UHGV virus genome: UHGV-0098678 | DNA from: a virus | Length of the DNA: 38,888 nucleotides | Direction: 5' to 3' (one strand) | Part shown: piece by piece, positions 1-38,888 of the stretch | How positions within the stretch are numbered: the first letter of the stretch is position 1 | Layout of the letters: each line of letters opens with the position of its first letter | Program-made: the position numbers and the translations under genes | The notes under the pieces: model-generated | What the model was told of the DNA's origin: nothing | Seen by the model: the letters and a program-made list of their open reading frames with translations, nothing else | The model's database searches: none

Positions 1-49
1 TTAATGTAAGTACCGTCCACGGCGTGGGACATACTTCAAGGAACCTTTT

Positions 50-241
50 GTGAGTCAGGCAACCAGTATGCGAAAACGACACCGATTTAACAGTCGCATG
101 ACCCGTATCGTACTGCTCATCAGCTTTATCTTCTTCTTTGGCCGTTTTATCTACTCGTCCGTCGGTGCCTGGCAGCACCATCAGAGCAAAAAAGAAGCTC
201 AGCAATCCACACTCTCCGTCGAATCACCGGTACAACGTTAG
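50..241 (+). CDS. hypothetical small membrane protein (start uncertain: GTG at 50 or ATG at 68)
   Basis: ORF of 63 codons with a basic N-terminus followed by one hydrophobic segment (IVLLISFIFFFGRFIY); AAGGA about 8 nt upstream of GTG 50. No recognisable family. Confidence 0.3.
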   Translation: MSQATSMRKRHRFNSRMTRIVLLISFIFFFGRFIYSSVGAWQHHQSKKEAQQSTLSVESPVQR

Positions 242-545
242 CGGTTACCTTCTCCACTCTCACAGAACATAACGGCACCTCGCTGTCGGATGCTTTTGCT
301 CTTTGAGATTATCAAAGCGGCAGATATTCTTTCATCTTAAATTTTACGTCTTTGTTCTGACTGCAGTTCGGCTGCGAAATAAATACATCATTAATACATA
401 TGTTGTGATGATGTATTTTTATAAATTATTCCCCACATGAATTTTAATAAATTTAATCTATTCCTTTATACGCAATACATTTACTTTCCTCTTTTGATGA
501 TCTTAAATGTCTTATTTTTCGTAATGTGTATAACAAGGAATAGTG

Positions 546-1061
546 ATGAAATTTAAAAAATGTCTTCTGCCTGTGGCAATGTTAGCGTCATTCACTCTGG
601 CAGGATGCCAGTCAAATGCTGATGATCATGCCGCCGATGTTTATCAAACCGATCAACTGAATACCAAACAAGAAACTAAAACCGTTAATATTATTTCCAT
701 TCTTCCCGCAAAAGTTGCCGTAGACAACGCCCAAAATAAACGGAACGCACAAGCCTTCGGCGCGCTTATTGGCGCTGTCGCTGGCGGTGTTATCGGCCAC
801 AACGTCGGGTCTGGCAGCAATTCCGGAACGACGGCAGGTGCAGTTGGCGGCGGAGCTGTAGGCGCGGCAGCGGGTTCTATGGTGAATGATAAAACCTTAG
901 TGGAAGGTGTTTCTTTAACATATAAGGAAGGCACCAAAGTGTATACCTCCACCCAAGTGGGTAAAGAGTGCCAGTTTACGACAGGTTTAGCCGTTGTTAT
1001 TACCACGACGTATAACGAAACGCGTATTCAGCCAAATACCAAATGTCCTGAAAAGAGCTAA
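546..1061 (+). CDS. outer-membrane-type lipoprotein with glycine-zipper region
   Basis: ATG at 546 preceded by AAGGA; signal peptide with lipobox LAGC (MKFKKCLLPVAMLASFTLAGCQ); Gly/Ala-rich zipper GALIGAVAGGVIGHNVG...GAVGGGAVGAAAG typical of glycine-zipper 2TM lipoproteins. Confidence 0.65.
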   Translation: MKFKKCLLPVAMLASFTLAGCQSNADDHAADVYQTDQLNTKQETKTVNIISILPAKVAVDNAQNKRNAQAFGALIGAVAGGVIGHNVGSGSNSGTTAGAVGGGAVGAAAGSMVNDKTLVEGVSLTYKEGTKVYTSTQVGKECQFTTGLAVVITTTYNETRIQPNTKCPEKS

Positions 1062-1076
1062 TAATCAGGAGGAGTC

Positions 1077-1616
1077 ATGAAGAAAGTTTTTCTTTGCGCC
1101 ATCTTAGCCTCCTTAAGCTATCCGGCTATCGCCTCATCATTGCAGGATCAACTCTCGGCTGTCGCAGAAGCGGAACAGCAAGGTAAAAATGAAGAGCAAA
1201 GGCAGCATGACGAATGGGTCGCGGAGCGCAACAGGGAAATCCAGCAAGAGAAGCAACGTCGCGCAAACGCCCAGGCCGCGGCTAATAAAAGAGCGGCAAC
1301 GGCAGCAGCGAATAAGAAAGCTCGTCAGGATAAACTGGACGCCGAAGCCACTGCGGACAAAAAACGCGATCAAAGTTATGAAGATGAGCTACGTAGCTTA
1401 GAGATTCAGAAACAAAAACTGGCGCTGGCGAAAGAAGAAGCCCGCGTTAAGCGCGAAAACGAATTTATCGATCAGGAACTGAAGCACAAAGCTGCGCAAA
1501 CCGATGTGGTGCAATCTGAAGCTGACGCAAACAGAAATATGACTGAAGGCGGTCGCGATCTGATGAAAAGCGTGGGTAAAGCAGAAGAGAATAAATCAGA
1601 TAGCTGGTTTAACTAA
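1077..1616 (+). CDS. secreted Lys/Glu/Ala-rich coiled-coil protein, unknown function
   Basis: Strong SD AGGAGGAG 3-10 nt upstream of ATG 1077; N-terminal signal peptide (MKKVFLCAILASLSYPAIASS); highly charged, probably helical remainder. Confidence 0.6.
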   Translation: MKKVFLCAILASLSYPAIASSLQDQLSAVAEAEQQGKNEEQRQHDEWVAERNREIQQEKQRRANAQAAANKRAATAAANKKARQDKLDAEATADKKRDQSYEDELRSLEIQKQKLALAKEEARVKRENEFIDQELKHKAAQTDVVQSEADANRNMTEGGRDLMKSVGKAEENKSDSWFN

Positions 1617-1653
1617 ACGATGTTAGTAACTTCAAACCTATAATTCTTTAGGA

Positions 1654-1688
1654 TAAAAAACCCTCTGTAGTAACAGAGGGTTTTGTTC
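1654..1688. terminator. bidirectional rho-independent terminator between convergent genes
   Basis: A-run, 7-bp stem CCCTCTG/CAGAGGG (1661-1667 / 1674-1680) with 6-nt loop, then T-run; sits between the + strand gene ending at 1616 and the - strand Rz gene ending at 1811. Confidence 0.6.
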
Positions 1689-1810
1689 ATTCATAGTGCA
1701 GGGTCAAATCATTCCCACTCAATTATTTACGATACACATAAACAATTGACTGATAACAACTTTCTTCCAAATGATTTTCACCGTACCGTTTTATATACCG
1801 TCACCGGAAA

Positions 1811-2308
1811 TCAGTGCCACGATTTTTGCTTCTTCAGTGAATCGTATTGCTGTTCGCAGGATTCTCCTGCAATCCGATACTTTTCAGCCTCAGCTGCTGT
1901 TGCGTTGTAAACTCGGTTGCTTTCTTCAAGCATGTCGGCGAGCACACCGATGACCTTGCTGGCTGGCGTGCCAGTGGGGAAAGATCCGGTATAGTGTTCG
2001 GCGAGTCGCTTGGTTTTGTCAAGCTCGGCGCGCAGGCTGTCAGCAGCGGCATTAGCATGCTCAGCATCAACACGCGCCACATCGATACGGGACTGTGCTT
2101 CACGTTCAATTTGTGTTTTCTCCTGATCACGTTGTGACCTGGCCTTATCATCAGCCTGTTTCTGATCTTCCTGTGCCTGCGCATACCCGGCGTCGTACTG
2201 ACGACTGCCGTGTGCATTCCAGGCTACAACTCCTGATATGACCAGAACAGCAAGCATCGCCATGATAACCAACTGTTTCCAGTATGCTTTTGCGAATGCC
2301 CAGATCAT
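1811..2308 (-). CDS. Rz-like inner-membrane spanin (i-spanin)
   Basis: Immediately downstream of the endolysin with ATGA stop/start overlap at 2305-2308; N-terminal TM segment (LVIMAMLAVLVISGVVAW) followed by charged coiled-coil; harbours an embedded lipoprotein ORF in another frame. Confidence 0.65.
   Translation of the reverse strand: MIWAFAKAYWKQLVIMAMLAVLVISGVVAWNAHGSRQYDAGYAQAQEDQKQADDKARSQRDQEKTQIEREAQSRIDVARVDAEHANAAADSLRAELDKTKRLAEHYTGSFPTGTPASKVIGVLADMLEESNRVYNATAAEAEKYRIAGESCEQQYDSLKKQKSWH
1834..2082 (-). CDS. Rz1-like outer-membrane lipoprotein spanin (o-spanin), embedded in Rz
   Basis: Alternative frame inside Rz: MWRVLMLSMLMPLLTAC with lipobox LTAC followed by a proline-rich segment (APSLTKPSDSPNTIPDLSPLARQP). 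Start codon choice is uncertain and there is no strong SD. Confidence 0.4.
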   Translation of the reverse strand: MWRVLMLSMLMPLLTACAPSLTKPSDSPNTIPDLSPLARQPARSSVCSPTCLKKATEFTTQQQLRLKSIGLQENPANSNTIH

Positions 2309-2934
2309 ACCGCCAGCACCTTACTGGCAGTGATGTACCGCGCGCGCCGGTCGTCGATGCCGTTCCGGCCACCATTGATAATCAGAGTTACACGTGCAAT
2401 ATCGCCGGTATACTTCATGCATCCTTTGCTGGCAAAGAACCACGCCGCGCTACGAGCCGCGTATTCGTCCTGCGCCAGCAGTTCAGGACTCTCCAGCAGG
2501 TCAACCTTAAGACCGTTTCCACAGTCACGATAGTTATTCAAACCGGTAATCTGGATAAGTCCGCGACCACGGTAATTCCAGCCATCACCAGAGGCATTGT
2601 TACCCATGCGTTTGCTGTACACCAGATTTGCGATCGCGCGCTGGCGCTCAAGTGGCAATGGTGGCTCACCAGCACGGCGGCCCAGTGCGTTAGCCTGTCC
2701 CTGGGTGAGACGCCCAGCCCGAACGAAGTTAGCCAGTCCGGTGACGCTGTAGTTGAAATTTTCCTGCAACCGGTTGAAGCCACCAGACTCATGCCCGACC
2801 TGAGCAATAAACATTGCCTGATCTTCGGGTTTGCTGATACCAAACTCTTTCATCGCAGAAGTTATATGCGAGAACCAGCGAGCGGCCAGCGCCTCGCTAA
2901 TACCAGCAGCTCGCTGGAATTGTTTAATCTCCAT
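2305..2934 (-). CDS. endolysin, glycoside hydrolase family 19 (chitinase-like) type
   Basis: ATG at 2934 (MEIKQF...); the longer track ORF to 3165 is an upstream extension overlapping the holin. Motif FIAQVGHESGGF resembles the GH19 catalytic signature; position between holin-like genes and Rz. Confidence 0.75.
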   Translation of the reverse strand: MEIKQFQRAAGISEALAARWFSHITSAMKEFGISKPEDQAMFIAQVGHESGGFNRLQENFNYSVTGLANFVRAGRLTQGQANALGRRAGEPPLPLERQRAIANLVYSKRMGNNASGDGWNYRGRGLIQITGLNNYRDCGNGLKVDLLESPELLAQDEYAARSAAWFFASKGCMKYTGDIARVTLIINGGRNGIDDRRARYITASKVLAV

Positions 2935-3232
2935 GTTTAGACCTCGATATTTTGAAAATATGAACAACGTTACCGCGTGTTTTAATAACCGCGGCAAGCA
3001 TGACAGCGTTGATAATGACCTCAGATAAATCCACAGCCATTGGCGTGCGTAACCAGATTGCATAGACGACACGAACAGGAATACTTGCCGCAGCAACAAT
3101 AAGGAAATAAGCAAGCCACCCTCCCCATCTTCGATGTTGAGAGCCGTTACGCCGGAATGTGACAACGCGAATTGCTATGCCAGTACAAATAACTGCATTG
3201 GTGATAAGCAAAAAAAACTCATGCGTTACCAT
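2924..3232 (-). CDS. holin-like membrane protein (holin or antiholin)
   Basis: 102 aa with 2-3 predicted TM segments; ATG at 3232 with GGGGAG upstream; directly precedes and overlaps the endolysin start. Confidence 0.5.
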   Translation of the reverse strand: MVTHEFFLLITNAVICTGIAIRVVTFRRNGSQHRRWGGWLAYFLIVAAASIPVRVVYAIWLRTPMAVDLSEVIINAVMLAAVIKTRGNVVHIFKISRSKHGD

Positions 3233-3623
3233 CGTCTTTTCTCCCCGGAATTAACTCGCGTGGATTATCGGAACGGTGATAGAGCCAGATGCCAATACGC
3301 ACGGCGACAATTGCTGACACGAATGCGCCTGCAGAGAAAACAATCCCTTTTTCAAAAGAGTCCTGCGTGATGGTAGGGATCAGGCTGGCTATGCCGATAA
3401 GAATTGATGCTGCTGGTTTGTAAAAGAGAAGGCCGCAAAGAAAGCTGAGCATCGACAGGAGCACCCGGCGACGGATGGGGTACTCTACTGCAGAGGTAAC
3501 AAAAATTACCGCCCCAGCCAAAGCCCCTAAAGCAACCTCCGGAGGGACACCTGCAATAACCGCAGCAAGAGAACTAACACTAAGCCACTGATTTGAAGTT
3601 TCATTGGTTAGTTGGAATGACAT
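3219..3623 (-). CDS. holin-like membrane protein
   Basis: 134 aa with several hydrophobic helices (LAAVIAGVPPEVALGALAGAVIFV, ILIGIASLIPTI, FSAGAFVSAIVAVRIGIWLY) and a charged C-terminus; first gene of the lysis cassette after the tail fiber. Confidence 0.45.
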   Translation of the reverse strand: MSFQLTNETSNQWLSVSSLAAVIAGVPPEVALGALAGAVIFVTSAVEYPIRRRVLLSMLSFLCGLLFYKPAASILIGIASLIPTITQDSFEKGIVFSAGAFVSAIVAVRIGIWLYHRSDNPRELIPGRKDDGNA

Positions 3624-3695
3624 AACGAAACCCGTTTATTTGCAAACACCCTGCTTCAGGAAAAGTATACCGCGCAACAACACACCATTTACGGT

Positions 3696-6158
3696 TCAAT
3701 TCCCTGTTAATTGCAAAACTTGCTCTTCCAGCTTTTTAACCCTGCGTCTCATCATCGCAGATTCCAGAATCAGAGCCTCTTCATAACGGATACCGTAACA
3801 TTCACCAGCCTCGACGGCTTCGCGTACCAGAACCTTTGTCTGTATAAGTGGGTAAACTCCTGCAGAATGCTCTTCTTCCGTCACATCCCTGTATTCTGCC
3901 GGGGTCTCATTCCACTTGTCATAACAGATAAATGCCAGTCGTGACACATCTATGCCTTCATTCTGAAATACACTGATAACATGCTGCGCAACTGCACCAA
4001 AGTGCCATCTTGCTCCGTCTTTACCTTTCACTTCGATCCTGTCAAGGTACTGGTATGAAACCCATTCCACTCTTTCCCATGCGTCCAGTATTTTCTCATC
4101 AATAACCTCTGGAGCAGTCTTGAAACGCGCATCGGACAGCACCGTAAACGCTGACTGGGTAAATCCCCCCGACCATGCACGACCAGCCAACCCAAGAGAA
4201 TAAGTATTCGTTGTCGATGGTGTCATGGCTGAATCAGAAAACTGTATATATTCTGAATTTCCAGTAGATATTCGAATATTTCCATTTATTAGCGACATAG
4301 TGCCTTTAGTATTATCACTATTGAATAATTTCAATTGCGAACTTATACCGCCTCCCACAGCCAGAGATACATCGCCTTCAGCAAGCATTCTGAATTTATC
4401 TGCAGAAACAAGCGTCTGGTTAGCAAGGTTAAAATATTTAACCCACCATTCAAAACGCCCTGACATAGTCCCAACGTACTGACCAAGCGCAGGGACGTGA
4501 ACAACATTGCTATTTGTAGTGCCGTCTATACTGGAAATACCAGTCACCGCTGATGCAGAACTCAGAATATTATTTCTGTCACCCGGATGTTTAATTTCAA
4601 CAAAGTTCCTGATACACCCTTCCTCGAAGGTAACCACGCCGGAAGAACTATACATGGGGAATATTGACGCATAATTACTGCGTGCAGCATCTAAGAAACG
4701 AATGGTTGTAGATGTCTGCAGATCTCCTGATTCATTTTTCCCATCACACCCAGTCATTAGAATATTACTGGCAATATTATTATTTCCATGAACGGTGACT
4801 CCGTGCGCCTGCTTTGCGTCCGATTCAGAGTAATCAACCAGCACATTCGAAATCAGGTTACCAGTCCCCTTGCCAACAACTACTGCGGCGTATTTTGGGT
4901 TGTTAGCCATTACACTGCTAATGATATTATTCGTTGGGGCAGTTTCCGTCTCAGTTCCATTGTAAACAACGTGCTGACACTCTTCACCAATAACATTGCT
5001 GACAATGTTATATTTTGCTGCTGTTTTAAGTTCCACTGCACCAAACTGAGGATAATTTCTGGCTATCACACCATCAATTAGCGTATTTTGCGATGAATCA
5101 AAAAGCACACAACCTGCTTTTTTATTATTTGCGAACCCTAAATACTCTCCTCTTATATCTCTAACAATGTAACCTGACGGAATACCATTATTCGGATAAG
5201 CGATCAAGCTAAATCCTGTTCCTCGCGTATTTGTAAATCTGATATTTTTAACCGATACATCATGGCCACCTGAAAATGACACCTGGTGTCCCTGCACACT
5301 ATCATCTGATTTATTTCCCATAATTGTTAGCGTACTAAGCATGCCACCATCGGGCATGTTAAAAACCAGATGATTACCATCTCTGTCATACTGTTTTATC
5401 GTTCCCCCACCTGTTCCGTACAAGCCACAACGTGAAAGAGAAACTAAAGATGTATTGAATACCCCTTCCGGAACAAAAACACTGCTAAACGAATGTAATG
5501 ATTTTGTAAAAGCATCCTTGTTATCATTTAAGATTCCATTTTGAGCTCCAAAATCCTTAATGCTGACACCATCACGCATCTTATCCTGGAACGTTCTGTA
5601 TACCGCTCCAGAACCATACTGAATAAACCAACCAAAACCACCAATAACTCCGGCGATTGCAGCATCGACATAATTACGCATTGAGCGATTATTTACAGCG
5701 TCCTGCTCAAGTGATGGATCGGCAAGGTTAGATATTCTGTTTTGCTTTGCATCGTAATATTTTGCAAGCAAAGATGGTTTCATCAATGCACGTCTGAACC
5801 ACCCAAAACATCGCTGGATCAGCATCGTCAGGTAGTCAAATGCATCCTCATGAACTTCGGGGAAAAATTTTCCCTGATTGCGAAGATCAGTCTCCTGCAC
5901 CACATCAAGCACACGCTCTATCGTGATTCGCCAGCCAGCAGCAAGCGGCGACGGAAGAACCACTGCACCGCCACTATAAGTTCCCGCCCCTGTTACCGTA
6001 TAACCAGCATCCAGCACTAGTTTTGTAACGTTACCGTTAAGGTCAGACACCTGAACAACCAGGTCGGATTTTTTGAAAATACGGAAGGTATACGGAAATG
6101 ATGTCGTAACGCCGTTACCTGTGTATTCGTTGTGGTCAACTTCGGTTGAGACCGTCAT
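3696..6158 (-). CDS. tail fiber / tailspike with T7 gp17-like N-terminal adaptor, central beta-helix-like region and C-terminal S74-type intramolecular chaperone domain
   Basis: 820 aa. N-terminus (YTGNGVTTSFPYTF ... NRISNLADPSLEQDAVNNRSMRNYV) matches the T7 tail-fiber N-terminal domain pattern; C-terminus contains SDARFK and a coiled-coil tail typical of self-cleaving chaperone domains; SD GGAG 8 nt upstream of ATG 6158. Confidence 0.75.
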   Translation of the reverse strand: MTVSTEVDHNEYTGNGVTTSFPYTFRIFKKSDLVVQVSDLNGNVTKLVLDAGYTVTGAGTYSGGAVVLPSPLAAGWRITIERVLDVVQETDLRNQGKFFPEVHEDAFDYLTMLIQRCFGWFRRALMKPSLLAKYYDAKQNRISNLADPSLEQDAVNNRSMRNYVDAAIAGVIGGFGWFIQYGSGAVYRTFQDKMRDGVSIKDFGAQNGILNDNKDAFTKSLHSFSSVFVPEGVFNTSLVSLSRCGLYGTGGGTIKQYDRDGNHLVFNMPDGGMLSTLTIMGNKSDDSVQGHQVSFSGGHDVSVKNIRFTNTRGTGFSLIAYPNNGIPSGYIVRDIRGEYLGFANNKKAGCVLFDSSQNTLIDGVIARNYPQFGAVELKTAAKYNIVSNVIGEECQHVVYNGTETETAPTNNIISSVMANNPKYAAVVVGKGTGNLISNVLVDYSESDAKQAHGVTVHGNNNIASNILMTGCDGKNESGDLQTSTTIRFLDAARSNYASIFPMYSSSGVVTFEEGCIRNFVEIKHPGDRNNILSSASAVTGISSIDGTTNSNVVHVPALGQYVGTMSGRFEWWVKYFNLANQTLVSADKFRMLAEGDVSLAVGGGISSQLKLFNSDNTKGTMSLINGNIRISTGNSEYIQFSDSAMTPSTTNTYSLGLAGRAWSGGFTQSAFTVLSDARFKTAPEVIDEKILDAWERVEWVSYQYLDRIEVKGKDGARWHFGAVAQHVISVFQNEGIDVSRLAFICYDKWNETPAEYRDVTEEEHSAGVYPLIQTKVLVREAVEAGECYGIRYEEALILESAMMRRRVKKLEEQVLQLTGN

Positions 6159-6262
6159 GTTAAATCTCCAGATAGTCGCAGCACCCGTTGCGCCGCATAT
6201 CTGGTTATTCTATTACCCAAAAAACCATATATGGATAGAAAGACTGTGAATATGAATAGATA

Positions 6263-6277
6263 TTACCTTTCAGGTAA
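6263..6277. promoter_or_regulatory. 15-bp palindrome TTACC-N5-GGTAA (putative repressor operator)
   Basis: TTACCtttcaGGTAA, extended palindrome aTTACC...GGTAAt at 6262-6278; about 40 bp upstream of the LexA box and antirepressor gene; same core as the site at 24915. Confidence 0.5.
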
Positions 6278-6314
6278 TTTGCAAAACGTGCTGGATAGCA
6301 AACAAATTATTTGA

Positions 6315-6334
6315 TACTGTATAAATATACAGTT
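6315..6334. promoter_or_regulatory. LexA (SOS) box
   Basis: tACTGTataaatatACAGtt: CTGT-N8-ACAG with AT-rich spacer, matching the gammaproteobacterial LexA consensus TACTGTATATATATACAGTA; ends 6 nt before the ATG at 6340. Confidence 0.8.
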
Positions 6335-6339
6335 ATTGC

Positions 6340-6612
6340 ATGGAGAAGATTAAGATGCAGCAGTATCACTATCCACTGGAAGAGGGATTTACCGAAAGGA
6401 TTCACACGCCGGGAGGCGTCAGGTCACTGGTGGAGGGATCGCACTTGATGAAATTACTCCGGGATCTCGATAAGGATGGATTTAATGTCGATGGCCCACT
6501 TGCCGAACTGACTGCACTGATTAACTACGTCACCAGCTCACAGATGTCTATGCAGGATCTGCAAACACATCTCGACTATTGTGCCGAACAATTACGAAAA
6601 CAAACCAGATAA
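6340..6612 (+). CDS. small LexA-controlled antirepressor-like protein (start 6340 or 6355)
   Basis: 90-aa ORF directly behind the LexA box; about 75 aa align with the C-terminal domain of the adjacent Bro-N protein (LMKLLRDLDKDGFNVDGPLAELT vs LMNLLNQLQDDGHDVSGAAAELT; QDLQTH vs RDIQTH). Confidence 0.55.
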   Translation: MEKIKMQQYHYPLEEGFTERIHTPGGVRSLVEGSHLMKLLRDLDKDGFNVDGPLAELTALINYVTSSQMSMQDLQTHLDYCAEQLRKQTR

Positions 6613-6643
6613 GGTTTGAAATTACCAAATGGAGTGCTTATAT

Positions 6644-6658
6644 TTACCTTTGCGGTAA
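6644..6658. promoter_or_regulatory. 15-bp palindrome TTACC-N5-GGTAA (putative operator)
   Basis: TTACCtttgcGGTAA inside a 19-bp perfect palindrome atTTACCtttgcGGTAAat (6642-6660); itself flanked by inverted repeat GGAGTGC/GCACTCC. Confidence 0.45.
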
Positions 6659-6751
6659 ATTTACATTGCACTCCTCTTGTGCCATAGTAATCAGGCACTG
6701 GCAAAATCCAGTGCCGGGATTGGTCTCCCGGATTACTACAGAGGCACATAT

Positions 6752-6771
6752 GCCGCATAAGCGGTTTTTTT
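6752..6771 (+). terminator. weak rho-independent terminator candidate
   Basis: Short GC stem (CCGC ataa GCGG) followed by seven T residues, about 140 nt downstream of the small antirepressor ORF. Confidence 0.3.
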
Positions 6772-6925
6772 ATGTGTAAAGCGCACCTATTCTATGGTGG
6801 GCTGTGTGGGGGCACCGAAAGGTGCGCCGGGTTCCTTTGTAGCCGGTAAGACCAACTCTGCACAGTTCACCACCATCTGATTGGTCTCAGCGGTGGTGAT
6901 TAACCTAACTACAAAGGTGATCGCC

Positions 6926-7618
6926 ATGAATACCAAACCTTCCATCTTTTCCTTTGAGTCATCCTGCCAGATCCGTATGTTCATGATTGACGGAGAACCT
7001 TGGTTTGTCACCAAAGATGTGTGCAATGCTTTGAATATTGATGTTACACAAGCGAGAAAACTTGATAAAAAAGGCTGGAACAAAAAGGGGCTGTATTCAA
7101 TACAGACCCCTGGTGGAATACAAGAACTATCCATCGTTTCAGAATCAGGTCTCTACATCCTTATTCTGCGTTGCAAAGAGGCAATGACAGAGGGAACGAG
7201 AGCATTCAGATTTCTTGAATGGGTTACAGGTGAGGTTCTTCCTCAGATCCGCCGCACCGGAAGTTACATTAAAAACTCGCTCCCGCAGGAAGAACGCATA
7301 AAGATGGTTGCCGACCAGGTAGCCAACGCCACAGCATCAGCAGTGATGCAGGCAATGAAGATAGAGAACAAAACCTACAGTGCCCCACTGAAGCCCGGCT
7401 ACCGCAGCCTGATTCACTCGCCGTCTGGTGTTCTCGGCCTGACGGAGAACTCACTGCTGATGAATCTGCTGAACCAGTTACAGGACGACGGGCACGACGT
7501 ATCGGGCGCGGCGGCGGAGCTGACCACCATGTTCTGCTACATCGTTGGTGTGAGCAAATGCCTGCGTGATATCCAGACGCACGCGGAGTACATCAACGAC
7601 AAGGCAGGGTTCTTCTGA
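6926..7618 (+). CDS. Bro-N domain antirepressor
   Basis: ATG at 6926 with SD AAAGGTGA; N-terminus FSFESSCQIRMFMIDGEPWFVTKDVCNALNI matches the Bro-N/antirepressor fold; C-terminal domain is paralogous to the small ORF at 6340-6612. Confidence 0.75.
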   Translation: MNTKPSIFSFESSCQIRMFMIDGEPWFVTKDVCNALNIDVTQARKLDKKGWNKKGLYSIQTPGGIQELSIVSESGLYILILRCKEAMTEGTRAFRFLEWVTGEVLPQIRRTGSYIKNSLPQEERIKMVADQVANATASAVMQAMKIENKTYSAPLKPGYRSLIHSPSGVLGLTENSLLMNLLNQLQDDGHDVSGAAAELTTMFCYIVGVSKCLRDIQTHAEYINDKAGFF

Positions 7619-7684
7619 CGGGCGGCGGCACAGGGATGTGCCTTTAAAATAATCATTGGCGATGTGATGTAGATTCGCGTAATA

Positions 7685-7699
7685 TTACCTTAAAGGTAA
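7685..7699. promoter_or_regulatory. 15-bp palindrome TTACC-N5-GGTAA (putative operator)
   Basis: TTACCttaaaGGTAA immediately upstream of the SD (AGGAGG) and ATG of the 55-aa ORF at 7712. Confidence 0.45.
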
Positions 7700-7711
7700 A
7701 GGAGGCGCGAT

Positions 7712-7879
7712 ATGACAGCGTTGAAAAATCGTACTCAGCACAATGAACAAGCCAAGCAATGCTGGGATGTCATTGGAAAAGTTATGCTTGGTCGCGCAAG
7801 CAAAGAGCGCGACAAGGATATGGTTTACCAGACAGGAACATCTTTTAGCGACTTCAAGGCGGCATTTCGCTCCAAATAG
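7712..7879 (+). CDS. hypothetical small basic protein (55 aa)
   Basis: Not in the ORF track (under 60 aa); ATG 7712 with strong SD AAAGGAGG; translated by hand as MTALKNRTQHNEQAKQCWDVIGKVMLGRASKERDKDMVYQTGTSFSDFKAAFRSK; stop TAG 7877-7879. Confidence 0.45.
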   Translation: MTALKNRTQHNEQAKQCWDVIGKVMLGRASKERDKDMVYQTGTSFSDFKAAFRSK

Positions 7880-7899
7880 AAGCACATCAGGAGTTTTCC

Positions 7900-8343
7900 T
7901 TGAAGTTTAACATTAGAATATCTAATAGTTTTCTACATGGGGAAAGCAACACCCCTTTCGCTGTAGACGGACCTTTCCTTACTGATGATGAAATAAAAAT
8001 CATACAAAGGTTTTTAGAGGATGTTGCCAATGGAAGGGCGCTTGTTGGAAAAAACAAGCCATCGTGGGTTGATGATAACCATGATAAAATTCCCGGCTCA
8101 GACAATTATGAGCAAGAGAATTATTGGCATTATCATTGTGGGCCAACATGGTATCCAAACACATTTAAGAATTATACCATTAACTTAAATTTCAACCCTG
8201 GCGGAATGCATTCTAATGAATGCATTCATTATGCAAAAAATGATAATGAAATTGTCATTGTTGGATTTTCAAGAGAACACATACCTTTCCTTTCATCAGA
8301 TGGAAACAACAATCCGCTTTTTAATGATGAAGAAGAAGAATAA
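7900..8343 (+). CDS. hypothetical protein with acidic C-terminal tail (moron)
   Basis: TTG start at 7900 with AGGAG 6 nt upstream; 147 aa, low-GC coding sequence, C-terminus ...NDEEEE; followed directly by a terminator. No recognisable family. Confidence 0.55.
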   Translation: MKFNIRISNSFLHGESNTPFAVDGPFLTDDEIKIIQRFLEDVANGRALVGKNKPSWVDDNHDKIPGSDNYEQENYWHYHCGPTWYPNTFKNYTINLNFNPGGMHSNECIHYAKNDNEIVIVGFSREHIPFLSSDGNNNPLFNDEEEE

Positions 8344-8365
8344 GCCCGCGCTGCGGGCTTTTTTG
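8343..8365 (+). terminator. rho-independent terminator
   Basis: Stem AGCCCGC/GCGGGCT with 3-nt loop followed by TTTTTT, starting at the stop codon of the 7900-8343 gene. Confidence 0.7.
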
Positions 8366-8436
8366 TGGACGAAACAAAAGTCAGTGCTACACTCATTGAC
8401 GCCACATTGAGGTGGCTTATAGATGGAAATTTCACA

Positions 8437-8598
8437 ATGAAAAAAGCATTTGCTGCACTGTTCGTTTTGTTGTCTCTGGTAGCTTCAACTCAGGCCTTTG
8501 CCGGTCGTTGTCAGCACGACAGCGACACTGCTGCTGACGGCTCCCGCTGCGGTGGGCGTTCTGCGGATTCCCGTCCGGGCGGCGGTGGCATTCGTTAA
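8437..8598 (+). CDS. small secreted Cys-containing Gly/Arg-rich peptide (53 aa precursor)
   Basis: Internal ATG 8437 of the track ORF 8365-8598 gives MKKAFAALFVLLSLVASTQAFA (signal peptide) followed by a roughly 30-aa mature part with two Cys; weak SD. Confidence 0.35.
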   Translation: MKKAFAALFVLLSLVASTQAFAGRCQHDSDTAADGSRCGGRSADSRPGGGGIR

Positions 8599-8627
8599 AA
8601 ACAAGGCCGCGAAAGCGGCCTGTTTGA
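8597..8627. terminator. bidirectional rho-independent terminator
   Basis: A-rich tract, stem GGCCGC gaaa GCGGCC (GNRA-type loop), then TGTTTG; lies between the convergent genes ending at 8598 (+) and 8628 (-). Confidence 0.6.
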
Positions 8628-9479
8628 TCACTGTGCAGTTTTCGCTGATCGATTTTCAGCTCTAAATTCAAGAACCGTTTCAATATTTCTTTCCTTCAGC
8701 ATATCAATAACATTTTTATTCATTTGACTATCACTGGTTAATAACTGGTAAACGTTGCTTCTCTCTTTATCAGAGTTTTCTTTAACAGCTGCTTTGCATG
8801 CCAAATGCTTATTGAAATTTTCTACATCGCTAGTACAGGAATTTACGGCTGCTGATGAAATATCAGACGCTGAAGAAACACCGTCATCCAAACGTTTTAT
8901 AGCATTTTCTATACATGAGTTAAGGGAATAAACGACAACTGAGCGATACCCTTCAGACGCACACCATTCTAAATTTCTTGAAGGATCGAGTGGTTTTACT
9001 TCGCTGGATTGAATTAACTTGTCAAAAACTGACTTATATTCAATCTGTTTTTTATCTATAGCCCATACTTCAGTAGCTGATTTATAATTCCCCGTATGCC
9101 TATTAACATCAAATCCATGTTTTATAAGCAAATCTGCCCATGAAAGATTTATTGATTCATTGTTATGAGGCCATTTTCCTGTCAGAACCGCCCCCATAGA
9201 CCCCATATATCCGCCATATGATGGTATAGCACCATGGCTCAGTAACTTCTCTGCAACCACAGGGCAATTAATTACATAAGAGGCGTAAAGCCCATTCCAT
9301 AAAGCCCCTCTATAGTAATCGCCACGATTAGGTTCTTTTAAGTCGATAGCCTTTGATAATTGTTCGCACGTTTTGCATGCATCAAAGTTATCCTTATTGC
9401 ATTGCAATGAACTGGCAGCTGTAGGATTTACAGAGACTATTGAAAGCACTATGCCAAAAAACAAATTTATTTTTTTCAT
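8628..9479 (-). CDS. secreted Cys-rich protein, possibly with degenerate ankyrin-like repeats (moron)
   Basis: ATG 9479 lies 1 nt after the stop of the upstream virion-protein gene; signal peptide MKKINLFFGIVLSIVSVNPTAASS; AT-rich; segments such as ADLLIKHGFDVNRHTG resemble ankyrin repeat cores. Confidence 0.55.
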   Translation of the reverse strand: MKKINLFFGIVLSIVSVNPTAASSLQCNKDNFDACKTCEQLSKAIDLKEPNRGDYYRGALWNGLYASYVINCPVVAEKLLSHGAIPSYGGYMGSMGAVLTGKWPHNNESINLSWADLLIKHGFDVNRHTGNYKSATEVWAIDKKQIEYKSVFDKLIQSSEVKPLDPSRNLEWCASEGYRSVVVYSLNSCIENAIKRLDDGVSSASDISSAAVNSCTSDVENFNKHLACKAAVKENSDKERSNVYQLLTSDSQMNKNVIDMLKERNIETVLEFRAENRSAKTAQ

Positions 9480-9480
9480 C

Positions 9481-12400
9481 CTATTTCATCTGCTCTTCAA
9501 CTTTATTTAGTAATGGTGATATCGCCCACAGATTCTGAAAAGGTAGCATTTTACGGACAGCGTGGGTTTGCTGGCTGTCAAATTCTCCGTTAAGTACACC
9601 ATTTGCAACCGTCGCGGCATCACCGCCAAGATCAAAGGTAGGACCAAGTAAAGCACCAATAGCATTACGACTCTGAAACCTTGATACCGGAGGCGCACCA
9701 AACATCGCGCCAAGACCAAACCTACCGCCGCTTATGTTCTCAACGGTATTCAGCGGCTCAGAGAGCCAGCCAAGCATTCCGCCCCGGTCGATCCCCTCTT
9801 TCACAAGGTTATTCCAGCTGTAGTCGATATCGCGACCGCTTAACTTCTGTTTCATCATATAGACCATTGAGCCAAGCGCAATCGTGCCAAGCGCACCAAG
9901 ATAGAATGCAGCATCGCCCTGCTGGATACCAGATACCAGCACCCTGTTATGCTGTGCGAAGATAAACGTTTTGAACTGCGTGATCATCTTCCAGCCTTCT
10001 TTACTAAAAAACAGCGGTGTATCACCTACGCCAGGCGTTACAATCACTGAGTCTACATCTTTCAGCACTGCAGACTGGAAAATCTCTCTAGCGAAACGGT
10101 CATCCCACAGATGACTATGCCCGGTTAACAGCCCGTCCATATCCTCTCCGTGCTTCCCGAATTGCTCCCCGATTCGGCGCAGAACATCTTCATTGATGCC
10201 GACCTGTGCCATCTTCCGCATTTCACTTTTGGAGAGCGTGCCACCAGCAGAAACTTGGCGAGCCGCGTCAAGTATCCTCGACTGCACTATCATCCCAGAC
10301 CATGATTTAAGTGCGCTGTTCCACTGATTCATCAGCGTCCAGTTACCGAATTTCTGCGTCATCCAGTTCAGACCTCGCTCAGCGGCGCTTCTCCGGCTAT
10401 AGGGGTCAGTAAGATCCGCTATAGCCTTTGTACGCGTAGACAGGACATAATCAAGCCCAACTGCCATTTCTCGCAAATCCCTGGTTGCAATTTTTACTGA
10501 GTCCATATTTTTAAGCATGCTTACCATTGGTCCGAGAGATTTTCTCAGGCCATGCTGCATCATCGGTCGCATCAGATCAGTTGCAGCGGAGACAGTCATT
10601 CCACCAAGCAAACGGAGGAAGTTAATATTCCTAGCAACTCGCCCGGCACGAACAAAGAAACTGCGTGGATCTTGAGGTGCACCGTAAGTACCAAGCAGTC
10701 GATCACGCATAGCCGTAATATCCCTAATATCAGCCTCCCGTTGCTTCTCAAGAACTGCACGTCGTTTAGGTGTTTTAGCCTCTTTTATTAGCCGGGTATA
10801 TTCCTCACTAACCTGACGGATTTGCTCCCCCATATCTTTACGGCCAAACTGCGCAGTCAGCTCAATTTCTGGTGCCACCTGCCGGAGATAACTTTCCATG
10901 ATGTAGTTAACATCTGATTCAAGAAAATCTTCTATACGCTCATCAGGAATAAGCAGCGTTCTGCTTTTAGTGAAACCAGCCCGACCAACGAGTCTCTCTG
11001 GGATAATATCGGCTGGTACAAGCCCGGAAGGTGCGCCTATTATTTTATTCACGATCTCGTCAGCAGCGTCCTCTGCTTCCTCTCGGGATAGAGGCTCCAT
11101 CTGCTTCAGTGCTCGCTCGCGGCTTGCATTCAGCCTTGTGGTTGAATTTGCCCGTTTTTGCAGTCGGCGAAGCTCAGAACGATATTTCCGTGGATTATCC
11201 AGCAACTCCATATGGCGCTGATAGACAGGAAGCTCACTCTTTGCCTGCGCTATATCATCAAGGCGTGTTTTAAGGTCAGAGCTTTCTTTCATCATTCTTG
11301 CCTGAAGTTTTTCTGATGAAGTCTCGGCCAACTCTTTTTCTATTCTTGTAAGACGCGCCTGTGTGTCAGTCTCCTGAGATATAAGCTTATTTCGTTTATC
11401 CAGTTCTTCCATGAGTAGAATTTTTTTACCAGACCATTTCTCCGCTTCAGCGATTTCACTAGCGAGAGCATCAGCGCGCGGTGCTGATTCCTCTGCAGTT
11501 TTTAGCAATGAATTTATCTTTTCAATTCGCTGACCTGCTTTGTCAGCACCTTTGGCACTAATCCCTTGTATCCAGTTGGCAATTCGCCCTCTGAATTCAG
11601 TGCGGTCGGAAAGTATCTTATCGAACTTATAAATGCGGGGAAGATAACTCTTCGCCGTCACGACATCGATATCCTCAGGAAGGATCCCCAATTCCTGCAT
11701 ACGGGCTTTTGTGGTCTCAAAAATGGGGCGGATTCTGGCGGCTGCTTGTGAAACCTCAGGAATATCACTCTGATCACCACGGCGCATAGCCATGCCAACA
11801 GCTTCATTGAAATCAATAAAGTTCATCCTCTTCACGCCGCGGGCGCTGACAGATTTGCTGTACTGCTGGTAAGCATCACGAGTAGCTTCCATCTGCTTAT
11901 AAAGCATGGCGTCGTATTGCTTAATCTTAGTCTCGACTGCCGTAAACGTAGCCAACCCCTCATCATTTTTGGCGAAGAAATAGTTATTTTCGGCAAGCTG
12001 CTGGTTAATCTGACGGGAGACAAGAGATGGTGATTGCGCCAAGCGGCCAGCAGGAGTGACACTCAACGTTTTGTTAGCAAGTCCAAGTCCAGCGAGCTGT
12101 TCCTGATCGAGTGTGGTATTGAAAACCTGAGCTGCACCAATGCTTTGAGGAGAATCCATACCTCGCAAATGATTACCTACTGAGTTAACCACTGCCTCGC
12201 GCGCGCTAGGTCCAGCAAGTAGCTGTGCACCAGCACCAAGGATCCCACCAACGAGAGCATCAACAACAACGTTCGATACGCTCTCCATCGGTGAGCGAGC
12301 TTCCTGAGTGGCCTGTAATGCGGCTTCTGATACTCCCCCACCAGCAGCATTCGCCAGGGCAAAACGCCCTGCCGTCTCAGCAATACTTCCTCCACGCGCT

Positions 12401-12870
12401 ACCGCCCCTACAGGGATGAACATTGCAGCCACATTAACCGGGTCTATCATTCCCATTGCTAAGCTTGAAATAGTACCAGCACCACCCATTTCAGATAGAT
12501 ATTCTCTATCTGTTCTTTGCTTATCGATTCGATGTTTAATTGCCATTGTTTCTTCATGCGAACCGGAGTTGATAAACGAATCTGCAAAATCTTCATAGCC
12601 TTTAATATCTGCTGCATCGTTATCAAATGGGTTATATCCTTCAACCCTGTCAAACTGACTGAAAGGAGCACTGGCAATAAAGCTACCCAGCGTGTTATCT
12701 ATACGAAATGCTGCTTGTCTAGACCTTTGAACGCGTTGCTCACTGGTAAATGGGTTCACAGCAGAAAGCAAAGAAGGTGTTTCCATATAGAAATTACTGT
12801 CATCAGGTGCTGCTATTTGCTGAATATCCTCGCCAAGCAACTCTTTAGGATCCTGTTCATATATCGGCAT
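9481..12870 (-). CDS. large internal virion (core/ejection) protein, T7 gp16-like by position and size
   Basis: 1129 aa; start overlaps the stop of the upstream gene (TAATG); last large gene of the gp13-gp16-like block before the tail fiber. Confidence 0.5.
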   Translation of the reverse strand: MPIYEQDPKELLGEDIQQIAAPDDSNFYMETPSLLSAVNPFTSEQRVQRSRQAAFRIDNTLGSFIASAPFSQFDRVEGYNPFDNDAADIKGYEDFADSFINSGSHEETMAIKHRIDKQRTDREYLSEMGGAGTISSLAMGMIDPVNVAAMFIPVGAVARGGSIAETAGRFALANAAGGGVSEAALQATQEARSPMESVSNVVVDALVGGILGAGAQLLAGPSAREAVVNSVGNHLRGMDSPQSIGAAQVFNTTLDQEQLAGLGLANKTLSVTPAGRLAQSPSLVSRQINQQLAENNYFFAKNDEGLATFTAVETKIKQYDAMLYKQMEATRDAYQQYSKSVSARGVKRMNFIDFNEAVGMAMRRGDQSDIPEVSQAAARIRPIFETTKARMQELGILPEDIDVVTAKSYLPRIYKFDKILSDRTEFRGRIANWIQGISAKGADKAGQRIEKINSLLKTAEESAPRADALASEIAEAEKWSGKKILLMEELDKRNKLISQETDTQARLTRIEKELAETSSEKLQARMMKESSDLKTRLDDIAQAKSELPVYQRHMELLDNPRKYRSELRRLQKRANSTTRLNASRERALKQMEPLSREEAEDAADEIVNKIIGAPSGLVPADIIPERLVGRAGFTKSRTLLIPDERIEDFLESDVNYIMESYLRQVAPEIELTAQFGRKDMGEQIRQVSEEYTRLIKEAKTPKRRAVLEKQREADIRDITAMRDRLLGTYGAPQDPRSFFVRAGRVARNINFLRLLGGMTVSAATDLMRPMMQHGLRKSLGPMVSMLKNMDSVKIATRDLREMAVGLDYVLSTRTKAIADLTDPYSRRSAAERGLNWMTQKFGNWTLMNQWNSALKSWSGMIVQSRILDAARQVSAGGTLSKSEMRKMAQVGINEDVLRRIGEQFGKHGEDMDGLLTGHSHLWDDRFAREIFQSAVLKDVDSVIVTPGVGDTPLFFSKEGWKMITQFKTFIFAQHNRVLVSGIQQGDAAFYLGALGTIALGSMVYMMKQKLSGRDIDYSWNNLVKEGIDRGGMLGWLSEPLNTVENISGGRFGLGAMFGAPPVSRFQSRNAIGALLGPTFDLGGDAATVANGVLNGEFDSQQTHAVRKMLPFQNLWAISPLLNKVEEQMK

Positions 12871-15617
12871 TATTTGCCCCCTGCGTATATATTGCTCGGA
12901 AGGTAATTGGCTGAACCATAACCGAATGGTTTGGTCAGATCTGGAGGAGTATATCCATCTTTATTGCTGAACTGCGGCAGCGGATTGCCTTCTCTCCGCA
13001 CTCTAGCCTCATCAACACGCTGTTGCTGGAACTGAATGGTTTGCCTGTACATTGGAGATGTCAGCTGATCCGGCTTGAAACGAACAGGGAGACCATTTTC
13101 TCCAATATAATTTCTCGGTTCTATCGCTCCGTTTGCGTCAGGCTGTAAAACCATAACAGCATAACTCCTATCCCTTGCCGTAAGGCCATCAGAAACAAGT
13201 ATTAAGTCCGTATCACTGCGAGGACCGCCAAAGGATTTTGATTTAAGCTCGCGTTTTTCCTGCTCCCACTGCCCCTGTATCCAGTTACCAGCACCATTAT
13301 TTACTCCGTACAATGCCTCAGGTGCATACTTCATAACCTCTGCTTTGCCATTAACCGTAGAAACTCCCCAAGTGGTTCTGATCATGGCATTGGTCATTTT
13401 CTCAGCCTGTTCTGCATCGCCACCTGTCTGTACAAAGTTAGCATCGTAAATTGTCTGGTAATCTCGCTGATAGGCCGCATTTGATTTTCCTGGATCGGTA
13501 ATATCCGGAGACCACGAACCAAAGGAAGTCAGACTGCTGGCGTTATTTTGTGCAGCAGTTGCCCTCGCCGCGACATATTTTTTGTCTCGCATGGCAGTGG
13601 AAAGCATCTGTTTCATTCGGTCATCCTGTTGGAACACCTGGCTGTAAGCCATATCAACAGCCTTATCCTCCGGCACGCCAGCGCGGGAATAATCGTAAAC
13701 CTTGCCGTAAAATGCCATCGTACTTTTATCAAGTGTTGCCGCTGCCGCCGGATTATTATCGAATAACTGACCGTAGAATTTTGCCATCGGGACAACCAGC
13801 GCAGGATCTCTTGATGTCGCTCCACTGTTAAGCATTGTTTTAATCTGAGTTGGTATCATGCCGCTTTTAGTTGTGACGGTGACCAGTGTATTGATGCTCT
13901 GCGGATCAGATATGGAAAACGAAGGCGCGATATCCTGCGCGAAATAACGGTCTACCGCTGCCTGATTGTTTTTGTCGTTCGGGTCCAGCGGGAAGTTATT
14001 TTGCATTGAAGACACGAACCTGTTTCTTCCCTGCTGAATCTCCCACTCCCTATCCATCTCTTTAAATTTGGCCTGCATTTTCTCCCAGCGTTGCTGGTTA
14101 GCTGCAAATCCAGGAGCGTTTGGATCCTGTGGACGTAAACGTTCAAGAATGTCTTGCCGTCCTTCTGGAGTGAGGTCTTTAGCGGCACCAATGACACCTC
14201 CATATTGTATCTGCGCCTGCATATCCTTCCACTTCATAGCGCCAATGCGCGGACCATTGGCCCGGATAAAATCGTCCTCAGAAGGTAACTTCTCAGGTTT
14301 CAATCCTTCATCAAGGGCTGAATATGCATCTTTAACTACGGTGCTAAGCTGGTCCGCATACTGCTGGCGGTACTGATTTCTCAGCTCATTAGCCTGCCTC
14401 AATGCCTGTATTTGCATTTGAGGGCTCATAGCATCAAATGCCGCATTGCCCGTATAACGCTTAGGTGAATCAAGGTTAGTTAGACCAAGGGCTGCCGAGA
14501 TACCAGTTTCAAGCTGTTCGGTGCTATAAGGCATACTGCCATTTTCGTGTTTAATAATCCCAGCACATAAAGCAGCTAGTGTCTTTGGGTTAGAGATATC
14601 AAGCTGATCATTCTCCCCAACACCAAGCTCACCACACAATGCCCTAATATAAGCATCAGTATTATTACCATCACTAGCCGGAGCATAGCGATTAACAATC
14701 TCGCTAACGGTGTCATAGCCTTGACGCTGGTAAGACAACATATTTTTACCCAACGCGCGGATTCCATGCTCAGGGGTAGCAAACGTTGCAAAACGTCCAT
14801 CGCTACCGATCTGACCTTCCCACGGGTTAGATTTGCTCGCTTCAATATTACCGGGGTTATTATTACGTAAACCACGAGCATCCAATGAATTACCATGTGA
14901 TATTGCACGACTCACACCATCAAGATCCCCTGGCTCTCCATTAACCTGAAGAAACTCGTTGTATTTTTGAGCGATATTTCCTATCCATGCTTGCTGCCCC
15001 ATTTGTTCCTTGAGCTGAGTTTTCTGCTGAACACGCCACTCATCAGGAAGCCCATGCGCATCAGCGTATTGATCAATAGATTCAAATCGCTGCTTGGCTA
15101 AATCGACAAATGCTTGGTTATCGCTATATAGCCCCGCAGACTGAGTGACAGCCAATGCATTTCCTGACAAATACGTTTGATCTTGGAATTGCTGAAACTG
15201 CCCAACTTCATATCGACGTGCCTGATTGTAATAAGACTGCATAGACTGCTGGAGTTGAAAGGATAATTTATTCCTTTCCTCACTTTCAGGAATTGAGCCT
15301 AATAATGCCTGAGCCCTTTCCTGCATATTTTTCATAACAGCGTCACTCTGACCAAGAGCGTTTTTACCCTGTTTAGAAATCAGCCCATTTTCAGGGTTGT
15401 TAATCTGGTCATCTGCAAATTGGTTAAATTGCAGTAACGCCTCCTGGGCCATAGCAACATTCGCTTTCTGCCTGGCTTCACCATATGCCACCGCATACTG
15501 ATCTGCGACATTCGCCAGCACCTGACCTGCTTGAGGAACATCGAAGGTCTGAAAACCACCGGTTTGCACACCACGACTTTGCACCTGGCGTCCGGATGTA
15601 GTAGGAACAACAGGCAT
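12870..15617 (-). CDS. large internal virion (core/ejection) protein, T7 gp15-like position, with a possible cell-wall-hydrolase-like region
   Basis: 915 aa; strong SD AGGAGG before ATG 15617; ATGA overlap with the upstream gene; conserved-looking motif block GLRNNNPGNIEASKSNPWEGQ...FATFATPEHGIRAL... Confidence 0.5.
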   Translation of the reverse strand: MPVVPTTSGRQVQSRGVQTGGFQTFDVPQAGQVLANVADQYAVAYGEARQKANVAMAQEALLQFNQFADDQINNPENGLISKQGKNALGQSDAVMKNMQERAQALLGSIPESEERNKLSFQLQQSMQSYYNQARRYEVGQFQQFQDQTYLSGNALAVTQSAGLYSDNQAFVDLAKQRFESIDQYADAHGLPDEWRVQQKTQLKEQMGQQAWIGNIAQKYNEFLQVNGEPGDLDGVSRAISHGNSLDARGLRNNNPGNIEASKSNPWEGQIGSDGRFATFATPEHGIRALGKNMLSYQRQGYDTVSEIVNRYAPASDGNNTDAYIRALCGELGVGENDQLDISNPKTLAALCAGIIKHENGSMPYSTEQLETGISAALGLTNLDSPKRYTGNAAFDAMSPQMQIQALRQANELRNQYRQQYADQLSTVVKDAYSALDEGLKPEKLPSEDDFIRANGPRIGAMKWKDMQAQIQYGGVIGAAKDLTPEGRQDILERLRPQDPNAPGFAANQQRWEKMQAKFKEMDREWEIQQGRNRFVSSMQNNFPLDPNDKNNQAAVDRYFAQDIAPSFSISDPQSINTLVTVTTKSGMIPTQIKTMLNSGATSRDPALVVPMAKFYGQLFDNNPAAAATLDKSTMAFYGKVYDYSRAGVPEDKAVDMAYSQVFQQDDRMKQMLSTAMRDKKYVAARATAAQNNASSLTSFGSWSPDITDPGKSNAAYQRDYQTIYDANFVQTGGDAEQAEKMTNAMIRTTWGVSTVNGKAEVMKYAPEALYGVNNGAGNWIQGQWEQEKRELKSKSFGGPRSDTDLILVSDGLTARDRSYAVMVLQPDANGAIEPRNYIGENGLPVRFKPDQLTSPMYRQTIQFQQQRVDEARVRREGNPLPQFSNKDGYTPPDLTKPFGYGSANYLPSNIYAGGK

Positions 15618-16183
15618 CAGTAACCTCCTATTTTGAATCGGGAGTCAGAATTCATAAAACCTGAGTTAGATAACATTGGCGTGTTTCCTTGCTTACTAAT
15701 CGGATTGATACTTCCGCTACCCAACTTATATGCACCGTATGCTTTTAGTGGTGCCGTTAACAAAGTGCTGGTCATCGATGATTTAGCAGCCGACTGAGCA
15801 GCAGCCCCCTGTGCCTGAGCATTCATTCCCTGAACCTGATACCCATATGCCTCACGCTGAGCATTATTCACTGTCGTTAACGCATCAAGAGTGCCGAACT
15901 GAGCATTATCCGCAAAAACGTCAAGAGCTGTTCCGCTACTTAATTCCGCACCGGTAGCCCCCATAGTGGCCGCCGCAGTGCCTGAGCGTTGACGCATTTC
16001 ACGACGACGCTGATCCGCTTCAATATTCCCACGATTGATTGAATCCTGTGCCTGAGCTTCAGCAATTTCAGCATTCCGATCAGCTATGGCTGACTGGTAT
16101 TTTGCCTGCTTGCTCTGGCTGTACATTGACGCGGCTGTGGATGCCACTGTGACGGCAACCAAAGCGATGGCTGGGTTACACAT
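15617..16183 (-). CDS. internal virion protein, gp14-like (N-terminal TM segment)
   Basis: 188 aa; N-terminal hydrophobic helix (PAIALVAVTVASTAASMY) followed by Ala/Gln-rich sequence; SD GGAGA; position between the gp13-like and gp15-like genes. Confidence 0.45.
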   Translation of the reverse strand: MCNPAIALVAVTVASTAASMYSQSKQAKYQSAIADRNAEIAEAQAQDSINRGNIEADQRRREMRQRSGTAAATMGATGAELSSGTALDVFADNAQFGTLDALTTVNNAQREAYGYQVQGMNAQAQGAAAQSAAKSSMTSTLLTAPLKAYGAYKLGSGSINPISKQGNTPMLSNSGFMNSDSRFKIGGY

Positions 16184-16647
16184 TATTTTCTCTCCATGTG
16201 AAATCTGTGGAAATTAAGACCAAGAGCACCATAAGGCGCGGCTTCTTCAAGCCTGAATCCAAGCCAGTGCAGCCATGCTTTGGCAACATGGTTTCGCTCG
16301 TCGACATAGTTTTCCAGGCGCGGATAAACTGCCAGCATCTGCTGCAATACAGGGCGGCAGTGGCGAAGAAATGTCTTCTGATATTTTTCGATGCGGCTGG
16401 TTCCGACCAGCCAGGGCGTACCATTGCCACCGATCATTGACGCCGGAGATACGCCAAACATGGTTACCAGTTCTCCGTTCGCAAATCCTGACCAGGCCAT
16501 AGTCGCAGTACGCAGACCAACACGCAGCGCATCTTCGGTAGTCATCAGTGATACCGCATACAGTTCGTCAATATCAGCCTGACGAACATCCGGCAAAATC
16601 ATCTGAAGATGCTCTTCGGTTGCGGGAATAATTTGAACATCGATCAT
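16183..16647 (-). CDS. internal virion protein (gp13 position) with GNAT acetyltransferase-like C-terminal motif
   Basis: 154 aa; ATGA overlap with the tail tube B gene; C-terminal ERNHVAKAWLHWLGFRLEE resembles the GNAT motif (N..A...Y.K.GF). Confidence 0.4.
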   Translation of the reverse strand: MIDVQIIPATEEHLQMILPDVRQADIDELYAVSLMTTEDALRVGLRTATMAWSGFANGELVTMFGVSPASMIGGNGTPWLVGTSRIEKYQKTFLRHCRPVLQQMLAVYPRLENYVDERNHVAKAWLHWLGFRLEEAAPYGALGLNFHRFHMERK

Positions 16648-19118
16648 CAGAATCCCCCAACAGTAAGGCGAGGAATAACGGCAAGAACAGACAGCGGCAA
16701 CGGATCAAGCTGACGGATTTTTACACGTCCGTTTTTGCCCCAGTTACTGTCCAGTTTCACTTCTACTTTTCCGGTAGCATCATCAACAGGATCATCGTAG
16801 AACTCGAATTCACGCTGTGGATATTCGTACCATTTACCGCCGGGCGTAGTCGCCCAGATGCCGCGACTGGCATTCACAACCAGAGTAACGGACGGGATCA
16901 CCTGTTTTTTGTCCAGCAGCGTTTCCTGTCCGTTAATGTTGATATCCAGTGTTTCGAATTCAGCAGTTATTGGCAGGCCGATGTGCACTACAGCCCCCGG
17001 AGATTCCAGCGTGACGGCACCTCCGGAAACCACTTTCTGTGGTTCCACGTTCGCATCAGAGAGGATGTTTACGGTCTGGCCTTCAAGATGAGACAAGCCG
17101 CCAAATGTCCGGCGCGCCATCTGCCAGTTCGTGGTGGCCACATTCCTGAGGGATGGCGGGACGTTCCTGTTAGCACGAACCACTACAGCGGTATTGCTGG
17201 TTACAGAAATAATGTCGCAACGTAATTCTTTTGACACTTCATCGCCAGTATCAGGATCAGTTCCGGTATAAGGGAACTGTAGTTGCGCGCCGACATCACT
17301 ACTGGTGAAGTACGCACCACCAGAAACACTGATTGTATATTCCGCATGGTAATCCCATTCACCAGAACCACCAGTGATGGTCATCGTTCTGTCAGACGTA
17401 TTTCTTCCATCATAGCTAAGGCCAGAATCAACAAAGAAAGCATCTTCATCGCTGGTAAATAAACGGCTGGACAGTCGCTCGATGTATCTCACTGTTTGCC
17501 CGTTAACGGTTCGGTTAACGACGAAATACACCGCATCTTCATTGCCTTCGCTGATACTGCATGTGCTTTCATATTTTCCGGTACTGGATTGTGGTGCCCA
17601 TGCAAAAACCTGCTGATCACGCAAATAGGTCATCACCAGTAATTTACCGTCATCACGAATGCAGAAGGCACTGGAGTAAGGGACAATCGAGAAGCACCAG
17701 TCAACAATGCTGTGCTTCTGAAAAAGATGATTGGCAAGGATGGTCAGGTCGTTCCCCTGATAGCCGTCAACATCGAATGAGTAGGCCAGATCACGGACAA
17801 CGCTGCCTTTCTCCTGGACGAACAGAGCAATATTCGCCACGGCAATTGGCGGGACGTTGCTTGAGCCATTTGATCCCTGAGAGCTGAATGCAAATGATGA
17901 TGGGGTTAACACTTTGTTCTGGTCGCCGGTGATGACGTACTCACCTCCGGAAGTCAGCGCCACCAGAGAACCAACATCAATCAGGTGGCGGATCTCATTA
18001 ACCTGACGTCCGGCATAGGTGTAGATAATTCTGTCGTCATCCTGCGTAGGATTGCTTTTGCCAAAATCCTTATAATCCCCGGTACGGCTGGCCCAGATAG
18101 TCTGAGGAAACGCAGTCGATGCGGCGAAGTAAAGACGTTGTTGATAATAAACAACAGTGCCAGGATAACCATTAACACTGTTCCAGGCATATTTAGCCCA
18201 TTTATAGCTGGCATTATCCTCGCCAACGACCTGCGAAGGGATATAGGAAATCACCTCAGCAGTTGCAGTAGTGCCATTTGCAGCAGTGATACGGGCAATG
18301 CCAAAACCACTGTGCAGATACTCCCACTCAATGCCAGTATCATCATCACCGGATCCGCCCCAGCCATCCCATGATGTGCCTTCTGTATGCGAAGGGCGCA
18401 AAGTACCTGTTTTGCCTGCTGTAACGGCGCGATAGTAGTTACTGTCTGCACGGCGAATATCGCCAATCGACGTACTCTTACTGGTTTCCCATACCGGCAC
18501 AGAATCCACTGCAGGCTGTTCCAGATAGAACAATTTGCCTACCTGCTCCGCGCCAAAAATAGAGGCGCTTGCCGTTAACGTAATTGTCCCGGTGCTGGCG
18601 CTGGCATAAACCGTCACTGACTCGTCAATATTGATATCTTCAAATGGCCCGTTCTTCGTTACCACATCAACCAGTTGCCAGTTGTCATGCGCATAGCGGC
18701 GCAACTCTTTCGGCGGGTATGCCGGATGAACCAGCGTAAGCACGTCTGCGCTTTGCGTGAATTTAATTCGGAACAGATCGGCTTCAGTATATGGCGTGGA
18801 AATTTCATAAATAACATTGCTGCTGTTCAGCACCAACGCACCATCTTTGATAACGCGCATGTACTGGTGTCCGAACTCCAGAGCATAGGTCTGAACCGTC
18901 GAGAACTGGAACGGGATCAGGCGGCATTTCCGATTTGGGTATTTGGCGGCACCGACAAAACGCGTACCAGGTCGATTCTCAACGCCGCCATACTGCCGCA
19001 CGATAAAGTTATCGCACTTGCGCAATGCCACCTGGTACTTCGCCATGTCGATACGACCGTACAACGACGGTCCAATCTCACCACCGGCAAAGCTGGGCTG
19101 TATCCAACTGATAGCCAT
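16647..19118 (-). CDS. tail tubular protein B (T7 gp12-like)
   Basis: 823 aa (T7 gp12 is 794 aa); follows the gp11-like gene with ATGA overlap; N-terminus ...FAGGEIGPSLYGR... resembles the conserved gp12 N-terminal pattern. Confidence 0.5.
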   Translation of the reverse strand: MAISWIQPSFAGGEIGPSLYGRIDMAKYQVALRKCDNFIVRQYGGVENRPGTRFVGAAKYPNRKCRLIPFQFSTVQTYALEFGHQYMRVIKDGALVLNSSNVIYEISTPYTEADLFRIKFTQSADVLTLVHPAYPPKELRRYAHDNWQLVDVVTKNGPFEDINIDESVTVYASASTGTITLTASASIFGAEQVGKLFYLEQPAVDSVPVWETSKSTSIGDIRRADSNYYRAVTAGKTGTLRPSHTEGTSWDGWGGSGDDDTGIEWEYLHSGFGIARITAANGTTATAEVISYIPSQVVGEDNASYKWAKYAWNSVNGYPGTVVYYQQRLYFAASTAFPQTIWASRTGDYKDFGKSNPTQDDDRIIYTYAGRQVNEIRHLIDVGSLVALTSGGEYVITGDQNKVLTPSSFAFSSQGSNGSSNVPPIAVANIALFVQEKGSVVRDLAYSFDVDGYQGNDLTILANHLFQKHSIVDWCFSIVPYSSAFCIRDDGKLLVMTYLRDQQVFAWAPQSSTGKYESTCSISEGNEDAVYFVVNRTVNGQTVRYIERLSSRLFTSDEDAFFVDSGLSYDGRNTSDRTMTITGGSGEWDYHAEYTISVSGGAYFTSSDVGAQLQFPYTGTDPDTGDEVSKELRCDIISVTSNTAVVVRANRNVPPSLRNVATTNWQMARRTFGGLSHLEGQTVNILSDANVEPQKVVSGGAVTLESPGAVVHIGLPITAEFETLDININGQETLLDKKQVIPSVTLVVNASRGIWATTPGGKWYEYPQREFEFYDDPVDDATGKVEVKLDSNWGKNGRVKIRQLDPLPLSVLAVIPRLTVGGF

Positions 19119-19723
19119 CAGGACAACCTCGCAATGGTAAACTCGTCAACCGGTGGCTGTGGTTCCTGTGATTCATTCTGGCTATGCGAGCCAGCACTAA
19201 GAATCACGCGATTGTACATATTGAGGGCAAACGTACCGAGGTCTGCATTCCCAGTCAGCGCCATGTTAATAGCTGCCGCAAGACGCCAGGCCAACGCCTC
19301 CATAAAAATGGCATCAAACATGTTCACATCTGTAACGCGAGAGACATACTTGAGCCATGCCTGAGGCTGGTCTGTGTAGATCAACTTTCCTGTTCCGTTG
19401 GTGTCTACACCTACTTCGTACTGAACGCGCATTGCTGCTGTTGGATTGCGTACACCAGGAAGCATAATTTCAGTAATGCGCAGACAATCGGACGGGTACT
19501 GATACGCATATTCCCAGTCAGGCGGTGGATTGCTCGTATCTGCCAGCGCCACGCGTTTGGTAGCAAAGTTCCAGTCAAAATCAGAAAGCACAGCATCACG
19601 GCAGGCCTCAAAGTGCAGCGAACATTCCCCCGCTTCCTTGCTGGCTTCCGTCAGGCTGTTAATGCTGCGGCTATTGCCAATATTGGACAGCGCACGATTG
19701 CAGATCTCTACTACAGAGGCCAT
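19118..19723 (-). CDS. tail tubular protein A (T7 gp11-like)
   Basis: 201 aa (T7 gp11 is 196 aa); N-terminus VVEICNRALSNIGNSRSINSLTEAS resembles the gp11 N-terminal pattern; position between capsid-proximal genes and gp12-like. Confidence 0.5.
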   Translation of the reverse strand: MASVVEICNRALSNIGNSRSINSLTEASKEAGECSLHFEACRDAVLSDFDWNFATKRVALADTSNPPPDWEYAYQYPSDCLRITEIMLPGVRNPTAAMRVQYEVGVDTNGTGKLIYTDQPQAWLKYVSRVTDVNMFDAIFMEALAWRLAAAINMALTGNADLGTFALNMYNRVILSAGSHSQNESQEPQPPVDEFTIARLS

Positions 19724-20046
19724 TACTCACCCCCATTGCCGTACAGGGTTTCAGCCGCTGATTTTTCTACATCCCCGGAAACAGGAGCGATCGCCATATC
19801 AGTGATCTGCAGATCGGCGCTGCGATTAACACCATCGTCAGTTTCTCTGGCAGACAGGCCTCGAATAACAGCCTTTGCAGTTATCATCACTTCTGTTCCG
19901 ACGCCCTGAGGTTGCGCCTTCAGCTTATTCAATGTGTCGTTATTAAGAGTGATGCACAGCCCCCACGGGTATTCATCGCGAGTTCTGGTTTCTCCGCTCT
20001 CATCCTGGTAGCTGTCAGTGCCGGTTTTGAGGTTTACGAGTTCCAT
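19723..20046 (-). CDS. hypothetical structural-module protein
   Basis: ATG at 20046 with SD AGGAG 6 nt upstream (the track ORF begins two codons earlier at a GTG); 107 aa; no recognisable family. Confidence 0.45.
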   Translation of the reverse strand: MELVNLKTGTDSYQDESGETRTRDEYPWGLCITLNNDTLNKLKAQPQGVGTEVMITAKAVIRGLSARETDDGVNRSADLQITDMAIAPVSGDVEKSAAETLYGNGGE

Positions 20047-20096
20047 ATACACTCCTGCAATAAAGGGGCCGAAGCCCCTTGTCTGATCCGCGAGGC

Positions 20097-20432
20097 TTAC
20101 ACGCCCAGTTCTTTACGCTTATCTGCGATCTTCTCGCGGAGCGTTTCGGCTTTGGCGTTATGGTGTGGCTTCTCGTTAAAGAGCAATTCGTACTCTTCAC
20201 GGAGCTTATCCAGTTCACCATCATCTGACACATCGTTGATGATTTTGGTGCTGGTTGCTGCCATTGACTCTTTTCCTGCAACTTTTGCTTTTGCCTGTCT
20301 GGCTGCATCGTTAACAGGTTCCAGTGCGCTACCAGGCTCACCTTCGTATTCGATTTCTGCCCCCTCCGGCCACAGAGTGTTATGGATATGAGAGAGGCGC
20401 AGAACGCGGTATCTTGGTTTCTCACCTGACAT
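20097..20432 (-). CDS. hypothetical structural-module protein
   Basis: ATG at 20432 with SD AAGGTGA (the track ORF begins at an upstream GTG); 111 aa, charged C-terminal half. Confidence 0.45.
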   Translation of the reverse strand: MSGEKPRYRVLRLSHIHNTLWPEGAEIEYEGEPGSALEPVNDAARQAKAKVAGKESMAATSTKIINDVSDDGELDKLREEYELLFNEKPHHNAKAETLREKIADKRKELGV

Positions 20433-20442
20433 CAATATCACC

Positions 20443-20880
20443 TTAACCAGTTACTTTTGAGCGGATCGGATACGGCGTATTGGCATCAACATCAAGATTG
20501 ATACCCGCAGTGAATTTGCCAGCCGTTAGTGGGCCAGTTGCGACGGAGTAGTTAACACGCAGATATCGCTGAACACCGGCTGGCACCTTTGCAGAAACAA
20601 CTCGCTTACCTGCTGTCAGGGTGGCCTTTGCCAGTGCGCCACTATCATAAATAGTGGACCATGAGCTGTTATCCTCACTCGTCTGCAACTGGATGTTTAC
20701 AGTTGCATCACCGCTTGCTGCGGCGGCTGTGTTAACCAGCGCCCAAAACTCAAGCGGGTAACCCACGCCGATATCACGACGTTTTCCGTCAATTGGACCG
20801 AGATCGATTACGTCAGTAGAAGCCGCGGTATCAGTTACCGCCTGTGCTTCGGAGAACATCAACAGTTTGTCGGTGATCAT
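20443..20880 (-). CDS. putative capsid decoration / minor capsid protein
   Basis: 145 aa immediately downstream of the major capsid gene, SD GGAGA; beta-rich Ala/Thr/Gly composition. Assignment is by position and composition only. Confidence 0.4.
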   Translation of the reverse strand: MITDKLLMFSEAQAVTDTAASTDVIDLGPIDGKRRDIGVGYPLEFWALVNTAAAASGDATVNIQLQTSEDNSSWSTIYDSGALAKATLTAGKRVVSAKVPAGVQRYLRVNYSVATGPLTAGKFTAGINLDVDANTPYPIRSKVTG

Positions 20881-20931
20881 CTTCTTTCTCCATTAGTGGG
20901 TCTGTTACGACCCACAGGTTAATAACAGGCG

Positions 20932-21924
20932 TTACACCACGCGGGCTTCTGTTTCCAGAAGCGCATCAGTTTCACGGATTGGTACACCACGGAATGAAGT
21001 CCACCACTCGCCTTCTGTCTCTTTTACGCTGATCGCCAGAGATGTTTTCTCCAGAGATTGCAGATCAAGAGCCTGGCCTACAGTGCGGTTCATGTAGAAC
21101 ACCGGGCGACCCATGCCACGATTTGGAATGCGATGCAGTGCTTTAACCATCAACTTCGCAATATTTGCGGCAGAGGAAGGTTCTGAAAGATTGCTGACAT
21201 CGATGTTTGCAATGCGAACAACATAACGCCAGTCACGCAGAGCAAGTCCGTTATCCCATTTGTAATGGGTGCGATAGCCTTCGTACTTGCCGCCATTAGC
21301 ATCTTCCAGTGTCACCTGGCCTTTATCTTCCATCTGGATGCCAGCCTTCTGCCCTTTCGGGAAGATGCCATGCACGGTGTTTTCGCCCCACACCACTAAC
21401 CAGATTGAGGTGTTATCTGTACCCGTGCCACCAGCATCAATGATGTTCTGAGCATTACCCGCAGACAGGCTGGAATAGCGGGAGGACAGTCCCATAAACT
21501 GCTGAGGGTTAACGCTGGAATCACCATAAAACAGCGTCTGCGCCATCTGCTGATTCATCGCTTCAATAAATGCGCGGTCTTCAGACAGGCGGAATTCGGC
21601 GGTATTGCCGTTCAGAGCAGCCAGTGACTTATCGACTTCCGCATAGGTTTCCAGCATGCCAACGGAATCGGTTACCTGTACTGTGGTTGATTTGCTTGGC
21701 TGTACGCCATAGTTCAGCAAACGCCAGGTAGCTGAAGGTAAACCAGAACGAATGGTGGTTCGGTGTCCGGTAGGAAGGTTCCCTTCGACAAAAGGCATAT
21801 CCTGAAGGATCGGGTTAGTTTGACCGAGAAGCTCGATAATCTTATCGACTTTCCCGTTTGGATCGACGCGCTTACCCCAGTCAGCCAGCGTTAGCGCAGT
21901 TAAGCCTTTAACAGCCATTGTCAT
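20932..21924 (-). CDS. major capsid protein
   Basis: 330 aa (T7 gp10A is 345 aa); SD GAGAGG; follows the scaffold-like gene and precedes tail genes in T7-like order. Confidence 0.65.
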   Translation of the reverse strand: MTMAVKGLTALTLADWGKRVDPNGKVDKIIELLGQTNPILQDMPFVEGNLPTGHRTTIRSGLPSATWRLLNYGVQPSKSTTVQVTDSVGMLETYAEVDKSLAALNGNTAEFRLSEDRAFIEAMNQQMAQTLFYGDSSVNPQQFMGLSSRYSSLSAGNAQNIIDAGGTGTDNTSIWLVVWGENTVHGIFPKGQKAGIQMEDKGQVTLEDANGGKYEGYRTHYKWDNGLALRDWRYVVRIANIDVSNLSEPSSAANIAKLMVKALHRIPNRGMGRPVFYMNRTVGQALDLQSLEKTSLAISVKETEGEWWTSFRGVPIRETDALLETEARVV

Positions 21925-21932
21925 TTCCTCTC

Positions 21933-22628
21933 TTATTTGCCATAGAGCACTTCGGCCGCACTACGCTGGCCTTCATTACCACCGGTGACCATGCCATCTT
22001 CAGACATCGCCTTTCCGATTTTCACGAACGTTTTGACCAGATCAGGGTGATTACCCAGCCCGGTGGTGTTCAGATATTCTTTGAGTTCAGGTGTCCCGAA
22101 CTGGTCAAGCGCACGCTGTGCGGCGCTAAGGTTAGAAATCAACTTGTCGCCACCGATTTCTTTGTCAGCTTTTACATCAGCAGCCCACTGCTCGGTTGTT
22201 TTCTGCCAGGCTTCTGCCTGGCGCTGCTGAACACCTGCCAGAATCTTCGGATAAGCATCAACCAGCTTTTGCGCTTGCTCGTTGGTCAGGTTTAGTTCTC
22301 GCGCCACCGGCTCGAATTCCTTCAACGCTTCTGTATCCAGCTCTACGCCTTCGGCAGCCTGAAACTCGTACTTCTCAGGCGCACCCTCTGTTTTATCGCC
22401 GTCCTTTTTTTCATCCTGCTTATCGTTTTCAGGCTTTTTGTCATCAGCAGGTTTATCGCCATCAGCAACAGGTTGTGGCTTATCACCTTCCGGTTGTGAT
22501 GGATCACCAACTGGAGCAGGGTTATCACCTGCAGGCGCTGACGGTTCTGACGCAGCCGGAGCTGCTCCACCATCGACTGGTTGCTCATTGCAAAGACGGC
22601 GATACAGCAAACGCTCAAATAAATTCAT
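21933..22628 (-). CDS. scaffolding protein
   Basis: ATG at 22628 with SD AGGAG (track ORF starts at upstream GTG); 231 aa, very acidic Pro/Asp/Lys-rich low-complexity N-terminal half and helical C-terminal half; between portal and capsid. Confidence 0.5.
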   Translation of the reverse strand: MNLFERLLYRRLCNEQPVDGGAAPAASEPSAPAGDNPAPVGDPSQPEGDKPQPVADGDKPADDKKPENDKQDEKKDGDKTEGAPEKYEFQAAEGVELDTEALKEFEPVARELNLTNEQAQKLVDAYPKILAGVQQRQAEAWQKTTEQWAADVKADKEIGGDKLISNLSAAQRALDQFGTPELKEYLNTTGLGNHPDLVKTFVKIGKAMSEDGMVTGGNEGQRSAAEVLYGK

Positions 22629-22630
22629 GA

Positions 22631-22927
22631 TCACTCCTGTTCACTGGCCTCTTTGGCCATCTTCAAATACTGTTCAGGGCAATGCGCCATAACGCGCTGA
22701 AACAGTTCCAGCGCCAGATTGCGTTGCCCCTCATTAAATGCCATAGCCATAGCGTCCATCGGTGAGATAGCGGAAAACACACGGCCTTTCTCCAGCACCG
22801 ACCAGACAACGCGACGCCCCTGTTCACTGCTCATGACAAAGCAAATGTCATCAATTTCACGCTGTGCCATGTCACGTTGCTTACGGGCGTTTTCTTCTTT
22901 CAGTTGATCGTCTTCGTAATCTGTCAT
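22631..22927 (-). CDS. hypothetical protein between portal and scaffold
   Basis: 98 aa; ATGA overlap with the portal stop; charged/helical. Confidence 0.45.
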   Translation of the reverse strand: MTDYEDDQLKEENARKQRDMAQREIDDICFVMSSEQGRRVVWSVLEKGRVFSAISPMDAMAMAFNEGQRNLALELFQRVMAHCPEQYLKMAKEASEQE

Positions 22928-24603
22928 TGTGATTGCCCACCCTGACCACTAACTGCATTCGCCATAGCTGACAAAACACTCGGATCCGAAGTTTTAGCTT
23001 CGCTTAGCGTCTTGGCACCCTGTGCCGCCGCCATCCCCATCGCCATCATTTGTTGCTGCTGTTGTTGCTGTGCCCGTTGCTGGCGAGCCTGCTCAACCTG
23101 TTCCTGCGGAACAATGACGGTTGGAGACACTCCGGACATATCAGCGAATGCATCGATCGCCTGATCAACGTTGAGTTTGTCGAGAGCTTCTGGTTTCGCT
23201 TGCGCAAGTTGACCAATGAAGTTGACCGTAGACGCCAGACTGGACAGGCCGATAGACTTCTGCGCCTGAGCCATGACGGAAATGTATTCGACCTTCAGGG
23301 GCATACCTTCCATCGCGTCAGGCGGTGGCGGCAGCATGTTTTTACGCACCATCATCGAGAAAGCGCGGTCAATGAGAGGATTAAGACATTCGTCGTTCAG
23401 ACGCTCCAGAACCGGCCCCAACATCAGAAGTTTTTCTTCTTTCATTTCGATCACCGCTTCAACAGGCATCGAGCGGGTATTGATGTTCTGCAACATCATG
23501 AACAGATCGACAAAGTAGGCGCTGTTAATGATTTGACGGGTGTCCTGAATGTCTGCCACCAAATCTGCTGTACTGGGGTTAACCAGATAAGCAGGCCTGA
23601 AACCATCCTGACCAGTAATCTGATCGATATACGTGATGTCGCCAGGAAGAAGGGAGGCACGCTGATTCTTGAGGGAAGTCGGAGCAACCATCGGCGGATT
23701 GGTGGCTTTATCAATCAACTGCGACTTGCGCTTCTGGAGAAGCTGCAATGCCTTAACAGGTCCAAGCGCCAGCATACCCGGGCATGATGATCCATAAACA
23801 TCTTCGCCGTTAACTTCCCAGCGCGGAGCCATAATTGGAAACTCATCGAATCCGGACTCACGCAACAACTTGTCGTTATCGCCACCAACCTCGTAATAAA
23901 CCGATTTGAATGGCTTGTTCTTGCTATCCAGCTTCGATGTATCGCGGTCAATGTTCGGGTAAACCGAATGCATCACTTCAATCCACTTCTCGTAGGTTCC
24001 GCTTTCCCACATGCTTTTTACGGATTCGCTGACGTTATTTAGCCCGAACTCCTGAACAAGCTGACGAACAGTCATAGAGAACTTGCGAAAACAGGTGTCC
24101 ACACTGCCACGAGGTGAGTTAGCCAGGTAGTAACTGCCTATCGGGAATGGCATTGTGCGAATGATGTCCTCGTCATCCTCCAGCACTGCCATTGCACCAG
24201 TGCTGTATGTGCCGAGGCTTCCGTATAACTGCGGCAGCGACTGATAGAGATTCGACTTATTGAACATATCGTTCATGCGGTTCTGCACCGCCTCAAGCCA
24301 CAACTTAACAGGGCCATAATCCATCATTTCAGGATCTGGCGTAGCCAGGCGAAACCACGGACGCGCGGGGCTTGTGATGCCTGACATCATGCCGCTGGCG
24401 AGAGTGCGCGCCGCCATAGTCCCGGTCGAATCAATAATGCGTGTATTGCGTCGATCGTTACGGTTAACCTCAGAAGTCAGAAAGCGGGAACCACGCGGGT
24501 TGATGTAATCACTCAACTCGCGCCAGTGCGGCTCGAACGACTGACGCTCGCTTTCAAGTTGTGCGAACTGTTTGTTCAATCGCTCTTTAGTTGTTTCCGC
24601 CAT
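22924..24603 (-). CDS. portal (head-to-tail connector) protein, T7 gp8-like
   Basis: 559 aa (T7 gp8 is 536 aa); C-terminal Gln/Ala/Met-rich tail (QQRAQQQQQQQMMAMGMAAAQGA) resembles the T7 gp8 C-terminus. Confidence 0.7.
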   Translation of the reverse strand: MAETTKERLNKQFAQLESERQSFEPHWRELSDYINPRGSRFLTSEVNRNDRRNTRIIDSTGTMAARTLASGMMSGITSPARPWFRLATPDPEMMDYGPVKLWLEAVQNRMNDMFNKSNLYQSLPQLYGSLGTYSTGAMAVLEDDEDIIRTMPFPIGSYYLANSPRGSVDTCFRKFSMTVRQLVQEFGLNNVSESVKSMWESGTYEKWIEVMHSVYPNIDRDTSKLDSKNKPFKSVYYEVGGDNDKLLRESGFDEFPIMAPRWEVNGEDVYGSSCPGMLALGPVKALQLLQKRKSQLIDKATNPPMVAPTSLKNQRASLLPGDITYIDQITGQDGFRPAYLVNPSTADLVADIQDTRQIINSAYFVDLFMMLQNINTRSMPVEAVIEMKEEKLLMLGPVLERLNDECLNPLIDRAFSMMVRKNMLPPPPDAMEGMPLKVEYISVMAQAQKSIGLSSLASTVNFIGQLAQAKPEALDKLNVDQAIDAFADMSGVSPTVIVPQEQVEQARQQRAQQQQQQQMMAMGMAAAQGAKTLSEAKTSDPSVLSAMANAVSGQGGQSQ

Positions 24604-24617
24604 TTCAATGACTCCGG

Positions 24618-24824
24618 TTACTGACCAAGCAGCGTTTTACCGCTGGTATTAGCAGTTGATGTGTCGCCCTGAGAACCGGTAAGCAGCGTAGAACTACGAC
24701 CAGCAGCAGCGCGACGGCGACGAGTTTCTTCGTCGCGGGCATCAACAACGGCGGCATCCTGCTCCTGTGGTGCTGCCTGAACTTCTGGTGTTGCAGGCAC
24801 TGATGGTGAGCTACCCATGCACAT
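24618..24824 (-). CDS. hypothetical small Ser/Thr/Ala-rich protein upstream of portal
   Basis: 68-aa ORF with ATG 24824 and GGAG 8 nt upstream; low-complexity sequence, so it could be non-coding. Confidence 0.3.
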   Translation of the reverse strand: MCMGSSPSVPATPEVQAAPQEQDAAVVDARDEETRRRRAAAGRSSTLLTGSQGDTSTANTSGKTLLGQ

Positions 24825-24914
24825 ATCAATGACTCCGTACGCAATTAAATTATTACCAATTTAACCACATATGATTTATTTATCGTAGACAGTTGACATT
24901 TAACGTGCGAATTA

Positions 24915-24929
24915 TTACCTTTCAGGTAA
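24915..24929. promoter_or_regulatory. 15-bp palindrome TTACC-N5-GGTAA (putative operator)
   Basis: TTACCtttcaGGTAA, same core as the site at 6263; a TTGACA hexamer lies 17 nt upstream (24893-24898); in the noncoding gap between the portal-side genes and the tRNA. Confidence 0.45.
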
Positions 24930-25251
24930 CCAAAGAGTTCATTCCGGTTACTAACCTGACTGGCTTGTCGTTAAATTGAACAGGTGGAGTGAGCTTTTAT
25001 TTTGAGCAGTACGGCGTATGGCACATGCGCCGATAGCGGTCTGGATGCGTTTAAGGGGCACCCTCCCTGGCTGTGGCAAACGAACCAGGTAGCCGGAATG
25101 TGCAAGTCGAGCGGTTTTATTCCGCGCACGGGGATTCACCATCCCGGCGATTCGGTGTGACGCCTCGGAAGAGACGAGGGTACAACGATGAGAGCATTTA
25201 TGGAGCCGCGACAAAGTGTGGCGCCTTAACAGGCTAAGTGCTCTCAGCGTT

Positions 25252-25328
25252 GTGGCATTAGCTCAGTTGGACAGAGCAACCGCCTTCTAAGCGGTTGGTC
25301 GCAGGTTCGAATCCTGCATGCCACGCCA
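25252..25328 (+). tRNA. tRNA-Arg (anticodon UCU)
   Basis: Hand-folded cloverleaf: acceptor GTGGCAT/ATGCCAC, D-arm GCTC...GAGC, anticodon stem ACCGC/GCGGT with loop CTTCTAA (anticodon TCT), 5-nt variable loop, T-arm GCAGG-TTCGAAT-CCTGC, discriminator G, encoded CCA. Confidence 0.85.
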
Positions 25329-25371
25329 GAATCACGCCTAAGGACCGTGATGCCAGAAGTTCCAGGGGCTT

Positions 25372-25414
25372 GGCGGTGATGGTTTCCCTTGAAGGACTAT
25401 CACCGCCCTTTTTA
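25372..25414 (+). terminator. rho-independent terminator downstream of tRNA
   Basis: Long stem GGCGGTGAT ... ATCACCGCC followed by CTTTTT. Confidence 0.6.
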
Positions 25415-25490
25415 CAGCAGGACGCCATTGCGATGACTTCATGCTGTAAACCAGTACAGCCACGGAAGGCATAACTCATTGCTTCCAGTT

Positions 25491-25516
25491 CGCCCGGTTC
25501 GCCGGGCATTTTTTTA
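25491..25516 (+). terminator. terminator/attenuator hairpin immediately upstream of the moron gene
   Basis: Stem GCCCGG ttcg CCGGGC followed by ATTTTTTT; ends about 10 nt before the SD of the 25527 gene. Confidence 0.5.
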
Positions 25517-25526
25517 AGGTGAGATC

Positions 25527-25949
25527 ATGAAAACAGCCGACATGCTAGCTAAATATCTAAATGAATGGCCGTGCAAATATGTACGCATTGTTCAGGGTGA
25601 TGACTCAATTTTTTATGGTGTTTTTGCAGGAAATGAAATGCTTTGTGAAGCAATTCCAGGTGAGCGACTTGCCGGGTTAACGCTTAGCGATGACCATGGA
25701 ATAGGAGTTACTTGCCATGACTGGATTTCAGCGCAGAAAACTGAAATGGAAAAAGGCAATGTGTTTGATATTTCTCGCGCTGTATACGCCAAAGAAAAAA
25801 GTGATGATGATTACATGCGCGAAAACTTATACAACATGAAGTTACAATGCCTGGCTGAAGTGCTTAGTAAAAGATCTTTACTTGATGTGGTTGGTGCTGA
25901 GCAGGACGCCAAGGCAATCAACGCCGCATTCGATAAAATAACCTTCTAA
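25527..25949 (+). CDS. hypothetical protein (moron, opposite strand to the structural operon)
   Basis: 140 aa; ATG 25527 with SD AAGGTGAG; flanked by terminators on both sides; no recognisable family. Confidence 0.55.
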   Translation: MKTADMLAKYLNEWPCKYVRIVQGDDSIFYGVFAGNEMLCEAIPGERLAGLTLSDDHGIGVTCHDWISAQKTEMEKGNVFDISRAVYAKEKSDDDYMRENLYNMKLQCLAEVLSKRSLLDVVGAEQDAKAINAAFDKITF

Positions 25950-25969
25950 CGCCGTGACATGTCACAATC

Positions 25970-25995
25970 AGCCCGCCGATTCGCGGGCTTTTTTA
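25970..25995 (+). terminator. rho-independent terminator
   Basis: Stem GCCCGC cgattc GCGGGC followed by TTTTTT; overlaps the stop codon of the convergent TerL gene. Confidence 0.65.
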
Positions 25996-27468
25996 TGCAA
26001 AAGGATCATAGTCTGTGATGGCTTTGCCTTGCTGGTTCTGCTGCCCAGGAATTCGCAGACGCTTCGACACAGGGAAAGCAAACGTCAGCAGTAGCGCATC
26101 GCCTTTACCCGGCGAACGCCCAAGCCGCTCCTTGATATCTTCCTTCGGTTCGATAACGATTTTACCGTCCACACGAACTTTGTACTCTGCTGCCGACAGG
26201 TCGTCCGCTGTTTCCTGGTCATCCAGCATGCCGCCGAGCCTCAGCCATGTCTTGCATGAGTTGAACATCTCCCCACGCTTGTTGAGCATCTGCGGGTCAG
26301 TAGACGCGCCACCGAACGGAACAAGTTGCCATGTACGACCCCAGCCGTCACCGATTGACTTCAGACCAGTTCCGTAACCGAAGTCGATGAACACTGCGTC
26401 AGCCTGGTACTGGTCTTCAAAGTCAGCGATACGCTTCGCCATAATCAGATCGTCAGTGGTCTTGTTGCCAGTCCACAGCACCTTACTGTGCAGCCCCTGC
26501 CGCAGGTATATCACAGCGTCATCAACGCCTGAGTATGCCGGGTCAACGCCGATTATCACCGGAGCATGTGCAACCTGCGCAGCGGTTACCACCCGTTTCA
26601 TTGCCTCGTCAGTAAGACCGGTAGGGATAAACTGCAATTCAGATGCATCAGGGAATATGCCGCGCACACGGATTTTAACGAAGTCGCTATCTTCCCCGTA
26701 GTCATCAACCCATTTCTGCAACTGCTGTTTGTTAGTGCCTTCCACCGTCCGGCTGTCAATCTGCGCAGTTTTCCAGCGGTGTTTATATTTGCGGAAACAT
26801 TCGCGGAAACGCCCGGTGTTACGTGTAGGGTTTCCGAACGCTACCCAGATAATCTCAGTGTCTTCGTCCGTAAGCGCACCCTCAGCAACTTCCCACACCA
26901 GATCCGCAATGTTCGACGCTTCATCGAATACCACGATGATGCGTTTGCGCTCGTTGTGTAGTCCGGCGAACGCCTCAGTGTTGTGCTCAGACCAGGGGAT
27001 TGCGTCAGCTCGCCACCGCTTGTCGTGCCCAGGGTCATTGCTGTACATCGCGGTAGCGGTACAGGTAAACCAGTCTTTCGTGATAGCAAGGTTCGACCAC
27101 TTGATAATTTCCGGCCAGGTCTTCGTTCGTAGCTGGTTGTCGGTGTTGGCGGTCACCACAACCTTACAATCCTCGCAAGTGGACATGCCCCAGTTGATCA
27201 GCATTGAGATGAATGCGGATTTACCAATACCGTGACCCGAAGCGCGTGCCAGCATAAGCGGCTGATAGCGCGTCTCTGGATTCTGCAGGTGATCACGTAT
27301 CTCTCGGAACGCATCAGCCTGCCACTGACGTGGACCGGTGGCATGTGCCAGTTCAGTCCCATCTTCCCCCCACGGGAACGCATAGAGGGCATAGCCAAGC
27401 GGATCGTGAGTGAACCCTGCAATATCCTCGATTAACTGCTCTTCAGGAGATAACGCTGTATCTGTCAC
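25993..27468 (-). CDS. terminase large subunit
   Basis: 491 aa; GTG start overlapping the TerS stop (GTGA); Walker A-like ARASGHGIGKS and acidic motif IIVVFDEASNI typical of TerL ATPase domains; C-terminal nuclease-like region. Confidence 0.8.
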   Translation of the reverse strand: MTDTALSPEEQLIEDIAGFTHDPLGYALYAFPWGEDGTELAHATGPRQWQADAFREIRDHLQNPETRYQPLMLARASGHGIGKSAFISMLINWGMSTCEDCKVVVTANTDNQLRTKTWPEIIKWSNLAITKDWFTCTATAMYSNDPGHDKRWRADAIPWSEHNTEAFAGLHNERKRIIVVFDEASNIADLVWEVAEGALTDEDTEIIWVAFGNPTRNTGRFRECFRKYKHRWKTAQIDSRTVEGTNKQQLQKWVDDYGEDSDFVKIRVRGIFPDASELQFIPTGLTDEAMKRVVTAAQVAHAPVIIGVDPAYSGVDDAVIYLRQGLHSKVLWTGNKTTDDLIMAKRIADFEDQYQADAVFIDFGYGTGLKSIGDGWGRTWQLVPFGGASTDPQMLNKRGEMFNSCKTWLRLGGMLDDQETADDLSAAEYKVRVDGKIVIEPKEDIKERLGRSPGKGDALLLTFAFPVSKRLRIPGQQNQQGKAITDYDPFA

Positions 27469-28061
27469 TGATTACCATCCTGACGTTCTTTGAGTCGCTT
27501 CCTGGCTGCTGCTATGCGATCAGCAATTGTCACATTCACATTAACATCCAGACGTTCTTTGAATGCGTTGACATCAACATGCTTACCAATCAGCTCAAGG
27601 TTCTTCACCTTGTCAGGCCATTTAATTTTTTTGAGGATTGTCTCTATTGAATCCTCGTTCATGTTCATGATGGTCGATGACAGATCAAAGCCACTAAGCG
27701 TAGTGCGCCAGATTTTCGGCCACTCACGGATTGGTTTAAGGCTCCCATCGTCGTTGAGGATGTCGATCACGTCCATCTGGTCGATCTCCACCAGGCGCAT
27801 GAGAACGTAATCAGCACTGACACGCATTCGTTTGTTGCGCTCCTCCATCAACTCGGCAATCCGTTTCTGAATGCGTTCATCGCGCATCATGACACTGGCT
27901 TTAACTGCCGCTGTATTTGGGGAGAATCCTGCGTTAATCGCAGCCTGAGTCTGGTTTTCAGGCGTTTTGATGTATGACTGGCAATAAGCCTCCTGCATTG
28001 CTGTGAGCGGCTTAAATTGCGTTGATTTGCGTTTATAGGTTTTAGGTTCAGCAGGCATCAT
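27465..28061 (-). CDS. terminase small subunit (start uncertain)
   Basis: Motif block AMQEAYCQSYIKTPENQTQAAINAGFSPNTAAVKASVMMRDERIQKRIAELMEE matches the TerS DNA-binding domain pattern; start taken at ATG 28061 (MMPAEPK...) because the track ORF begins at an upstream TTG with a hydrophobic extension. Confidence 0.6.
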   Translation of the reverse strand: MMPAEPKTYKRKSTQFKPLTAMQEAYCQSYIKTPENQTQAAINAGFSPNTAAVKASVMMRDERIQKRIAELMEERNKRMRVSADYVLMRLVEIDQMDVIDILNDDGSLKPIREWPKIWRTTLSGFDLSSTIMNMNEDSIETILKKIKWPDKVKNLELIGKHVDVNAFKERLDVNVNVTIADRIAAARKRLKERQDGNQ

Positions 28062-28078
28062 AACTACCGTGGTAATTG

Positions 28079-28093
28079 TTACCGTTGTGGTAA
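28079..28093. promoter_or_regulatory. 15-bp palindrome TTACC-N5-GGTAA (putative operator)
   Basis: TTACCgttgtGGTAA about 18 nt upstream of the proposed TerS start, just downstream of a - strand terminator hairpin. Confidence 0.45.
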
Positions 28094-28103
28094 TAATACC
28101 ATG

Positions 28104-28130
28104 CAAAATAAAGCCGCCATAGTTGGCGGC
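28104..28130 (-). terminator. rho-independent terminator on the - strand upstream of TerS (tR'-like position)
   Basis: On the - strand: GCCGCC aacuau GGCGGC followed by UUUAUUUU; located between the Cys-rich small gene (28180-28518) and TerS. Confidence 0.55.
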
Positions 28131-28179
28131 AGTATTCAAAATCCATCAAATTCATCATGCATAATCTACTCGTGACATG

Positions 28180-28518
28180 TCACACTATTAATTTCGTTTC
28201 ATGCCAGCCTTTAGTCACCCAGCATTGTGAGTCACCATTACACGGACATGAATTAACTGGAACTCTCTCGCCGCACTTACCGCAACGTGTTCTGCTGATC
28301 GATTTTATACGCCCGTGCACGCGTGCATCATCCTGGCGGATCAGTAACGCTATATACTCACCAAATTCGTAAGGCGCACGCCCGGGGCGACGCGTGGCAC
28401 AGTTACGCTCCAGAATTTCAATTTCCTGAGCATCAAGCACAATCTCCAGCTTACGCACACCAGATGCAGCTTGTCTGGCTCTCTGAGCGGCTTTGCGCTC
28501 TGCTGCTGATTTAGCCAT
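28180..28518 (-). CDS. hypothetical DNA-binding-like protein with Cys-rich C-terminal zinc-ribbon motif (candidate late regulator)
   Basis: ATG 28518 (track ORF begins one codon earlier at TTG); N-terminal basic/helical region (KLEIVLDAQEIEILERN) and C-terminal CGKCGERVPVNSCPCNGDSQC; last gene before the terminator and TerS. Confidence 0.4.
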   Translation of the reverse strand: MAKSAAERKAAQRARQAASGVRKLEIVLDAQEIEILERNCATRRPGRAPYEFGEYIALLIRQDDARVHGRIKSISRTRCGKCGERVPVNSCPCNGDSQCWVTKGWHETKLIV

Positions 28519-28792
28519 CAATATTTACCTTTATCGCGAACACCTTTACCGGTTTATCACCGAAGTGCGGATGTGTGATTGTCTTTATTTCATATCCGTT
28601 ATACGGGACGTCAATTCTGCGACTGAAGTCTTCGCGCTTCGGATATCCCTTTGTGATAATCAGGCGGTAATACTTACGGTTAACGAGGCGCTTATTCCAG
28701 TAGTCATTACACAGGCGATACTCTTCCGTTTTCTCCCCGCGAATCATGGCATCGAAGTATTCACCTTTAACGGCAAGTTGCAGGTTAGCCAC
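28511..28792 (-). CDS. hypothetical protein, ASCH-like small beta-barrel candidate
   Basis: 93 aa; GTG start with strong SD AAGGAGG; sequence MANLQLAVKGEYFDAMIRGEKTEEYRL resembles ASCH/DUF3850-type proteins (low confidence). Confidence 0.4.
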   Translation of the reverse strand: MANLQLAVKGEYFDAMIRGEKTEEYRLCNDYWNKRLVNRKYYRLIITKGYPKREDFSRRIDVPYNGYEIKTITHPHFGDKPVKVFAIKVNIDG

Positions 28793-29576
28793 GGTTAACC
28801 TCCTTCGGCGGTTCTGGTAGAGGCATCCAGTGAGTTACATGTGCCCCGTAATGATTCCAGAACGACGCAACTGGCGCACTGTCTCCATCAGGGACAACCC
28901 AGTAATCGTGATGAACTTTATTATTAAGCCCATCAAACACCAGATACTCTTTACAACTTCCGGGAATGTTCTCAGGCATTCGCTCACTACAGCTTATCCA
29001 ACCATCCAGAGTTACCGGAGTTGGTCCATCGAATTCGGGCATGTCAGGACCTTTTCTGATAGCTTTAGCCAGCTCCAGCGGGTCATCGTAAAGCCAGTCG
29101 CCAGTTTGTGGGTGATTTGCTTCTGCAAGCTGCGCAGCCCATTCAAGACCATCTTTTTGACCTTGGAGATAATCAAGTGGCAACTCTTCATGATTACTTG
29201 CAGGTTCGGCACCATGAAGCATGGCGGCGCGGCAGGCGTTCCAGCCTCTCACCTCTGCAATAGCGGCAACAGCATCAACCGCGTACATGCTAAGAGGATT
29301 AGGCATTGGTTTTTCTTCCGGTACTACTGGCACTGGAGGGGTGGCGTAGAGTGGAATTCCTCCCCCTCCACCAGAAAATTCATTGCGAGCGTTATACTCA
29401 CGACCATCTGCGTCATCACGCATCCACGCCACCGGTTCTGCTTCCAGCGATGCCAGCGCGATACGAAACACATTGGCAAGCAGGCTGTCTGAAGATTGGT
29501 TATCGTGCGCCGGGTCGCTCAGGAAGCCTGTGATGAATGATTTAATCTCCGCACGTTCTTTGGTAATAGTGGTCAT
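28785..29576 (-). CDS. hypothetical protein with DUF551-like C-terminal domain
   Basis: 263 aa; strong SD TAAGGAG; C-terminal motifs GWISCSERMPE ... HHDYWVV ... THWMPLPEPP resemble the phage-associated DUF551 domain. Confidence 0.5.
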   Translation of the reverse strand: MTTITKERAEIKSFITGFLSDPAHDNQSSDSLLANVFRIALASLEAEPVAWMRDDADGREYNARNEFSGGGGGIPLYATPPVPVVPEEKPMPNPLSMYAVDAVAAIAEVRGWNACRAAMLHGAEPASNHEELPLDYLQGQKDGLEWAAQLAEANHPQTGDWLYDDPLELAKAIRKGPDMPEFDGPTPVTLDGWISCSERMPENIPGSCKEYLVFDGLNNKVHHDYWVVPDGDSAPVASFWNHYGAHVTHWMPLPEPPKEVNRG

Positions 29577-29586
29577 GTGTTACTCC

Positions 29587-29850
29587 TTAACCCGCAGTGC
29601 TTTCAACTGATGAGGGGAATAAAATCTTTTCATCAAATCCGGCATTCATATCATGGACAGCAACACACCAATCCATCGACGAACGATTATCAAGAGCCTC
29701 CATGATTTCATCCATGCGGCGCAGGTCATACAGGTAAATGCTTTTATCGCCAATGGTGTAAAAACCAATTTTTTTCGGTGATGGGCAGCGATCAAGAACG
29801 TCCTGTAATTCGTTCAACCATGCCTGTTCTTTTTTTGTCAAAGTTGCCAT
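29587..29850 (-). CDS. hypothetical protein
   Basis: ATG 29850 with SD AAGGA 8 nt upstream (the track ORF 29587-29925 extends upstream in overlap with the neighbouring gene); 87 aa. Confidence 0.4.
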   Translation of the reverse strand: MATLTKKEQAWLNELQDVLDRCPSPKKIGFYTIGDKSIYLYDLRRMDEIMEALDNRSSMDWCVAVHDMNAGFDEKILFPSSVESTAG

Positions 29851-29851
29851 A

Positions 29852-30043
29852 TCAGTTTTCCTTATTAATGCGACAGTGGTTTTTCCAGCGGTTTTGCGCC
29901 GCGCTGGGCTTTTTGCAAAAACCACAATCCATCATCCCGTAATATTTCATCAACCCCATCCGTCGGTTGCTGAGTCTCACCCACTGCCAGACGCCAGGAG
30001 CGTTTCTACGAACTAACAGAATCTTTGCTTTACGGTTTTTCAT
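29852..30043 (-). CDS. hypothetical small basic protein
   Basis: 63 aa; ATG overlaps the stop of the upstream micro-ORF (ATGA); contains CGFCKK motif. Confidence 0.3.
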   Translation of the reverse strand: MKNRKAKILLVRRNAPGVWQWVRLSNRRMGLMKYYGMMDCGFCKKPSAAQNRWKNHCRINKEN

Positions 30044-30216
30044 CGCTTTGCTCTCCTGCGTCTCTTTGCTGCTCGTCGTGCCGCTGCAATACCGGTATGG
30101 CGGCGCTTTGGTGCCGGGATGATGTTGTCAGCCATCAGGACATGTGGCTTTGCAATTAGCGCAGAAGCCCAAAAACGAGTCGGGTACGGTAACAAGCCGA
30201 TACATGCCACACGCAT
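30040..30216 (-). CDS. hypothetical Arg-rich micro-protein (58 aa)
   Basis: Hand-translated (absent from the track as under 60 aa): ATG 30216 overlaps the upstream stop (TAATG) and follows GGAGGTGAG; C-terminus AARRAAKRRRRAKR. Confidence 0.3.
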   Translation of the reverse strand: MRVACIGLLPYPTRFWASALIAKPHVLMADNIIPAPKRRHTGIAAARRAAKRRRRAKR

Positions 30217-30929
30217 TACTCACCTCCTTTGATGCGAATGCCAGCGTCAGACATCATATGCAGATACTCAACTGCATCCTGAACCCATTGACCGCCAATC
30301 CCGTAATAGCGATGCGTAATGATGTCGATAGTTACTAACGGATCTTGTTCGATTAACTTCCGCAGAAACTCTTCCAGGTCACCAGTGCAGTGCTTGATGA
30401 CAGGAGTTTTCCCAGGATGGCGAACAACAAGAAACTGATTTCCGACTTCACGGACTTCGTTGCTTTCCAGTTCTGCAATGCGCTTCTCTGCGGCTTCCAA
30501 CTTCTCGCGCATATCGTCAACGTACTCGACCAGAGAACCGCCAGCAGGAATTTCGCACTCCTCGACCAGTTGGAAGTAGATATCAGCTGCGGCCCGTGTG
30601 TTGCTATGCCTAGCGTCGCCCATCTCACCTTCACGAAGAGCATCGCGTTCGGCGGTAAGATTGGCTATTTTGCTGTCTTTGCCTTCCAGCTCAACGCGCA
30701 GCTTCCCTACCGTTAGCGCAATATCCTCGTTCTCCTGATCGCGGCTTTTGATGTATTGCAGGTTTCTTTCCCGTTCATCCAACAATGCCAGCGCGATATC
30801 TGGCGAAAAGTGCTTCATAAAATCGTTAAGCGCATTAATTCGCTGATCGAAAGGCATTACAGGTGCTTCACCAGCAATTTTTGTTTTTTCAGCGATTTCA
30901 CGAAGCTTTTGATAATCAATCTTGCTCAC
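30216..30929 (-). CDS. hypothetical coiled-coil protein (nin-like region)
   Basis: 237 aa; GTG start with strong SD AAGGAGG, overlapping the upstream stop (GTGA); central coiled-coil-like heptads. Confidence 0.5.
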   Translation of the reverse strand: MSKIDYQKLREIAEKTKIAGEAPVMPFDQRINALNDFMKHFSPDIALALLDERERNLQYIKSRDQENEDIALTVGKLRVELEGKDSKIANLTAERDALREGEMGDARHSNTRAAADIYFQLVEECEIPAGGSLVEYVDDMREKLEAAEKRIAELESNEVREVGNQFLVVRHPGKTPVIKHCTGDLEEFLRKLIEQDPLVTIDIITHRYYGIGGQWVQDAVEYLHMMSDAGIRIKGGE

Positions 30930-31495
30930 TGGTTGCCTCCTTTGCGAAGCTGGGCGGCGATATCTTCGAGAACGCCATCAGAGAATGAGCGGTCAAAATC
31001 GCCTTCCGGCGCATTAGCCATAAACTCAGTAGAGGTAAGAATCATCCGGGCAATATCCGCGGCGTTCTTCGCAGTATCATCAATAAAACCAGCTTCCCAG
31101 GCAGCCAGCATTCTGTTCGCCACAAAGTAAGCGCCCTCCTTGCGTGCTTCAGTCTTCACTTCAGCTAGGAAAGCATCGGTGGCTGGAATGGGCTTTTGTG
31201 GTGATATAGCAATGCGAATTGTCTCAAGGTCTGGAGCTGTTTCCGCTGTTGGCACCTTGATATAACCCGTCTGCACCCCATTCATGATGAACCTGCGACG
31301 GTCATCACATATCGCCTTAAGCCCTGCATTCTCCGCCGCCAGCGCATTAGCACGCACCAGTTGCACTTCCAGTTGCGTTGCCAAATCGCTGATCAGCTTT
31401 GCCACACTGCGCATATCAACGGCACCACATTCTGCTTTCAGTTCCGAAGCCATCTCATGCCCGGCGGCAACTAACCCTTTGATATTACTTTCCAT
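30926..31495 (-). CDS. hypothetical protein (nin-like region)
   Basis: 189 aa; ATG 31495 with SD GAGGG; no recognisable motif. Confidence 0.5.
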   Translation of the reverse strand: MESNIKGLVAAGHEMASELKAECGAVDMRSVAKLISDLATQLEVQLVRANALAAENAGLKAICDDRRRFIMNGVQTGYIKVPTAETAPDLETIRIAISPQKPIPATDAFLAEVKTEARKEGAYFVANRMLAAWEAGFIDDTAKNAADIARMILTSTEFMANAPEGDFDRSFSDGVLEDIAAQLRKGGNQ

Positions 31496-31556
31496 CTTTA
31501 CCCTCGCTTATCCACATAACTTATTGATTACATTGATAACTAAAAAGATCGTCGAT

Positions 31557-31901
31557 TCAGAACTCTTCGATTTTCCATCCGCCACCTGCTTTCTTTGGCT
31601 TAACAGTTACCCCGATGATTCGGAACGGATACTGATCTGCGGCGACTTTGGTTTTCACTCTGGCGTCATCGGTCCAGAAACCTTTCACTTCGTGTAGTTC
31701 CATCTCGCCGGTGGCGAGCATCACAGCAAAATCGGGCGTATAGAACGTGTTGTCAGCTAACCGCAGCTTGATACCCTCGAATCGATACCAGGCGATTTCC
31801 CCTGCACGTTTACGCAGCTCAAGGTGCTGGCAATACGCAGATTCTGTTTTGTTCATCTGGCCTGTTTTGAGTCGACCAAGAGCCTGTATCTGTTTTCTCA
31901 T
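31557..31901 (-). CDS. putative PD-(D/E)XK-fold nuclease (DUF1064-like)
   Basis: 114 aa; motif YTPDFAVML...GEMELHEVKG fits a PD...(D/E)XK pattern; ATG 31901 with SD inside an operator-like palindrome. Confidence 0.45.
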   Translation of the reverse strand: MRKQIQALGRLKTGQMNKTESAYCQHLELRKRAGEIAWYRFEGIKLRLADNTFYTPDFAVMLATGEMELHEVKGFWTDDARVKTKVAADQYPFRIIGVTVKPKKAGGGWKIEEF

Positions 31902-31904
31902 GAT

Positions 31905-31919
31905 TTACCTCTAAGGTAA
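31905..31919. promoter_or_regulatory. 15-bp palindrome TTACC-N5-GGTAA (putative operator)
   Basis: TTACCtctaaGGTAA overlapping the SD of the 31557-31901 gene. Confidence 0.45.
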
Positions 31920-31966
31920 TTAAAAACCACATAAGACACGAAATCAATAGAGTTTAGAATATTTTA

Positions 31967-31981
31967 TTACCCAACAGGTAA
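31967..31981. promoter_or_regulatory. 15-bp palindrome TTACC-N5-GGTAA (putative operator)
   Basis: TTACCcaacaGGTAA, 62 bp from the previous site, in the intergenic region downstream of the P-like gene. Confidence 0.45.
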
Positions 31982-32018
31982 TTATCAAGGCGTAAAAAAA
32001 TGCGCTATCGCGCTGGTA

Positions 32019-32819
32019 TTACTTGATAAATCCTGCCGCCTTTCCCCGCCTGTATTCCTCCATCAGCCACTGCGCCGGTGTTATTCCCCCAAGGGTGGCG
32101 GCGTTAGGCATGCACCCGAAACTTCGCCCTGGTGGATGGTAAACGTCTCTCCCTGTGTCCGGAGGCGTACTCATGGGTTCTGGCTTTGCCTGTATGCTGA
32201 TCACCGGATCGGGTATCTGCTGTCCGGAAGCCACCTTTTTCGCCCAATCATCGAGCAGCCTGCGCGCGTGTTTCTCAACCTCTATCTCGCTAAGCTGGCG
32301 CTGATACATTGCACGGCGGGTATCACATACGACCCAGTACATAACCGGATGCCGCCACGGGAATCTTTCGGGACCACCAGGATATAAACTTTTTTCCTTG
32401 CTGTACCGGTGAAACTCCGTCATCACATCGTCAATGGTGACGCCAAGAACCATCTTGCTGTCTTTGCACCACTTGATGAATTGCCCTGGCGACGGCCAGA
32501 ACGGAGATTCACTGGCGCGGGCGTGGCGCATACCAGCAGAAACCTGTTCACGGGTTCGGATCCCCCCTTCGGCAAACGCAGCAATCCACTGCTGTTTTGC
32601 AGCAACTTCCTGCTCTGGCGTCTTCAGGTTGGTTACCACTGCCGCCGGAAACAGTTGTTTCAGCTGTTTGAAAAGGGCATCAACAAGCCTCTCTGCTGAC
32701 ATGTTCACCACGTTGTCATTGTTGGTGTACTGATGCTCATAACCTGACATGCGAGAAAGGGCTTCTCCGTCACGGTTTTGTATCGCGGTAAAAACGTTGT
32801 TCACAAGAAATCCTCCCAT
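32019..32819 (-). CDS. replication protein, lambda P-like (helicase loader)
   Basis: Block QLFPAAVVTNLKTPEQEVAAKQQWIAAFAEGGIRTREQVSAGMRHARASESPFWPSPGQFIKWC aligns with lambda P as recalled (FPASL...RRQWVLAFRENGITTMEQVNAGMRVARRQNRPFLPSPGQFVAWC); start overlaps the O-like gene end. Confidence 0.7.
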   Translation of the reverse strand: MGGFLVNNVFTAIQNRDGEALSRMSGYEHQYTNNDNVVNMSAERLVDALFKQLKQLFPAAVVTNLKTPEQEVAAKQQWIAAFAEGGIRTREQVSAGMRHARASESPFWPSPGQFIKWCKDSKMVLGVTIDDVMTEFHRYSKEKSLYPGGPERFPWRHPVMYWVVCDTRRAMYQRQLSEIEVEKHARRLLDDWAKKVASGQQIPDPVISIQAKPEPMSTPPDTGRDVYHPPGRSFGCMPNAATLGGITPAQWLMEEYRRGKAAGFIK

Positions 32820-33616
32820 GCTTCAGGGCTGTTCCAGTGCGGAACGTTGTTATCAGGTAATGTTGATTGCTTCTGTCTGCTAATCTGCAGCCGCCTTGCC
32901 AGCTTCTGCTCCCACTGTGCCTGATGGTATGCCTTACCCTCAGCCATCCAGTAAATTCTGAACTCTGCAAGTTCCTGTGCCGTTGGCAGACTGTCCAGGT
33001 AGATCCCCTGCAAGGAGCTTTTCCGAAGAAAGTCATCTGATGGCTGCCATTGTTCATGCATGACAAATTTGCCTAATTGCCCTGGCCCACCAGGAGGAAC
33101 AAAGTTATTCATCACGGCGTTGTTTGCGCCGGGGTCATGAGGCACAGAATCCCCGTTTTTTGTCCTGCTCTCCCTCTCTTGGTTAAATGACTGGTTATAT
33201 GACTGGTTCTGGATCCCGTTTTTGGGATCATTCAACATCCCGTTTTTGGGATCATTCAACATCCCGTTTTTGGGTATATTCCCGTTTTCGGTAACATTAC
33301 CGTTTTCGGGTTCATTGCCCCCCTCCCGGTTGCCTTTAATGTTCCCGTTTTTGGTTATATTAAGAGAGAAAACCCGCACTCTTTTCGTCGCTCCCTTTCT
33401 CTCTCCGGTATCTGAAATAAGCCCCATTTTCATGAGCGATATAAGCCCGGCCTGCACGGTTTTTTTATTCAGGCAAGTGTCTTTAACGAGGCGTTCTATG
33501 CTGGGGTAGCAGAGGTTATATTCATCGGCTCTGTCAGCCATCGAGAGCAGTATGAGCTTTAATGACGAGCTACCTGGATCTGTCTCCCAGGCCCAATCTG
33601 TTGCATGTCTGCTCAT
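32801..33616 (-). CDS. replication initiator, lambda O-like (HTH N-terminus, repeat-encoded linker, C-terminal P-interaction-like domain)
   Basis: 271 aa; SD GGAG; N-terminal HTH-like segment (LKLILLSMADRADEYNLCYPSIERLVKD); central Asn/Gly repeats encoded by DNA iterons; positioned directly upstream of the P-like gene. Confidence 0.6.
   Translation of the reverse strand: MSRHATDWAWETDPGSSSLKLILLSMADRADEYNLCYPSIERLVKDTCLNKKTVQAGLISLMKMGLISDTGERKGATKRVRVFSLNITKNGNIKGNREGGNEPENGNVTENGNIPKNGMLNDPKNGMLNDPKNGIQNQSYNQSFNQERESRTKNGDSVPHDPGANNAVMNNFVPPGGPGQLGKFVMHEQWQPSDDFLRKSSLQGIYLDSLPTAQELAEFRIYWMAEGKAYHQAQWEQKLARRLQISRQKQSTLPDNNVPHWNSPEAWEDFL
33213..33354. repeat. iteron array (putative replication origin) inside the O-like gene
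   Basis: Six copies of CCCGTTTT(T/C)GG beginning at 33215, 33239, 33263, 33281, 33300, 33344 (spacing 24, 24, 18, 19, 44 bp), two as perfect 24-bp units ATCCCGTTTTTGGGATCATTCAAC; an additional TGACTGGTT direct repeat at 33188-33208. Confidence 0.6.
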
Positions 33617-33631
33617 GATTAATCTCCGCTA

Positions 33632-33832
33632 TCAGCTTGAATATTGTGGGGAGGAATTAATCATGATCTGCTTAATCTCTGCCCTGATGCGACGGTTTGA
33701 TTCCATGGTGCACTCAACACAGTGTCCGTTGTAAACCCAGCGTTCACTGTCATGTCCGTGCTTACATGGTTTTCCGGTGTAGTAGCGTTTAAGTCCGCGC
33801 TTTGCGGCATCAATACGTGTAATGATTTCCAT
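33632..33832 (-). CDS. hypothetical zinc-ribbon protein (CII-position gene)
   Basis: ATG 33832 (track ORF starts at upstream TTG); 66 aa with CKHGH...HCVEC motif; located between the Cro-like gene and the O-like gene. Confidence 0.4.
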   Translation of the reverse strand: MEIITRIDAAKRGLKRYYTGKPCKHGHDSERWVYNGHCVECTMESNRRIRAEIKQIMINSSPQYSS

Positions 33833-33912
33833 GGTAAGCCCTGTTATTAGTATTTGGATTACGGTTATTTTGTGCTGACACAAAAAAAAGATCAACCAGA
33901 TTTGGTTTTTTA

Positions 33913-33927
33913 TTACCTTTGAGGTAC
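33913..33927. promoter_or_regulatory. imperfect TTACC-N5-GGTAC operator-like palindrome
   Basis: TTACCtttgaGGTAC (one mismatch in the right half) just upstream of the zinc-ribbon gene. Confidence 0.3.
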
Positions 33928-33929
33928 GG

Positions 33930-33962
33930 ATAGATATGAAAAGACCGCCGGGTGGCGGTCTA
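33930..33962 (-). terminator. terminator candidate after the Cro-like gene (tR1-like position)
   Basis: 8-bp stem AGACCGCC/GGCGGTCT with 4-nt loop; on the - strand it is followed by UUUCAUAU. Confidence 0.4.
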
Positions 33963-33982
33963 CAGAGGGTTGTAGCTGGATA

Positions 33983-34213
33983 TCATGAGTAGAAGAAGTA
34001 TGCCAGTTCTGCTTTTGAGCGCAGCCATTGTCTTGTTTTACAGGCTTTAAAAAGCCCATTCATCAATACTTTACCTGGCATTTTGCGCTTACCTGTTAAG
34101 TGAGTCTGGATATAGTGACTCGTCGTTCCGGCTTCCTGTGCGAAGGCTTCACGCTCATCCGGAGTAAGTGCAAGCCAGTGCTTTTTGAAATCGAAATGTC
34201 CGTTATCGCTCAT
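33983..34213 (-). CDS. Cro-like HTH regulator
   Basis: 76 aa, first gene of the - strand early operon divergent from the repressor; HTH-like segment AFAQEAGTTSHYIQTHLTGKRKMPG. Confidence 0.5.
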   Translation of the reverse strand: MSDNGHFDFKKHWLALTPDEREAFAQEAGTTSHYIQTHLTGKRKMPGKVLMNGLFKACKTRQWLRSKAELAYFFYS

Positions 34214-34280
34214 AGCTATTGCCTGATATTTATTTCAGATAATAAATATTCACCCATAAGGTAACAAAAATCAAGGATAG

Positions 34281-34295
34281 TTACCTATGGGGTGC
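34281..34295. promoter_or_regulatory. imperfect operator TTACC-N5-GGTGC in the repressor/Cro intergenic region
   Basis: TTACCtatggGGTGC, centre 17 bp from the adjacent perfect site. Confidence 0.4.
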
Positions 34296-34297
34296 AT

Positions 34298-34312
34298 TTA
34301 CCTGTTGGGTAA
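34298..34312. promoter_or_regulatory. operator TTACC-N5-GGTAA in the repressor/Cro intergenic region (OR-like)
   Basis: TTACCtgttgGGTAA between the divergent Cro-like (start 34213) and repressor (start 34368) genes. Confidence 0.55.
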
Positions 34313-34367
34313 TATTGCTTTAAATTGAATCATCTACTGATTCATATATGAGGCGATTTTCCAGAAA

Positions 34368-34952
34368 ATGAAAAGTATCCAGGACGTCCGCAGGCAAAAT
34401 CTCAACGACTTGATCGACCGTGAATTCAATGGTGTTCAGACGCGGATGGCAGAAAAACTTGGAACTCAGGCAAATCTGGTAAACCGCTGGGCTCTTGGCA
34501 AGAAGGTTATCGGCGACCAGGTTGCACGAAAAATTGAAGCTGCCGCCAATAAACCCCGTAACTGGCTTGATATTGATCGTTCGCTTTCTCAGGAGGGTTT
34601 TCAGCCTGTCGGACCAAGCGACATTGGTCAACTGGCGGCTCACAACCTGGAACGCTGGATGAGCGAAAGCCGCGACCTTTCAACACAGGGAAAACTTCAC
34701 CGCGCATCCGGCGTAGCCCAGGTGACAATCAGCCGCCTGTTAAACAATGAGGTCAGCGTTTCCATTTCCACCCTGGAGAATGTTGCATCCGCATTCGGGC
34801 GTCATGGCTATGAATTACTGATTCACCCGCACGACCCTGCGACCATCAACTATGATCGCTCGCGCTACGCATTGTTACCCGAAACCGAGAAAGCAAAGAT
34901 CGAAAGTTACATTGAATTTGTCATCAACCAGAACGAAAAAAGCAAACAATAA
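34368..34952 (+). CDS. phage repressor-like protein with two HTH domains and no S24 peptidase domain
   Basis: 194 aa; first HTH around QTRMAEKLGTQANLVNRWALGKK, second around LHRASGVAQVTISRLLNNEVSVSISTLENVASAFG; no Ala-Gly/Ser-Lys autocleavage module; sits between operator clusters like lambda cI. Confidence 0.55.
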   Translation: MKSIQDVRRQNLNDLIDREFNGVQTRMAEKLGTQANLVNRWALGKKVIGDQVARKIEAAANKPRNWLDIDRSLSQEGFQPVGPSDIGQLAAHNLERWMSESRDLSTQGKLHRASGVAQVTISRLLNNEVSVSISTLENVASAFGRHGYELLIHPHDPATINYDRSRYALLPETEKAKIESYIEFVINQNEKSKQ

Positions 34953-34972
34953 AACCATAGTTTTCAGTAAGT

Positions 34973-34997
34973 AAGCCGCCTCATGGCGGCTTTTTTA
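34973..34997 (+). terminator. rho-independent terminator after the repressor gene
   Basis: Stem AGCCGCC tcat GGCGGCT followed by TTTTTT. Confidence 0.7.
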
Positions 34998-35009
34998 TTG
35001 CCAGATAGA

Positions 35010-35024
35010 TTACCTTACGGGTAA
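35010..35024. promoter_or_regulatory. operator TTACC-N5-GGTAA (OL-like)
   Basis: TTACCttacgGGTAA downstream of the repressor terminator. Confidence 0.5.
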
Positions 35025-35043
35025 TTTTTTTAACTCATATCTA

Positions 35044-35072
35044 TTGACACCAAACCAAATAAGCATAATTAT
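35044..35072 (+). promoter_or_regulatory. candidate sigma70 promoter (pL-like) for the + strand early operon
   Basis: TTGACA (35044-35049), 17-nt spacer, AATTAT (35067-35072); its -10 abuts the operator at 35075. Confidence 0.4.
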
Positions 35073-35074
35073 TA

Positions 35075-35089
35075 CCCCAACGGTAACAG
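35075..35089. promoter_or_regulatory. operator TTACC-N5-GGTAA (OL-like)
   Basis: TTACCccaacGGTAA immediately downstream of the candidate -10; a further half-site GAGGTAAC follows at 35094-35101. Confidence 0.5.
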
Positions 35090-35105
35090 ACCGAGGTAAC
35101 AAGTT

Positions 35106-35258
35106 ATGCAGTGGAAAATCATCAACGGTTGGTACTGCGTTACTGCATGCGGATTCATGAGCTGGAAGTTCCGCACCTTACAGGAAGGCATTAAGTGGGC
35201 TTTCGTCAGCAAAGAAGCTCGCGATGTGGCCAACGATAACGAGATATGGGAGGGCTGA
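35106..35258 (+). CDS. hypothetical 50-aa protein, first ORF of the pL-like operon
   Basis: Hand-translated: MQWKIINGWYCVTACGFMSWKFRTLQEGIKWAFVSKEARDVANDNEIWEG; GAGG about 9 nt upstream; stop is 2 nt before the next ATG. Confidence 0.3.
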   Translation: MQWKIINGWYCVTACGFMSWKFRTLQEGIKWAFVSKEARDVANDNEIWEG

Positions 35259-35260
35259 TA

Positions 35261-35560
35261 ATGAACGTTAATCAGCAGAAAAATCTTCAAAAAATCATGC
35301 TGGCATTCGACAAGGACTACCGCCTGTCAGAACAGCTATATGACCGACAAGTTGAACTGATTGAGAGCATCCGACTTCATCAACTGTCCTCAACTTTCGA
35401 CGTTGTAACAGGCAAAGGCGTTCGTCAGGAAGTACTGGAGGCTGCTAAAGACAGCCCTGAGTTCGAAGAACTGATGGATGCCTATCGGCGAGAGGCAATG
35501 GCAATTATCGCCCGCTGGGATCTGGCGGATCAGCTTGATGGGCAGAGGGACGCGGCATGA
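35261..35560 (+). CDS. hypothetical protein
   Basis: ATG 35261 with SD GGGAGGG (track ORF starts 5 codons earlier); 99 aa, helical; ATGA overlap with the exonuclease gene. Confidence 0.45.
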   Translation: MNVNQQKNLQKIMLAFDKDYRLSEQLYDRQVELIESIRLHQLSSTFDVVTGKGVRQEVLEAAKDSPEFEELMDAYRREAMAIIARWDLADQLDGQRDAA

Positions 35561-36456
35561 TGCGGAACGCTGGAATCATGGATAGAACAAAATACATCGG
35601 AGGAAGCGATGTTGCAGGGATTCTTGGAATTAGCCCATGGCGCACCCCGCTTGAGGTTTATCTGGATAAGGTCCAGCCACGTGTCAAACCAGTAGACCCA
35701 AGCAAGCAGAAAGTTTTCACGCGTGGCCAGCGTATGGAGCCATACGTAATAGACCTGCTTTCTGAGGAAACAGGGATGGAAATCGTTCATCGCGGAAACC
35801 GCTATATCCACCGTGATTACGATTTTATTGCAGCTGAGATCGATGCAGAAGCAGCGTCAGGCGAGAACATTGAGATCAAAACAGTTAGTCCGTTCAAAGC
35901 CAAAGAATGGGGAGAAATCCAGACAGATGCAATTCCTGTGCATTACACGGCCCAGGCCATGCACGGGTTGATGGTTACAAACAAACAGGTATGCGTTTTC
36001 GGTGTGCTTATCGGTGGCGACGACTTCCGAATCTATCGGGTTGAGCGTGATGAAGAAACTATCCAGGCGATCTTAGAAAAAGAAATCGCTTTCTGGGACC
36101 GAGTGAAAAATCTTAACCCGCCGGAAGCTACCAGCGTAAGCGATGTATCGCTGATGTTTGAGAAAGATGCCGGGACAAGTATCGAGGCTGACGGAAAGGC
36201 ACTCGCACTATTCAACAATCTACGAGACATGAAATCACGCAGAAAATCACTGGAAGAAGAAATAGCTATATCAGAAGAGAAGCTGAAGATGTACATGCAA
36301 GAGCACTCAGTCCTGACCCTGGACGGAAAGCCGCTCTGCACATGGAAATCTCAGATCAGCAACAGATTCGACCAGAAGCTATTCCAGTCAGTACACCCTG
36401 AGTTATTCGAAAAATTCAAAACAACAACGACACAACGCGTCTTCAGAATGAAGTAA
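35557..36456 (+). CDS. YqaJ-like viral recombinase-associated exonuclease
   Basis: N-terminal YIGGSDVAGILGISPWRTPLEVY matches the YqaJ/lambda-Exo-like nuclease start; paired with a downstream RecT gene. Confidence 0.75.
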   Translation: MMRNAGIMDRTKYIGGSDVAGILGISPWRTPLEVYLDKVQPRVKPVDPSKQKVFTRGQRMEPYVIDLLSEETGMEIVHRGNRYIHRDYDFIAAEIDAEAASGENIEIKTVSPFKAKEWGEIQTDAIPVHYTAQAMHGLMVTNKQVCVFGVLIGGDDFRIYRVERDEETIQAILEKEIAFWDRVKNLNPPEATSVSDVSLMFEKDAGTSIEADGKALALFNNLRDMKSRRKSLEEEIAISEEKLKMYMQEHSVLTLDGKPLCTWKSQISNRFDQKLFQSVHPELFEKFKTTTTQRVFRMK

Positions 36457-36465
36457 GGAGAAAAA

Positions 36466-37488
36466 ATGTCTATCAATGCACTTAAGGCAGCGGCTACCGG
36501 TAACCAAGTTGCACATCATAATGAGAAACCAACAACTCTGGCCGGACTTCTGGCAGACCCAAAAATTAAAGCTCAGATGGCTTTGGCACTTCCAAAGCAC
36601 ATGACAGCAGACCGTCTGGCGCGCATAGCAACCACAGAGATCAGAAAGGTTCCAAAACTTGCATCATGCGACCAAGCCAGCTTCCTGGGGGCAATTATGC
36701 AATGTGCCCAATTGGGTCTTGAACCAGGCGGAGCTCTTGGACACGCTTACCTGATACCGTTCGACAAACGCCAGAAAGTAAATGGAAGATGGGAAACCGT
36801 ATCTACAGAAGCACAGCTGATTATCGGCTATCGCGGAATGATTGACCTTGCCCGCCGCTCTGGGCAGATCCTGAGTATCTCGGCTCGTACCGTACATACA
36901 AACGACAAATTCAGCTACTCATACGGCCTGGAAGAAACGCTCGAGCATTTACCTTGCGAAACAGGTGACAGCGGAGAATTAACGCACGTTTACGCCGTTG
37001 CACGACTGAAAGATGGCGGAGTCCAATTTGAAGTTATGAGCCGGGCAGACGTTGAGAAAGTTCGTGCACTGAGCAAAGCCGGTAGCAGTGGCCCATGGGT
37101 TGATCACTTCGATGAGATGGCTAAAAAAACAGTAATTCGCCGACTGTTCAAATATCTTCCTGTTTCTATTGAAATGCAGAAGGCTGTTGTTATGGATGAG
37201 CGCGCTGAAGCTGGACTTAGCCAAGATAACGCAGCTGTTATCACTGGTGAATATTCCGTAGTTGACGATGAGCGTCAACACCTGTCGCCAATTTCAGATT
37301 CAGAACGAGAAGAAGCTCGAGAATATATCATCGCGATACTTAATAGCCTGGATCCATCTGCTGAAGATGCAAAAACGATGTTCAAGCGCGCTGAAAATGA
37401 AATTAACACCATGGCTGAAAAGCTCGGTGATGAATATCACCAAAAATTCATGATGACGCTTAACGATATGCGTCCAGAATTCGAGTAA
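36466..37488 (+). CDS. recT: RecT-family single-strand annealing protein
   Basis: 340 aa; strong SD TAAGGAG; conserved RecT-like core (...LIIGYRGMIDLARRSGQ...VYAVARLKDGG...KKTVIRRLFKYLP...). Confidence 0.8.
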   Translation: MSINALKAAATGNQVAHHNEKPTTLAGLLADPKIKAQMALALPKHMTADRLARIATTEIRKVPKLASCDQASFLGAIMQCAQLGLEPGGALGHAYLIPFDKRQKVNGRWETVSTEAQLIIGYRGMIDLARRSGQILSISARTVHTNDKFSYSYGLEETLEHLPCETGDSGELTHVYAVARLKDGGVQFEVMSRADVEKVRALSKAGSSGPWVDHFDEMAKKTVIRRLFKYLPVSIEMQKAVVMDERAEAGLSQDNAAVITGEYSVVDDERQHLSPISDSEREEAREYIIAILNSLDPSAEDAKTMFKRAENEINTMAEKLGDEYHQKFMMTLNDMRPEFE

Positions 37489-37537
37489 CCACCACCGCGG
37501 CGCCACGTGCGCCGCACTGCAACCAAGAGAGGTATTC

Positions 37538-37786
37538 ATGAAAGGTGCATTAGGTAAGAAAGAACTCCTGGCGGTGGTGCCACTGTCATGGAGCACTATC
37601 GACCGTATGGAGCGCGCAGGGGAATTTCCTAAACGCTGGTATATCACCGATAAACGCTGCGCATGGAACCGTGATGAAGTTGAGCGTTGGCTTGATGAAC
37701 GTCAGGCAGCAAGCCCGGCAGAGTTCCAGGGTAAAAAGCCTCCTGTTCAGCAACGTGTATATCGTCCCGTGAGCAACGCTGCATGA
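37538..37786 (+). CDS. AlpA-family phage transcriptional regulator / excisionase-like protein
   Basis: 82 aa; LLAVVPLSWSTIDRMERAGEFPKRWYITDKRCAWNRDEVERWL fits the AlpA winged-HTH pattern. Confidence 0.55.
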   Translation: MKGALGKKELLAVVPLSWSTIDRMERAGEFPKRWYITDKRCAWNRDEVERWLDERQAASPAEFQGKKPPVQQRVYRPVSNAA

Positions 37787-37895
37787 GTGCGCTGCTAAGG
37801 CACTGGAGCAAATGGTCAGGATGGTACTTATTCCTGGCCTCTGTTTCAGCATGGCTTTATCTGCTGGCATTAATTTTCAGAGAGGGTTGGATTAA

Positions 37896-38195
37896 GTGAG
37901 AAAGTTAAGCCGACTTGAAAAATATCACATGAATAAGGTTTCAATGCGCAGTCCGTCAAAGATTGTCGCCGTTACTCCTGCGGCGATAGAGATCGAAAAA
38001 CGCGCGATTGAAAGAGAGAAAAAAGGGCAATTCCGCATTGCCGCTCACCTTTGGCTTCAGTGTATGGATGTTGCTTCTGGTGATGTTGAACGTGCAAGGA
38101 TCGCGGTTCGCAGGGACCAATGTATCACAAAAGGTAACGGCCTTCGCCGTGGCGACTATAGCGGTATAGGATGTTGCGGGGTGGTTTATGACTAA
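37896..38195 (+). CDS. PerC-like transcriptional activator candidate
   Basis: 99 aa with GTG start; segment FRIAAHLWLQCMDVASGDVERARIA resembles the PerC family as recalled (low confidence). Confidence 0.35.
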   Translation: MRKLSRLEKYHMNKVSMRSPSKIVAVTPAAIEIEKRAIEREKKGQFRIAAHLWLQCMDVASGDVERARIAVRRDQCITKGNGLRRGDYSGIGCCGVVYD

Positions 38196-38838
38196 GAAAT
38201 ACACACTAATCTATGCAGATCCACCCTGGGTATACCGGGACAAAGCCGCAGATGGTAATCGCGGTGCCGGTTTTAAATATCCGGTTATGAGTGTGATGGA
38301 TATCTGCCGCCTTCCTGTGTGGGATTTGGCCGATGAAAACTGTCTGTTGGCCATGTGGTGGGTGCCAACACAACCACTCGAAGCACTAAAAGTTGTTGAA
38401 GCCTGGGGATTCCGTCTGATGACCATGAAGGGATTCACGTGGATAAAATGTGGTAGTCGACAACCAGATAAACTGGTTATGGGTATGGGTCACATGACTC
38501 GCGCCAATAGTGAAGATTGCCTGTTTGCAGTAAAGGGAAAACTACCTCCGCGCATTAATGCAGGGATCGTTCAGTCATTTACCGCACCGCGGCTTGAGCA
38601 TTCAAGAAAACCAGATGTCGTTCGTGAAAAACTTGTGCAATTGTTAGGCGATGTTTCTCGCATTGAACTGTTCGCCCGCCAGTCGTCTCATGGCTTCGAT
38701 GTTTGGGGTAATCAGTGCGAAGACCCGGCAGTGCAACTACACCCTGGATACGCGTTGGATATTGCCAGATTAACAAATGCATTCAGCAATGCTCCGCTGT
38801 CACCAACAGACAACCAGGGGCGGGAGCGTGCAGCATGA
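38188..38838 (+). CDS. MT-A70 family N6-adenine DNA methyltransferase
   Basis: N-terminal YADPPWVY (DPPW catalytic motif) plus downstream MT-A70-like blocks; overlaps the upstream gene by 8 nt. Confidence 0.8.
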   Translation: MTKKYTLIYADPPWVYRDKAADGNRGAGFKYPVMSVMDICRLPVWDLADENCLLAMWWVPTQPLEALKVVEAWGFRLMTMKGFTWIKCGSRQPDKLVMGMGHMTRANSEDCLFAVKGKLPPRINAGIVQSFTAPRLEHSRKPDVVREKLVQLLGDVSRIELFARQSSHGFDVWGNQCEDPAVQLHPGYALDIARLTNAFSNAPLSPTDNQGRERAA

Positions 38839-38888
38839 ACCGGGCATCACCAGCAGATTTAAGGAAATGCCTTGAAACTGCAAACATG
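38835..38888 (+). CDS. 5' end of an unidentified ORF (partial, runs off the window)
   Basis: ATG 38835 overlapping the methyltransferase stop (ATGA); only 18 codons visible. Confidence 0.2.
   Translation, partial: MNRASPADLRKCLETANM

What the first reader, a model, noticed from the sequence alone, without database searches (positions are those of the whole stretch)
8437..9479. Signal-peptide-bearing cargo proteins at the end of the virion operon
A 283-aa Cys-rich secreted protein with ankyrin-like repeat cores is encoded 1 nt downstream of the gp16-like ejection-protein gene, so it is probably co-transcribed with late genes. It is strongly AT-rich, atypical for the flanking virion genes. A convergent 53-aa precursor with signal peptide and Gly/Arg/Cys-rich mature peptide shares a bidirectional terminator with it. 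Periplasmic morons in this position often mediate superinfection exclusion or host-interaction functions.
Basis: partly seen in the sequence, partly recalled or inferred. Interest (0 to 1): 0.6.

Follow-up and report, generated by a model that had tools for sequence, protein, structure and literature searches.

The report
Exported ankyrin-like partner of virion lysozyme
A prophage gene at the end of the DNA-ejection operon encodes an exported ankyrin-fold protein whose relatives elsewhere sit directly beside the same kind of cell-wall-cutting enzyme that this phage carries in its particle, so it is probably a periplasmic blocker of that enzyme, which would keep rival phages out.

Summary
ORF 8628-9479 (-) encodes 283 aa, starts 1 nt after the gp16-like gene, is 37% GC against 48% for the window, and has a Sec-type leader and 8 invariant Cys. 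ORF 8437-8598 (+) encodes a conserved 53-aa exported peptide. One hairpin (8604-8621) lies between the two genes.

The new finding is a gene-neighbourhood link. The gp15-like ejection protein of this prophage carries an Enc34/PHA02564-type lysozyme domain. Stand-alone homologues of the N-domain lie directly next to genes with that same domain in five unrelated loci, two of them beside type VI secretion (T6SS) genes. In two more loci they sit in phage tail modules whose tape-measure-like protein carries the domain.

I therefore read the 283-aa protein as a periplasmic inhibitor ("immunity") of the virion lysozyme. It would work like T4 Spackle or a T6SS immunity protein but is unrelated to them. 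Binding is untested, and the C-domain is unexplained.

The 53-aa gene is a separate, more widespread unit of unknown function.

The parts
8628..9479 (-). Gene for the 283-aa exported two-domain protein (phrog_6118, 'hypothetical protein' in RefSeq)
   Evidence: ORF found. 100% identical in Escherichia phage EC.W1-9 and present in 106 E. coli genomes. Family alignment. No Pfam, NCBIfam or PADLOC match.
9408..9479 (-). Sec-type signal peptide, residues 1 to about 24 (MKK, hydrophobic core, TAAS/S)
   Evidence: Hydropathy profile. All homologues have an equivalent leader, with A-x-A just before the first conserved Cys. Not checked with SignalP.
9000..9407 (-). N-terminal ankyrin-fold domain (residues 25-160; C-x7-C-x2-C ... 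GDYYRGALWNGLY..YV.NC ... LL..GA.P..GG ... WPHNN)
8631..8987 (-). C-terminal helical domain (residues about 165-283; C..I..LDDG[IV]S.ASDI...C), function unknown
   Evidence: pLDDT above 90 in the full-length model. Stand-alone secreted homologues of 110-160 aa exist. No Pfam match. A scan of viral contigs found only the same family.
8604..8621 (.). G+C-rich hairpin between the two convergent genes; terminator-like on the - strand
   Evidence: The same element is annotated as a terminator in phage phiV10.
8437..8598 (+). Gene for the 53-aa exported peptide ('transmembrane anchored protein' in NCBI; phrog_14503)
   Evidence: In 498 of 5426 E. coli genomes. Purifying selection: 24 synonymous against 7 non-synonymous codon changes.
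8342..8360 (+). Strong terminator hairpin upstream of the 53-aa gene. With 8604-8621 it brackets that gene as a unit of its own.
   Evidence: 8-bp stem with 6 G-C pairs, followed by TTTTTGTGG.
8396..8423 (+). Possible weak promoter of the 53-aa gene (TTGACG, 16 nt, TATAGA)
   Evidence: Read from the sequence. It did not pass the scan, so this is inference only.
14469..14879 (-). Enc34/PHA02564-type lysozyme domain (residues about 247-383) inside the 915-aa gp15-like ejection protein (gene 12870-15617). Proposed target of the 283-aa protein.
   Evidence: Sequence. PDB matches 7q47_A 'Endolysin' E=1.3e-16 and 9vvp_L 'Gp29' E=1.3e-35, with the HENG glutamate conserved. PHROG annotations 'endolysin' and 'tail injection transglycosylase' cover residues 243-395. 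Muralytic activity of this family is shown in PMC8943055.
9481..12870 (-). gp16-like internal virion (ejection) protein gene, immediately upstream of the 283-aa gene and probably co-translated with it
   Evidence: The junction reads ...AAA TAG G ATG..., with no separate Shine-Dalgarno spacing.

Best explanation
The 283-aa protein is exported to the periplasm by a Sec leader and held together there by up to four disulfides. Its N-terminal ankyrin-fold domain belongs to a family that acts as the periplasmic partner of Enc34/PHA02564-type lysozyme domains.

In this prophage that lysozyme domain sits in the gp15-like ejection protein. Such a protein is shot into the periplasm of a newly infected cell to open the cell wall. 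The most likely mechanism is that the exported protein binds and blocks this muralytic domain when it arrives from a superinfecting particle of the same or a related phage. DNA entry would then stall and the cell would be protected from 'lysis from without'. This is what T4 Spackle does to the gp5 lysozyme, and what T6SS immunity proteins do to cell-wall effectors.

Shown here: gene structure, the leader, the ankyrin fold, family distribution, conserved synteny, and the neighbourhood link to the lysozyme domain.
Inferred: export, binding, inhibition, and the biological role.

The 53-aa gene is a separate self-contained unit that encodes a small exported peptide of unknown role.
For: 1. Export features and 8 invariant Cys.

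2. The N-domain has an ankyrin fold, which is a classic protein-binding scaffold.

3. The gp15-like protein carries an Enc34-type lysozyme domain with the catalytic-motif Glu conserved. The family is muralytic (PMC8943055).

4. Stand-alone N-domain homologues, all with leaders, lie directly next to leaderless genes with that lysozyme domain in 5 independent loci:
- L017: 4-nt overlap.
- L082: 5-nt gap.
- L084: GTGA overlap.
- L079: 8-nt gap.
- L081: convergent, with overlapping 3' ends.
L079 lies 1.3 kb from a TssH/ClpV1 gene (TIGR03345, 1274 bits). L084 lies downstream of TssM/IcmF.

5. In L016 and L085 the homologue closes a phage tail module whose tape-measure-like protein ends in the same lysozyme domain.

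6. Every locus of the 283-aa family with enough upstream DNA has the lysozyme-bearing gp15.

7. In E. coli the gene is tied to this ejection module: 106 genomes carry it, against 120 with this gp16 3' end. It keeps its slot in Serratia and Morganella prophages, diverging faster than gp16 (58-61% and 40% identity, against 79% and 56%).

8. Distances between N-domains and between their partner lysozyme domains correlate: r=0.88 for 13 pairs; r=0.54, p about 0.06, for 7 independent pairs.

9. One stand-alone homologue (L080) sits among Abi_C and reverse-transcriptase genes on an integrated element, a typical anti-phage neighbourhood.

10. Precedent: periplasmic Spackle inhibits the T4 gp5 lysozyme but not the 43%-identical endolysin (PMC7677548).
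Against: - No binding or inhibition data exist.
- In the window the gene is separated from gp15 by the 3.4-kb gp16 gene, so it is not adjacent to its proposed target.
- Roughly half of the stand-alone loci show no Enc34-type gene within the DNA held: L049/L070, L068, L077, L080, L083, L064 and the MORN fusions.
- A distant alphaproteobacterial subfamily sits next to a small cytochrome c and a NOX5-like oxidase instead.
- No promoter was found for the gene. Expression in lysogens is therefore unproven, and a purely late protein could exclude only during infection.
- Morganella prophages with a homologue use an Enc34-type endolysin that is 42% identical to their gp15 domain. The inhibitor would have to discriminate between the two.
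- The C-terminal domain is unexplained.
- The mirror-tree signal may reflect joint inheritance rather than co-evolution.
Confidence: 0.5

Rival explanations
1. Orphan interbacterial immunity. The prophage-borne protein protects the lysogen from T6SS (or similar) effectors of competing bacteria that carry Enc34-type lysozyme domains, rather than from phages.
For: The two closest 'immunity-effector' style pairs lie beside T6SS genes: L079 near TssH and L084 near TssM. Their lysozyme proteins lack leaders and share a His-rich tail.
Against: The gene is tied to a phage module that itself carries the lysozyme domain, and it keeps its slot across genera. No promoter for prophage-state expression was found. 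No such effectors were looked for in Enterobacterales.
Confidence: 0.15
2. An exported accessory protein with a different target, for example blocking a receptor or envelope component, or acting on the animal host. The link to lysozyme genes would then be irrelevant to the phage copy.
For: This slot holds other envelope-directed products in related phages: a 46-aa two-TM protein in phiV10, and an approximately 98-aa multi-TM protein in phiv142-3 and after the Serratia homologue. The gene is persistently AT-rich in three hosts. Many N-domain homologues have no lysozyme neighbour. The C-domain is unexplained.
Against: Five direct adjacencies, plus two tail modules with the same enzyme domain, are hard to explain by chance in about 217 kb of flanks. 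The gene also co-occurs fully with lysozyme-bearing gp15.
Confidence: 0.2
3. A positive helper or regulator. [quoted passage not shown]
For: The E. cloacae Tli ankyrin-repeat immunity protein is reported to activate its Tle effector (bioRxiv 10.1101/2023.03.28.534661). Morganella prophages pair a homologue with an Enc34-type endolysin.
Against: The E. coli prophage uses a GH19 endolysin, not an Enc34-type one. The virion gp15 of the producing cell never meets the periplasm of that cell. A related Klebsiella phage with the same type of gp16-like gene lacks the 283-aa gene, so it is dispensable.
Confidence: 0.1
4. A virion structural or ejection protein, like its upstream neighbours.
For: Position at the end of the ejection operon and probable translational coupling to gp16.
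Against: The cleavable Sec leader and invariant Cys pairs point to the periplasm, whereas virions assemble in the cytoplasm. The gene is absent from related phages that share the same type of gp16-like gene. No structural match to viral proteins was found.
Confidence: 0.03

Closest known systems
T4 Spackle (gene sp) acting on the gp5 tail lysozyme
   Same: A phage-encoded periplasmic protein proposed to bind the virion-borne lysozyme of an incoming phage. It gives superinfection exclusion and resistance to lysis from without, and it must spare a homologous endolysin (43% identity in T4; 42% in the Morganella prophage) (PMC7677548).
   Different: No sequence or fold relation: the top PDB matches are ankyrins. 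The enzyme family differs (Enc34/PHA02564 type, not T4 GH24). The virion location of the enzyme differs (a gp15-like internal ejection protein of a podovirus-type module, not a contractile-tail spike). The gene sits in a late operon of a temperate phage, not among early genes.
Periplasmic T6SS immunity proteins for cell-wall effectors (e.g. Tsi3/Tse3, TsiV3/VgrG3, named from my own knowledge) and the ankyrin-repeat immunity protein Tli of Enterobacter cloacae
   Same: A leader-bearing small protein is encoded next to, and often translationally coupled with, a leaderless enzyme gene. Two such pairs lie beside TssH or TssM. Tli shows that ankyrin repeats are used for periplasmic immunity.
   Different: Tli is a lipoprotein that neutralises a phospholipase. 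This family has an SPase-I-type leader and is linked to a lysozyme fold. The window copy sits in a phage, carries an extra C-terminal domain, and lies two genes away from the enzyme.
Bacterial periplasmic lysozyme inhibitors (Ivy, PliC/MliC, PliG; from my own knowledge)
   Same: Exported proteins that protect peptidoglycan by blocking a lysozyme active site.
   Different: They are host-encoded, have different folds, and target animal c- or g-type lysozymes. They are not paired with a cognate bacterial or phage enzyme gene.
Phage morons (promoter-gene-terminator cassettes)
   Same: AT-rich accessory gene at the end of a late operon, followed by a terminator. The neighbouring 53-aa gene fits the cassette picture well, being bracketed by two hairpins.
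   Different: The 283-aa gene has no intergenic space or detectable promoter. It is inherited with the ejection module across genera.

Membership tests
Ankyrin repeat proteins | Match to Pfam Ank-clan models at the gathering score | tested here: not met
   No Pfam family for the 283-aa protein or for stand-alone homologues. The family profile reaches only weak matches to true Ank proteins, e.g. P0057, E=5.8e-11.
Ankyrin repeat proteins | Fold: stacked helix-turn-helix units joined by beta-hairpin fingers | tested here: met
Sec-exported (SPase I) periplasmic protein | Basic n-region, hydrophobic h-region, small residues at -3 and -1, no lipobox | tested here: met
   MKK + INLFFGIVLSIVSV + NPTAAS/S. 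This is the only hydrophobic segment of the protein. Homologues end in A-x-A just before the first conserved Cys. SignalP was not available, and export was not shown.
T4 Spackle family | Sequence or fold homology to Spackle | tested here: not met
T4 Spackle family | Binds and inhibits the virion lysozyme; confers exclusion | not testable with these tools
   Needs biochemistry and genetics.
Effector-immunity pair (T6SS-type) | Immunity gene directly adjacent to the cognate enzyme gene | tested here: inconclusive
   Met for stand-alone homologues in L017, L079, L081, L082 and L084. In the window the enzyme domain lies in the same operon, but the gp16 gene lies between.
Effector-immunity pair (T6SS-type) | Secretion-system genes nearby | tested here: not met
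   Met in L079 (TssH) and L084 (TssM). Not met in the window, where the delivery device is the virion.
Moron | Own promoter and terminator; atypical composition; variable presence among related phages | tested here: inconclusive
   For the 283-aa gene: composition and terminator are met; no promoter was found; it is absent from Klebsiella phage ST512-KPC3phi13.3 but present in 106 of the 120 E. coli genomes with this gp16. The 53-aa gene is bracketed by two hairpins and has only a weak promoter-like site.
Enc34/PHA02564-type lysozyme (for the gp15-like domain) | Sequence match to the solved Enc34 endolysin domain, with the catalytic Glu conserved | tested here: met
   7q47_A E=1.3e-16. RNNNPGNI, [YW]AP, NNT.AY and HENG all align. 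The catalytic Glu131 and muralytic activity are described in PMC8943055. Activity of gp15 itself was not tested.

The most novel reading that the evidence does not exclude
A previously undescribed family of periplasmic ankyrin-fold immunity proteins is specific for Enc34/PHA02564-type muramidases. It is shared between phage DNA-ejection or tail modules and T6SS-linked effector pairs. In this temperate coliphage it would be a functional analogue of T4 Spackle: superinfection exclusion by blocking the cell-wall-opening domain of an internal ejection protein.
Probability: 0.4. Interest if true: 0.75.

Novelty: new variant of a known kind. Interest (0 to 1): 0.62.

Why it matters
Only one phage protein, T4 Spackle, is known to exclude rivals by inhibiting the lysozyme of the incoming particle. 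A second, unrelated solution in temperate prophages of E. coli, Klebsiella, Serratia and Morganella would show that this strategy is general.

Three further points follow:
- About 2% of complete E. coli genomes carry the gene, so a 'hypothetical protein' would gain a function.
- The Enc34-type lysozyme is being explored as an antibacterial enzyme, and this would be a natural inhibitor of it.
- Phage ejection modules and T6SS effector-immunity pairs would be linked through one shared enzyme-inhibitor pair.

The idea can be tested directly with two purified domains.

Tried and rejected
- Pfam, NCBIfam and PADLOC gave nothing for the 283-aa protein. PHROGs gave only phrog_6118, 'unknown function'.
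- A PDB sequence search with the family profile gave only chance coiled-coil matches.
- Foldseek against viral structures found nothing significant.
- The afdb50 library was not available.
- The genome-contig scan gave only 2 loci.
The C-domain therefore stays unexplained.
- The weak NCBIfam hit of the 53-aa peptide to HxsA3 (E=0.07, 12.9 bits against a cut-off of 65) was dismissed as chance.
- The cytochrome c / NOX5-like context of distant alphaproteobacterial homologues was not used for inference, because that subfamily lacks the WPH motif.
- No paper was found for PDB entry 9vvp.
- A lipoprotein reading was rejected for both products, since neither has a lipobox.

Full report
**What is there.** The window is an E. 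coli prophage next to the host genes yfgH and yfgI. Window ORFs 543-1061 and 1077-1616 match the lengths of those two genes in the RefSeq record. Over 8332-9600 it is 99.5% identical to Escherichia phage EC.W1-9.

On the minus strand lies a T7-like ejection module:
- a tail protein of 823 aa;
- internal virion proteins of 154 and 188 aa (the latter is 'T7 gp14 family' in RefSeq);
- a 915-aa gp15-like protein;
- a 1129-aa gp16-like protein.

The 283-aa ORF (8628-9479) starts 1 nt after the gp16-like stop, in the context ...AAA TAG G ATG. This leaves no room for a normal ribosome-binding site, which suggests translational coupling. No promoter-like site was found on the minus strand between 8272 and 10000. 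The gene is 37% GC, against 48% for its neighbours and for the window. A hairpin at 8604-8621 follows it and scores as a terminator on the minus strand.

**The protein.** It has a typical Sec leader and no other hydrophobic segment. Its family is small: E. coli, Klebsiella (84-89% identity), Serratia and relatives (54-61%), and Morganella/Providencia (39-42%). All members have leaders and 8 invariant cysteines. This fits a disulfide-bonded periplasmic protein.

An exhaustive profile search split it into two domains, each with free-standing secreted homologues:
- The C-domain is a confident helical bundle (pLDDT above 90) with the motif LDDG[IV]S.ASDI between two cysteines. It has no known relatives.

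**Inheritance.** The homologues in Serratia and Morganella prophages occupy exactly the same slot after the gp16-like gene. They have diverged faster than gp16: 58-61% and 40% identity, against 79% and 56%. They are AT-rich there too: 40% against 53.5%, and 35% against 52%.

In complete E. coli genomes the gene occurs in 106 of 5426, while this gp16 3' end occurs in 120. A Klebsiella phage with the same type of gp16-like gene has an unrelated 204-aa cytoplasmic protein in the slot. Phages with a different ejection module hold small membrane proteins there instead: phiV10 and phiv142-3. A similar small membrane protein also follows the 273-aa homologue in the Serratia prophage.

The gene is therefore a dispensable accessory that travels with this particular ejection module.

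**The key lead.** I looked at the surroundings of free-standing N-domain homologues. In a Bacteriovoracia MAG (L017) the gene overlaps by 4 nt a leaderless 219-aa gene with the motif RNQNPGNI. In a proteobacterial prophage (L016) the homologue closes a tail module whose tape-measure-like protein ends in RNNNPGNI. The window's own gp15-like protein has the same domain at residues about 247-383.

This domain matches the solved Enc34 endolysin (7q47, E=1.3e-16) and the N-terminus of a 1295-aa 'Gp29' (9vvp, E=1.3e-35). The HENG glutamate is conserved. The Enc34 paper shows that this PHA02564 family is muralytic and names that glutamate as catalytic (PMC8943055).

An HMM of the domain, run over all fetched loci, hit:
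- the gp15-like gene of every 283-aa-family locus with enough upstream DNA;
- a gene directly adjacent to the N-domain gene in L017, L079, L081, L082 and L084;
- the tape-measure-like gene in L016 and L085.

The junctions are tight: a 4-nt overlap, an 8-nt gap, a 5-nt gap, a GTGA overlap, and one convergent overlap. In each adjacent pair the N-domain protein has a leader and the enzyme has none. L079 is 1.3 kb from a TssH/ClpV1 gene, and L084 is downstream of TssM.

Pairwise distances of the two domains correlate: r=0.88 over 13 pairs; r=0.54, p about 0.06, over 7 independent pairs. One further homologue (L080) sits among Abi_C and reverse-transcriptase genes on an integrated element.

**Interpretation.** The pattern is that of an exported immunity protein paired with a delivered cell-wall enzyme. 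In the phage, the enzyme is delivered by the virion. I therefore propose that the 283-aa protein waits in the periplasm and blocks the lysozyme domain of gp15 from superinfecting particles. That would give exclusion and protection from lysis from without, as T4 Spackle does for gp5 (PMC7677548).

The Morganella prophages also use an Enc34-type endolysin that is 42% identical to their gp15 domain. This looks like a conflict. However, T4 shows the same situation at 43% identity, and Spackle spares the endolysin. The E. coli prophage uses a GH19 endolysin.

**Weak points.**
- No binding test was possible.
- The gene is not adjacent to gp15.
- About half of the free-standing homologues have no such neighbour in the DNA held.
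- A distant subfamily sits with a cytochrome c and a NOX5-like oxidase.
- No promoter was found, so the timing of expression is unknown.
- The C-domain is unexplained.

**The 53-aa gene.** ORF 8437-8598 (+) is a separate unit. It is bracketed by hairpins at 8342-8360 and 8604-8621 and has only a weak promoter-like site (TTGACG, 16 nt, TATAGA; my reading of the sequence). It occurs in 498 of 5426 E. coli genomes and in 12 phage records, independently of the 283-aa gene. It is under purifying selection. NCBI calls it 'transmembrane anchored protein' and PHROGs 'membrane associated protein'. The sequence instead shows a cleavable leader (AFA|G) and a 31-residue Gly/Arg-rich peptide with two cysteines. 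Its function is unknown.

**Verdict.** The kind of system is known (Spackle; T6SS immunity), but the protein family, its fold and the enzyme it is linked to are new in this role.

Noticed in passing
window 543-1616: The two ORFs of 172 and 179 aa match the host genes yfgH and yfgI in length and position, judged against the RefSeq record around the same prophage. The window's left end is therefore host DNA, and the prophage boundary lies near 1616-1811.
   Followed up: partly
window 7900-8343 (+): A 147-aa ORF (phrog_5954, unknown function) is even more AT-rich (35% GC, GC3 30%) and ends at a strong terminator (8342-8360). RefSeq prophage copies carry a different gene (DUF2335) at this position, so this slot is variable too.
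   Followed up: partly
window 3696-6158 (-): The 820-aa tailspike has a beta-helix and a C-terminal Peptidase_S74 (endosialidase chaperone) domain. EC.W1-9 and RefSeq prophages carry different spikes here ('eliminase', GH28-related), so the receptor-binding module is exchanged between otherwise near-identical phages.
   Followed up: no
L004 12247-12723; also L046 and L047: Morganella prophages of this type use a 158-aa Enc34-type endolysin in their lysis cassette. It is 42% identical to the lysozyme domain of their own gp15-like protein.
   Followed up: yes
L017 5264-5923; L081 8476-9132 (-); L082 6685-7359: Leaderless proteins of about 220 aa fuse an Enc34-type lysozyme domain to DUF3892. Each lies next to an exported ankyrin-like gene and outside any obvious phage or secretion cluster.
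   Followed up: partly
L079 10259-10804; L084 8495-9091: T6SS-linked Enc34-type lysozyme proteins share a histidine-rich C-terminal tail (HHHHHPVHHHHPTHHH and HRHHRHRHHH).
   Followed up: no
L010, L011, L012, L014 (about 5600-6500): In Alphaproteobacteria a distant subfamily of the exported N-domain always follows a small cytochrome c gene by 5-38 nt. It is divergent from an EF-hand NADPH-oxidase (NOX5-like) gene.
   Followed up: no
L072, L074, L075, L076: Marine contigs encode secreted proteins of 458-479 aa in which the ankyrin-like domain follows MORN-type repeats, next to an integrase-like gene.
   Followed up: no
L073 2255-2905 (-): A 217-aa protein has the E-x8-D-x5-T spacing of T4-type lysozymes (weak Pfam Phage_lysozyme hit, below threshold). 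It lies 1 kb from a stand-alone N-domain gene, with two small secreted proteins between them.
   Followed up: partly
L008 4194-4550 (-); L002 8850-9146: A conserved membrane protein of about 98 aa with several hydrophobic segments occupies the post-ejection-operon slot in phiv142-3. It also follows the 273-aa homologue in the Serratia prophage.
   Followed up: no

Follow-up and report, generated by a model that had tools for sequence, protein, structure and literature searches.

GOLLD and ROOL are phage-encoded RNAs found near tRNA islands, and the linker of GOLLD sometimes holds tRNAs (PMC12286853). The put RNA of phage HK022 is ~70-74 nt long, is composed of two stem-loops, and is present at both pL and pR (PMC9378689). 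Large promoter-proximal RNA antiterminators also exist, for example conAn2 (PMC8191782), and the anti-sRNAs AgvB and AsxR are 51-60 nt sRNAs from the moron site 3' of pR' (PMC4104026). Here we analysed a prophage of the phiV10/epsilon15 type (UHGV-0098678; the window, 38,888 nt) which carries a structured RNA core of ~175 nt on the same strand as a tRNA-Arg(UCU) gene.

The core resembles GOLLD and ROOL in that it is encoded by phages and prophages, is ornate and pseudoknotted, is tRNA-adjacent or tRNA-embedding, and is non-essential where tested. Its size (~175 nt, or ~250 nt with the closing helix P6, compared to 500-800+ nt), its restriction to Enterobacterales and its position directly behind repressor-controlled early promoters set it apart, and the GOLLD and ROOL covariance models found no match in the window region at E<=10 or in the P1, mEp460 and Klebsiella loci at E<=1. 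Like put, it is a structured RNA just past a lambdoid early-left promoter, with terminators downstream and no N-like protein seen. Put has two stem-loops, however, whereas the core has five helices and two pseudoknots and occurs once per phage: a single copy is present in the window, and no second copy was found on the pR side in mEp460 or the Stx2 phages. A covariance model of the core (R1) run over the whole HK022 genome gave no significant match (best 5.3 bits, E=2). Identity with put was rejected, as size, architecture, homology and paired pL/pR sites all fail. Put needs no protein to suppress terminators and does so by binding the zinc-binding domain of RNA polymerase beta'. The conAn2 and EAR elements differ in belonging to Gram-positive systems, with conAn2 working with a protein partner, and homology to them would not be expected; AgvB and AsxR differ from the core in location and size (PMC4104026), and lambda PreS sits at a different locus.

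The features of the region are listed in Table 1. An earlier note on this DNA, made from the sequence alone, placed the tRNA between the terminase and portal genes. The two are not its direct neighbours, as a 68-aa gene and a 140-aa ORF also intervene. The 140-aa ORF matches phrog_4846 (unknown function) and no Pfam family; its slot holds unrelated ORFs in other phages, among them, in a Klebsiella phage, one for a Tad2-like anti-Thoeris protein (PF11195, 4e-26). The 430 bp upstream of the tRNA, described in the same note as GC-rich, is so at 25000-25400 (55-58% GC; flanking genes ~50-57%) but not at 24800-24999 (37.5%), and divides into an AT-rich regulatory stretch, a leader of ~80 nt, and the ~175-nt core with P6.

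Table 1. Features of the RNA locus and its neighbours (positions in the window).
Feature	Position	Strand	Remarks
68-aa gene	24618-24824	-	Between terminase and portal genes, besides the tRNA
AT-rich block	24845-24885	.	Divergent regulatory region, gp3 (-) / RNA unit (+)
Candidate sigma-70 promoter	24893-24921	+	TTGACA (24893-24898), 17-bp spacer, TACCTT (24916-24921); sequence, promoter scan
Predicted phage-repressor operator	24915-24929	.	TTACCTTTCAGGTAA; overlaps promoter -10/+1
5' leader	24930-25010	+	Weak hairpin 24944-24963; varies among phages; outside conserved core
Conserved structured RNA core, ~175 nt	25011-25185	+	Covariance model R1, pair counts
Core stem P1	25012-25016 with 25028-25032		
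Core pseudoknot PK1	25021-25026 with 25098-25103		
Core P2	25040-25044 with 25085-25089		Variable distal part bearing UCCYUKG motif
Core near-invariant 19-mer	25088-25106		GGTAGCCGGAATGTGCAAG
Core variable linker	25107-25130		
Core P4	25131-25134 with 25142-25145		Loop UUCACCA
Core pseudoknot PK2	25137-25140 with 25154-25157		
Core P5	25163-25167 with 25175-25179		Loop GAAGAGA
P6 long closing helix	25183-25252	+	CAACGAUGAGAGCA (25183-25196) with UGCUCUCAGCGUUG (25239-25252); variable tip
tRNA-Arg(UCU), argU type	25252-25328	+	CCA encoded; ARAGORN, Rfam
Hairpin H7	25331-25352	+	AUCACG-N10-CGUGAU
Terminator T1	25372-25413	+	14-bp stem then CUUUUU; 5' base UUGGCGGU conserved
Spacer, conserved	25414-25515	+	Inverted repeat ACAGCA...TGCTGT, then T2
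Terminator T2	25492-25515	+	GCCCGG-UUCG-CCGGGC + U7; ends 11 nt before start codon of 140-aa ORF
Accessory ORF, 140 aa	25527-25949	+	Hypervariable slot; same direction as RNA unit; terminase/portal interval
Terminator T3	25970-25994	+ only	3' of 140-aa ORF

The core in the window scored 146.9 bits against model R1 and was the sole copy found with filters off. Both hairpins picked out in the earlier note (GGGAT-tcacc-ATCCC, 25131-25145, and CCTCG-gaagaga-CGAGG, 25163-25179) are present, as P4 and P5, and show compensatory changes in relatives; the uncharacterised RNA element suspected there is a structured, conserved RNA with covariation. In alignments A3 and A4, the latter fitted to nested helices, 96% of cells at paired positions were paired, versus 26-49% when the partners were slid, and 12-13 pairs had changed on both sides. 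None of 500 shuffles reached the observed value on four of five measures. PK2 is absent from the covariance model, yet its C-G is replaced by A-U in nine sequences. Folding energy is near equal on the two strands (z = -2.5 and -2.7), and the core was assigned to the plus strand on the basis of its G·U pairs, ~8% of cells, which fit this strand only and would be A·C on the other. At least 95% conservation was seen in 65 of ~165 columns, and 68 of the 74 distinct copies carry the 19-mer unchanged, an apparent invariance that is inflated by locating the copies via conserved sequence anchors. The first long-range RNAalifold model (GGC with GCC around PK1) was dropped in favour of P1, because P1 is the helix that agrees with the covariation from G-C to A-U (39 and 34 sequences). 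Between PK1 and P4, a "P3" hairpin was inconsistent, and the segment is a variable linker. Kissing of the P2 and P5 loops and pairing of the core with T1 were also considered; the sequences concerned barely vary.

The region upstream of the tRNA had been described as non-coding, and no reading frame is conserved there on either strand. Of 68 variants, 59-100% have stops in any given frame, and the variable segments differ in length across all three mod-3 classes. Protein coding was rejected on this ground, also for the ORFs that are annotated on the minus strand of mEp460 and TL-2011b; spurious "hypothetical protein" calls overlie the core in these and in other phages such as Ayreon and JL22.

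Core copies occur in four phage lineages (lambdoid, P1, Uetakevirus and Lastavirus) with 70-80% identity between them and compensatory changes. In lambdoid phages, full copies lie just 3' of genes for cI-type repressors; P1 and P7 have theirs between trnI and ban, and a Klebsiella Lastavirus after the lysis genes. The core is also present, unannotated, in 1,840 of 5,426 complete E. coli genomes. Epsilon15 has lost two thirds of the core and kept T1, T2 and the ORF. No Rfam 15 family matched the core at E<=10 on 24600-25560 or at E<=1 on the P1, mEp460 and Klebsiella loci; the only matches in any Rfam scan, including one of the whole window at the gathering threshold, were tRNAs, C4 and isrK. 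RefSeq annotation likewise lacks the core, although E. coli and P1 rank among the best-studied genomes and the carriers include P1, phiV10-type phages, lambdoid phages (Stx-converting ones among them) and about one complete E. coli genome in three. Literature searches by sequence strings and topics returned no description of it; these covered few subscription journals, so a prior description is possible. A covariance model for the family would clear the spurious protein calls.

The earlier note treated the 430 bp as a leader of the tRNA. This does not hold. Among 131 copies, 31 have a tRNA-Arg directly 3', 17 have a tRNA directly 5', and 83 have none nearby; the tRNA of P1 lies upstream of the core, and the lambdoid copies follow cI. 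The core is an independent module and very probably a real, conserved and autonomous structured RNA family. A functionless 5' leader of a phage tRNA, or a site that acts as single-stranded DNA or binds protein, would be consistent with the position upstream of the tRNA in the window and with similarly favourable folding on both strands. Such a reading is very improbable and is already contradicted by the conservation, covariation and tRNA-free copies, as four lineages share the compensatory changes, most copies have no tRNA, and the G·U cells would become A·C on the opposite strand. The core is also always co-oriented with a promoter 5' and a terminator 3'.

First apparent in alignments A1 and A2, P6 was followed up in a best-duplex search of 156 copies, which returned helices of 14-20 bp with many fully compensated variants; its base, CAAC...GUUG, is conserved among copies. 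Its last pair uses tRNA nucleotide +1, which suggests that the foot of P6 would be an RNase P cleavage site. The slot that follows holds tRNA-Arg, one of several tRNA-shaped domains with covarying arms, or nothing. Closed by a GUGG...CCAC stem, the slot accepts several interchangeable cargos, among which is the tRNA; in the window the tRNA sits between P6 and the 3' hairpins, an embedding of the GOLLD/ROOL kind. H7 occurs in 55 of 150 copies, in several cargo classes and always 39-56 nt before the terminator, and the T1 base (UUGGCGGU; TTGGCGGT) travels with the core in 104 of 150.

Of the 131 copies of the core, 48 touch a tRNA gene, in each case one on their own strand, and this contact together with the conserved pseudoknotted fold could indicate a self-cleaving or processing ribozyme that cuts polycistronic RNA beside tRNAs. 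We consider this quite improbable. No known self-cleaving ribozyme among the Rfam 15 families matched by covariance model even at E<=10, RNase P and ordinary tRNA 3' processing already explain the ends, and 83 copies have no tRNA.

ARAGORN called one tRNA in the whole window, tRNA-Arg(tct), which scored 73.3 bits against the Rfam tRNA model (RF00005; gathering score 29). Both programs thus accept the fold, and the tRNA-Arg(UCU) is canonical, as had been noted. Aligned to argU of E. coli K-12, it shows 13 differences over 77 positions, which fall in two stems (acceptor and anticodon) and two loops (D and variable); the T arm, anticodon loop and D stem are identical, in keeping with a phage-borne tRNA of argU type. 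The identity nucleotides for E. coli ArgRS are A20, C35 and U36, and all three are retained. Judged from its sequence, the tRNA is an Arg(UCU) isoacceptor, arginine identity nucleotides included. It was also thought to be phage cargo, and the same tRNA with its flanks is found in the free phages phiV10, O157 typing phages 9 and 10, TL-2011b and phiv142-3 at 98-99% identity. Annotated as tRNA-Arg already in O157 typing phages 9 and 10, phiv142-3, SPN9TCW, SPC32H and Klebsiella phage ST512-KPC3phi13.3, the tRNA is no novelty; its place within a conserved RNA module is. AGA accounts for 12.6% of Arg codons overall and for 30% in genes below 45% GC, an enrichment which bears out part of the earlier suggestion that the tRNA supports AT-rich morons, but the codons are located mostly in the tailspike and ejection-protein genes. 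With a repressor operator at its promoter, the tRNA would more probably be supplied for the lytic phase than help genes that are expressed in the lysogen.

That a promoter and an operator palindrome lie upstream had also been anticipated. A candidate promoter is present, overlapped by TTACCTTTCAGGTAA, and transcription would start there; the promoter scan also offered TAGACA-18-AATTAT at 24886-24915. Alignment A1 comprises six phages of Salmonella, Klebsiella and E. coli; TTGAC and ATTATTACCTTT do not vary in it, and nearly all columns of the AT-rich block are likewise constant. Counting the palindrome, the window has 13 TTACC-N5-GGTAA sites, where 0.54 are expected and none of 100 shuffles reached 13; they cluster in the immunity region, in the ant/C4 region and 5' of the small terminase gene, and the homologous site is annotated in the epsilon15 record as a repressor binding site. 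A second half-site, AATTATTACC, lies at 24848-24857 inside the AT-rich block; this string occurs 10 times in the window versus 2.2 expected. Elsewhere, core copies lie 45-110 nt 3' of TTGACA or TTGACC hexamers amid operator-like repeats, with a promoter/operator 5' of the core in Uetakevirus and six lambdoid context classes. The P1 copy lies 2.4 kb from its promoter in the C1-controlled ban operon, within the mRNA and without P6 or a strong terminator.

We favour an autonomous early phage RNA over a cis-acting element for read-through, and give the explanation as a whole, including action of the core in trans, a probability of roughly 40%. The region would be a single early transcription unit under the phage repressor which makes a composite precursor RNA, ordered 5' to 3' as promoter and operator, short leader, doubly pseudoknotted core, P6, tRNA-Arg(UCU), small hairpin and T1. 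Core and P6, usually with T1, would form an autonomous module that moves horizontally between phages. Upon derepression the unit would be transcribed, and a cut by RNase P at the foot of P6 would release the mature tRNA, which may then read the many AGA codons of the tailspike and ejection-protein genes. The same cut would free a probably stable structured RNA of roughly 320 nt that may itself act, with a conserved component of the Enterobacterales hosts as its likeliest binding target. This logic is likened to that of GOLLD and ROOL, which lie near, or embed, tRNAs. The T1 base and H7 accompany the core across cargo classes, which argues for an autonomous RNA gene. The operator regulon, the C1-controlled ban operon and the upstream promoters and operators point to early expression under repressor control. 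An accessory role is suggested by CRISPRi knock-down at trnI, ban and dbn of P1, which found them non-essential (PMC10695390), and by neighbours that are accessory or anti-defence genes such as the Tad2-like ORF.

Several observations weigh against action in trans. Genes downstream are co-oriented with the element in every context, the lambdoid element occupies the nutL/putL position before a strong terminator and the long early-left operon, and the P1 copy, without P6 or terminator, is inside an mRNA. Here, the 140-aa ORF has no room for its own promoter, as T2 ends so close to its start; some read-through from the unit promoter must therefore occur, which suits a role in cis. By analogy with put, EAR and conAn2, we hypothesize that the nascent core could modify RNA polymerase, or otherwise aid read-through of T1 and T2, such that only repressor-controlled transcripts reach the downstream genes (the accessory ORF here, the lambdoid early-left operon and P1 ban). 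This cis role, which we rate as unlikely but as the foremost alternative, would account for a core 45-110 nt past a repressor-type promoter in Uetakevirus and six lambdoid context classes, for the pL-proximal position shared with HK022 putL (PMC9378689), and for the arrangement in 116 of 120 copies, where an intrinsic terminator follows within 900 nt (median distance of the first from the motif, +325) and then co-oriented genes. It would also fit the abutment of T2, whose epsilon15 homologue is annotated as a rho-independent terminator, on the ribosome-binding site of the ORF; the lambdoid early-left ORFs among which no N-like protein was seen; and the precedent of large promoter-proximal antiterminators such as conAn2.

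The distribution of the element is less easily reconciled with a cis role. HK022 has both putL and putR, whereas the core occurs once per phage, with no pR-side copy. In P1, 2.4 kb separate the copy from its promoter, no strong terminator comes after it and the operon is non-essential; the Lastavirus copy follows lysis genes. Read-through beyond T3 would enter the large terminase gene antisense. A homologous terminator travels with the module, although a cis antiterminator needs none, and epsilon15 retained T1, T2 and the ORF despite losing most of the core. A lambda-type nut site, which combines boxA and a boxB hairpin, works with an Arg-rich N-like protein and is present in both early operons, was rejected, as 141 of 161 loci have no extra P5-like hairpin and no N-like ORF was seen downstream, and a boxA-like string in P6 is not conserved. 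The loop of lambda boxB is GAAGA, which the P5 loop GAAGAGA only resembles.

The tRNA does have its own terminator, as had been reported, in the hairpin and T-run of T1. With T1 and T2 downstream, and with aptamer-like near-invariant junction and loop nucleotides and two pseudoknots in the core, a sensor leader of riboswitch or T-box type might bind a small molecule or tRNA and set termination. This is improbable, if slightly less so than a ribozyme. T1 is 190-230 nt past the core with P6 and variable cargo intervening, no alternative core-terminator pairing was found, and a terminator is missing from the P1 copy. The genes that follow a riboswitch class are normally related in function, but those downstream of the core are unrelated across contexts. 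Membership in a riboswitch class, in which the aptamer is coupled directly to an expression platform, was rejected, given a terminator ~200 nt off and a core that precedes tRNA, tRNA-like RNA, ban or unrelated early genes. The P5 loop includes AGA, the codon of tRNA-Arg(UCU), a possible lead for a sensor role.

More broadly, and more tentatively than the autonomous early RNA we prefer, the core could represent a new functional RNA class of Enterobacterales temperate phages, P1 included, that operates with no dedicated phage protein. It may be an RNA polymerase-binding antiterminator unrelated to put, an early decoy or sponge for a conserved host factor or immune component, or a self-assembling RNA like the homo-oligomeric cages of GOLLD and ROOL, with a slot that would deliver tRNAs or mimics. 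If it is an antiterminator, it would explain read-through of early-left terminators in lambdoid phages with no detected N-like protein. Action in trans would make it the enterobacterial equivalent of GOLLD and ROOL, whose function is unknown, in hosts where genetics is easy. The core is accessible to deletion in the tractable phages P1 and mEp460, and lies mostly behind repressor-controlled early promoters. The one likeness to AgvB and AsxR is found in mEp460-type copies, whose CACAACA-like string ahead of T1 is similar to the target consensus of GcvB.

The roughly 430 bp upstream of the tRNA, which the earlier note had read as a GC-rich structured leader belonging to the tRNA, divide into three parts: a regulatory stretch that is AT-rich, not GC-rich, a leader of ~80 nt that follows the promoter and varies among phages, and a conserved structured RNA consisting of a core and a long closing helix, P6. 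This RNA is an independent family rather than an appendage of the tRNA: among 131 copies, 31 have a tRNA-Arg immediately 3' and 17 a tRNA(CAT) immediately 5', while 83 have no tRNA nearby. Features of the region are listed in the table.

Features of the RNA region, in gene order from the portal gene to the large terminase gene, followed by repeated sites and features of compared loci (L-numbers)
Feature	Location	Strand	Description
Portal gene	22924-24603	-	
68-aa gene	24618-24824	-	
Regulatory stretch	24825-24930		37.5% GC; bears regulatory sites
Candidate promoter	TTGACA at 24893-24898		TTGACA-17 bp-TACCTT, from sequence
Operator palindrome	24915-24929		TTACCTTTCAGGTAA, overlapping TACCTT
Conserved RNA core	25011-25185	+	
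Helix P1			CGGCR paired with YGCCG
Pseudoknot PK1			GCACAU in P1 loop paired with AUGUGC
Helix P2			UCYGG paired with CCRGG
Helix P4			4-bp stem, loop YUCACCA
Pseudoknot PK2			CACC in P4 loop paired with GGUG
Helix P5			5-bp stem, loop GAAGAGW
Closing helix P6	25183-25252		
tRNA-Arg(tct)	25252-25328	+	
Terminator T1	25372-25413		3' of tRNA
Terminator T2	25492-25515		
140-aa ORF (ORF slot, window)	25527-25949	+	phrog_4846
Terminator T3	25970-25994		
Large terminase gene	25993-27468	-	
TTACC-N5-GGTAA sites	6031, 6263, 6644, 7685, 24915, 28079, 31905, 31967, 33913, 34250, 34298, 35010, 35072		
ORF slot, Klebsiella phage ST512-KPC3phi13.3	L005 3197-3718		Tad2-like anti-Thoeris domain, PF11195, 4e-26
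ORF slot, epsilon15	L002 3704-4069		phrog_322
ORF slot, SPN9TCW	L004 2326-2832		protease/lipoprotein-like ORF
tRNA-shaped domain, mEp460	L009 ~2731-2860		stem GUGGUGA/UCACCAC; 5' hairpin GCGCA-GGCUGA-UGCGC; variable middle; 3' hairpin CCGG-AGAUCAGCA-CCGG

The call of a phage-encoded tRNA-Arg(UCU) was correct: it is the single tRNA found in the window by ARAGORN and scores 73.3 bits with the Rfam tRNA model. The window represents a Uetakevirus prophage of the phiV10/epsilon15 type; over the 931 bases surrounding the tRNA, identity is 98-99% to phiV10, O157 typing phages 9 and 10, TL-2011b and phiv142-3. The tRNA, annotated in several of these sister-phage records, is cargo of a kind already known from phages. 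Its alignment with host argU shows 13 mismatches over 77 positions, located in the acceptor and anticodon stems and in the D and variable loops. AGA accounts for 12.6% of arginine codons window-wide and for 30% in low-GC genes; it is clustered in the tailspike and ejection-protein genes, with none in head, portal or terminase genes. The suggested role in codon supply is therefore plausible.

The structure of the core was tested on an alignment of 32 diverse copies (A3) and one of 78 model-aligned copies (A4). Standard pairs fill 96% of cells; sliding the 3' partners by 1-3 columns lowers this to 26-49%. Both sides change in 12-13 of the 29 pairs, and in column shuffles 0 of 500 matched the observed values on four of five measures. 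PK2, which is absent from the model behind A4, shows a clean exchange of C-G for A-U in nine sequences. PK1 is invariant in sequence and so is no more than consistent with its predicted pairing. P6 is a helix of 14-20 bp whose CAAC...GUUG base is conserved and which has many variants with full compensation; its last pair includes the first nucleotide of the tRNA. Core copies were gathered through conserved anchors and are mutually related, and A4 is biased toward the nested helices fitted to it; these caveats do not touch three lines of evidence: the slid controls, PK2, which was not modelled, and the hand-checked variants of P6. A hairpin between PK1 and P4 was considered and rejected, this segment being a variable linker.

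G·U pairs occupy ~8% of cells, and at one pair 73 of 74 sequences have U·G. Because such pairs would read A·C on the opposite strand, the RNA is encoded on the tRNA strand; folding energy alone did not separate the strands, and no conserved reading frame was found on either. At least 95% conservation is seen in 65 columns. The tip of P2 bears the conserved motif UCCYUKG, and 68 of 74 distinct copies, some of them collected with a different anchor, contain the 19-mer GGUAGCCGGAAUGUGCAAG without change. That the segment is a trivial leader or a DNA site is highly improbable.

A sensitive BLAST search with the leader alone matched 88-92 phage records. The RNA occurs in 1,840 of 5,426 complete E. 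coli genomes, with 554 of the places on plasmids, and exact-pattern scans found at least 120 contigs in IMG/VR and 23 stretches in species-representative genomes, the latter nearly all from Enterobacteriaceae, plus Erwinia. A covariance model of the core (R1) recovers one full-length copy per phage, only a truncated remnant in epsilon15 and no copy in HK022. One IMG/VR contig holds two tandem full copies (L028 3987-4158 and 4794-4963, minus strand; 167 and 129 bits), the first with AT-rich sequence after the 5' strand of P6. No RefSeq feature overlies the element among the 40 E. coli matches listed. "Hypothetical protein" CDSs are drawn over the element or tRNA in some phage records (L009 2443-2811 and L003 2159-2410, both minus strand; likewise Ayreon, JL22 and phiSTEC1575-Stx2k) and are most likely spurious calls.

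The core resembles put RNA in position and GOLLD and ROOL in tRNA association. As a put member it fails on size, architecture, homology and two-site arrangement, and membership tests showed no fit to a nut site, GOLLD, ROOL or any Rfam ribozyme or riboswitch. A sensor function is improbable, and a ribozyme a shade more so. Searches of the literature by sequence strings and by topic found no prior description, although their coverage was incomplete and an earlier report is possible; we rate the core as a new family within known kinds of phage RNA. Present in phage P1 and a third of complete E. coli genomes, and testable by standard genetics, it is of clear interest.

Within the regulatory stretch, a block at ~24845-24885 is invariant across six phages from three host genera. 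TTACC-N5-GGTAA palindromes number 13 in the window against 0.54 expected, and fall within the immunity region, around ant/C4 and ahead of the small terminase gene. Because the palindrome at the candidate promoter is of this type, and the epsilon15 record labels the homologous site as a repressor site, this promoter belongs to the phage repressor regulon, with a putative transcription start upstream of the RNA. The sites immediately ahead of the small terminase gene (28079) and of gp3/portal (24915) suggest that the repressor acts directly on structural-gene operons. Elsewhere in the window, adjoining Rfam matches to isrK (74.7 bits) and C4 antisense RNA (78.6 bits) at 6695-6877 (+) mark an antisense immunity (ant) region of the P1/P7 type. 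Operators of this palindrome type flank it, at 6263, 6644 and 7685, and the pair is also found in mEp460 (L009 206-394).

Lambdoid carriers are of the SfV/mEp460 type and include cdtI, Stx2c and Stx2a converting phages. Their copies share the strand of a cI-type repressor gene and lie ~115 nt past its stop codon, preceded by the cI terminator and then a TTGACA/TTGACC promoter amid operator-like repeats. The P1/P7 copy lies 11 nt after trnI and directly ahead of ban, within the C1-controlled ban operon. In Klebsiella Lastavirus SopranoGao, a full copy (114 bits, L170 2433-2609) follows the lysis genes near the genome end; neither a cI gene nor a tRNA is nearby, and the early-promoter pattern is not matched.

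We tentatively favor the reading that the core is an autonomous early RNA, with a probability of roughly 40%. The terminator accompanies the module as homologous sequence in different phages, and the downstream neighbors are unrelated. The P1 operon holding the core is non-essential by CRISPRi (PMC10695390). We also count for this reading the DicF-like RNA and three tRNAs encoded by the ban operon and the Tad2-like anti-Thoeris gene in the adjacent slot of a Klebsiella relative. Bordering tRNAs or tRNA-like domains would set the RNA ends via RNase P and tRNA 3' processing, and GOLLD and ROOL are precedents for phage RNAs that lie close to tRNAs or surround them (PMC12286853).

The other of the two best-fitting readings, to which we give a lower probability, is that the core is a cis-acting read-through or antitermination element. 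It occupies the pL-proximal position held by putL in HK022 (PMC9378689), strong terminators and then co-oriented genes follow it, no N-like protein was seen in lambdoid carriers, and 11 nt separate the end of T2 from the window ORF's start codon, so that read-through must occur. However, each phage has a single copy and the pR side lacks one, neither the P1 nor the Lastavirus context agrees with this reading, read-through of T3 would go antisense into the terminase gene, and epsilon15 retains T1, T2 and its own ORF without the core.

After P6 lies a slot closed by a GUGG...CCAC stem, which contains tRNA-Arg at ~50 loci, a multi-hairpin domain, or nothing; P1-type copies consist of the core only. 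The multi-hairpin domains are of several kinds and span 58-203 nt; both arms show compensatory changes, and the domains draw no tRNA call from ARAGORN or Rfam. Across cargo classes, a small hairpin follows the slot in 55 of 150 copies and the terminator 5' base UUGGCGGU is conserved in 104 of 150; a terminator lies within 900 nt in 116 of 120 copies. The lambdoid slot holds a tRNA-shaped domain in mEp460 and at L007, L017, L140, L074 and L137, both of its hairpins showing compensatory changes. In mEp460-type copies a CA-rich string, CACCACAACAGCCAC, sits just ahead of the terminator (L009 2855-2925) and is absent from the window copy. Because it includes CACAACA, the GcvB target consensus (PMC4104026), this 3' end might double as an Hfq-type sponge.

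Epsilon15 lacks the tRNA and retains just the 5' third of the core, joined to the T1 loop (L002 3523-3639). The 13-nt repeat TTCCCTTGATGCT lies at this junction, and SPN9TCW (L004 1841-2300) has it in the loop of P2 as well as in that of T1, showing that the two loops share a motif. A deletion between the repeats thus seems to have removed most of the core, P6 and the tRNA from epsilon15.

Downstream of T1, relatives from E. coli, Salmonella (including epsilon15) and Klebsiella share a conserved block, at 25414-25455 in the window, that contains the inverted repeat ACAGCA...TGCTGT (ACAGCAGGACGCCATTGCGATGACTTCATGCTGTAAACC). The ORF slot behind T1 and T2 is hypervariable in content and always plus-oriented. 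T3 stops the plus strand only, having no upstream A-tract, and the large terminase stop is at 25993; terminase transcripts can therefore run antisense through the ORF, tRNA and core, which may explain the RNase III site marked in the epsilon15 spacer.

Follow-up and report, generated by a model that had tools for sequence, protein, structure and literature searches.

A symmetric 14-bp element at transcription-unit ends of epsilon15-like and other temperate enterobacterial phages, and its association with a small Cys-rich protein family

The virus genome UHGV-0098678, analysed over its whole stretch of 38,888 nt (hereafter the window), is an epsilon15/phiV10-like (Uetakevirus) prophage. It carries two copies of a short symmetric element, a previously unannotated site with which transcription units end in many temperate enterobacterial phages. 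Comparison across phage lineages indicates that the reader of this site is most likely a small Cys-rich protein, the stop codon of whose gene lies within one of the copies. We give roughly even chances to the site being an operator of this ribbon-helix-helix (RHH)-like phage protein, acting as a roadblock or insulator at operon ends. The element is not described in the literature searched or in curated records, and its exact sequence appears in none of the papers searched.

Two copies of the element in the window

An exact-match count over the whole window found the 12-bp palindrome GTGACATGTCAC exactly twice, at the positions given in the preliminary description, 25954-25965 and 28172-28183. 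The flanking bases are alike at both copies (c...a on the + strand), giving identical 14-mers at 25953-25966 and 28171-28184. That description had spoken of a 14-bp palindrome; the 14-mers are identical, but perfect palindromy covers 12 bp, the outer c and a being non-complementary. These outer bases nevertheless obey the rule Y...R found across the family. In full, the element is a symmetric 14-mer, YGTGACATGTCACR, with core GTGAC-NN-GTCAC; in the window this core reads GTGAC-AT-GTCAC.

Judged from window statistics, the repeat is only mildly unusual and suggestive at most. A frequency matching shuffled sequence had been proposed as grounds for doubting the motif. None of 100 shuffled windows contained any copy of GTGACATGTCAC, but a repeated 12-bp palindrome of any sequence arose in 49 of 2000 first-order Markov simulations (about 2.5%). 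The window holds 10 perfect 12-bp palindromes, against a simulated mean of 10.5. We consider the element real because it is conserved in relatives, not because of window statistics. A further copy with one mismatch (22864-22875) lies inside a coding ORF, has no counterpart at the equivalent place in epsilon15, and is probably due to chance.

The two copies, designated sites A and B, and their surroundings are as follows.

28180..28518, minus strand: gene of the 112-aa basic, Cys-rich protein (phiV10 gp55 / epsilon15 gp49 / N15 gp46 family; phrog_536)
28171..28184 (core 28172-28183), no strand: site A, cGTGACATGTCACa, at the early operon's 3' end
28136..28162, minus strand: mini-ORF of 8 codons, a remnant left by deletion of a roughly 70-aa gene
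28104..28130, minus strand: intrinsic-terminator-like hairpin GCCGCCAACTATGGCGGC with a T run; read in the direction of the early operon, it lies 41 nt beyond site A
28078..28094, no strand: ATTACC-N5-GGTAAC, resembling an operator of the prophage repressor, past the terminator and ahead of the terS start
27465..28061, minus strand: terS (Terminase_2), likely start the ATG at 28061
25993..27468, minus strand: terL, stop codon at 25993-25995
25970..25997, plus strand: terminator hairpin AGCCCGCCGATTCGCGGGCT with a T run, ending the plus-strand moron unit and converging on terL
25953..25966, no strand: site B, the same 14-bp element as site A, at a mosaic junction
25527..25949, plus strand: 140-aa moron ORF (phrog_4846), whose 3' end bears site B
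25252..25328, plus strand: tRNA-Arg(UCU), in the same accessory unit as the 140-aa ORF
24886-24915, plus strand: promoter-like site of the accessory unit, overlapping a repressor operator-like site at 24914-24930

Site A overlaps the TGA stop codon (28182-28180, minus strand) of the Cys-rich gene. In some relatives it is followed by the roughly 70-aa gene of which the window retains a remnant. At the homologous place of the downstream hairpin, the epsilon15 record annotates a rho-independent terminator, and the counterpart of the operator-like site at 28078..28094 is annotated there as well. Sites of the type ATTACC-N5-GGTAAC occur nine times in the window against 0.04 expected. That one of them lies beyond the terminator implies that terS-terL forms a unit of its own under repressor control. 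Site A lies about 110 nt upstream of terS. A promoter-like match with a -35 of GTGACA falls at site A; a role as late promoter or activator site was rejected, as the downstream sequence is non-conserved and in some relatives contains a Shine-Dalgarno sequence and ATG only 9 nt away. The real control region of terS, with its repressor operator, lies beyond the terminator.

Site B lies 4 nt past the stop codon of the 140-aa ORF and 4 nt ahead of its terminator. Viewed from the opposite strand, it is 28 nt beyond the terL stop, with the terminator hairpin between. The tRNA/140-aa unit has its own promoter-like site (24886-24915) and terminator (25970-25989) and its gene content is swapped in relatives, as defines a moron; the operator-like site overlapping its promoter also lies ahead of the portal unit. 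The placement first described, one copy past the 3' end of terL and the other over the stop of the Cys-rich gene, agrees with the coordinates. The apparent symmetry has its origin in the units on either side of terS-terL: both the early operon and the convergent moron unit end with a site where they abut it.

Conservation of the element and its link to the Cys-rich gene

Both sites are retained in about 80 close relatives. Phages from E. coli, Salmonella, Klebsiella and Enterobacter keep both copies in flanks that have diverged or been replaced; in epsilon15 and the Klebsiella and Enterobacter phages, the sites are intact and the flanks about 80% identical or unrelated. The place of site A in particular is conserved in about 80 IMG/VR relatives as well as in these phages. 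A count in related phages, as had been proposed, thus found the element kept well beyond the window.

A third copy was found in epsilon15 at 19517, at the end of the long operon of virion genes, and in E. coli relatives beside the antirepressor operon. These additional copies speak against the special tie to terS-terL suggested by the preliminary description. In all three epsilon15 sites the order is stop codon, site, terminator. The window has lost the copy found in its E. coli relatives.

8597..8625, no strand: position of the third canonical site, absent in the window, which reads '...taaaaacaa ggccgcgaaagcggcc TGT|ttgatcac'

In the E. coli relatives the sequence at this position is 'ggccgcgaaagcggcc TGTGACATGTCACG', after which come variable genes in reverse orientation; at least nine different right flanks occur among them. 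The epsilon15 copy at 19517 is the equivalent of this site. In the window, both the site and the inserted gene are missing.

Site B shows a similar independence from its surroundings. Its flanks assort independently in relatives, with two terminator types on the left and at least eight unrelated reverse-oriented genes on the right. Across genera, the sole conserved piece of the region is the site with its terminator. One relative (L044) carries tandem cassettes, each closing with a site and terminator, and in this and another (L047) site B travels with accessory genes.

Symmetry and position hold across contexts. Position -1 was Y and position +13 was R without exception in 52 distinct contexts that had been collected regardless of their flanking bases. 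A long ORF ended at or just before the site in 106 of 135 distinct contexts, compared with 13.5% of random positions, and a terminator-like hairpin occurred within 50 nt in 50 of 141 contexts, compared with 4%. The two-fold symmetry is as expected for binding by a dimer and supports the earlier suggestion of a protein-binding site.

Involvement of the Cys-rich protein, also proposed in the preliminary description, is supported by a survey of 66 loci with a homologue of its gene (a single genome for each bacterial species, protein identity down to about 37%). At least one YGTGACNNGTCACR lay within 5 kb of the gene in 55 loci, in most cases over its stop codon, and none was found within that distance in the remaining 11; altogether there were 62 such sites against 0.15 expected. 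In 42 of the 66 loci the site fell at the stop codon or at most 100 nt downstream. This pairing was seen in lambdoid, P2-like, N15-like and ZF40 contexts, unrelated terminases included. Lambda, which is without the Cys-rich gene, showed no such site.

More divergent family members are accompanied by altered sites; the element co-varies with the gene family. N15 and phiKO2, whose orthologues are 34-37% identical, each carry exactly three GTGACTGGTCAC sites in homologous places within diverged flanks, and Yersinia P2-like prophages carry the variant GTGACGCGTCAC. Centres among the variants were AT, TG, GC, CC, CG, GT and AG, always 2 nt. As N15 and the window phage are both E. coli phages and differ in variant, we infer that the reader is phage-encoded and not a host protein.

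Some observations fit this pairing less well. A site-first IMG/VR scan returned 108 low-GC stretches, 63 of which were without a homologue within the fetched stretch; as these stretches are partial, the count does not weigh against the pairing. High-GC matches of the 14-mer scan (arrays of GTGAC half-sites in replication genes of unrelated phages) were treated as belonging to another system. The site is also found at the end of at least 10 unrelated genes. This fits an operon-end signal read in trans; equally, it fits a reader other than the Cys-rich protein.

The protein itself is predicted to have an RHH-like N-terminal half and a Cys-rich C-terminal half. Its AF2 model comprises a basic helix, an extended segment and two helices (pLDDT 82-91 over residues 31-70), and the top structural matches have the RHH fold. 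Lineages with a different site centre also have a different predicted beta-strand; so do Providencia-type orthologues, whose site is still AT-centred. Searches of Pfam, NCBIfam and PDB sequences returned nothing significant, and in PHROGs the sole family match was phrog_536, labelled 'transcriptional regulator'. Proteomics of a lysogen of a telomere phage mentions a 'gp46', which could not be assigned to the family.

Alternative readings of the element

That the site is primarily a recombination linker or cassette boundary, kept by crossovers through microhomology (via a RecT/RecE-type system) or a site-specific enzyme, appears unlikely. It would account for sites lying exactly at mosaic junctions, for the free combination of the two terminator types at site B with unrelated genes, for the tandem cassettes, and for the same pattern at the third canonical site, including the joint absence of site and inserted gene from the window; relatives also encode RecT/RecE-like proteins. 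A neutral linker, however, would not remain unchanged in phages of Xenorhabdus, Pantoea, Rahnella and Escherichia whose flanks have become random, or be retained within coding sequence at synonymous positions. Nor would it switch as a set to a lineage variant, as in N15 and phiKO2. No recombinase is consistently adjacent, and any conserved patch yields junction use as a by-product. Reading by a host protein, such as recognition as a matS-like site by MatP or another Enterobacterales factor, is less probable still. The core equals matS (GTGAC-RNY-GTCAC) minus its central base, MatP likewise employs an RHH domain, and the element is present in phages of many enterobacterial genera. Against this, the core is 12 bp in every case with no 13-bp form at these positions, true matS has been reported absent from 500 prophages (PMC3603311), lambda is without any site, and the variant tracks phage lineage instead of host. 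Similarity of the Cys-rich protein to MatP was not detectable (hhalign probability 0.1%).

We regard a function in RNA, as a 3'-UTR hairpin or single-stranded seed (a nut-like signal, part of a 3'-UTR-derived small RNA, or an element for processing or stability), as comparably improbable. The site invariably falls in the transcribed 3' end of a unit, 0-41 nt ahead of a terminator hairpin, and the N-terminus of the Cys-rich protein is arginine-rich, both of which would suit an RNA element. Yet the central CATG is itself palindromic, needlessly for an RNA loop, a stem of 4-5 bp is marginal, and Y...R is symmetric in the DNA sense, whereas the C...A flanks of 10 of the 52 contexts could not pair in RNA. 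One of the three N15/phiKO2 sites is moreover inverted relative to transcription, and an Rfam search found no RNA family at either window site. The Cys-rich protein was also considered as a Q-like or N-like antiterminator; this was rejected, as no homology was found and the symmetry of the site points to a DNA-level element. Lambdoid carriers of the gene also encode their own Q antiterminator. Least credible of all, and rejected here, is a pac or cos signal read by TerS or terminase, an idea raised in the preliminary description and suggested by the proximity of site A to terS and by two copies bracketing the terminase genes. The site-gene pair occurs in lambdoid nin regions, beside integrases and at places far from terminase genes. 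It also occurs in P2-like and N15-like phages, whose terminases are unrelated and whose cos ends are known. The epsilon15 copy at 19.5 kb and the movement of site B with accessory genes are equally at odds with packaging. The phiV10 record starts inside the palindrome, which is an annotation convention only.

A proposed operon-end role and its relation to known systems

Taking the site as an operator of the Cys-rich protein, we infer binding, roadblocking and autoregulation by that protein. A dimer on the site would block or stall RNA polymerase at the unit boundary and reinforce the terminator, insulating a neighbouring repressor-controlled unit. In the window the insulated unit would be terS-terL; in relatives and in N15 it would be an antirepressor operon. 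Over the gene of the protein itself, transcription would be halted at or before the stop codon, resulting in negative autoregulation, as for LacI at O3. A single bound dimer is assumed to suffice for roadblocking. Because site and terminator are the sole conserved patch in otherwise unrelated DNA, the site would also serve as a crossover point for accessory genes.

A broader proposal, which we advance tentatively, is that temperate phages possess an undescribed 'operon-end' system made up of the Cys-rich family and YGTGACNNGTCACR. Sequence-specific RHH dimers at one to three stop-codon/terminator sites per genome would serve as protein-assisted terminators or insulators; they would shield dangerous units (terminase, antirepressor and replication genes) from read-through and throttle synthesis of the protein itself, with the sites doubling as exchange junctions. 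If the pairing is confirmed, an orphan family of about 900 known members would gain a function and a defined DNA target. Its range covers Uetakevirus, lambdoid, P2-like and N15-like (telomere) prophages of E. coli, Salmonella, Klebsiella, Yersinia, Xenorhabdus and others. A 3' operator overlapping a stop codon and paired with a terminator, in place of a promoter operator, would be a rarely seen layout. The element also offers a testable sequence for the swapping of accessory cassettes, which bears on the spread of serotype-conversion, tRNA and defence genes, and the 14-mer can serve in annotation as a mark of transcription-unit ends.

The closest precedent for the proposed autoregulation is LacI, which represses its own synthesis by a roadblock at operator O3 (PMC3711431). 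Where polymerase is stopped ahead of a stop codon, trans-translation follows (PMC13584721). As at O3, the phage site lies over the 3' end of the regulator's own gene. In contrast to O3, this stop-codon overlap is conserved across a protein family and several phage types, and the phage protein is not of the LacI helix-turn-helix type; roadblocking by it is a proposal. The RHH repressors Arc, Mnt, CopG, ParD, FitA and NikR resemble the phage protein in its predicted beta-alpha-alpha core after a basic arm, and in the use of a short two-fold symmetric DNA site. Their operators lie at promoters, whereas the phage site lies at operon ends by terminators, and the phage protein has an additional Cys-rich C-terminal domain without an identified counterpart and no sequence-family membership that we could find.

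The matS consensus is 13 bp, GTGAC-R-N-Y-GTCAC (PMC3603311). It shares with the phage site identical half-sites (GTGAC ... GTCAC), a short palindrome, few dispersed sites per replicon and an RHH reader, MatP, the phage reader being predicted as RHH-like. The phage site departs from this consensus in its 2-nt centre, as opposed to the 3-nt RNY of matS, and lies at gene 3' ends in phage genomes, whereas matS lies in the chromosomal terminus (Ter macrodomain). The matS-like half-sites may reflect convergence with host MatP or deliberate non-recognition by it.

Lambda Q/QBE and N/nut show a comparable order of small regulator gene, then cis site and terminator, at the early/late boundary. The phage site differs from a Q-type module in not lying inside a conserved promoter, and from nut in being symmetric DNA instead of a boxB-like RNA hairpin and, in N15 and phiKO2, in its mixed orientation. 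It differs from pac and cos in occurring with unrelated terminases and far from them, and from integron attC in its length (14 bp versus the 57-141 bp of an imperfect inverted repeat with R/L boxes), with no integron integrase among the window ORFs or in the relatives examined. The boundary linkers and morons of mosaic phages are similar in that the site stands at junctions of backbone and accessory DNA, next to an accessory unit with its own promoter and terminator. The phage site differs from such linkers in that its 14-mer is defined, symmetric and strictly conserved and has a protein family linked to it, which goes beyond residual homology.

The palindrome around terS-terL

The 12-bp palindrome GTGACATGTCAC occurs in the window exactly twice, at 25954-25965 and 28172-28183, with the same neighbouring bases at both copies (c...a, + strand), as the preliminary description had stated. 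Its proposed comparison with shuffled sequence gave a divided answer. None of 100 shuffles contained any copy, but some perfect 12-bp palindrome was repeated in 49 of 2000 Markov simulations, and the window holds 10 such palindromes against a simulated mean of 10.5. Because the repeat within the window is only mildly unusual, the case for the palindrome rests on comparison with other genomes. A mismatch-tolerant search of the window added one copy only, the one-mismatch GTGCCATGTCAC (22864-22875) inside the 98-aa coding ORF that follows the portal gene. Close relatives keep it as coding sequence, and it is probably a chance match, since the equivalent place in epsilon15 lacks a copy.

Most genes of the window, which represents an epsilon15/phiV10-like podophage (Uetakevirus), are on the minus strand. 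The features around terS-terL are as follows.

Features flanking terS-terL in the window
28518-28180, - strand: Cys-rich gene, 112 aa; its TGA stop (28182-28180) lies within the palindrome (site A)
after site A and before the terminator, - strand: 8-codon remnant ORF
28130-28104, - strand: terminator-like hairpin and T run, downstream of the remnant ORF
28094-28078: prophage-repressor operator-like site, between the site A terminator and terS
28061, - strand: start of terS, followed by terL
24886-24915, + strand: promoter-like site of the accessory unit
between this promoter-like site and the 140-aa ORF, + strand: tRNA-Arg(UCU), in the accessory unit of site B
25527-25949, + strand: 140-aa ORF, then 4 nt, the palindrome (site B) and 4 nt
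25970-25997, + strand: terminator hairpin and T run, ending the accessory unit of site B

Both copies mark the 3' end of a transcription unit abutting the terS-terL unit, the plus-strand accessory unit of site B converging on terL. Each lies upstream of its own unit's terminator, in that terminator's working direction. A non-coding leader of ~270 nt (24985-25250, + strand) separates the accessory-unit promoter from the tRNA gene and folds only modestly better than shuffles (z = -1.9); in the epsilon15 record the corresponding stretch carries an annotated RNase III site.

Conservation and mosaic flanks in Uetakevirus relatives

The palindrome proved to be conserved in related phages, a check that had been proposed earlier. 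Among 80 close IMG/VR relatives (TerL 98-100% identical), site A was found in nearly all and site B in most. More distantly, epsilon15 and the Klebsiella and Enterobacter Uetakeviruses keep the palindrome at both places, exactly or with 1-2 changes, and palindrome plus terminator form the sole conserved DNA of the accessory region. The surroundings of site B vary freely in the relatives. On its left stands either of two unrelated terminators; on its right, a reverse-oriented gene drawn from at least eight unrelated ones, whose stop codon always lies 4 nt from the palindrome. Left and right flanks assort independently. To the right of site A, the relatives have either the window-type remnant or a small gene of ~70 aa that is still intact. 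One E. coli relative (L044, 5551 and 5944) carries two tandem accessory-gene cassettes, each ending in palindrome and terminator.

The complete, richly annotated epsilon15 genome contains exactly three copies, all in the order stop codon-palindrome-terminator. The first is at the stop of gp49, the second at that of gp18, where the long virion-gene operon ends, and the third adjoins the stop codon of the moron located behind terL. In E. coli relatives the equivalent third copy adjoins the terminator of the operon on the antirepressor side, with variable genes after it. At 8439-8625 the window has a terminator and a small ORF (MKKAFAALFVLLSLVASTQAF...) whose product resembles a secreted protein or lipoprotein; directly after this ORF the relatives have the palindrome and a variable gene, and in the window (8597-8625) both are missing. 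The palindrome sites are unannotated in the epsilon15, N15 and phiKO2 records, although repressor, IHF and partition sites are annotated there. The literature searched contained the element's sequence in no paper, and wider searching returned nothing relevant.

Association with the Cys-rich gene family

The Cys-rich protein had no significant sequence relationship in Pfam, NCBIfam or PDB, and its PHROGs assignment was phrog_536 ('transcriptional regulator') only. The predicted structure is likely a ribbon-helix-helix with a zinc-binding tail, a weak fold assignment. Its family comprises 601-938 members, none of them named. Sampling one genome per bacterial species gave 66 loci encoding a homologue, ranging from Citrobacter to Xenorhabdus, Providencia, Rahnella and Yersinia. 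At least one YGTGACNNGTCACR lay within 5 kb in 55 of the 66 loci (62 sites observed; 0.15 expected), and in 42 a site was at the stop codon or ≤100 nt downstream. About 17 of the 66 loci were Uetakevirus-like; in the others the gene lay in a lambdoid nin region, at the end of a P2-like early operon or beside xis-int. Pectobacterium phage ZF40 gp22 and N15 gp46 share the same gene-site arrangement.

Some lambdoid prophages of Xenorhabdus, Providencia and Rouxiella have no site at the Cys-rich stop. Within the same operon, 3-4 kb upstream, they carry an exact copy. It sits in the gene that occupies the cII position, ~200 nt upstream of replication genes, and is kept at synonymous positions although the flanks differ.

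Palindrome at the cII position
0.7-2.5 kb in loci L121, L126, L131, L134-L136, L140-L142 and L147: codons R-D-M-S

A Xenorhabdus prophage (L130, 5332 and 5963) has a tandem duplication with two Cys-rich gene copies, each unit ending in the palindrome. In Serratia and Symbiopectobacterium prophages (L105, L107, L108; ~5346-5375) the Cys-rich stop lacks the palindrome and a LexA-box-like TACTGT-N8-ACAGTA directly follows the gene. The Cys-rich protein itself weakly matches the NCBIfam entry 'LexA regulated protein'.

Variants of the site follow phage lineage and orthologue, not host. In N15, GTGACTGGTCAC is present exactly three times. One copy is at the stop of gene 46, one within repA and one at the 3' end of that gene's operon, ahead of the terminator preceding the antirepressor operon; phiKO2 shares all three with diverged flanks. 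Yersinia P2-like prophages, whose protein is ~40% identical, have GTGACGCGTCAC at the stop with a degenerate neighbour. Lambda has neither GTGAC-NN-GTCAC nor the Cys-rich gene. The predicted DNA-reading strand also differs between variant lineages (RKLELVLD, NEIRARLE, TRRDWVLE), with a Providencia subgroup as the exception. Of all the arguments for a phage-encoded reader of the site, this tracking by lineage is the strongest. We somewhat favour the Cys-rich protein as that reader; the reverse association, from site to gene, was checked on lambda and partial contigs only.

Nature of the element and its possible role

In a set of 52 distinct contexts collected irrespective of the flanking bases, position -1 was a pyrimidine and +13 a purine without exception, so that the element reads as the 14-mer YGTGACATGTCACR, two-fold symmetric in the DNA sense. 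In 10 of the 52 the flanks were C...A, which cannot pair in RNA. Together, symmetry and these flanks point to a protein dimer on duplex DNA rather than an RNA hairpin. In low-GC loci, an ORF of ≥60 codons ended at or just before the site in 106 of 135 distinct contexts (against 13.5% of random positions). Among the ORF ends that were scored, 68 used the internal TGA and 24 a stop followed by 4 nt. A terminator-like hairpin lay within 50 nt in 50 of 141 low-GC contexts (4% of random positions), 35 of them ≤10 nt away.

A site-first scan of IMG/VR with TGTGACATGTCACG returned at least 120 stretches. Among the 128 sites listed, 41 were at 3' ends of Cys-rich genes and 10 behind Uetakevirus terL; the remainder occupied other contexts, some of them within coding sequence and others where one of at least 10 unrelated genes ends. 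In class B (L164, L169, L174, L226) an ORF includes the palindrome in frame (R-D-M-S) at its N-terminus, which may resemble that of 933W-type Q antiterminators. In class D (L211, L221 and others) the palindrome is internal to an ORF of 226-260 aa located just before lysis genes. Flanks are near-identical among the matches in both classes, which may represent chance amplified by redundancy. High-GC IMG/VR contigs of unrelated phages (L176, L195, L205, L224, L262) contain dense direct and inverted GTGAC/GTCAC arrays inside ORFs resembling phage replication-initiator genes; these arrays look like origin iterons, probably a separate system sharing the half-site.

The comparisons establish a symmetric, strongly selected DNA site at unit ends that is tied to one protein family. 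The protein-binding site of the preliminary description is upheld to that extent; binding by a dimer is what we infer. Its bracketing of terS-terL also stands as placement, but a packaging signal conflicts with where the site is distributed, just as the symmetry data contradict an element acting as RNA. Reading by a host factor such as MatP is suggested by the MatP site, GTGAC[AG]N[TC]GTCAC, which is reportedly absent from 500 prophages (PMC3603311). The half-sites are shared, but those of the phage element are one base closer together. This spacing and the phage-specific variants within one host contradict a host reader, and no relationship between the Cys-rich protein and MatP was detected. 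The likeness to matS lies in a possibly shared way of working, not in family membership. A primary function as recombination linker would account for the mosaic junctions, but it leaves unexplained why the site is identical across genera and conserved within coding sequence, and why its variants are coordinated.

We tentatively propose, as a possibility that we regard as rather doubtful, that a Cys-rich protein dimer bound at the site stalls polymerase at unit boundaries. Such stalling would back up the terminator and insulate adjoining repressor-controlled units, namely terS-terL in the window and the antirepressor operon in relatives and N15. At its own gene the protein would halt transcription at or before the stop codon, a step with precedents in the LacI-O3 roadblock and in trans-translation rescue (PMC3711431, PMC13584721). 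The mosaic junctions are explained by crossovers at the conserved patch, and epsilon15 encodes RecT/RecE-type recombination proteins.

Nine ATTACC-N5-GGTAAT sites in the window (0.04 expected) match the annotated repressor operators of epsilon15.

Repressor operator-like sites in the window
6262, 7684, 24914, 28078, 31904, 31966, 34297, 35009, 35071: ATTACC-N5-GGTAAT

Besides the immunity region, they are found ahead of the portal unit, terS and the antirepressor region, so that the late units appear to be directly repressed. On the + strand, Rfam places isrK (6695-6771) and a C4 antisense RNA (6790-6877) upstream of an antirepressor-like ORF (6881-7618), a block that is a P1/P7-type immI (c4-icd-ant) module in a podophage.

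Follow-up and report, generated by a model that had tools for sequence, protein, structure and literature searches.

The window, a stretch of 38,888 nt, is a common prophage of E. coli that belongs to the temperate podoviruses of the epsilon15/phiV10 type (Uetakevirus and relatives), as assigned from gene content and DNA similarity. The genes of interest here, namely the early-right operon, terS and terL, are encoded on the minus strand. Gene order begins with the repressor gene (Rep), the replication genes and a Rep-controlled internal promoter, continues with genes for DUF1064, Ead/Ea22-like, DUF551 and ASCH proteins and a gene for a 112-aa protein (ATG at 28518, TGA at 28182–28180), and ends with terS, terL, an antisense accessory locus with a tRNA-Arg, and the portal, head, tail, tail spike and lysis genes (Table 1). 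The start codon of terS is at 28061 or 28058. The 901 bp surrounding the junction of the 112-aa gene and terS are 100% identical to several complete E. coli chromosomes, and 255 of 5426 complete E. coli genomes contain at least 80% of this region, counting the present variant only; the chromosomes that carry it have the 112-aa gene annotated as 'hypothetical protein'. A preliminary description drawn from the letters alone had placed the early/late boundary in this region, and the gene content bears this out: here the early-right operon gives way to the late (packaging) operon.

Table 1. Features of the early/late junction and of the sites and genes related to it (positions in the window)
Feature	Position	Strand	Basis or remark
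Gene of 112-aa RHH protein with C-terminal Cys knuckle (predicted), last early-right gene	28180–28518	-	epsilon15 gp49/N15 gp46 family, phrog_536
PAL1, perfect palindrome GTGACATGTCAC overlapping the stop codon of the 112-aa gene	28172–28183		candidate binding site
8-codon mini-ORF, remnant of a ~70-aa gene	28136–28162	-	comparison with relative L032
T1, intrinsic terminator that ends the early-right operon	28105–28130	-	7-bp stem (6 GC pairs), tetraloop, UUUAUUUU
P_terS, candidate extended -10 element TGGTATTAT	28093–28101	-	invariance of TGnTAnnAT
O1, Rep operator (ATTACCACAACGGTAAC) across the -10 element and the predicted start	28078–28094		1 mismatch; equivalent annotated in epsilon15
O2, weaker Rep operator covering the terS ribosome-binding site and start codon	28060–28076		2 mismatches
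terS, terminase small subunit, first late gene	27465–28061	-	Pfam Terminase_2 1e-29; phrog_51
terL, terminase large subunit	25993–27468	-	phrog_2 and phrog_5902
Hairpin separating terL from the convergent accessory gene	25970–25989	+	good U tract on the + strand only
PAL2, second perfect GTGACATGTCAC	25954–25965		4 nt off the hairpin and 4 nt off the stop codon of the convergent 140-aa gene
Rep, prophage repressor, expected binder of O1 and O2	34368–34952	+	SPC32H repressor PDB 5D50, 3.5e-42; phrog_8
Rep-controlled promoter TTGATA-16-TAAAAT with operator in the spacer, heads the operon of the 112-aa gene	31961–31988	-	best promoter match in the region

The terminator that had been noted between the last early gene and terS is real, and T1 is a genuine intrinsic terminator. 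The terminator scan returned the hairpin GCCGCCA-ACUA-UGGCGGC at 28130–28113 of the minus strand, followed by UUUAUUUU at 28112–28105, with a folding energy of -13.8 kcal/mol (z = -3.9; 0 of 200 shuffled sequences fold as well). Its position is kept in diverged relatives, and the epsilon15 RefSeq record already marks the homologous hairpin after gp49 as a rho-independent terminator; positional conservation and this annotation together predict termination in vivo. The hairpin behind terL has its good U tract on the opposite strand only, so terS transcripts may run on toward the portal genes.

When the interval from the 112-aa gene to terS was aligned for E. coli, Salmonella, Citrobacter, Rahnella and one Advenella bin, a conserved unit emerged before terS that consists of a hairpin, a T run and TTTTGC(A/G)TG-n-TA-nn-ATTACC-N5-GGTAA. 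Many E. coli relatives retain a ~70-aa gene between PAL1 and the terminator (e.g. L032 3357–3569). Where relatives carry an extra inserted gene (L008, L032), the terminator-promoter-operator unit stays by terS and the protein gene keeps its own palindrome. Citrobacter relatives have a LexA box behind the palindrome (L008 3385–3405; L012 ~3480–3500), and L008 has a small gene between this box and terS, so an SOS-controlled gene may occupy the junction in some variants.

The candidate promoter P_terS follows T1 and has no -35 element, because the T1 hairpin occupies that place. Its TG, TA and AT are invariant and its other positions are variable in relatives (TGGTACTAT, TGATACTAT, TGTTACTAT, TGTTATGAT), which is the pattern of an extended -10 element whose last two bases open the operator. 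The register between P_terS and operator is the same as at the strong promoter at 35044–35072 (TTGACA-17-AATTAT, TACC onward), and the overlap of operators with core elements at the 35.05-kb promoter and the 31.97-kb promoter follows the register seen at terS. From these features we infer promoter activity of TGGTATTAT, with the caveat that TGnTAnnAT alone is common and that its AT also belongs to the operator. O1 and O2 could act as roadblocks instead of promoter operators, and a promoter without a -35 element is also what an activator-dependent late promoter is expected to look like.

The window has 15 matches to the operator motif ATTACC-N5-GGTAAT where 0.9 are expected, including sites at 31966 and 31904 near the 31.97-kb promoter, and the equivalent site just before terS in the epsilon15 record is annotated as protein_bind 'repressor'. 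These findings corroborate the earlier suggestion of repressor input directly before terS, and they redefine the operator palindrome that had been placed near 28079: the palindrome exists (GGTAATTGTTACC, 28071–28083), but it is the junction of O1 and O2 half-sites and not a single operator. The window is in this respect an ordinary member of the epsilon15/SPC32H phages, which have Rep with dispersed operators (a P1 C1-like layout); O1 and O2 match, and Rep, Ant and the C4-type RNA are present. Directly upstream of the antirepressor gene ant (6881–7618), at 6695–6877 (+), Rfam models match an isrK-type sRNA and a C4 antisense RNA with 75 and 79 bits, and a LexA box (TACTGTATAAATATACAGT) and three Rep operators surround them (listed sites 6262–6278, 6315–6333, 6643–6659 and 7684–7700). 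As in phages of the SPC32H type, a P1/P7-like immI module is thereby joined to SOS control. The accessory locus that separates terL from the portal operon comprises a tRNA-Arg(TCT) gene (25252–25328, +) and a 140-aa gene (25527–25949, +, phrog_4846), both antisense to the late genes; the accessory genes at this spot differ among relatives. A further Rep operator at 24914–24930 overlaps a promoter-like site on the plus strand (TAGACA-18-AATTAT).

The 112-aa gene and its C-terminal Cys cluster are as first described. A whole-library HMMER search yielded 149 cluster representatives of its family, mostly 105–135 aa long. The alignment of 59 diverse members shows a conserved basic motif RKxxQRxR at the N-terminus, a core motif PY..EY..LIR and a C-terminal motif C..CG..LP.GC.G...GD..C, in which three Cys (C79, C82 and C99 of the 112-aa protein) are invariant or nearly so and a fourth stands at the GC position. 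No Pfam or NCBIfam family corresponds to the protein, the source names of 10 diverse family clusters are all 'hypothetical protein', and our literature search found no paper on the gp49/gp46 family, which is unnamed and unstudied as far as we found. A strand-helix-helix (ribbon-helix-helix, RHH) fold was predicted by the structure model, for which Foldseek against PDB and viral models returned only one RHH protein and one same-family fragment. Matches of the 59 members to Pfam RHH profiles are marginal (RHH_5 0.013, RepB-RCR_reg 0.028, RHH_1 0.071), as is the match to the NCBIfam LexA-regulated RHH protein (0.073). The protein models as an RHH DNA binder, which agrees with the DNA-binding regulator type initially proposed, for which RHH proteins were one of the suggested comparisons. 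Its C-terminal Cys knuckle is of uncertain relationship and probably binds zinc. No signature of the Q family was detected in Pfam, NCBIfam or the fold, and we do not regard the protein as a Q-family member.

The half of the protein that comprises helix and knuckle is marginally similar to TraR and YbiI (profile search of PDB sequences, E ~0.02–0.03; TraR E = 0.024), and F TraR aligns to the family with an hhalign probability of 64%. The family shares with DksA/TraR a helix followed by CxxCG..(L/I)P but has no second CxxC: only one Cys is conserved at the second knuckle of the 59 members, the R and P conserved in DksA/TraR are missing, and the TraR helix aligns with a segment that forms helix 2 in the predicted RHH core. 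We rejected DksA/TraR membership because this signature is incomplete and PF01258 is matched by 0 of 59 members. Homology to MatP was likewise rejected (hhalign against E. coli MatP, probability 0.55%), the similarity being at the level of the RHH fold only.

Members of the family are found in phages of Enterobacterales, Vibrio, Shewanella and Aeromonas, including phages and prophages of Salmonella, Klebsiella and Yersinia, and their genes take different positions. In epsilon15-like phages the homologue is the last early gene ahead of terS, in ZF40 it lies upstream of NinB, HNH and a Q-like gene (gp25), and in N15 it is flanked by Q (gene 40) and by the late promoter/terminator annotated at 41.16–41.25 kb. 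It follows the replication gene in P2-like Yersinia phages, adjoins xis and int in Pantoea phage AH07, and is part of the early region in elements of Vibrio, Shewanella, Salinivibrio and Pseudoalteromonas. P2-like phages have late regulators of another kind. The occurrence of homologues there and beside Q means that the 112-aa protein cannot be a general late switch. Three distant homologues from Vibrio, Pseudoalteromonas and related elements (L157, L159, L160) lie near anti-defence genes (Acb2/Tad1, Tad2-like, Sequestin) and adjoin a tyrosine recombinase gene on the same strand.

PAL1 and PAL2 are 2.2 kb apart and bracket terS–terL. The exact 12-mer GTGACATGTCAC thus has two perfect copies in the window, for which 0.002 are expected; for the degenerate form GTGAC-NN-GTCAC the expectation in the window is 0.03, and each phage genome examined has 2–3 copies. 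GTGAC-NN-GTCAC stands at the stop codon of the homologue, or a few bases beyond, in 138 of the 149 related loci. Half-sites are invariant with AT, TG, GC, CT or GG as centres, and when spacers of 1–4 bp were compared in the window and the loci then in hand, only the 2-bp spacer was present. The palindrome is kept across C-termini of different sequence and across contexts with unrelated downstream DNA. N15 has copies at 28550, 33237 and 39269; of these three, one is at the stop codon of gene 46, one between gene 33 and a terminator and one inside repA. ZF40 has three perfect copies (5125, 7622 and 14944). Even for homologues with ~30% identity (Vibrio, Salinivibrio, Shewanella), PAL was found within 6 kb in five of six loci, placed at the stop codon, just before the start of the gene, 24 nt before a terminator or, in Salinivibrio, 12 nt ahead of the terS start codon. 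Providencia homologues without PAL carry a different beta-strand (VIPQWQV versus RKLEIVL). PAL2 keeps its place after terL in epsilon15, in 58 of 83 related contigs and in L008 (C. werkmanii), irrespective of the accessory gene beside it; it is missing or degenerate in the C. braakii and Rahnella relatives and in TL-2011b, a relative from EHEC outbreak strains.

Several independent contexts have PAL 4–115 nt upstream of terminators. A terminator-like hairpin lies within 150 nt on the far side of PAL in 77 of 137 distinct contexts compared with 8% of random positions, an enrichment that is inflated because many of the loci are closely related and PAL lies at gene ends, where terminators are expected. 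The intragenic copies in ZF40 gp08 and gp12 and in N15 repA do not fit a pure boundary role. We rejected four other explanations of the palindrome or its surroundings: an RNA hairpin (-2.9 kcal/mol, z = -0.2, a stability that shuffled sequences match), the N15 SopB centromere (SopB repeats are GTGCGACC-NN-GGTCGCAC), the -35 element of a pR'-like promoter (the 9/12 match present in the window is not conserved), and a partner gene kept behind the regulator (the small genes found there are mutually unrelated). PAL is probably the binding site of the 112-aa protein, judging from the co-occurrence of gene and site. None of the papers in the literature searched contains the palindrome, and a strict tie of the gp49/gp46 family to a dispersed 12-bp palindrome appears to be unreported so far.

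PAL copies flank key modules in several genomes: in ZF40 they lie on either side of the cI-cro-cII region, 2.5 kb apart, and in N15 at the end of, and inside, the repA operon. Together with the pair in the window this could point to looping between sites. A copy with one mismatch (GTGCCATGTCAC) is present at 22864–22875 within the gene after the portal gene, with an equivalent in TL-2011b (L001 12269), and may simply reflect conserved coding sequence.

The best explanation overall, which we hold to be slightly more probable than all others taken together, is an RHH protein acting at PAL sites combined with a Rep-gated terS promoter at the operon boundary. The 112-aa product would be a sequence-specific DNA binder with a basic N-terminal helix, a dimerising RHH core and a Cys knuckle, and its likeliest target would be GTGAC-NN-GTCAC at PAL1 and PAL2. 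In the lysogen, Rep on the tandem operators O1 and O2 would shut terS off, as it would other genes at the other dispersed operators. After inactivation of Rep (Ant, the C4-type RNA and the LexA box lie at 6.3–7.6 kb), the early-right operon would be transcribed as far as T1, and terS would be started from its own weak extended -10 promoter just downstream. Late genes would then be gated chiefly by direct repression through dispersed Rep operators and not by Q-type antitermination. The RHH protein, made last in the early operon, would occupy PAL1 and PAL2 on either side of terS–terL and, bound near terminators, would act as a roadblock or insulator that stops or modulates RNA polymerase arriving at the terminase module from either flank. 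RHH proteins are typically repressors. For this reason, and because a stop codon precedes the sites, a terminator or a start codon follows them and their distance to P_terS is not fixed, we favour a repressive or insulating effect, with at most moderate support. It is reasonable to regard the junction as a site where late expression is gated with repressor input.

The initial proposal was that the junction mimics the Q-pR'-tR' arrangement of lambda, with the 112-aa protein as a compact antiterminator or activator. Both arrangements have a small regulator gene as the last early gene and an intrinsic terminator before the late genes; here, unlike in lambda, there is no conserved promoter with a Q-binding element upstream of the terminator, and the layout of a terminator followed by promoter and operator is the reverse of pR'-tR'. 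The sole sigma-70 match between gene and terminator (9/12, GTGACA-18-CATGAT) is not conserved in the epsilon15, Rahnella, N15 or ZF40 contexts. Transcripts from the conserved promoter-like element downstream of T1 need no antitermination, and homologues coexist with Q-like N15 gene 40 (with pR'/tR') and ZF40 gp25. Together with the missing Q signature and fold, these observations led us to abandon the analogy. In a modified form, the protein would load from PAL1 onto RNA polymerase transcribing the early operon and cause read-through of T1 into terS. The spacing of PAL upstream of terminators in independent contexts would suit such loading, as would the weak similarity of the C-terminal half to the RNA-polymerase-binding TraR, but the latter is offset by the incomplete signature and by the TraR-aligned helix being RHH helix 2. 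The protein has no Q-family homology, the conserved promoter downstream of T1 makes read-through unnecessary, real Q systems are present beside homologues, and PAL2 is oriented such that read-through would be directed antisense into terL. We consider this modified model highly improbable. Only a little less improbable, and still very unlikely, is a non-Q terminator-control system, in which an RHH dimer just upstream of intrinsic terminators would contact polymerase through a TraR-like knuckle and switch termination off or on, or in which MatP-like bridging of two or three sites would loop out key modules such as terS–terL. Family and sites would then make up a phage system not recognised before, and if termination were switched off, it would be a non-Q route to late-gene read-through.

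The 112-aa protein could instead be a late-gene activator that switches on the -35-less terS promoter, alone or after removal of Rep. In Gram-positive phages the genes of RinA, LtrC and ArpU lie immediately before terS, and the 112-aa protein, as the last early gene product encoded directly upstream of terS, would be their positional analogue. No Q-like gene was found among the scanned ORFs (all large ORFs outside the structural-gene block from tail spike to portal), and the protein is one of only two non-repressor regulator candidates among them; a late regulator may also be encoded within that structural-gene block. The Salinivibrio copy of PAL close to the terS start codon would also suit an activator. 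The distance from PAL1 to the -10 element, however, varies from ~64 bp in epsilon15 and 80 bp in the window to ~40–105 bp in Rahnella and Advenella and more than 250 bp with an inserted gene, and the -35 region contains no PAL half-site. The protein has no Pfam similarity to known late activators, and family and palindrome are present in N15, ZF40 and P2-like phages with other late regulators as well. An activator role is unlikely on this balance, yet we rate it above the remaining alternatives. In the last of these, PAL is not the target of the protein but a host-factor site or a module-boundary or recombination sequence, and the protein regulates something else, e.g. the variable small gene after it. 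The matS site of MatP is a 13-bp sequence, GTGAC[AG]N[TC]GTCAC, GTGACRNYGTCAC (PMC3603311, PMC3116907). PAL resembles matS minus one base and lies at junctions of variable gene content, where variable small genes with a ribosome-binding site follow it. The hosts of the family (Enterobacterales, Vibrio, Shewanella and Aeromonas) are roughly those in which MatP occurs. Against this reading, PAL has 12 bp and not 13 bp, the small downstream genes are not mutually homologous, the N15 SopB centromere repeats differ in sequence, and the site tracks the gene through unrelated contexts down to ~30% protein identity, as expected of a cognate pair. We regard it as quite unlikely.

The preferred combination of an RHH protein at PAL sites and a Rep-gated terS promoter differs from known systems in several respects. 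From MatP/matS it is set apart by the spacer of 2 bp instead of 3 bp, the absence of profile similarity to MatP and a different C-terminal domain. Compared with RHH regulators (Arc, Mnt, CopG, MetJ and the antitoxins MazE, ParD and TacA), whose Pfam profiles match marginally, the family has an extra basic N-terminal helix with RKxxQRxR and the Cys knuckle, and the candidate site is found not at the promoter of the gene but at its 3' end and at other scattered positions. The stoperators of mycobacteriophage L5 (gp71 sites) are short intergenic repressor sites, often over stop or start codons, that are thought to halt elongating polymerase; they are asymmetric, ~30 in number, and in lysogens are occupied by the prophage repressor. 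PAL is similarly a short dispersed site overlapping a stop codon, but there are 2–3 symmetric sites per genome and an early lytic operon encodes the protein.

Neither the terminator nor the repressor site is new, both being annotated in epsilon15; the lead is an unnamed protein family tied to a precise 12-bp site at operon boundaries. We found no literature on late transcription in the epsilon15/phiV10 group, in which no Q was detected among the scanned genes, and the 112-aa protein and its junction are the obvious starting point for work on the timing of late genes. Apart from the junction, the replication initiator gene (32801–33616) contains three to four copies of TCCCGTTTTTGGG at 33215–33295, which resemble origin iterons and two of which the terminator scan called 'terminator-like'.

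Follow-up and report, generated by a model that had tools for sequence, protein, structure and literature searches.

A candidate iteron-type replication origin embedded in the initiator gene of a phiV10-like Escherichia coli phage

In phage lambda, the initiator gene itself contains the replication origin, midway along its length, where the parts encoding the N- and C-terminal domains of the O protein meet. The origin comprises several dyad-symmetric iterons (annotated as ATCCCTCAAAACGAGGGA) with a TCCC...AAAAC...GGGA core, past which, in the direction of the gene, a purine-asymmetric region is found; a gene for a P-family helicase loader comes next, and transcription from the early promoter runs across the entire region. 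The lambda origin needs no DnaA boxes. Phage phi80 is organized in a comparable way (genes 15 and 14), with the annotated gp15-binding sites (TTCCCGAAAACGGGAA) forming an array of four iterons at a spacing of 20–22 bp within the gene of the initiator, which is followed by a gene of the P family. While lambda possesses four iterons, six are present in Stx phages (PMC7466680).

Comparable elements are known from replicons outside the lambdoid phages. In iteron plasmids (RepA, pi, TrfA), winged-helix initiators bind direct-repeat iterons beside repeated 13-mer-type unwinding elements (PMC5043065); there, the iterons are usually found outside the rep gene, and neither a P-type loader nor a DnaT-like domain is involved. 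DopC/DopE is a domesticated O/P-like pair of Cellvibrionales and Oceanospirillales, in which a protein composed of an HTH_36 N-domain and a DnaT C-domain is followed by a protein of the lambda P family; DopC is chromosomal and, by description, devoid of iterons and located away from the replication origin (PMC5509034). HTH_36-type "Eru" replication modules of Stx phages have been described as uncharacterised (PMC8951638), and our literature search found no paper mapping the origin of phages of the phiV10 group or iterons embedded in this initiator family.

In this study, we are analysing a stretch of viral DNA of 38,888 bp ("the window"), which is that of a phiV10-like (Uetakevirus, epsilon15-like) E. 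coli phage. Its initiator gene (Table 1) is 96.6–99.4% identical at the DNA level to the genes of phiV10, EC.W1-9, phiv142-3 and PAS61. Phages of this type serve for typing and as reporters. The encoded protein matches PHROG 1032 "replication initiation protein" (1.2e-108) as well as two Pfam families, each with a cutoff of 25 bits—HTH_36 (PF13730; aa 18–67, 1.8e-10, 40.9 bits) and DnaT (PF17948; aa 184–252, 1.1e-15, 57.5 bits). In the AlphaFold model, aa 1–89 are folded (pLDDT 82–96) into an H-H-H-H arrangement plus a β-hairpin wing, and the repeat-encoded part, aa 90–145, is unstructured (pLDDT ~40), in agreement with the preliminary description of this DNA, which had assigned the repeats to the linker-coding part of the gene. 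The repeat array sits between the folded N-domain and the C-terminal DnaT-like domain. For the latter, phmmer against the PDB returned the E. coli DnaT chains 9zbt_D, 6aep_A, 4ou6_A and 2ru8_A (E = 7e-21 to 3e-19). E. coli DnaT itself is devoid of an origin-binding winged helix and acts not at origins but at stalled forks, where PriA, PriB and PriC are its partners. A polypurine tract at 33373–33412 was considered as an origin element and rejected, because it encodes the conserved DTGERKG motif of the wing.

Table 1. Coordinates of the features of the candidate origin region, the initiator and the neighbouring loader gene in the 38,888-bp window.
Feature	Position	Strand	Characteristics
Replication initiator gene, 271 aa	32801..33616	-	HTH_36 N-domain, disordered linker and DnaT-like C-domain
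N-terminal winged-helix DNA-binding domain, aa 1–89	33350..33616	-	Presumed iteron reader; AlphaFold
C-terminal DnaT-like domain, aa 180–265	32822..33079	-	phmmer against PDB; PF17948
Lambda-P-family helicase loader gene	32019..32819	-	Next gene; overlaps the initiator stop by 19 nt
Iteron 6, first in gene order	33342..33357	-	+ strand TTCCCGTTTTTGGTTA; exact core 33344
Iteron 5	33297..33312	-	TTACCGTTTTCGGGTT; 18-bp spacing class, TRF 18-bp array; core 33299, 1 mismatch
Iteron 4	33279..33294	-	TTCCCGTTTTCGGTAA; TRF, motif and repeat search
Iteron 3	33261..33276	-	ATCCCGTTTTTGGGTA; TRF, motif and repeat search
Iteron 2	33237..33252	-	ATCCCGTTTTTGGGAT; dyad arms ATCCC/GGGAT; within perfect 24-bp unit
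Iteron 1, last in gene order	33213..33228	-	ATCCCGTTTTTGGGAT; within perfect 24-bp unit
Second repeat class, three units, 12-bp period	33180..33212	-	TRF 12-bp x2.4 (33180–33208)
Polypurine (sense) / polypyrimidine (+ strand) tract	33150..33180	-	Position of lambda's strand-asymmetric unwinding region
Degenerate seventh iteron-like copy	33152..33162	-	CCCGTTTTTTG, 1 mismatch; probably not functional

The window initiator was previously called "O-like", set in a lambda ori layout, and this designation is appropriate for its architecture and probable role, with an origin inside the initiator gene, but not for its protein family. Phage_rep_O (PF04492) found no match in the window initiator at E ≤ 0.01, compared to 5.7e-36 for lambda O and 6e-25 for the N-domain of phi80 gp15, and BLASTP detected no similarity to lambda O, its C-half included, or to phi80 gp15. 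Upon hhalign comparison with the lambda and phi80 N-domains, a probability of 26% was obtained, covering the HTH helices only. Given these results together with the DnaT-like C-domain, membership of the lambda O family was rejected. Since HHpred assigns the lambda O N-terminus to HTH_36 (Brezellec et al. 2017, PMC5509034), distant homology between the two N-domains is nevertheless plausible. Foldseek relates the window N-domain to phage HTH and "replication protein O" models; against the PDB, generic winged helices alone were retrieved, all at E > 0.008 and of the MarR, Fur and plasmid Rep types, including the plasmid Rep–DNA complex 5kbj. A protein database search with the N-domain returned fragments of 47–143 aa only and was uninformative.

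In the layout of its candidate origin, the window shares the organizational traits outlined above for lambda, and its iteron core is near-identical to that of phi80. The differences concern the composition of the parts: unlike lambda, the window phage combines an HTH_36 instead of a Phage_rep_O N-domain with a DnaT-like instead of a lambda-O-type C-domain, has six instead of four iterons, which are 14–16 bp instead of 18–19 bp long and all in one frame, and lacks the 40-bp AT-rich block. With the iteron plasmids, it shares the winged-helix initiator, the direct iterons and the adjoining repeats, and with DopC/DopE the order of domains and genes; in contrast to the latter, the window genes are phage-borne and contain a full array. 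The P-like helicase loader that had been noted downstream is confirmed by Pfam Phage_lambda_P (PF06992; 1.5e-56, 191.1 bits, profile positions 2–162 of 162) and by PHROG 109 "P-like helicase loader" (4.3e-92). A sigma-70-like promoter (34267–34239) and a terminator (33961–33942) are predicted upstream of the array on the same strand, implicating that early transcription would cross the array, like that from lambda pR.

Six repeats, including two perfect 24-bp tandem units, had initially been reported at 33187–33356, and their number is indeed far above chance. Allowing at most one mismatch, the motif CCCGTTTTYGG has nine matches in the window versus 1.18 ± 1.07 expected by chance (100 shuffles; maximum in any shuffle, four), and seven of the nine are packed into about 200 bp (33152–33354). 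A seventh copy with one mismatch, at 33152 (CCCGTTTTTTG), falls beyond the interval initially reported. Five cores are exact (33215, 33239, 33263, 33281 and 33344) and a sixth, at 33299, deviates by one mismatch (ACCGTTTTCGG); the six, with the two perfect 24-bp units among them, span 33213–33357 and follow each other at distances of 24, 24, 18, 18 and 45 bp according to the repeat search. A tandem-repeat finder had been proposed as a check, and TRF reports a 24-bp unit x2.6 (33213–33274; 100% identity, score 124), an 18-bp unit x3.1 (33262–33316) and the 12-bp unit listed in Table 1. The window iterons are 14–16 bp in length and dyad-symmetric with ATCCC/GGGAT arms, their sense-strand forms being ACCCGAAAACGGTAA, TACCGAAAACGGGAA and ATCCCAAAAACGGGAT; the sense-strand core of iteron 4, CCGAAAACGG, is identical to that of the phi80 iterons. 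Iteron 6 lies right where the stretch encoding the N-domain ends and is a member of repeat family D1.

As previously described—with the strand, which is minus, left unstated—the array is translated within ORF 33616..32801 into an Asn/Gly-rich segment (...NITKNGNIKGNREGGNEPENGNVTENGNIPKNGMLNDPKNGMLNDPKNGIQNQ...; more fully, ...TKNGN...PENGN..TENGN..PKNGMLNDPKNGMLNDPKNGIQNQ...), and all copies in the window phage share one reading frame. There is no second iteron cluster elsewhere in the window, where just two isolated one-mismatch matches occur, corresponding to the chance level. A search of this DNA for DnaA boxes found none, and terminator-like hairpins formed between neighbouring iterons on the + strand are not above chance. 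Three GATC sites are present in 33212–33253, which ties the maximum of the window per 60 bp.

Regarding the DNA adjoining the array, the AT-richer stretch of the preliminary description exists, with a GC content of 0.425 at 33160–33219 versus 0.482 window-wide, but it is weak. Ranked by stability against the rest of the window, the DNA near the array comes no further than the 2.1% least stable 40-mers and the 9.5% least stable 60-mers. The window-wide stability minimum is near position 400, and a classical AT-rich DNA unwinding element (DUE) beside the array, which was considered, was not found by the stability scan of the window. In the window phage, the AT content is 0.54 past the last iteron versus 0.53 upstream, and the family mean shows a modest rise past the last iteron (0.608 versus 0.567, p = 0.005).

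Better candidates for an unwinding region are likely the 12-bp repeats together with the polypurine tract. The units of this second repeat class read AGAACCAGTCAT / ATAACCAGTCAT / TTAACCA on the sense strand, with phiV10 carrying one more unit. In the family, 28 of 59 distinct relatives have a triple GAAYC-type repeat (10–13-bp period) past the last iteron, compared to 1 of 5822 control tiles, and a double repeat is present in 83% of the distinct relatives versus 0.57% of the control tiles; in 22 of the 28 loci with triples, the copies occur in more than one reading frame. The polypurine tract, with 90% pyrimidine on the + strand, is the most asymmetric 31-mer of the whole window, while its sequence is variable and forms a polymorphism hotspot. 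The AT-rich unwinding region of lambda is likewise purine-asymmetric (PMC5043065).

Conservation was investigated in a diverse set, for which a single genome of each species was scanned and 80 N-domain loci were listed; together with the window and four phages, these amount to 85 loci. At 64 of the 85 loci, at least four (4–10) copies of a 10-mer are found at the same place, just past the domain, compared to 2–3 in controls. The loci below this threshold mostly contain 3–6 looser copies, and those without any copies comprise only truncated ORFs and two divergent proteins. In 55 of the 64 array-bearing loci, the copies are distributed over more than one reading frame, with a typical spacing of 17 or 22 bp. 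A generic iteron pattern, NNNCC[AG]A[ACT]ANNGGNNN, occurs 3.60 times per locus in sense and 0.25 times in antisense orientation versus 0.03 times per control segment, equivalent to an about 100-fold enrichment in a single orientation. The iteron arms co-vary across the family (ATCCC/GGGAT, GTACC/GGTAC, GTCCC/GGGAC, CCCCC/GGGGG), and arm positions -3/+3 are complementary in 61% of the sites versus 36% expected. Given the mixed reading frames in 55 of the 64 relatives, it is the DNA and not the peptide that is conserved, and the comparison of these sequences indicates that selection acts on a dyad-symmetric DNA site.

Informative examples are provided by GF-2, Vibrio phage H20, AP22 and PPompW, in all of which the same N-domain is accompanied by a tandem array in the equivalent place, whose cores are related to those of the window but differ from them, as with ATCCCAAAATTGGGAT in GF-2 and CCCGAAAACGGTAC in Vibrio phage H20; SPN1S and Tyrion, which have the C-domain alone in common with the window, are without these repeats. 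In the GF-2 initiator, the window-type N-domain and repeats precede a C-half sharing 62% identity with lambda O (E = 2e-67), and lambda P comes after it. To judge from this composition, GF-2 is a natural chimera, in which N-domain and repeats fill the exact slot of the lambda O N-domain plus ori.

Variation within the population was surveyed in a second set, obtained from a single-protein scan and an alignment-based scan of viral contigs, in which the best 80 matches were listed, all of them near-identical relatives. Between 4 and 9 iterons, most often 6 (63 of 79), are present in each of 79 near-identical relatives, along with 1–5 perfect 24-bp units and 1–3 12-bp units, the changes always being in frame; this parallels the difference in iteron number between lambda and Stx phages. 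In 49 distinct alleles of 816 nt, 3 of 66 core positions versus 11 of 74 spacer positions are polymorphic (pi 0.003 versus 0.032), a contrast that is borderline (Fisher p = 0.051). The stretch of iteron 1 is nearly invariant across the 49 alleles, and so is the 12-bp repeat, with one polymorphic site in gene nt 391–450. The seventh iteron-like copy was rejected as a functional iteron, as it is not conserved among near-identical phages: it lies in the polymorphism hotspot, with 10 polymorphic sites in gene nt 451–480, and the encoded TKNG is changed to TKSG, TKTG or TKTRG in many near-identical relatives.

Based on this body of evidence, the array at 33213–33357 is, with a probability of roughly 85%, the initiator-binding (iteron) part of a replication origin that, like the lambda and phi80 origins, lies within the gene for its initiator. 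This reading, which was already proposed in the preliminary description as that of a probable origin, draws on sequence comparison and is suggested by the non-random clustering of the copies, their presence at the same place in relatives, the selection at DNA level and the dyad symmetry; by the likeness of the core to the phi80 and lambda iterons, the modularity seen in GF-2 and the neighbouring P-family loader; and by a copy number variation that parallels lambda and Stx phages, with the non-origin DopC/DopE pair, of the same protein architecture, reportedly being iteron-less.

By analogy with lambda biochemistry, replication may proceed as follows. Early leftward transcription would provide the initiator, whose winged-helix N-domain dimers would bind the six dyad sites (sense ATCCC-AAAAAC-GGGAT), resulting in an O-some-like complex. 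Stress would then open the adjoining three 12-bp AACCAGTCAT-type repeats and the polypurine tract. Finally, the DnaT-like C-domain may hold single-stranded DNA and/or dock the P-like protein, by which host DnaB would be delivered.

Other functions of the repeats have to be weighed against this reading. If the repeats were a mere slippage-prone, low-complexity peptide linker of PKNGMLND units, no role of the DNA would be implied; this would be compatible with the window copies, which keep to one frame and specify a linker predicted to be disordered, and with the unit number, which varies freely among near-identical phages. As all window copies are in one frame, the window by itself is also compatible with selection at the peptide level. 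However, the spread of the same DNA motif over two or three frames, seen in 55 of the 64 relatives, its dyad symmetry with co-varying arms, its enrichment in one orientation only and its near match to the iterons of phi80 and lambda, whose role as initiator-binding sites is established, all point away from a mere linker, which we regard as very improbable.

A role of the DNA sites could also consist in binding the initiator mainly for autoregulation or titration (copy control), with opening and helicase loading taking place at another locus. Plasmid iterons also serve in handcuffing and autorepression, no pronounced AT-rich element adjoins the array, and the point of lowest stability in the window is far from it, near position 400. 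On the other hand, past the last iteron there is a conserved second repeat class together with an A-/purine-rich tract, as in the unwinding region of lambda, the GF-2 chimera keeps the array at the exact position of lambda ori, and the window is devoid of a second iteron cluster; hence, copy control as the main function is considered unlikely. Reading of the repeats by another factor, be it a host protein, a repressor or Dam/SeqA via the three GATC sites, is likewise very improbable, and so is their use in module exchange as a recombination junction, although the location of the array at the boundary of N-/C-module shuffling might speak for the latter. The repeat sequence follows the lineage of the N-domain and not that of the host or the C-domain, and the GATC sites arise incidentally from the GGGATC arm, with the iterons of most relatives being without GATC.

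Under the origin reading, the analysis provides a well-supported origin assignment for phiV10/Uetakevirus-type phages of E. coli O157, which extends to a broad set of HTH_36 prophage initiators, including the "Eru" types of Shiga-toxin phages. It also shows that the lambda/phi80 iteron core is common to initiators that sequence searches do not tie to lambda O, and that the window represents a phage form of the DopC/DopE-type architecture with the iterons intact. The layout is a classical one, leaving the understanding of phage replication unchanged.

Tentatively, the two or three GAAYC-type repeats (12–13-bp period; second repeat class in Table 1) that the family has directly past the last iteron and the A-/purine-rich tract may be regarded as a dedicated unwinding element that is read single-stranded by the initiator and that, together with the winged helix and the iterons, would constitute a portable origin cassette; we hold this to be possible rather than probable. 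In analogy to the oriC 13-mers, such single-stranded DNA would perhaps be read by the DnaT-like C-domain of those initiators that have one. In the loci examined, the proposed cassette is joined to at least four C-domain/partner types, namely DnaT-like plus P, lambda-O-C plus P, a DnaB-like helicase follower, and others. Across the 80 genome loci, a DnaT-like C-domain with a P-like gene is found at 6 loci, other C-domains with a P-like gene at 9 and a DnaB-like helicase neighbour at 2, in addition to further types.

In the early region of the genome, two putative transcription signals lie upstream of the replication genes (see the table), and the resulting order of promoter, cro-like gene and terminator resembles that of lambda pR-tR1. 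A terminator is annotated at the equivalent place in the phiV10 record.

Putative early transcription signals of the window
Feature	Position	Strand	Location
Sigma-70-like promoter	34239-34267	-	Upstream of the cro-like gene (34213..33983)
Strong terminator hairpin (GACCGCCGGGTGGCGGTC followed by a T-run)	33942-33961	-	Between the cro-like gene and the replication genes

The start of the initiator gene is overlapped by a perfect 11-nt inverted repeat (TCATGATTAAT / ATTAATCATGA; 33613-33666, minus strand). In the mRNA, its two arms are predicted to pair as a hairpin (-17.2 kcal/mol; z = -2.4), within which both the Shine-Dalgarno sequence and the AUG of the initiator would be buried. The end of the upstream ORF (33895..33632) is 15 nt away from this AUG, an arrangement that points to translational coupling or to a control on how much initiator is made.

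Three GATC (Dam) sites at 33212, 33226 and 33250 span 42 bp and tie for the highest density per 60 bp in the window. They arise where an iteron arm reads GGGATC. An influence of Dam/SeqA on the proposed origin is possible, but the iterons of most relatives have no GATC. Directly beyond the 12-bp repeats, the tract 33150-33180 constitutes the most purine/pyrimidine strand-asymmetric 31-mer of the window, its plus strand being 90% pyrimidine, and it is a polymorphism hotspot, at both the protein and the nucleotide level, when near-identical phages are compared. The lowest thermodynamic stability in the whole window is found at about 390-470 (e.g., ATTAATACATATGTTGTGATGATGTATTTTTATAAATTAT), far from the replication genes.

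In the other Uetakeviruses SPN1S (L008) and Tyrion (L009), the DnaT-like C-domain of the initiator is kept, while the N-domains are unrelated to that of the window. The internal repeats differ as well, with a GAAGA-rich run in SPN1S and three copies of GGATCAGG in Tyrion. In SPN1S, no P-like gene follows the initiator; hence, the link between the DnaT-like domain and a P partner is not a strict one.

The phiV10-type replication block is also contained in two large records, with 96.6-98.8% identity to the window, namely PP488543.1 "BP9" (L002), a 138 kb Vequintavirus record in which the block is located near the record end, and PP350014.1 (PH444; 115 kb). These blocks may reflect chimeric assemblies or contamination rather than true gene content. 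Among the proteins retrieved by database search with the initiator N-domain (P0001-P0036), nearly all are fragments of 47-143 aa, and gene calls or assemblies may often be broken in or just past the repeat array.

On the plus strand at 35557-37488, the window encodes an exonuclease-like ORF (299 aa) and a RecT-like ORF (340 aa) separately, whereas one fused RecE-RecT protein is annotated at the equivalent place in the phiV10 record.

What the first reader, a model, noticed from the sequence alone, without database searches (positions are those of the whole stretch)
33930..35105. Lambda-like immunity architecture with repressor gene bracketed by operator clusters
Layout is: Cro-like gene (- strand), intergenic region with one perfect and one imperfect operator spaced 17 bp centre to centre, repressor gene (+ strand), intrinsic terminator, two further operators flanking a TTGACA-N17-AATTAT promoter, then the early + strand operon. 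A tR1-like hairpin follows the Cro-like gene. This is a textbook bistable switch assembled from a non-lambda operator sequence.
Basis: partly seen in the sequence, partly recalled or inferred. Interest (0 to 1): 0.45.

Follow-up and report, generated by a model that had tools for sequence, protein, structure and literature searches.

The report
Known phiV10/epsilon15-type phage immunity switch
This is the real but already characterised lysis-lysogeny control region of a common phiV10/epsilon15-like E. coli prophage: its layout resembles phage lambda, but its repressor does not cut itself and is instead switched off by a small SOS-controlled antirepressor, with binding sites spread over the whole phage genome.

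Summary
The window is a phiV10-like Uetakevirus prophage, 98% identical to phiV10, and the same region sits in 540 of 5426 complete E. coli genomes. The operator is TTACC-N5-GGTAA: 10 perfect copies against 0.02 expected.

The 194-aa protein is a homologue of the solved Salmonella phage SPC32H Rep (5D50_A, E 3.5e-42). It is 99.5% identical to vB_EcoP_ZX5 ORF21, which blocks lytic growth when overexpressed. It has no S24 self-cleavage domain. The window also encodes the SPC32H-type small antirepressor (E 1.6e-47) behind a perfect LexA box.

The same operator core lies at equivalent positions in epsilon15, SPC32H, Tyrion and BUCT711, and the epsilon15 GenBank record already annotates such sites as repressor-binding. 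Across 71 natural haplotypes, half-site positions vary at 2 of 50 and central spacer positions at 12 of 25.

Verdict: observation confirmed; the "lambda-like textbook switch" reading is partly supported (layout yes, mechanism and regulon no). Already known; low interest.

The parts
33942..33961 (-). Intrinsic terminator after the Cro-like gene ('tR1-like')
   Evidence: 8-bp stem, 6 GC pairs, tail TTTCATATCT. The equivalent feature in phiV10 is annotated as a putative rho-independent terminator.
33913..33927 (.). Imperfect operator-like site TTACCTTTGAGGTAC (1 mismatch), just downstream of the terminator and upstream of the 66-aa gene and the replication genes
   Evidence: 1-mismatch sites occur at the equivalent place in Tyrion (35365) and BUCT711 (6032), but not in epsilon15 or SPC32H. 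Its right half varies in the population (33926 A/G), so it is the least certain site.
33983..34213 (-). Cro-like HTH regulator gene, 76 aa
   Evidence: PHROG 35 'transcriptional repressor', E 5.6e-13; no Pfam hit. The AF2 model (pLDDT 88) is a five-helix HTH. Its best PDB matches are the YdaS N-terminal domain 8CO2 (TM 0.65), the 434 repressor DNA-binding domain and the P22 c2 DNA-binding domain. The HTH segment AGTTSHYIQ-HLT is invariant in five phages.
34239..34274 (-). Promoter for the cro-like gene (PR-like). Two overlapping candidates: TTGTTA(34267..34262)-N17-TATTAT(34244..34239), and TTGATT(34274..34269)-N17-GAATAT(34251..34246)
   Evidence: The first candidate comes (9/12). The second is read from the sequence. 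Its -35 lies in the block AAAAATCAA, which is invariant in all five phages. No transcription start data are available.
34250..34264 (.).
   Evidence: Equivalent 1-mismatch sites occur in epsilon15, SPC32H and Tyrion. Half-sites are invariant in 71 haplotypes.
34281..34295 (.). O_R2, TTACCTATGGGGTGC (2 mismatches)
   Evidence: The equivalent site is perfect in epsilon15, SPC32H and BUCT711, and always lies 17 bp from O_R3. Half-sites are invariant, while 4 of 5 spacer positions are polymorphic.
34298..34312 (.). O_R3, TTACCTGTTGGGTAA (perfect), nearest the repressor gene
   Evidence: The GGTAATAT block is invariant in five phages. No variable position in 71 haplotypes.
34368..34952 (+). Rep, the prophage repressor (194 aa): N-terminal HTH DNA-binding domain, middle HTH-like dimerisation domain, C-terminal tetramerisation/Ant-binding domain
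   Evidence: PDB 5D50_A matches over the full length, E 3.5e-42. Domain scheme from PMC9986798. 99.5% identical to ZX5 ORF21, which was tested by overexpression. 60 of 63 polymorphic sites fall at codon position 3.
34973..34998 (+). Intrinsic terminator of the repressor transcript
   Evidence: Annotated in phiV10.
35010..35024 (.). O_L distal, TTACCTTACGGGTAA (perfect); centre about -62 relative to the expected PL start
   Evidence: Conserved in five phages. Only spacer positions vary.
35044..35072 (+). PL-like early promoter, TTGACA-N17-AATTAT
   Evidence: 10/12. CTATTGAC and ATTATTACC are invariant in five phages.
35072..35086 (.). O_L proximal, TTACCCCAACGGTAA (perfect). It starts at the last base of the -10 element and covers the expected transcription start
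35106..37488 (+). Start of the early operon driven by PL: 50-aa and 104-aa proteins of unknown function, YqaJ-type exonuclease, RecT
31905..31981 (-). Second promoter-operator module with the same geometry as PL: operator 31981..31967, TTGATT(31947..31942)-N17-TTTAAT(31924..31919), operator 31919..31905. It lies upstream of the DUF1064/resolvase-like gene
   Evidence: plus direct reading of the sequence. The 62-63-bp operator pair is present at both loci in all five phages, 10 of 10 modules.
28061..28093 (.). Tandem pair of sites 18 bp apart (28079-28093 perfect; 28061-28075 with 2 mismatches), after a terminator and at the start of the small terminase gene
   Evidence: Equivalent 18-bp pairs occur in epsilon15 (12/30) and Tyrion (67/85). 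The epsilon15 site 12-27 is annotated as repressor-binding.
24915..24929 (.). Perfect site upstream of the portal/head gene block
   Evidence: The equivalent epsilon15 site 2931-2947 is annotated as repressor-binding.
7685..7699 (.). Perfect site immediately upstream of the ribosome-binding site of a 55-aa gene (7712..7879)
6616..6658 (+). Promoter TTGAAA-N17-TATATT whose last -10 base is the first base of perfect operator 6644-6658. It drives an isrK-like sRNA, a C4 antisense RNA and the Bro-N antirepressor gene
6263..6277 (.). Perfect site in the divergent region between the tail-fibre/lysis genes and the ant gene
   Evidence: The equivalent epsilon15 site 19895-19911 is annotated as repressor-binding.
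6031..6045 (.). 1-mismatch site inside the 5' end of the tail-fibre gene; the only site that lies in coding DNA
   Evidence: Function uncertain.
6317..6332 (.). LexA box CTGTATAAATATACAG, 8-23 nt upstream of the ant start codons
   Evidence: 3 pattern matches in the window against 0.53 expected. This one lies in the ant promoter region.
6355..6612 (+). Small antirepressor Ant (85 aa; an alternative start at 6340 gives 90 aa)
   Evidence: PDB 5D50_E 'Anti-repressor protein', E 1.6e-47, aligned over residues 2-84.

Best explanation
This is the primary immunity region of a phiV10/epsilon15-like (Uetakevirus) temperate podovirus prophage. It runs a Rep-Ant switch of the Salmonella phage SPC32H type.

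How Rep most likely works: Rep (194 aa) binds 15-bp palindromes, TTACC-N5-GGTAA, through its N-terminal HTH, whose recognition helix NLVNRW is invariant in the family. By analogy with SPC32H, Rep acts as a tetramer that contacts two palindromes at once.

At OR there are three sites. O_R1 lies in the core of the cro-side promoter and should shut it. O_R2 and O_R3 form a tandem pair 17 bp apart next to the rep gene. They probably provide cooperative binding and autoregulation of rep.

At OL, two sites 62 bp apart bracket PL. The proximal site starts at the last base of the -10 element and covers the start site, so it should block the exo/RecT early operon.

The same sites guard other transcription units: an identical 62-bp module before the DUF1064 gene, a tandem pair before the terminase genes, and single sites before the head genes, between ant and the tail-fibre gene, and at the promoter of an sRNA/antirepressor module. 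Lysogeny therefore silences most units directly rather than through a cascade.

Induction does not involve repressor self-cleavage. DNA damage removes LexA from a perfect SOS box at the ant promoter, and Ant binds the Rep C-terminal domain and takes the tetramer off the DNA. The 76-aa HTH protein most likely plays the Cro role at the same operators.

Shown here: anatomy, enrichment, conservation, selection on the half-sites, and homology to the solved Rep and Ant. Taken from papers: repression by the near-identical ZX5 protein, and the tetramer/Ant mechanism in SPC32H. Inferred: which protein sits on which site, the transcription starts, rep autoregulation, and the Cro function.
For: Identity: 98% DNA identity to phiV10, PAS61 and ZX5. 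The region is present in 540 of 5426 complete E. coli genomes.

Rep: full-length match to 5D50_A, E 3.5e-42, and to 5D4Z. No S24 domain. 99.5% identical to ZX5 ORF21. Overexpressing ORF21 removed free phage and cut endolysin and holin mRNA by 99.99% and 99.97% (PMC9782041). For SPC32H, Rep binds palindromic DNA as a tetramer and Ant breaks the tetramer (PMC9638917). Its domain order is DNA-binding, dimerisation, tetramerisation (PMC9986798).

Ant: match to 5D50_E, E 1.6e-47, with a perfect LexA box directly upstream.

Operators: 10 perfect sites against 0.02 expected. It is the only enriched inverted dyad in the window. 12 of 13 sites lie in the roughly 13% of the window that is non-coding. 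The same core occurs 13-18 times (up to 1 mismatch) at equivalent positions in epsilon15, SPC32H, Tyrion and BUCT711, whose Rep proteins are only 43-78% identical. The epsilon15 record annotates seven of these sites as 'protein_bind: repressor'.

Conservation: operators and PL hexamers are conserved blocks in otherwise diverged intergenic DNA. In 71 haplotypes, half-site positions vary at 2 of 50, spacer positions at 12 of 25 and other non-coding positions at 63 of 300 (Fisher p = 1.2e-5 for half-sites against spacers).

Distant relative: a Pseudomonas phage cI with a related N-terminal domain joined to an S24 domain is bracketed by TTACC-N4-GGTAA sites.

Geometry: the -10 element abuts the operator identically at PL, at 6616-6658 and at 31947-31905 (and direct reading).
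Against: There is no binding or transcription-start data for this phage. I could not open the primary SPC32H papers or the epsilon15 genome paper. The exact SPC32H operator sequence and the LexA control of ant therefore rest on secondary summaries, a GenBank annotation and my own recollection.

Because the operator core and both recognition helices are invariant across the family, there is no co-variation to tie the sites to Rep rather than to the Cro-like protein.

No convincing sigma-70 promoter for rep was found between O_R3 and the start codon.

The 6031 and 33913 sites are imperfect and less conserved. The ZX5 study used overexpression and tested the large Bro-type antirepressor, not the small Ant.
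Confidence: 0.85

Rival explanations
1. A true lambda-type CI/Cro switch: a dimeric CI-like repressor that is inactivated by RecA-stimulated self-cleavage, with control confined to OR and OL.
For: The gene order and the OR / repressor / terminator / OL-PL layout match lambda. Distant relatives of the N-terminal domain are fused to S24 peptidase domains.
Against: There is no Peptidase_S24 domain, and the C-terminal two thirds align with the SPC32H Rep dimerisation and tetramerisation domains. An SPC32H-type Ant with a LexA box is present. Eight further operator sites lie outside OR and OL.
Confidence: 0.03
2. The palindromes are mainly the targets of the 76-aa Cro-like protein or another phage regulator (PerC-like or AlpA-like), and Rep binds elsewhere or differently.
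For: The Cro-like HTH is also invariant across the family, so conservation alone cannot assign the sites. There is no binding data for this phage.
Against: The epsilon15 curators assign the sites to the repressor. SPC32H Rep is reported to bind palindromic sites as a tetramer. A Pseudomonas cI with a related N-terminal domain has the same half-sites around its own gene, and a replication module rather than a homologue of this Cro-like protein lies beside it. Only one dyad family exists in the window, so Rep has no other candidate site.
Confidence: 0.07
3. The sites outside the immunity region are not promoter operators. They act as transcription roadblocks, like the mycobacteriophage L5 stoperators, or as anchor points for Rep-mediated looping.
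For: Several lie just after terminators or at ribosome-binding sites without a strong promoter match (28061-28093, 24915, 7685). Genome-wide dispersed repressor sites are the L5 pattern (my own knowledge).
Against: At three loci the site abuts a good -10 element in exactly the PL geometry (and direct reading of 31947-31905). The sites are palindromic, so they have no orientation, whereas L5 stoperators are asymmetric and depend on orientation (my own knowledge).
Confidence: 0.2

Closest known systems
Rep-Ant lytic switch of Salmonella phage SPC32H (Kim & Ryu 2013; Kim et al. 2016; PDB 5D50, 5D4Z)
   Same: Rep is homologous over its full length (E 3.5e-42; 43% identity overall, 53% in the DNA-binding domain). 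Ant is homologous (E 1.6e-47). Gene order is the same, as are the TTACC-N5-GGTAA sites at equivalent positions, including the 17-bp tandem pair at OR and the 62-bp pairs. A LexA box lies at ant.
   Different: The middle OR operator is degenerate here (2 mismatches) but perfect in SPC32H. OL has two sites here and three in SPC32H and epsilon15. This phage also carries an sRNA/C4/Bro-type antirepressor module under an operator, which is absent from SPC32H and epsilon15.
Epsilon15 immunity region and its annotated repressor-binding sites (GenBank AY150271.2)
   Same: The same operator core is spread genome-wide at the same kinds of position, and seven sites are annotated 'protein_bind: repressor'.
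   Different: The epsilon15 record does not annotate the three OR sites or the second member of the 62-bp pair at 35969, which the motif search finds. The spacer sequences differ.
Escherichia phages phiV10 and vB_EcoP_ZX5
   Same: Essentially the same sequence, 98% DNA identity and a 99.5% identical repressor. phiV10 annotates the repressor ('two helix-turn-helix motifs') and both terminators. ZX5 ORF21 was tested as a repressor.
   Different: Neither the phiV10 record nor the ZX5 paper defines operators, and neither mentions the small Ant or its LexA box.
Lambda / 434 / P22 immC (CI-Cro, OR/OL)
   Same: Divergent repressor and cro-type genes around a three-site OR. OL/PL lies downstream of the repressor and drives recombination genes. 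A terminator follows cro. Replication genes (DnaT-like, lambda P-like) sit on the cro side.
   Different: No S24 self-cleavage domain. The repressor is a tetramer with an antirepressor-binding domain. The operators are 15-bp sites with a free 5-bp centre, present at 13 places. No N-like antiterminator, cII or cIII was recognised.
LexA-controlled antirepressor induction (coliphage 186 Tum; Gifsy phages, Lemire et al. 2011, PMC3121763)
   Same: A non-cleavable repressor is inactivated by a small protein whose gene carries an SOS box.
   Different: The repressor and antirepressor families are unrelated. No homology to them was seen in the searches run here.
P1/P7 immI (C4 antisense RNA-ant) and the Gifsy-1 isrK locus
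   Same: Rfam C4 and isrK matches lie directly upstream of a Bro-N antirepressor gene.
   Different: Here the module's promoter carries a Rep-type operator, and the C-terminal part of the antirepressor is a paralogue of the small Ant.

Membership tests
SPC32H-type Rep-Ant switch (Uetakevirus) | Repressor homologous to Rep over its DNA-binding, dimerisation and tetramerisation/Ant-binding domains | tested here: met
   5D50_A E 3.5e-42 over residues 1-190; 5D4Z (Rep 92-198) E 3.6e-20. Invariant residues occur in all three domains across five phages.
SPC32H-type Rep-Ant switch (Uetakevirus) | Repressor lacks a LexA/CI-type self-cleavage domain | tested here: met
   Only HTH families were found by Pfam, and no Peptidase_S24. 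Cleavage itself was not assayed.
SPC32H-type Rep-Ant switch (Uetakevirus) | Small Ant antirepressor encoded by the phage | tested here: met
   The 85-aa ORF at 6355..6612 matches 5D50_E, E 1.6e-47.
SPC32H-type Rep-Ant switch (Uetakevirus) | ant promoter overlapped by a LexA box | tested here: met
   CTGTATAAATATACAG at 6317-6332, immediately upstream of ant. That this is the defining arrangement in SPC32H rests on my recollection of Kim & Ryu 2013, which is not held.
SPC32H-type Rep-Ant switch (Uetakevirus) | Palindromic operators shared with the reference phage | tested here: met
   TTACC-N5-GGTAA lies at equivalent positions in the SPC32H genome and in the window.
SPC32H-type Rep-Ant switch (Uetakevirus) | Rep binds DNA as a tetramer, and Ant disassembles it | not testable with these tools
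   Known for SPC32H only, from secondary summaries.
Lambdoid CI/Cro immunity region | Divergent repressor and cro genes around a multi-site OR, with OL/PL beyond the repressor gene | tested here: met
Lambdoid CI/Cro immunity region | CI-type repressor with a C-terminal S24 self-cleavage and dimerisation domain | tested here: not met
Lambdoid CI/Cro immunity region | Operators restricted to OR and OL | tested here: not met
   8 of the 13 sites lie elsewhere in the genome.
Lambdoid CI/Cro immunity region | N-type antiterminator as the first PL gene, with nut sites, plus CII/CIII establishment functions | tested here: inconclusive
   The first PL genes and the 66-aa gene after the terminator match only PHROGs of unknown function. 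No dedicated nut-site search was run.
Cro (functional class: small lytic-side HTH repressor) | Small HTH protein transcribed divergently from the repressor gene | tested here: met
   76 aa. The AF2 model is a five-helix HTH resembling YdaS, 434 and P22 c2 DNA-binding domains. The Foldseek E-values of 0.5-1 are not significant on their own; probability 0.95, TM 0.65. PHROG 35, E 5.6e-13.
Cro (functional class: small lytic-side HTH repressor) | Binds the same operators as the repressor with a different order of preference and turns down repressor synthesis | not testable with these tools
   Inference only.

The most novel reading that the evidence does not exclude
Two features seen here may not have been described in print.

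(1) All Uetakevirus immunity groups sampled, from E. coli, Salmonella, Klebsiella and Enterobacter, keep one invariant operator core and invariant Rep and Cro-like recognition helices, although Rep has diverged to 43% identity. The genus may therefore have a single immunity specificity rather than the usual mosaic of heteroimmune types. In that case variation would be confined to the hypervariable 5-bp operator centres.

(2) The operators come in two fixed geometries: tandem pairs 17-18 bp apart, and pairs 62 bp apart bracketing a promoter (10 of 10 modules). Both would fit the two DNA-binding heads of one Rep tetramer. One tetramer per transcription unit could then silence the whole prophage directly.
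Probability: 0.35. Interest if true: 0.35.

Novelty: already known. Interest (0 to 1): 0.15.

Why it matters
It matters little as a discovery. The phage is sequenced many times over. A near-identical repressor has been tested. The family's repressor-antirepressor complex has a crystal structure. The same binding sites are annotated in epsilon15.

The practical value is a clean operator and promoter map for a prophage carried by about one in ten complete E. coli genomes, including O157 strains. The map shows that induction should run through LexA and Ant rather than through repressor cleavage. It also flags a second, sRNA-controlled antirepressor module under Rep control.

Tried and rejected
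1. Primary papers: I tried to read the epsilon15 genome paper and both SPC32H papers (PMC2698709, PMC4983836, PMC3807360). None is held. I relied instead on secondary summaries, the GenBank annotation and PDB matches.

2. Co-variation between the repressor recognition helix and the operator: this was not possible, because both are invariant in all relatives found. The viral-contig scan returned only 99-100% identical repressors. I used those for a polymorphism test instead.

3. A promoter for rep: no sigma-70-like match lies between O_R3 and the ATG. The candidates TAATAT (34310-34315, invariant in five phages) and TAAATT (34321-34326) lack a credible -35 element, so the promoter is left unassigned.

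4. The 'terminator' at 35102..35069 on the minus strand: rejected as an artefact of the palindromic operator plus a nearby GGTAAC repeat.

5. The plus-strand promoter match at 24886-24915: it points against the flanking genes, so it was not taken as a real promoter.

6. Pfam and NCBIfam gave nothing for the Cro-like protein. A profile search of PDB sequences gave only E 0.43. The Cro-like call therefore rests on PHROGs, the predicted fold and the gene's position.
Full report
WHAT THE WINDOW IS. The 2 kb around the finding is 97-98% identical to Escherichia phages phiV10, vB_EcoP_PAS61, vB_EcoP_ZX5 and others of the genus Uetakevirus, the epsilon15-like temperate podoviruses. The 1176-bp span of the finding occurs in 540 of 5426 complete E. 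coli genomes, almost always on the chromosome, and has one 100% match. It is therefore a very common prophage. The phiV10 record already annotates the 194-aa gene as 'putative transcriptional repressor, two helix-turn-helix motifs' and marks both hairpins as terminators.

CHECK OF THE OBSERVATION. Every listed element is present.
- The Cro-like ORF is at 33983..34213 (minus strand) and the repressor ORF at 34368..34952 (plus strand).
- Terminators lie at 33961..33942 (minus) and 34973-34992 (plus), and the promoter TTGACA-N17-AATTAT is at 35044-35072.
- The operator is TTACC-N5-GGTAA. It is perfect at 34298-34312, 35010-35024 and 35072-35086. A 2-mismatch copy at 34281-34295 lies 17 bp, centre to centre, from the first of these.
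- Chance is excluded. There are 10 perfect copies in the window against 0.02 expected, and 13 copies with up to one mismatch against 0.54 expected. In a de novo count of all inverted 5-mer dyads, this is the only enriched one, 10 copies against a maximum of 2-3 in shuffles.

- OR has a third site, TCACCCATAAGGTAA, at 34250-34264. It lies inside the cro-side promoter under either of two readings: TTGTTA-N17-TATTAT, or TTGATT-N17-GAATAT read from the sequence. The -35 of the second reading lies in the block AAAAATCAA, which is invariant in five phages.
- The motif is not confined to the immunity region. Further sites are at 33913 (just after the terminator that follows cro), 31967 and 31905, 28079 (with a 2-mismatch partner at 28061), 24915, 7685, 6644, 6263 and 6031.
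- Twelve of the thirteen sites lie in non-coding DNA, which is at most about 13% of the window. By my arithmetic the binomial probability of that is of the order of 1e-10.
- The sites sit at the heads of transcription units: the DUF1064/resolvase gene, the terminase genes, the portal/head block, a 55-aa gene, an sRNA/antirepressor module, and the divergent region between ant and the tail-fibre/lysis genes.

THE PROTEINS: REP. The repressor matches the solved SPC32H Rep over its whole length (5D50_A, E 3.5e-42; 5D4Z, E 3.6e-20). Pfam finds only HTH families and no S24 peptidase. According to PMC9986798, SPC32H Rep has an N-terminal DNA-binding domain, a middle dimerisation domain and a C-terminal tetramerisation domain that also binds the antirepressor. 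The 'second HTH' at residues 106-147 is therefore the dimerisation domain.

PMC9638917 summarises Kim et al. 2016. Rep binds palindromic sites as a tetramer. The two DNA-binding domains on one palindrome come from different dimers. A tetrameric Ant binds two Rep dimers and breaks the tetramer.

The protein here is 99.5% identical to ZX5 ORF21. Overexpressing ORF21 abolished free phage and cut endolysin and holin transcripts by 99.99% and 99.97% (PMC9782041).

THE PROTEINS: ANT. An 85-aa ORF at 6355..6612 matches the SPC32H Ant chain (5D50_E, E 1.6e-47). A perfect LexA box, CTGTATAAATATACAG, sits at 6317-6332 just upstream of it. As I recall Kim & Ryu 2013, which is not held, LexA control of ant is how that switch senses DNA damage.

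THE PROTEINS: CRO-LIKE. The 76-aa protein has no Pfam or NCBIfam match. It belongs to a narrow, unannotated enterobacterial family of 48 clusters. It does match PHROG 35 'transcriptional repressor' at E 5.6e-13. Its AlphaFold model (pLDDT 88) is a five-helix HTH. The best structural neighbours are the YdaS N-terminal domain (TM 0.65), the 434 repressor DNA-binding domain and the P22 c2 DNA-binding domain. The Foldseek E-values of 0.5-1 are weak, as is usual for so short a domain. 'Cro-like' is thus reasonable but rests on fold, position and analogy.

COMPARATIVE EVIDENCE THAT THE SITES ARE FUNCTIONAL. Rep homologues fall into four groups: phiV10 type; Tyrion/BUCT554 at 76-78% identity; Klebsiella phages at 45%; and epsilon15/SPN1S/SPC32H at 43%.

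All four groups have the same TTACC-N5-GGTAA core, 13-18 copies per genome with up to one mismatch against about 0.5 expected, at equivalent positions. The epsilon15 GenBank record annotates seven of them as 'protein_bind: repressor'.

The geometry is stereotyped. A tandem pair 17 bp apart lies at OR. A pair 18 bp apart lies before the small terminase gene. Pairs 62-63 bp apart bracket a promoter at two loci per genome, in 10 of 10 modules.

In alignments of the otherwise diverged OR and OL regions, the conserved blocks are the operator half-sites, the PL -35 (CTATTGAC) and the -10/operator junction (ATTATTACC). The recognition helix NLVNRW of Rep and the HTH AGTTSHYIQ-HLT of the Cro-like protein are invariant. 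This fits the invariant operator, but it removes any chance of a co-variation test.

POPULATION EVIDENCE. Eighty IMG/VR loci carry 99-100% identical Rep. From them I extracted 71 distinct haplotypes of 33900-35130. Results:
- In the five OR/OL operators, half-site positions are variable at 2 of 50 and central spacer positions at 12 of 25 (Fisher p = 1.2e-5).
- Other non-coding positions are variable at 63 of 300.
- The degenerate half of O_R2 is also invariant.
- In rep, 60 of 63 variable sites are at third codon positions.

This is the signature of selection on the half-sites with a free centre.

A DISTANT RELATIVE. A Pseudomonas phage cI has an N-terminal domain 39% identical to that of Rep, joined to a classical S24 domain. 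It is bracketed by TTACC-N4-GGTAA sites, two upstream and one downstream of its gene. This DNA-binding domain and its half-site therefore seem to go together. The Uetakevirus Rep looks like a CI-type DNA-binding domain whose self-cleaving C-terminus has been exchanged for an antirepressor-sensing tetramerisation module.

MECHANISM. Steps marked 'inferred' were not shown here.
1. In a lysogen, Rep tetramers occupy the sites.
2. O_R1 blocks the cro-side promoter. O_R2/O_R3 give cooperative binding and probably autoregulate rep (inferred; no rep promoter could be assigned).
3. The proximal OL site, which starts at the last base of the -10 element, blocks PL. The distal site 62 bp upstream, about six helical turns away, is the second contact of the same tetramer (inferred).
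4. The same geometry recurs at TTGATT-N17-TTTAAT before the DUF1064 gene, and at TTGAAA-N17-TATATT (6616-6644) before the sRNA/antirepressor module (and direct reading).
5. DNA damage removes LexA from ant, Ant strips Rep from the DNA, and the Cro-like protein then holds the lytic state (inferred).

COMPARISON AND VERDICT. In layout this region resembles lambda. In mechanism and family it is a member of the SPC32H/epsilon15 Rep-Ant system. Tested features that define a lambdoid CI switch are not met: there is no S24 domain, and the operators are not confined to OR and OL. The system, the phage and the operator motif are all already in the public record, so I score novelty as 'already known' and interest as low.

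The most novel reading left open has two parts: a single immunity specificity across the genus, and one-tetramer-per-unit direct silencing through two fixed operator geometries. I found no paper stating either, but I could not read the primary papers.

Noticed in passing
window 6616-7618 (+): A secondary immunity module under a Rep-type operator. The promoter TTGAAA-N17-TATATT abuts operator 6644-6658. It is followed by an isrK-like sRNA (6695-6771, 74.7 bits) with its own terminator, a C4 antisense RNA (6790-6877, 78.6 bits), and a Bro-N antirepressor gene (6926-7618). The arrangement resembles P1/P7 immI and the Gifsy-1 isrK locus. It is absent from epsilon15 and SPC32H.
   Followed up: partly
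window 6926-7618 (+) versus 6355-6612 (+): The C-terminal 80 residues of the 230-aa Bro-N antirepressor are a paralogue of the small SPC32H-type Ant (42% identity over 74 aa; both match PHROG 450). The phage therefore carries two Ant-domain proteins: one under LexA control, the other under Rep/sRNA control. The 'anti-repressor' tested in the ZX5 paper is the large one.
   Followed up: partly
window 34250-35086 (operator centres): The 5-bp centres of the operators are more polymorphic than other non-coding DNA (14 of 30 against 63 of 300 positions, p = 0.003), while the half-sites are almost invariant. This may simply reflect the absence of constraint, or it may be tuning of site affinity.
   Followed up: partly
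window 31905-31981 and 35010-35086; L003-L006: The module of operator, 19 nt, -35 element, 17 nt, then a -10 element fused to a second operator is duplicated within each genome. Its operator-to-operator spacing of 62-63 bp is kept in all 10 modules examined in five phages.
   Followed up: partly
window 25252-25328 (+): A tRNA-Arg (anticodon TCT) lies between the terminase and head genes, on the strand opposite the flanking late genes. SPC32H has a tRNA-Arg at the equivalent place.
   Followed up: no
window 33632-33832 (-): The 66-aa protein after the cro terminator carries a CxH...CxxC zinc-ribbon-like motif (PHROG 1081, function unknown; epsilon15 gp40). It sits where lambda has cII, but nothing ties it to that role.
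   Followed up: no
window 28064-28139 (-): The longest ORF for the small terminase gene starts at 28139, as annotated in phiV10. That start lies upstream of a terminator-like hairpin and of the two operator sites. By comparison with epsilon15, whose sites lie upstream of the start, the real start is more likely the ATGATG at about 28064.
   Followed up: no
window 543-1616 (+) and 1811-3623 (-): The lysis cassette (holin, class I chitinase-like endolysin, DUF2514 spanin) directly follows the tail-fibre gene on the same strand. There is no O-antigen acetylase gene between them, unlike phiV10. Two plus-strand cargo genes follow: a glycine-zipper/TraT-like lipoprotein and a DUF5384 protein.
   Followed up: no
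L087 1921-2838 (Pseudomonas phage PseuP_224): A classical S24-type cI with an N-terminal domain related to that of Rep is flanked by TTACC-N4-GGTAA sites: the same half-site with one base less between the halves.
   Followed up: partly
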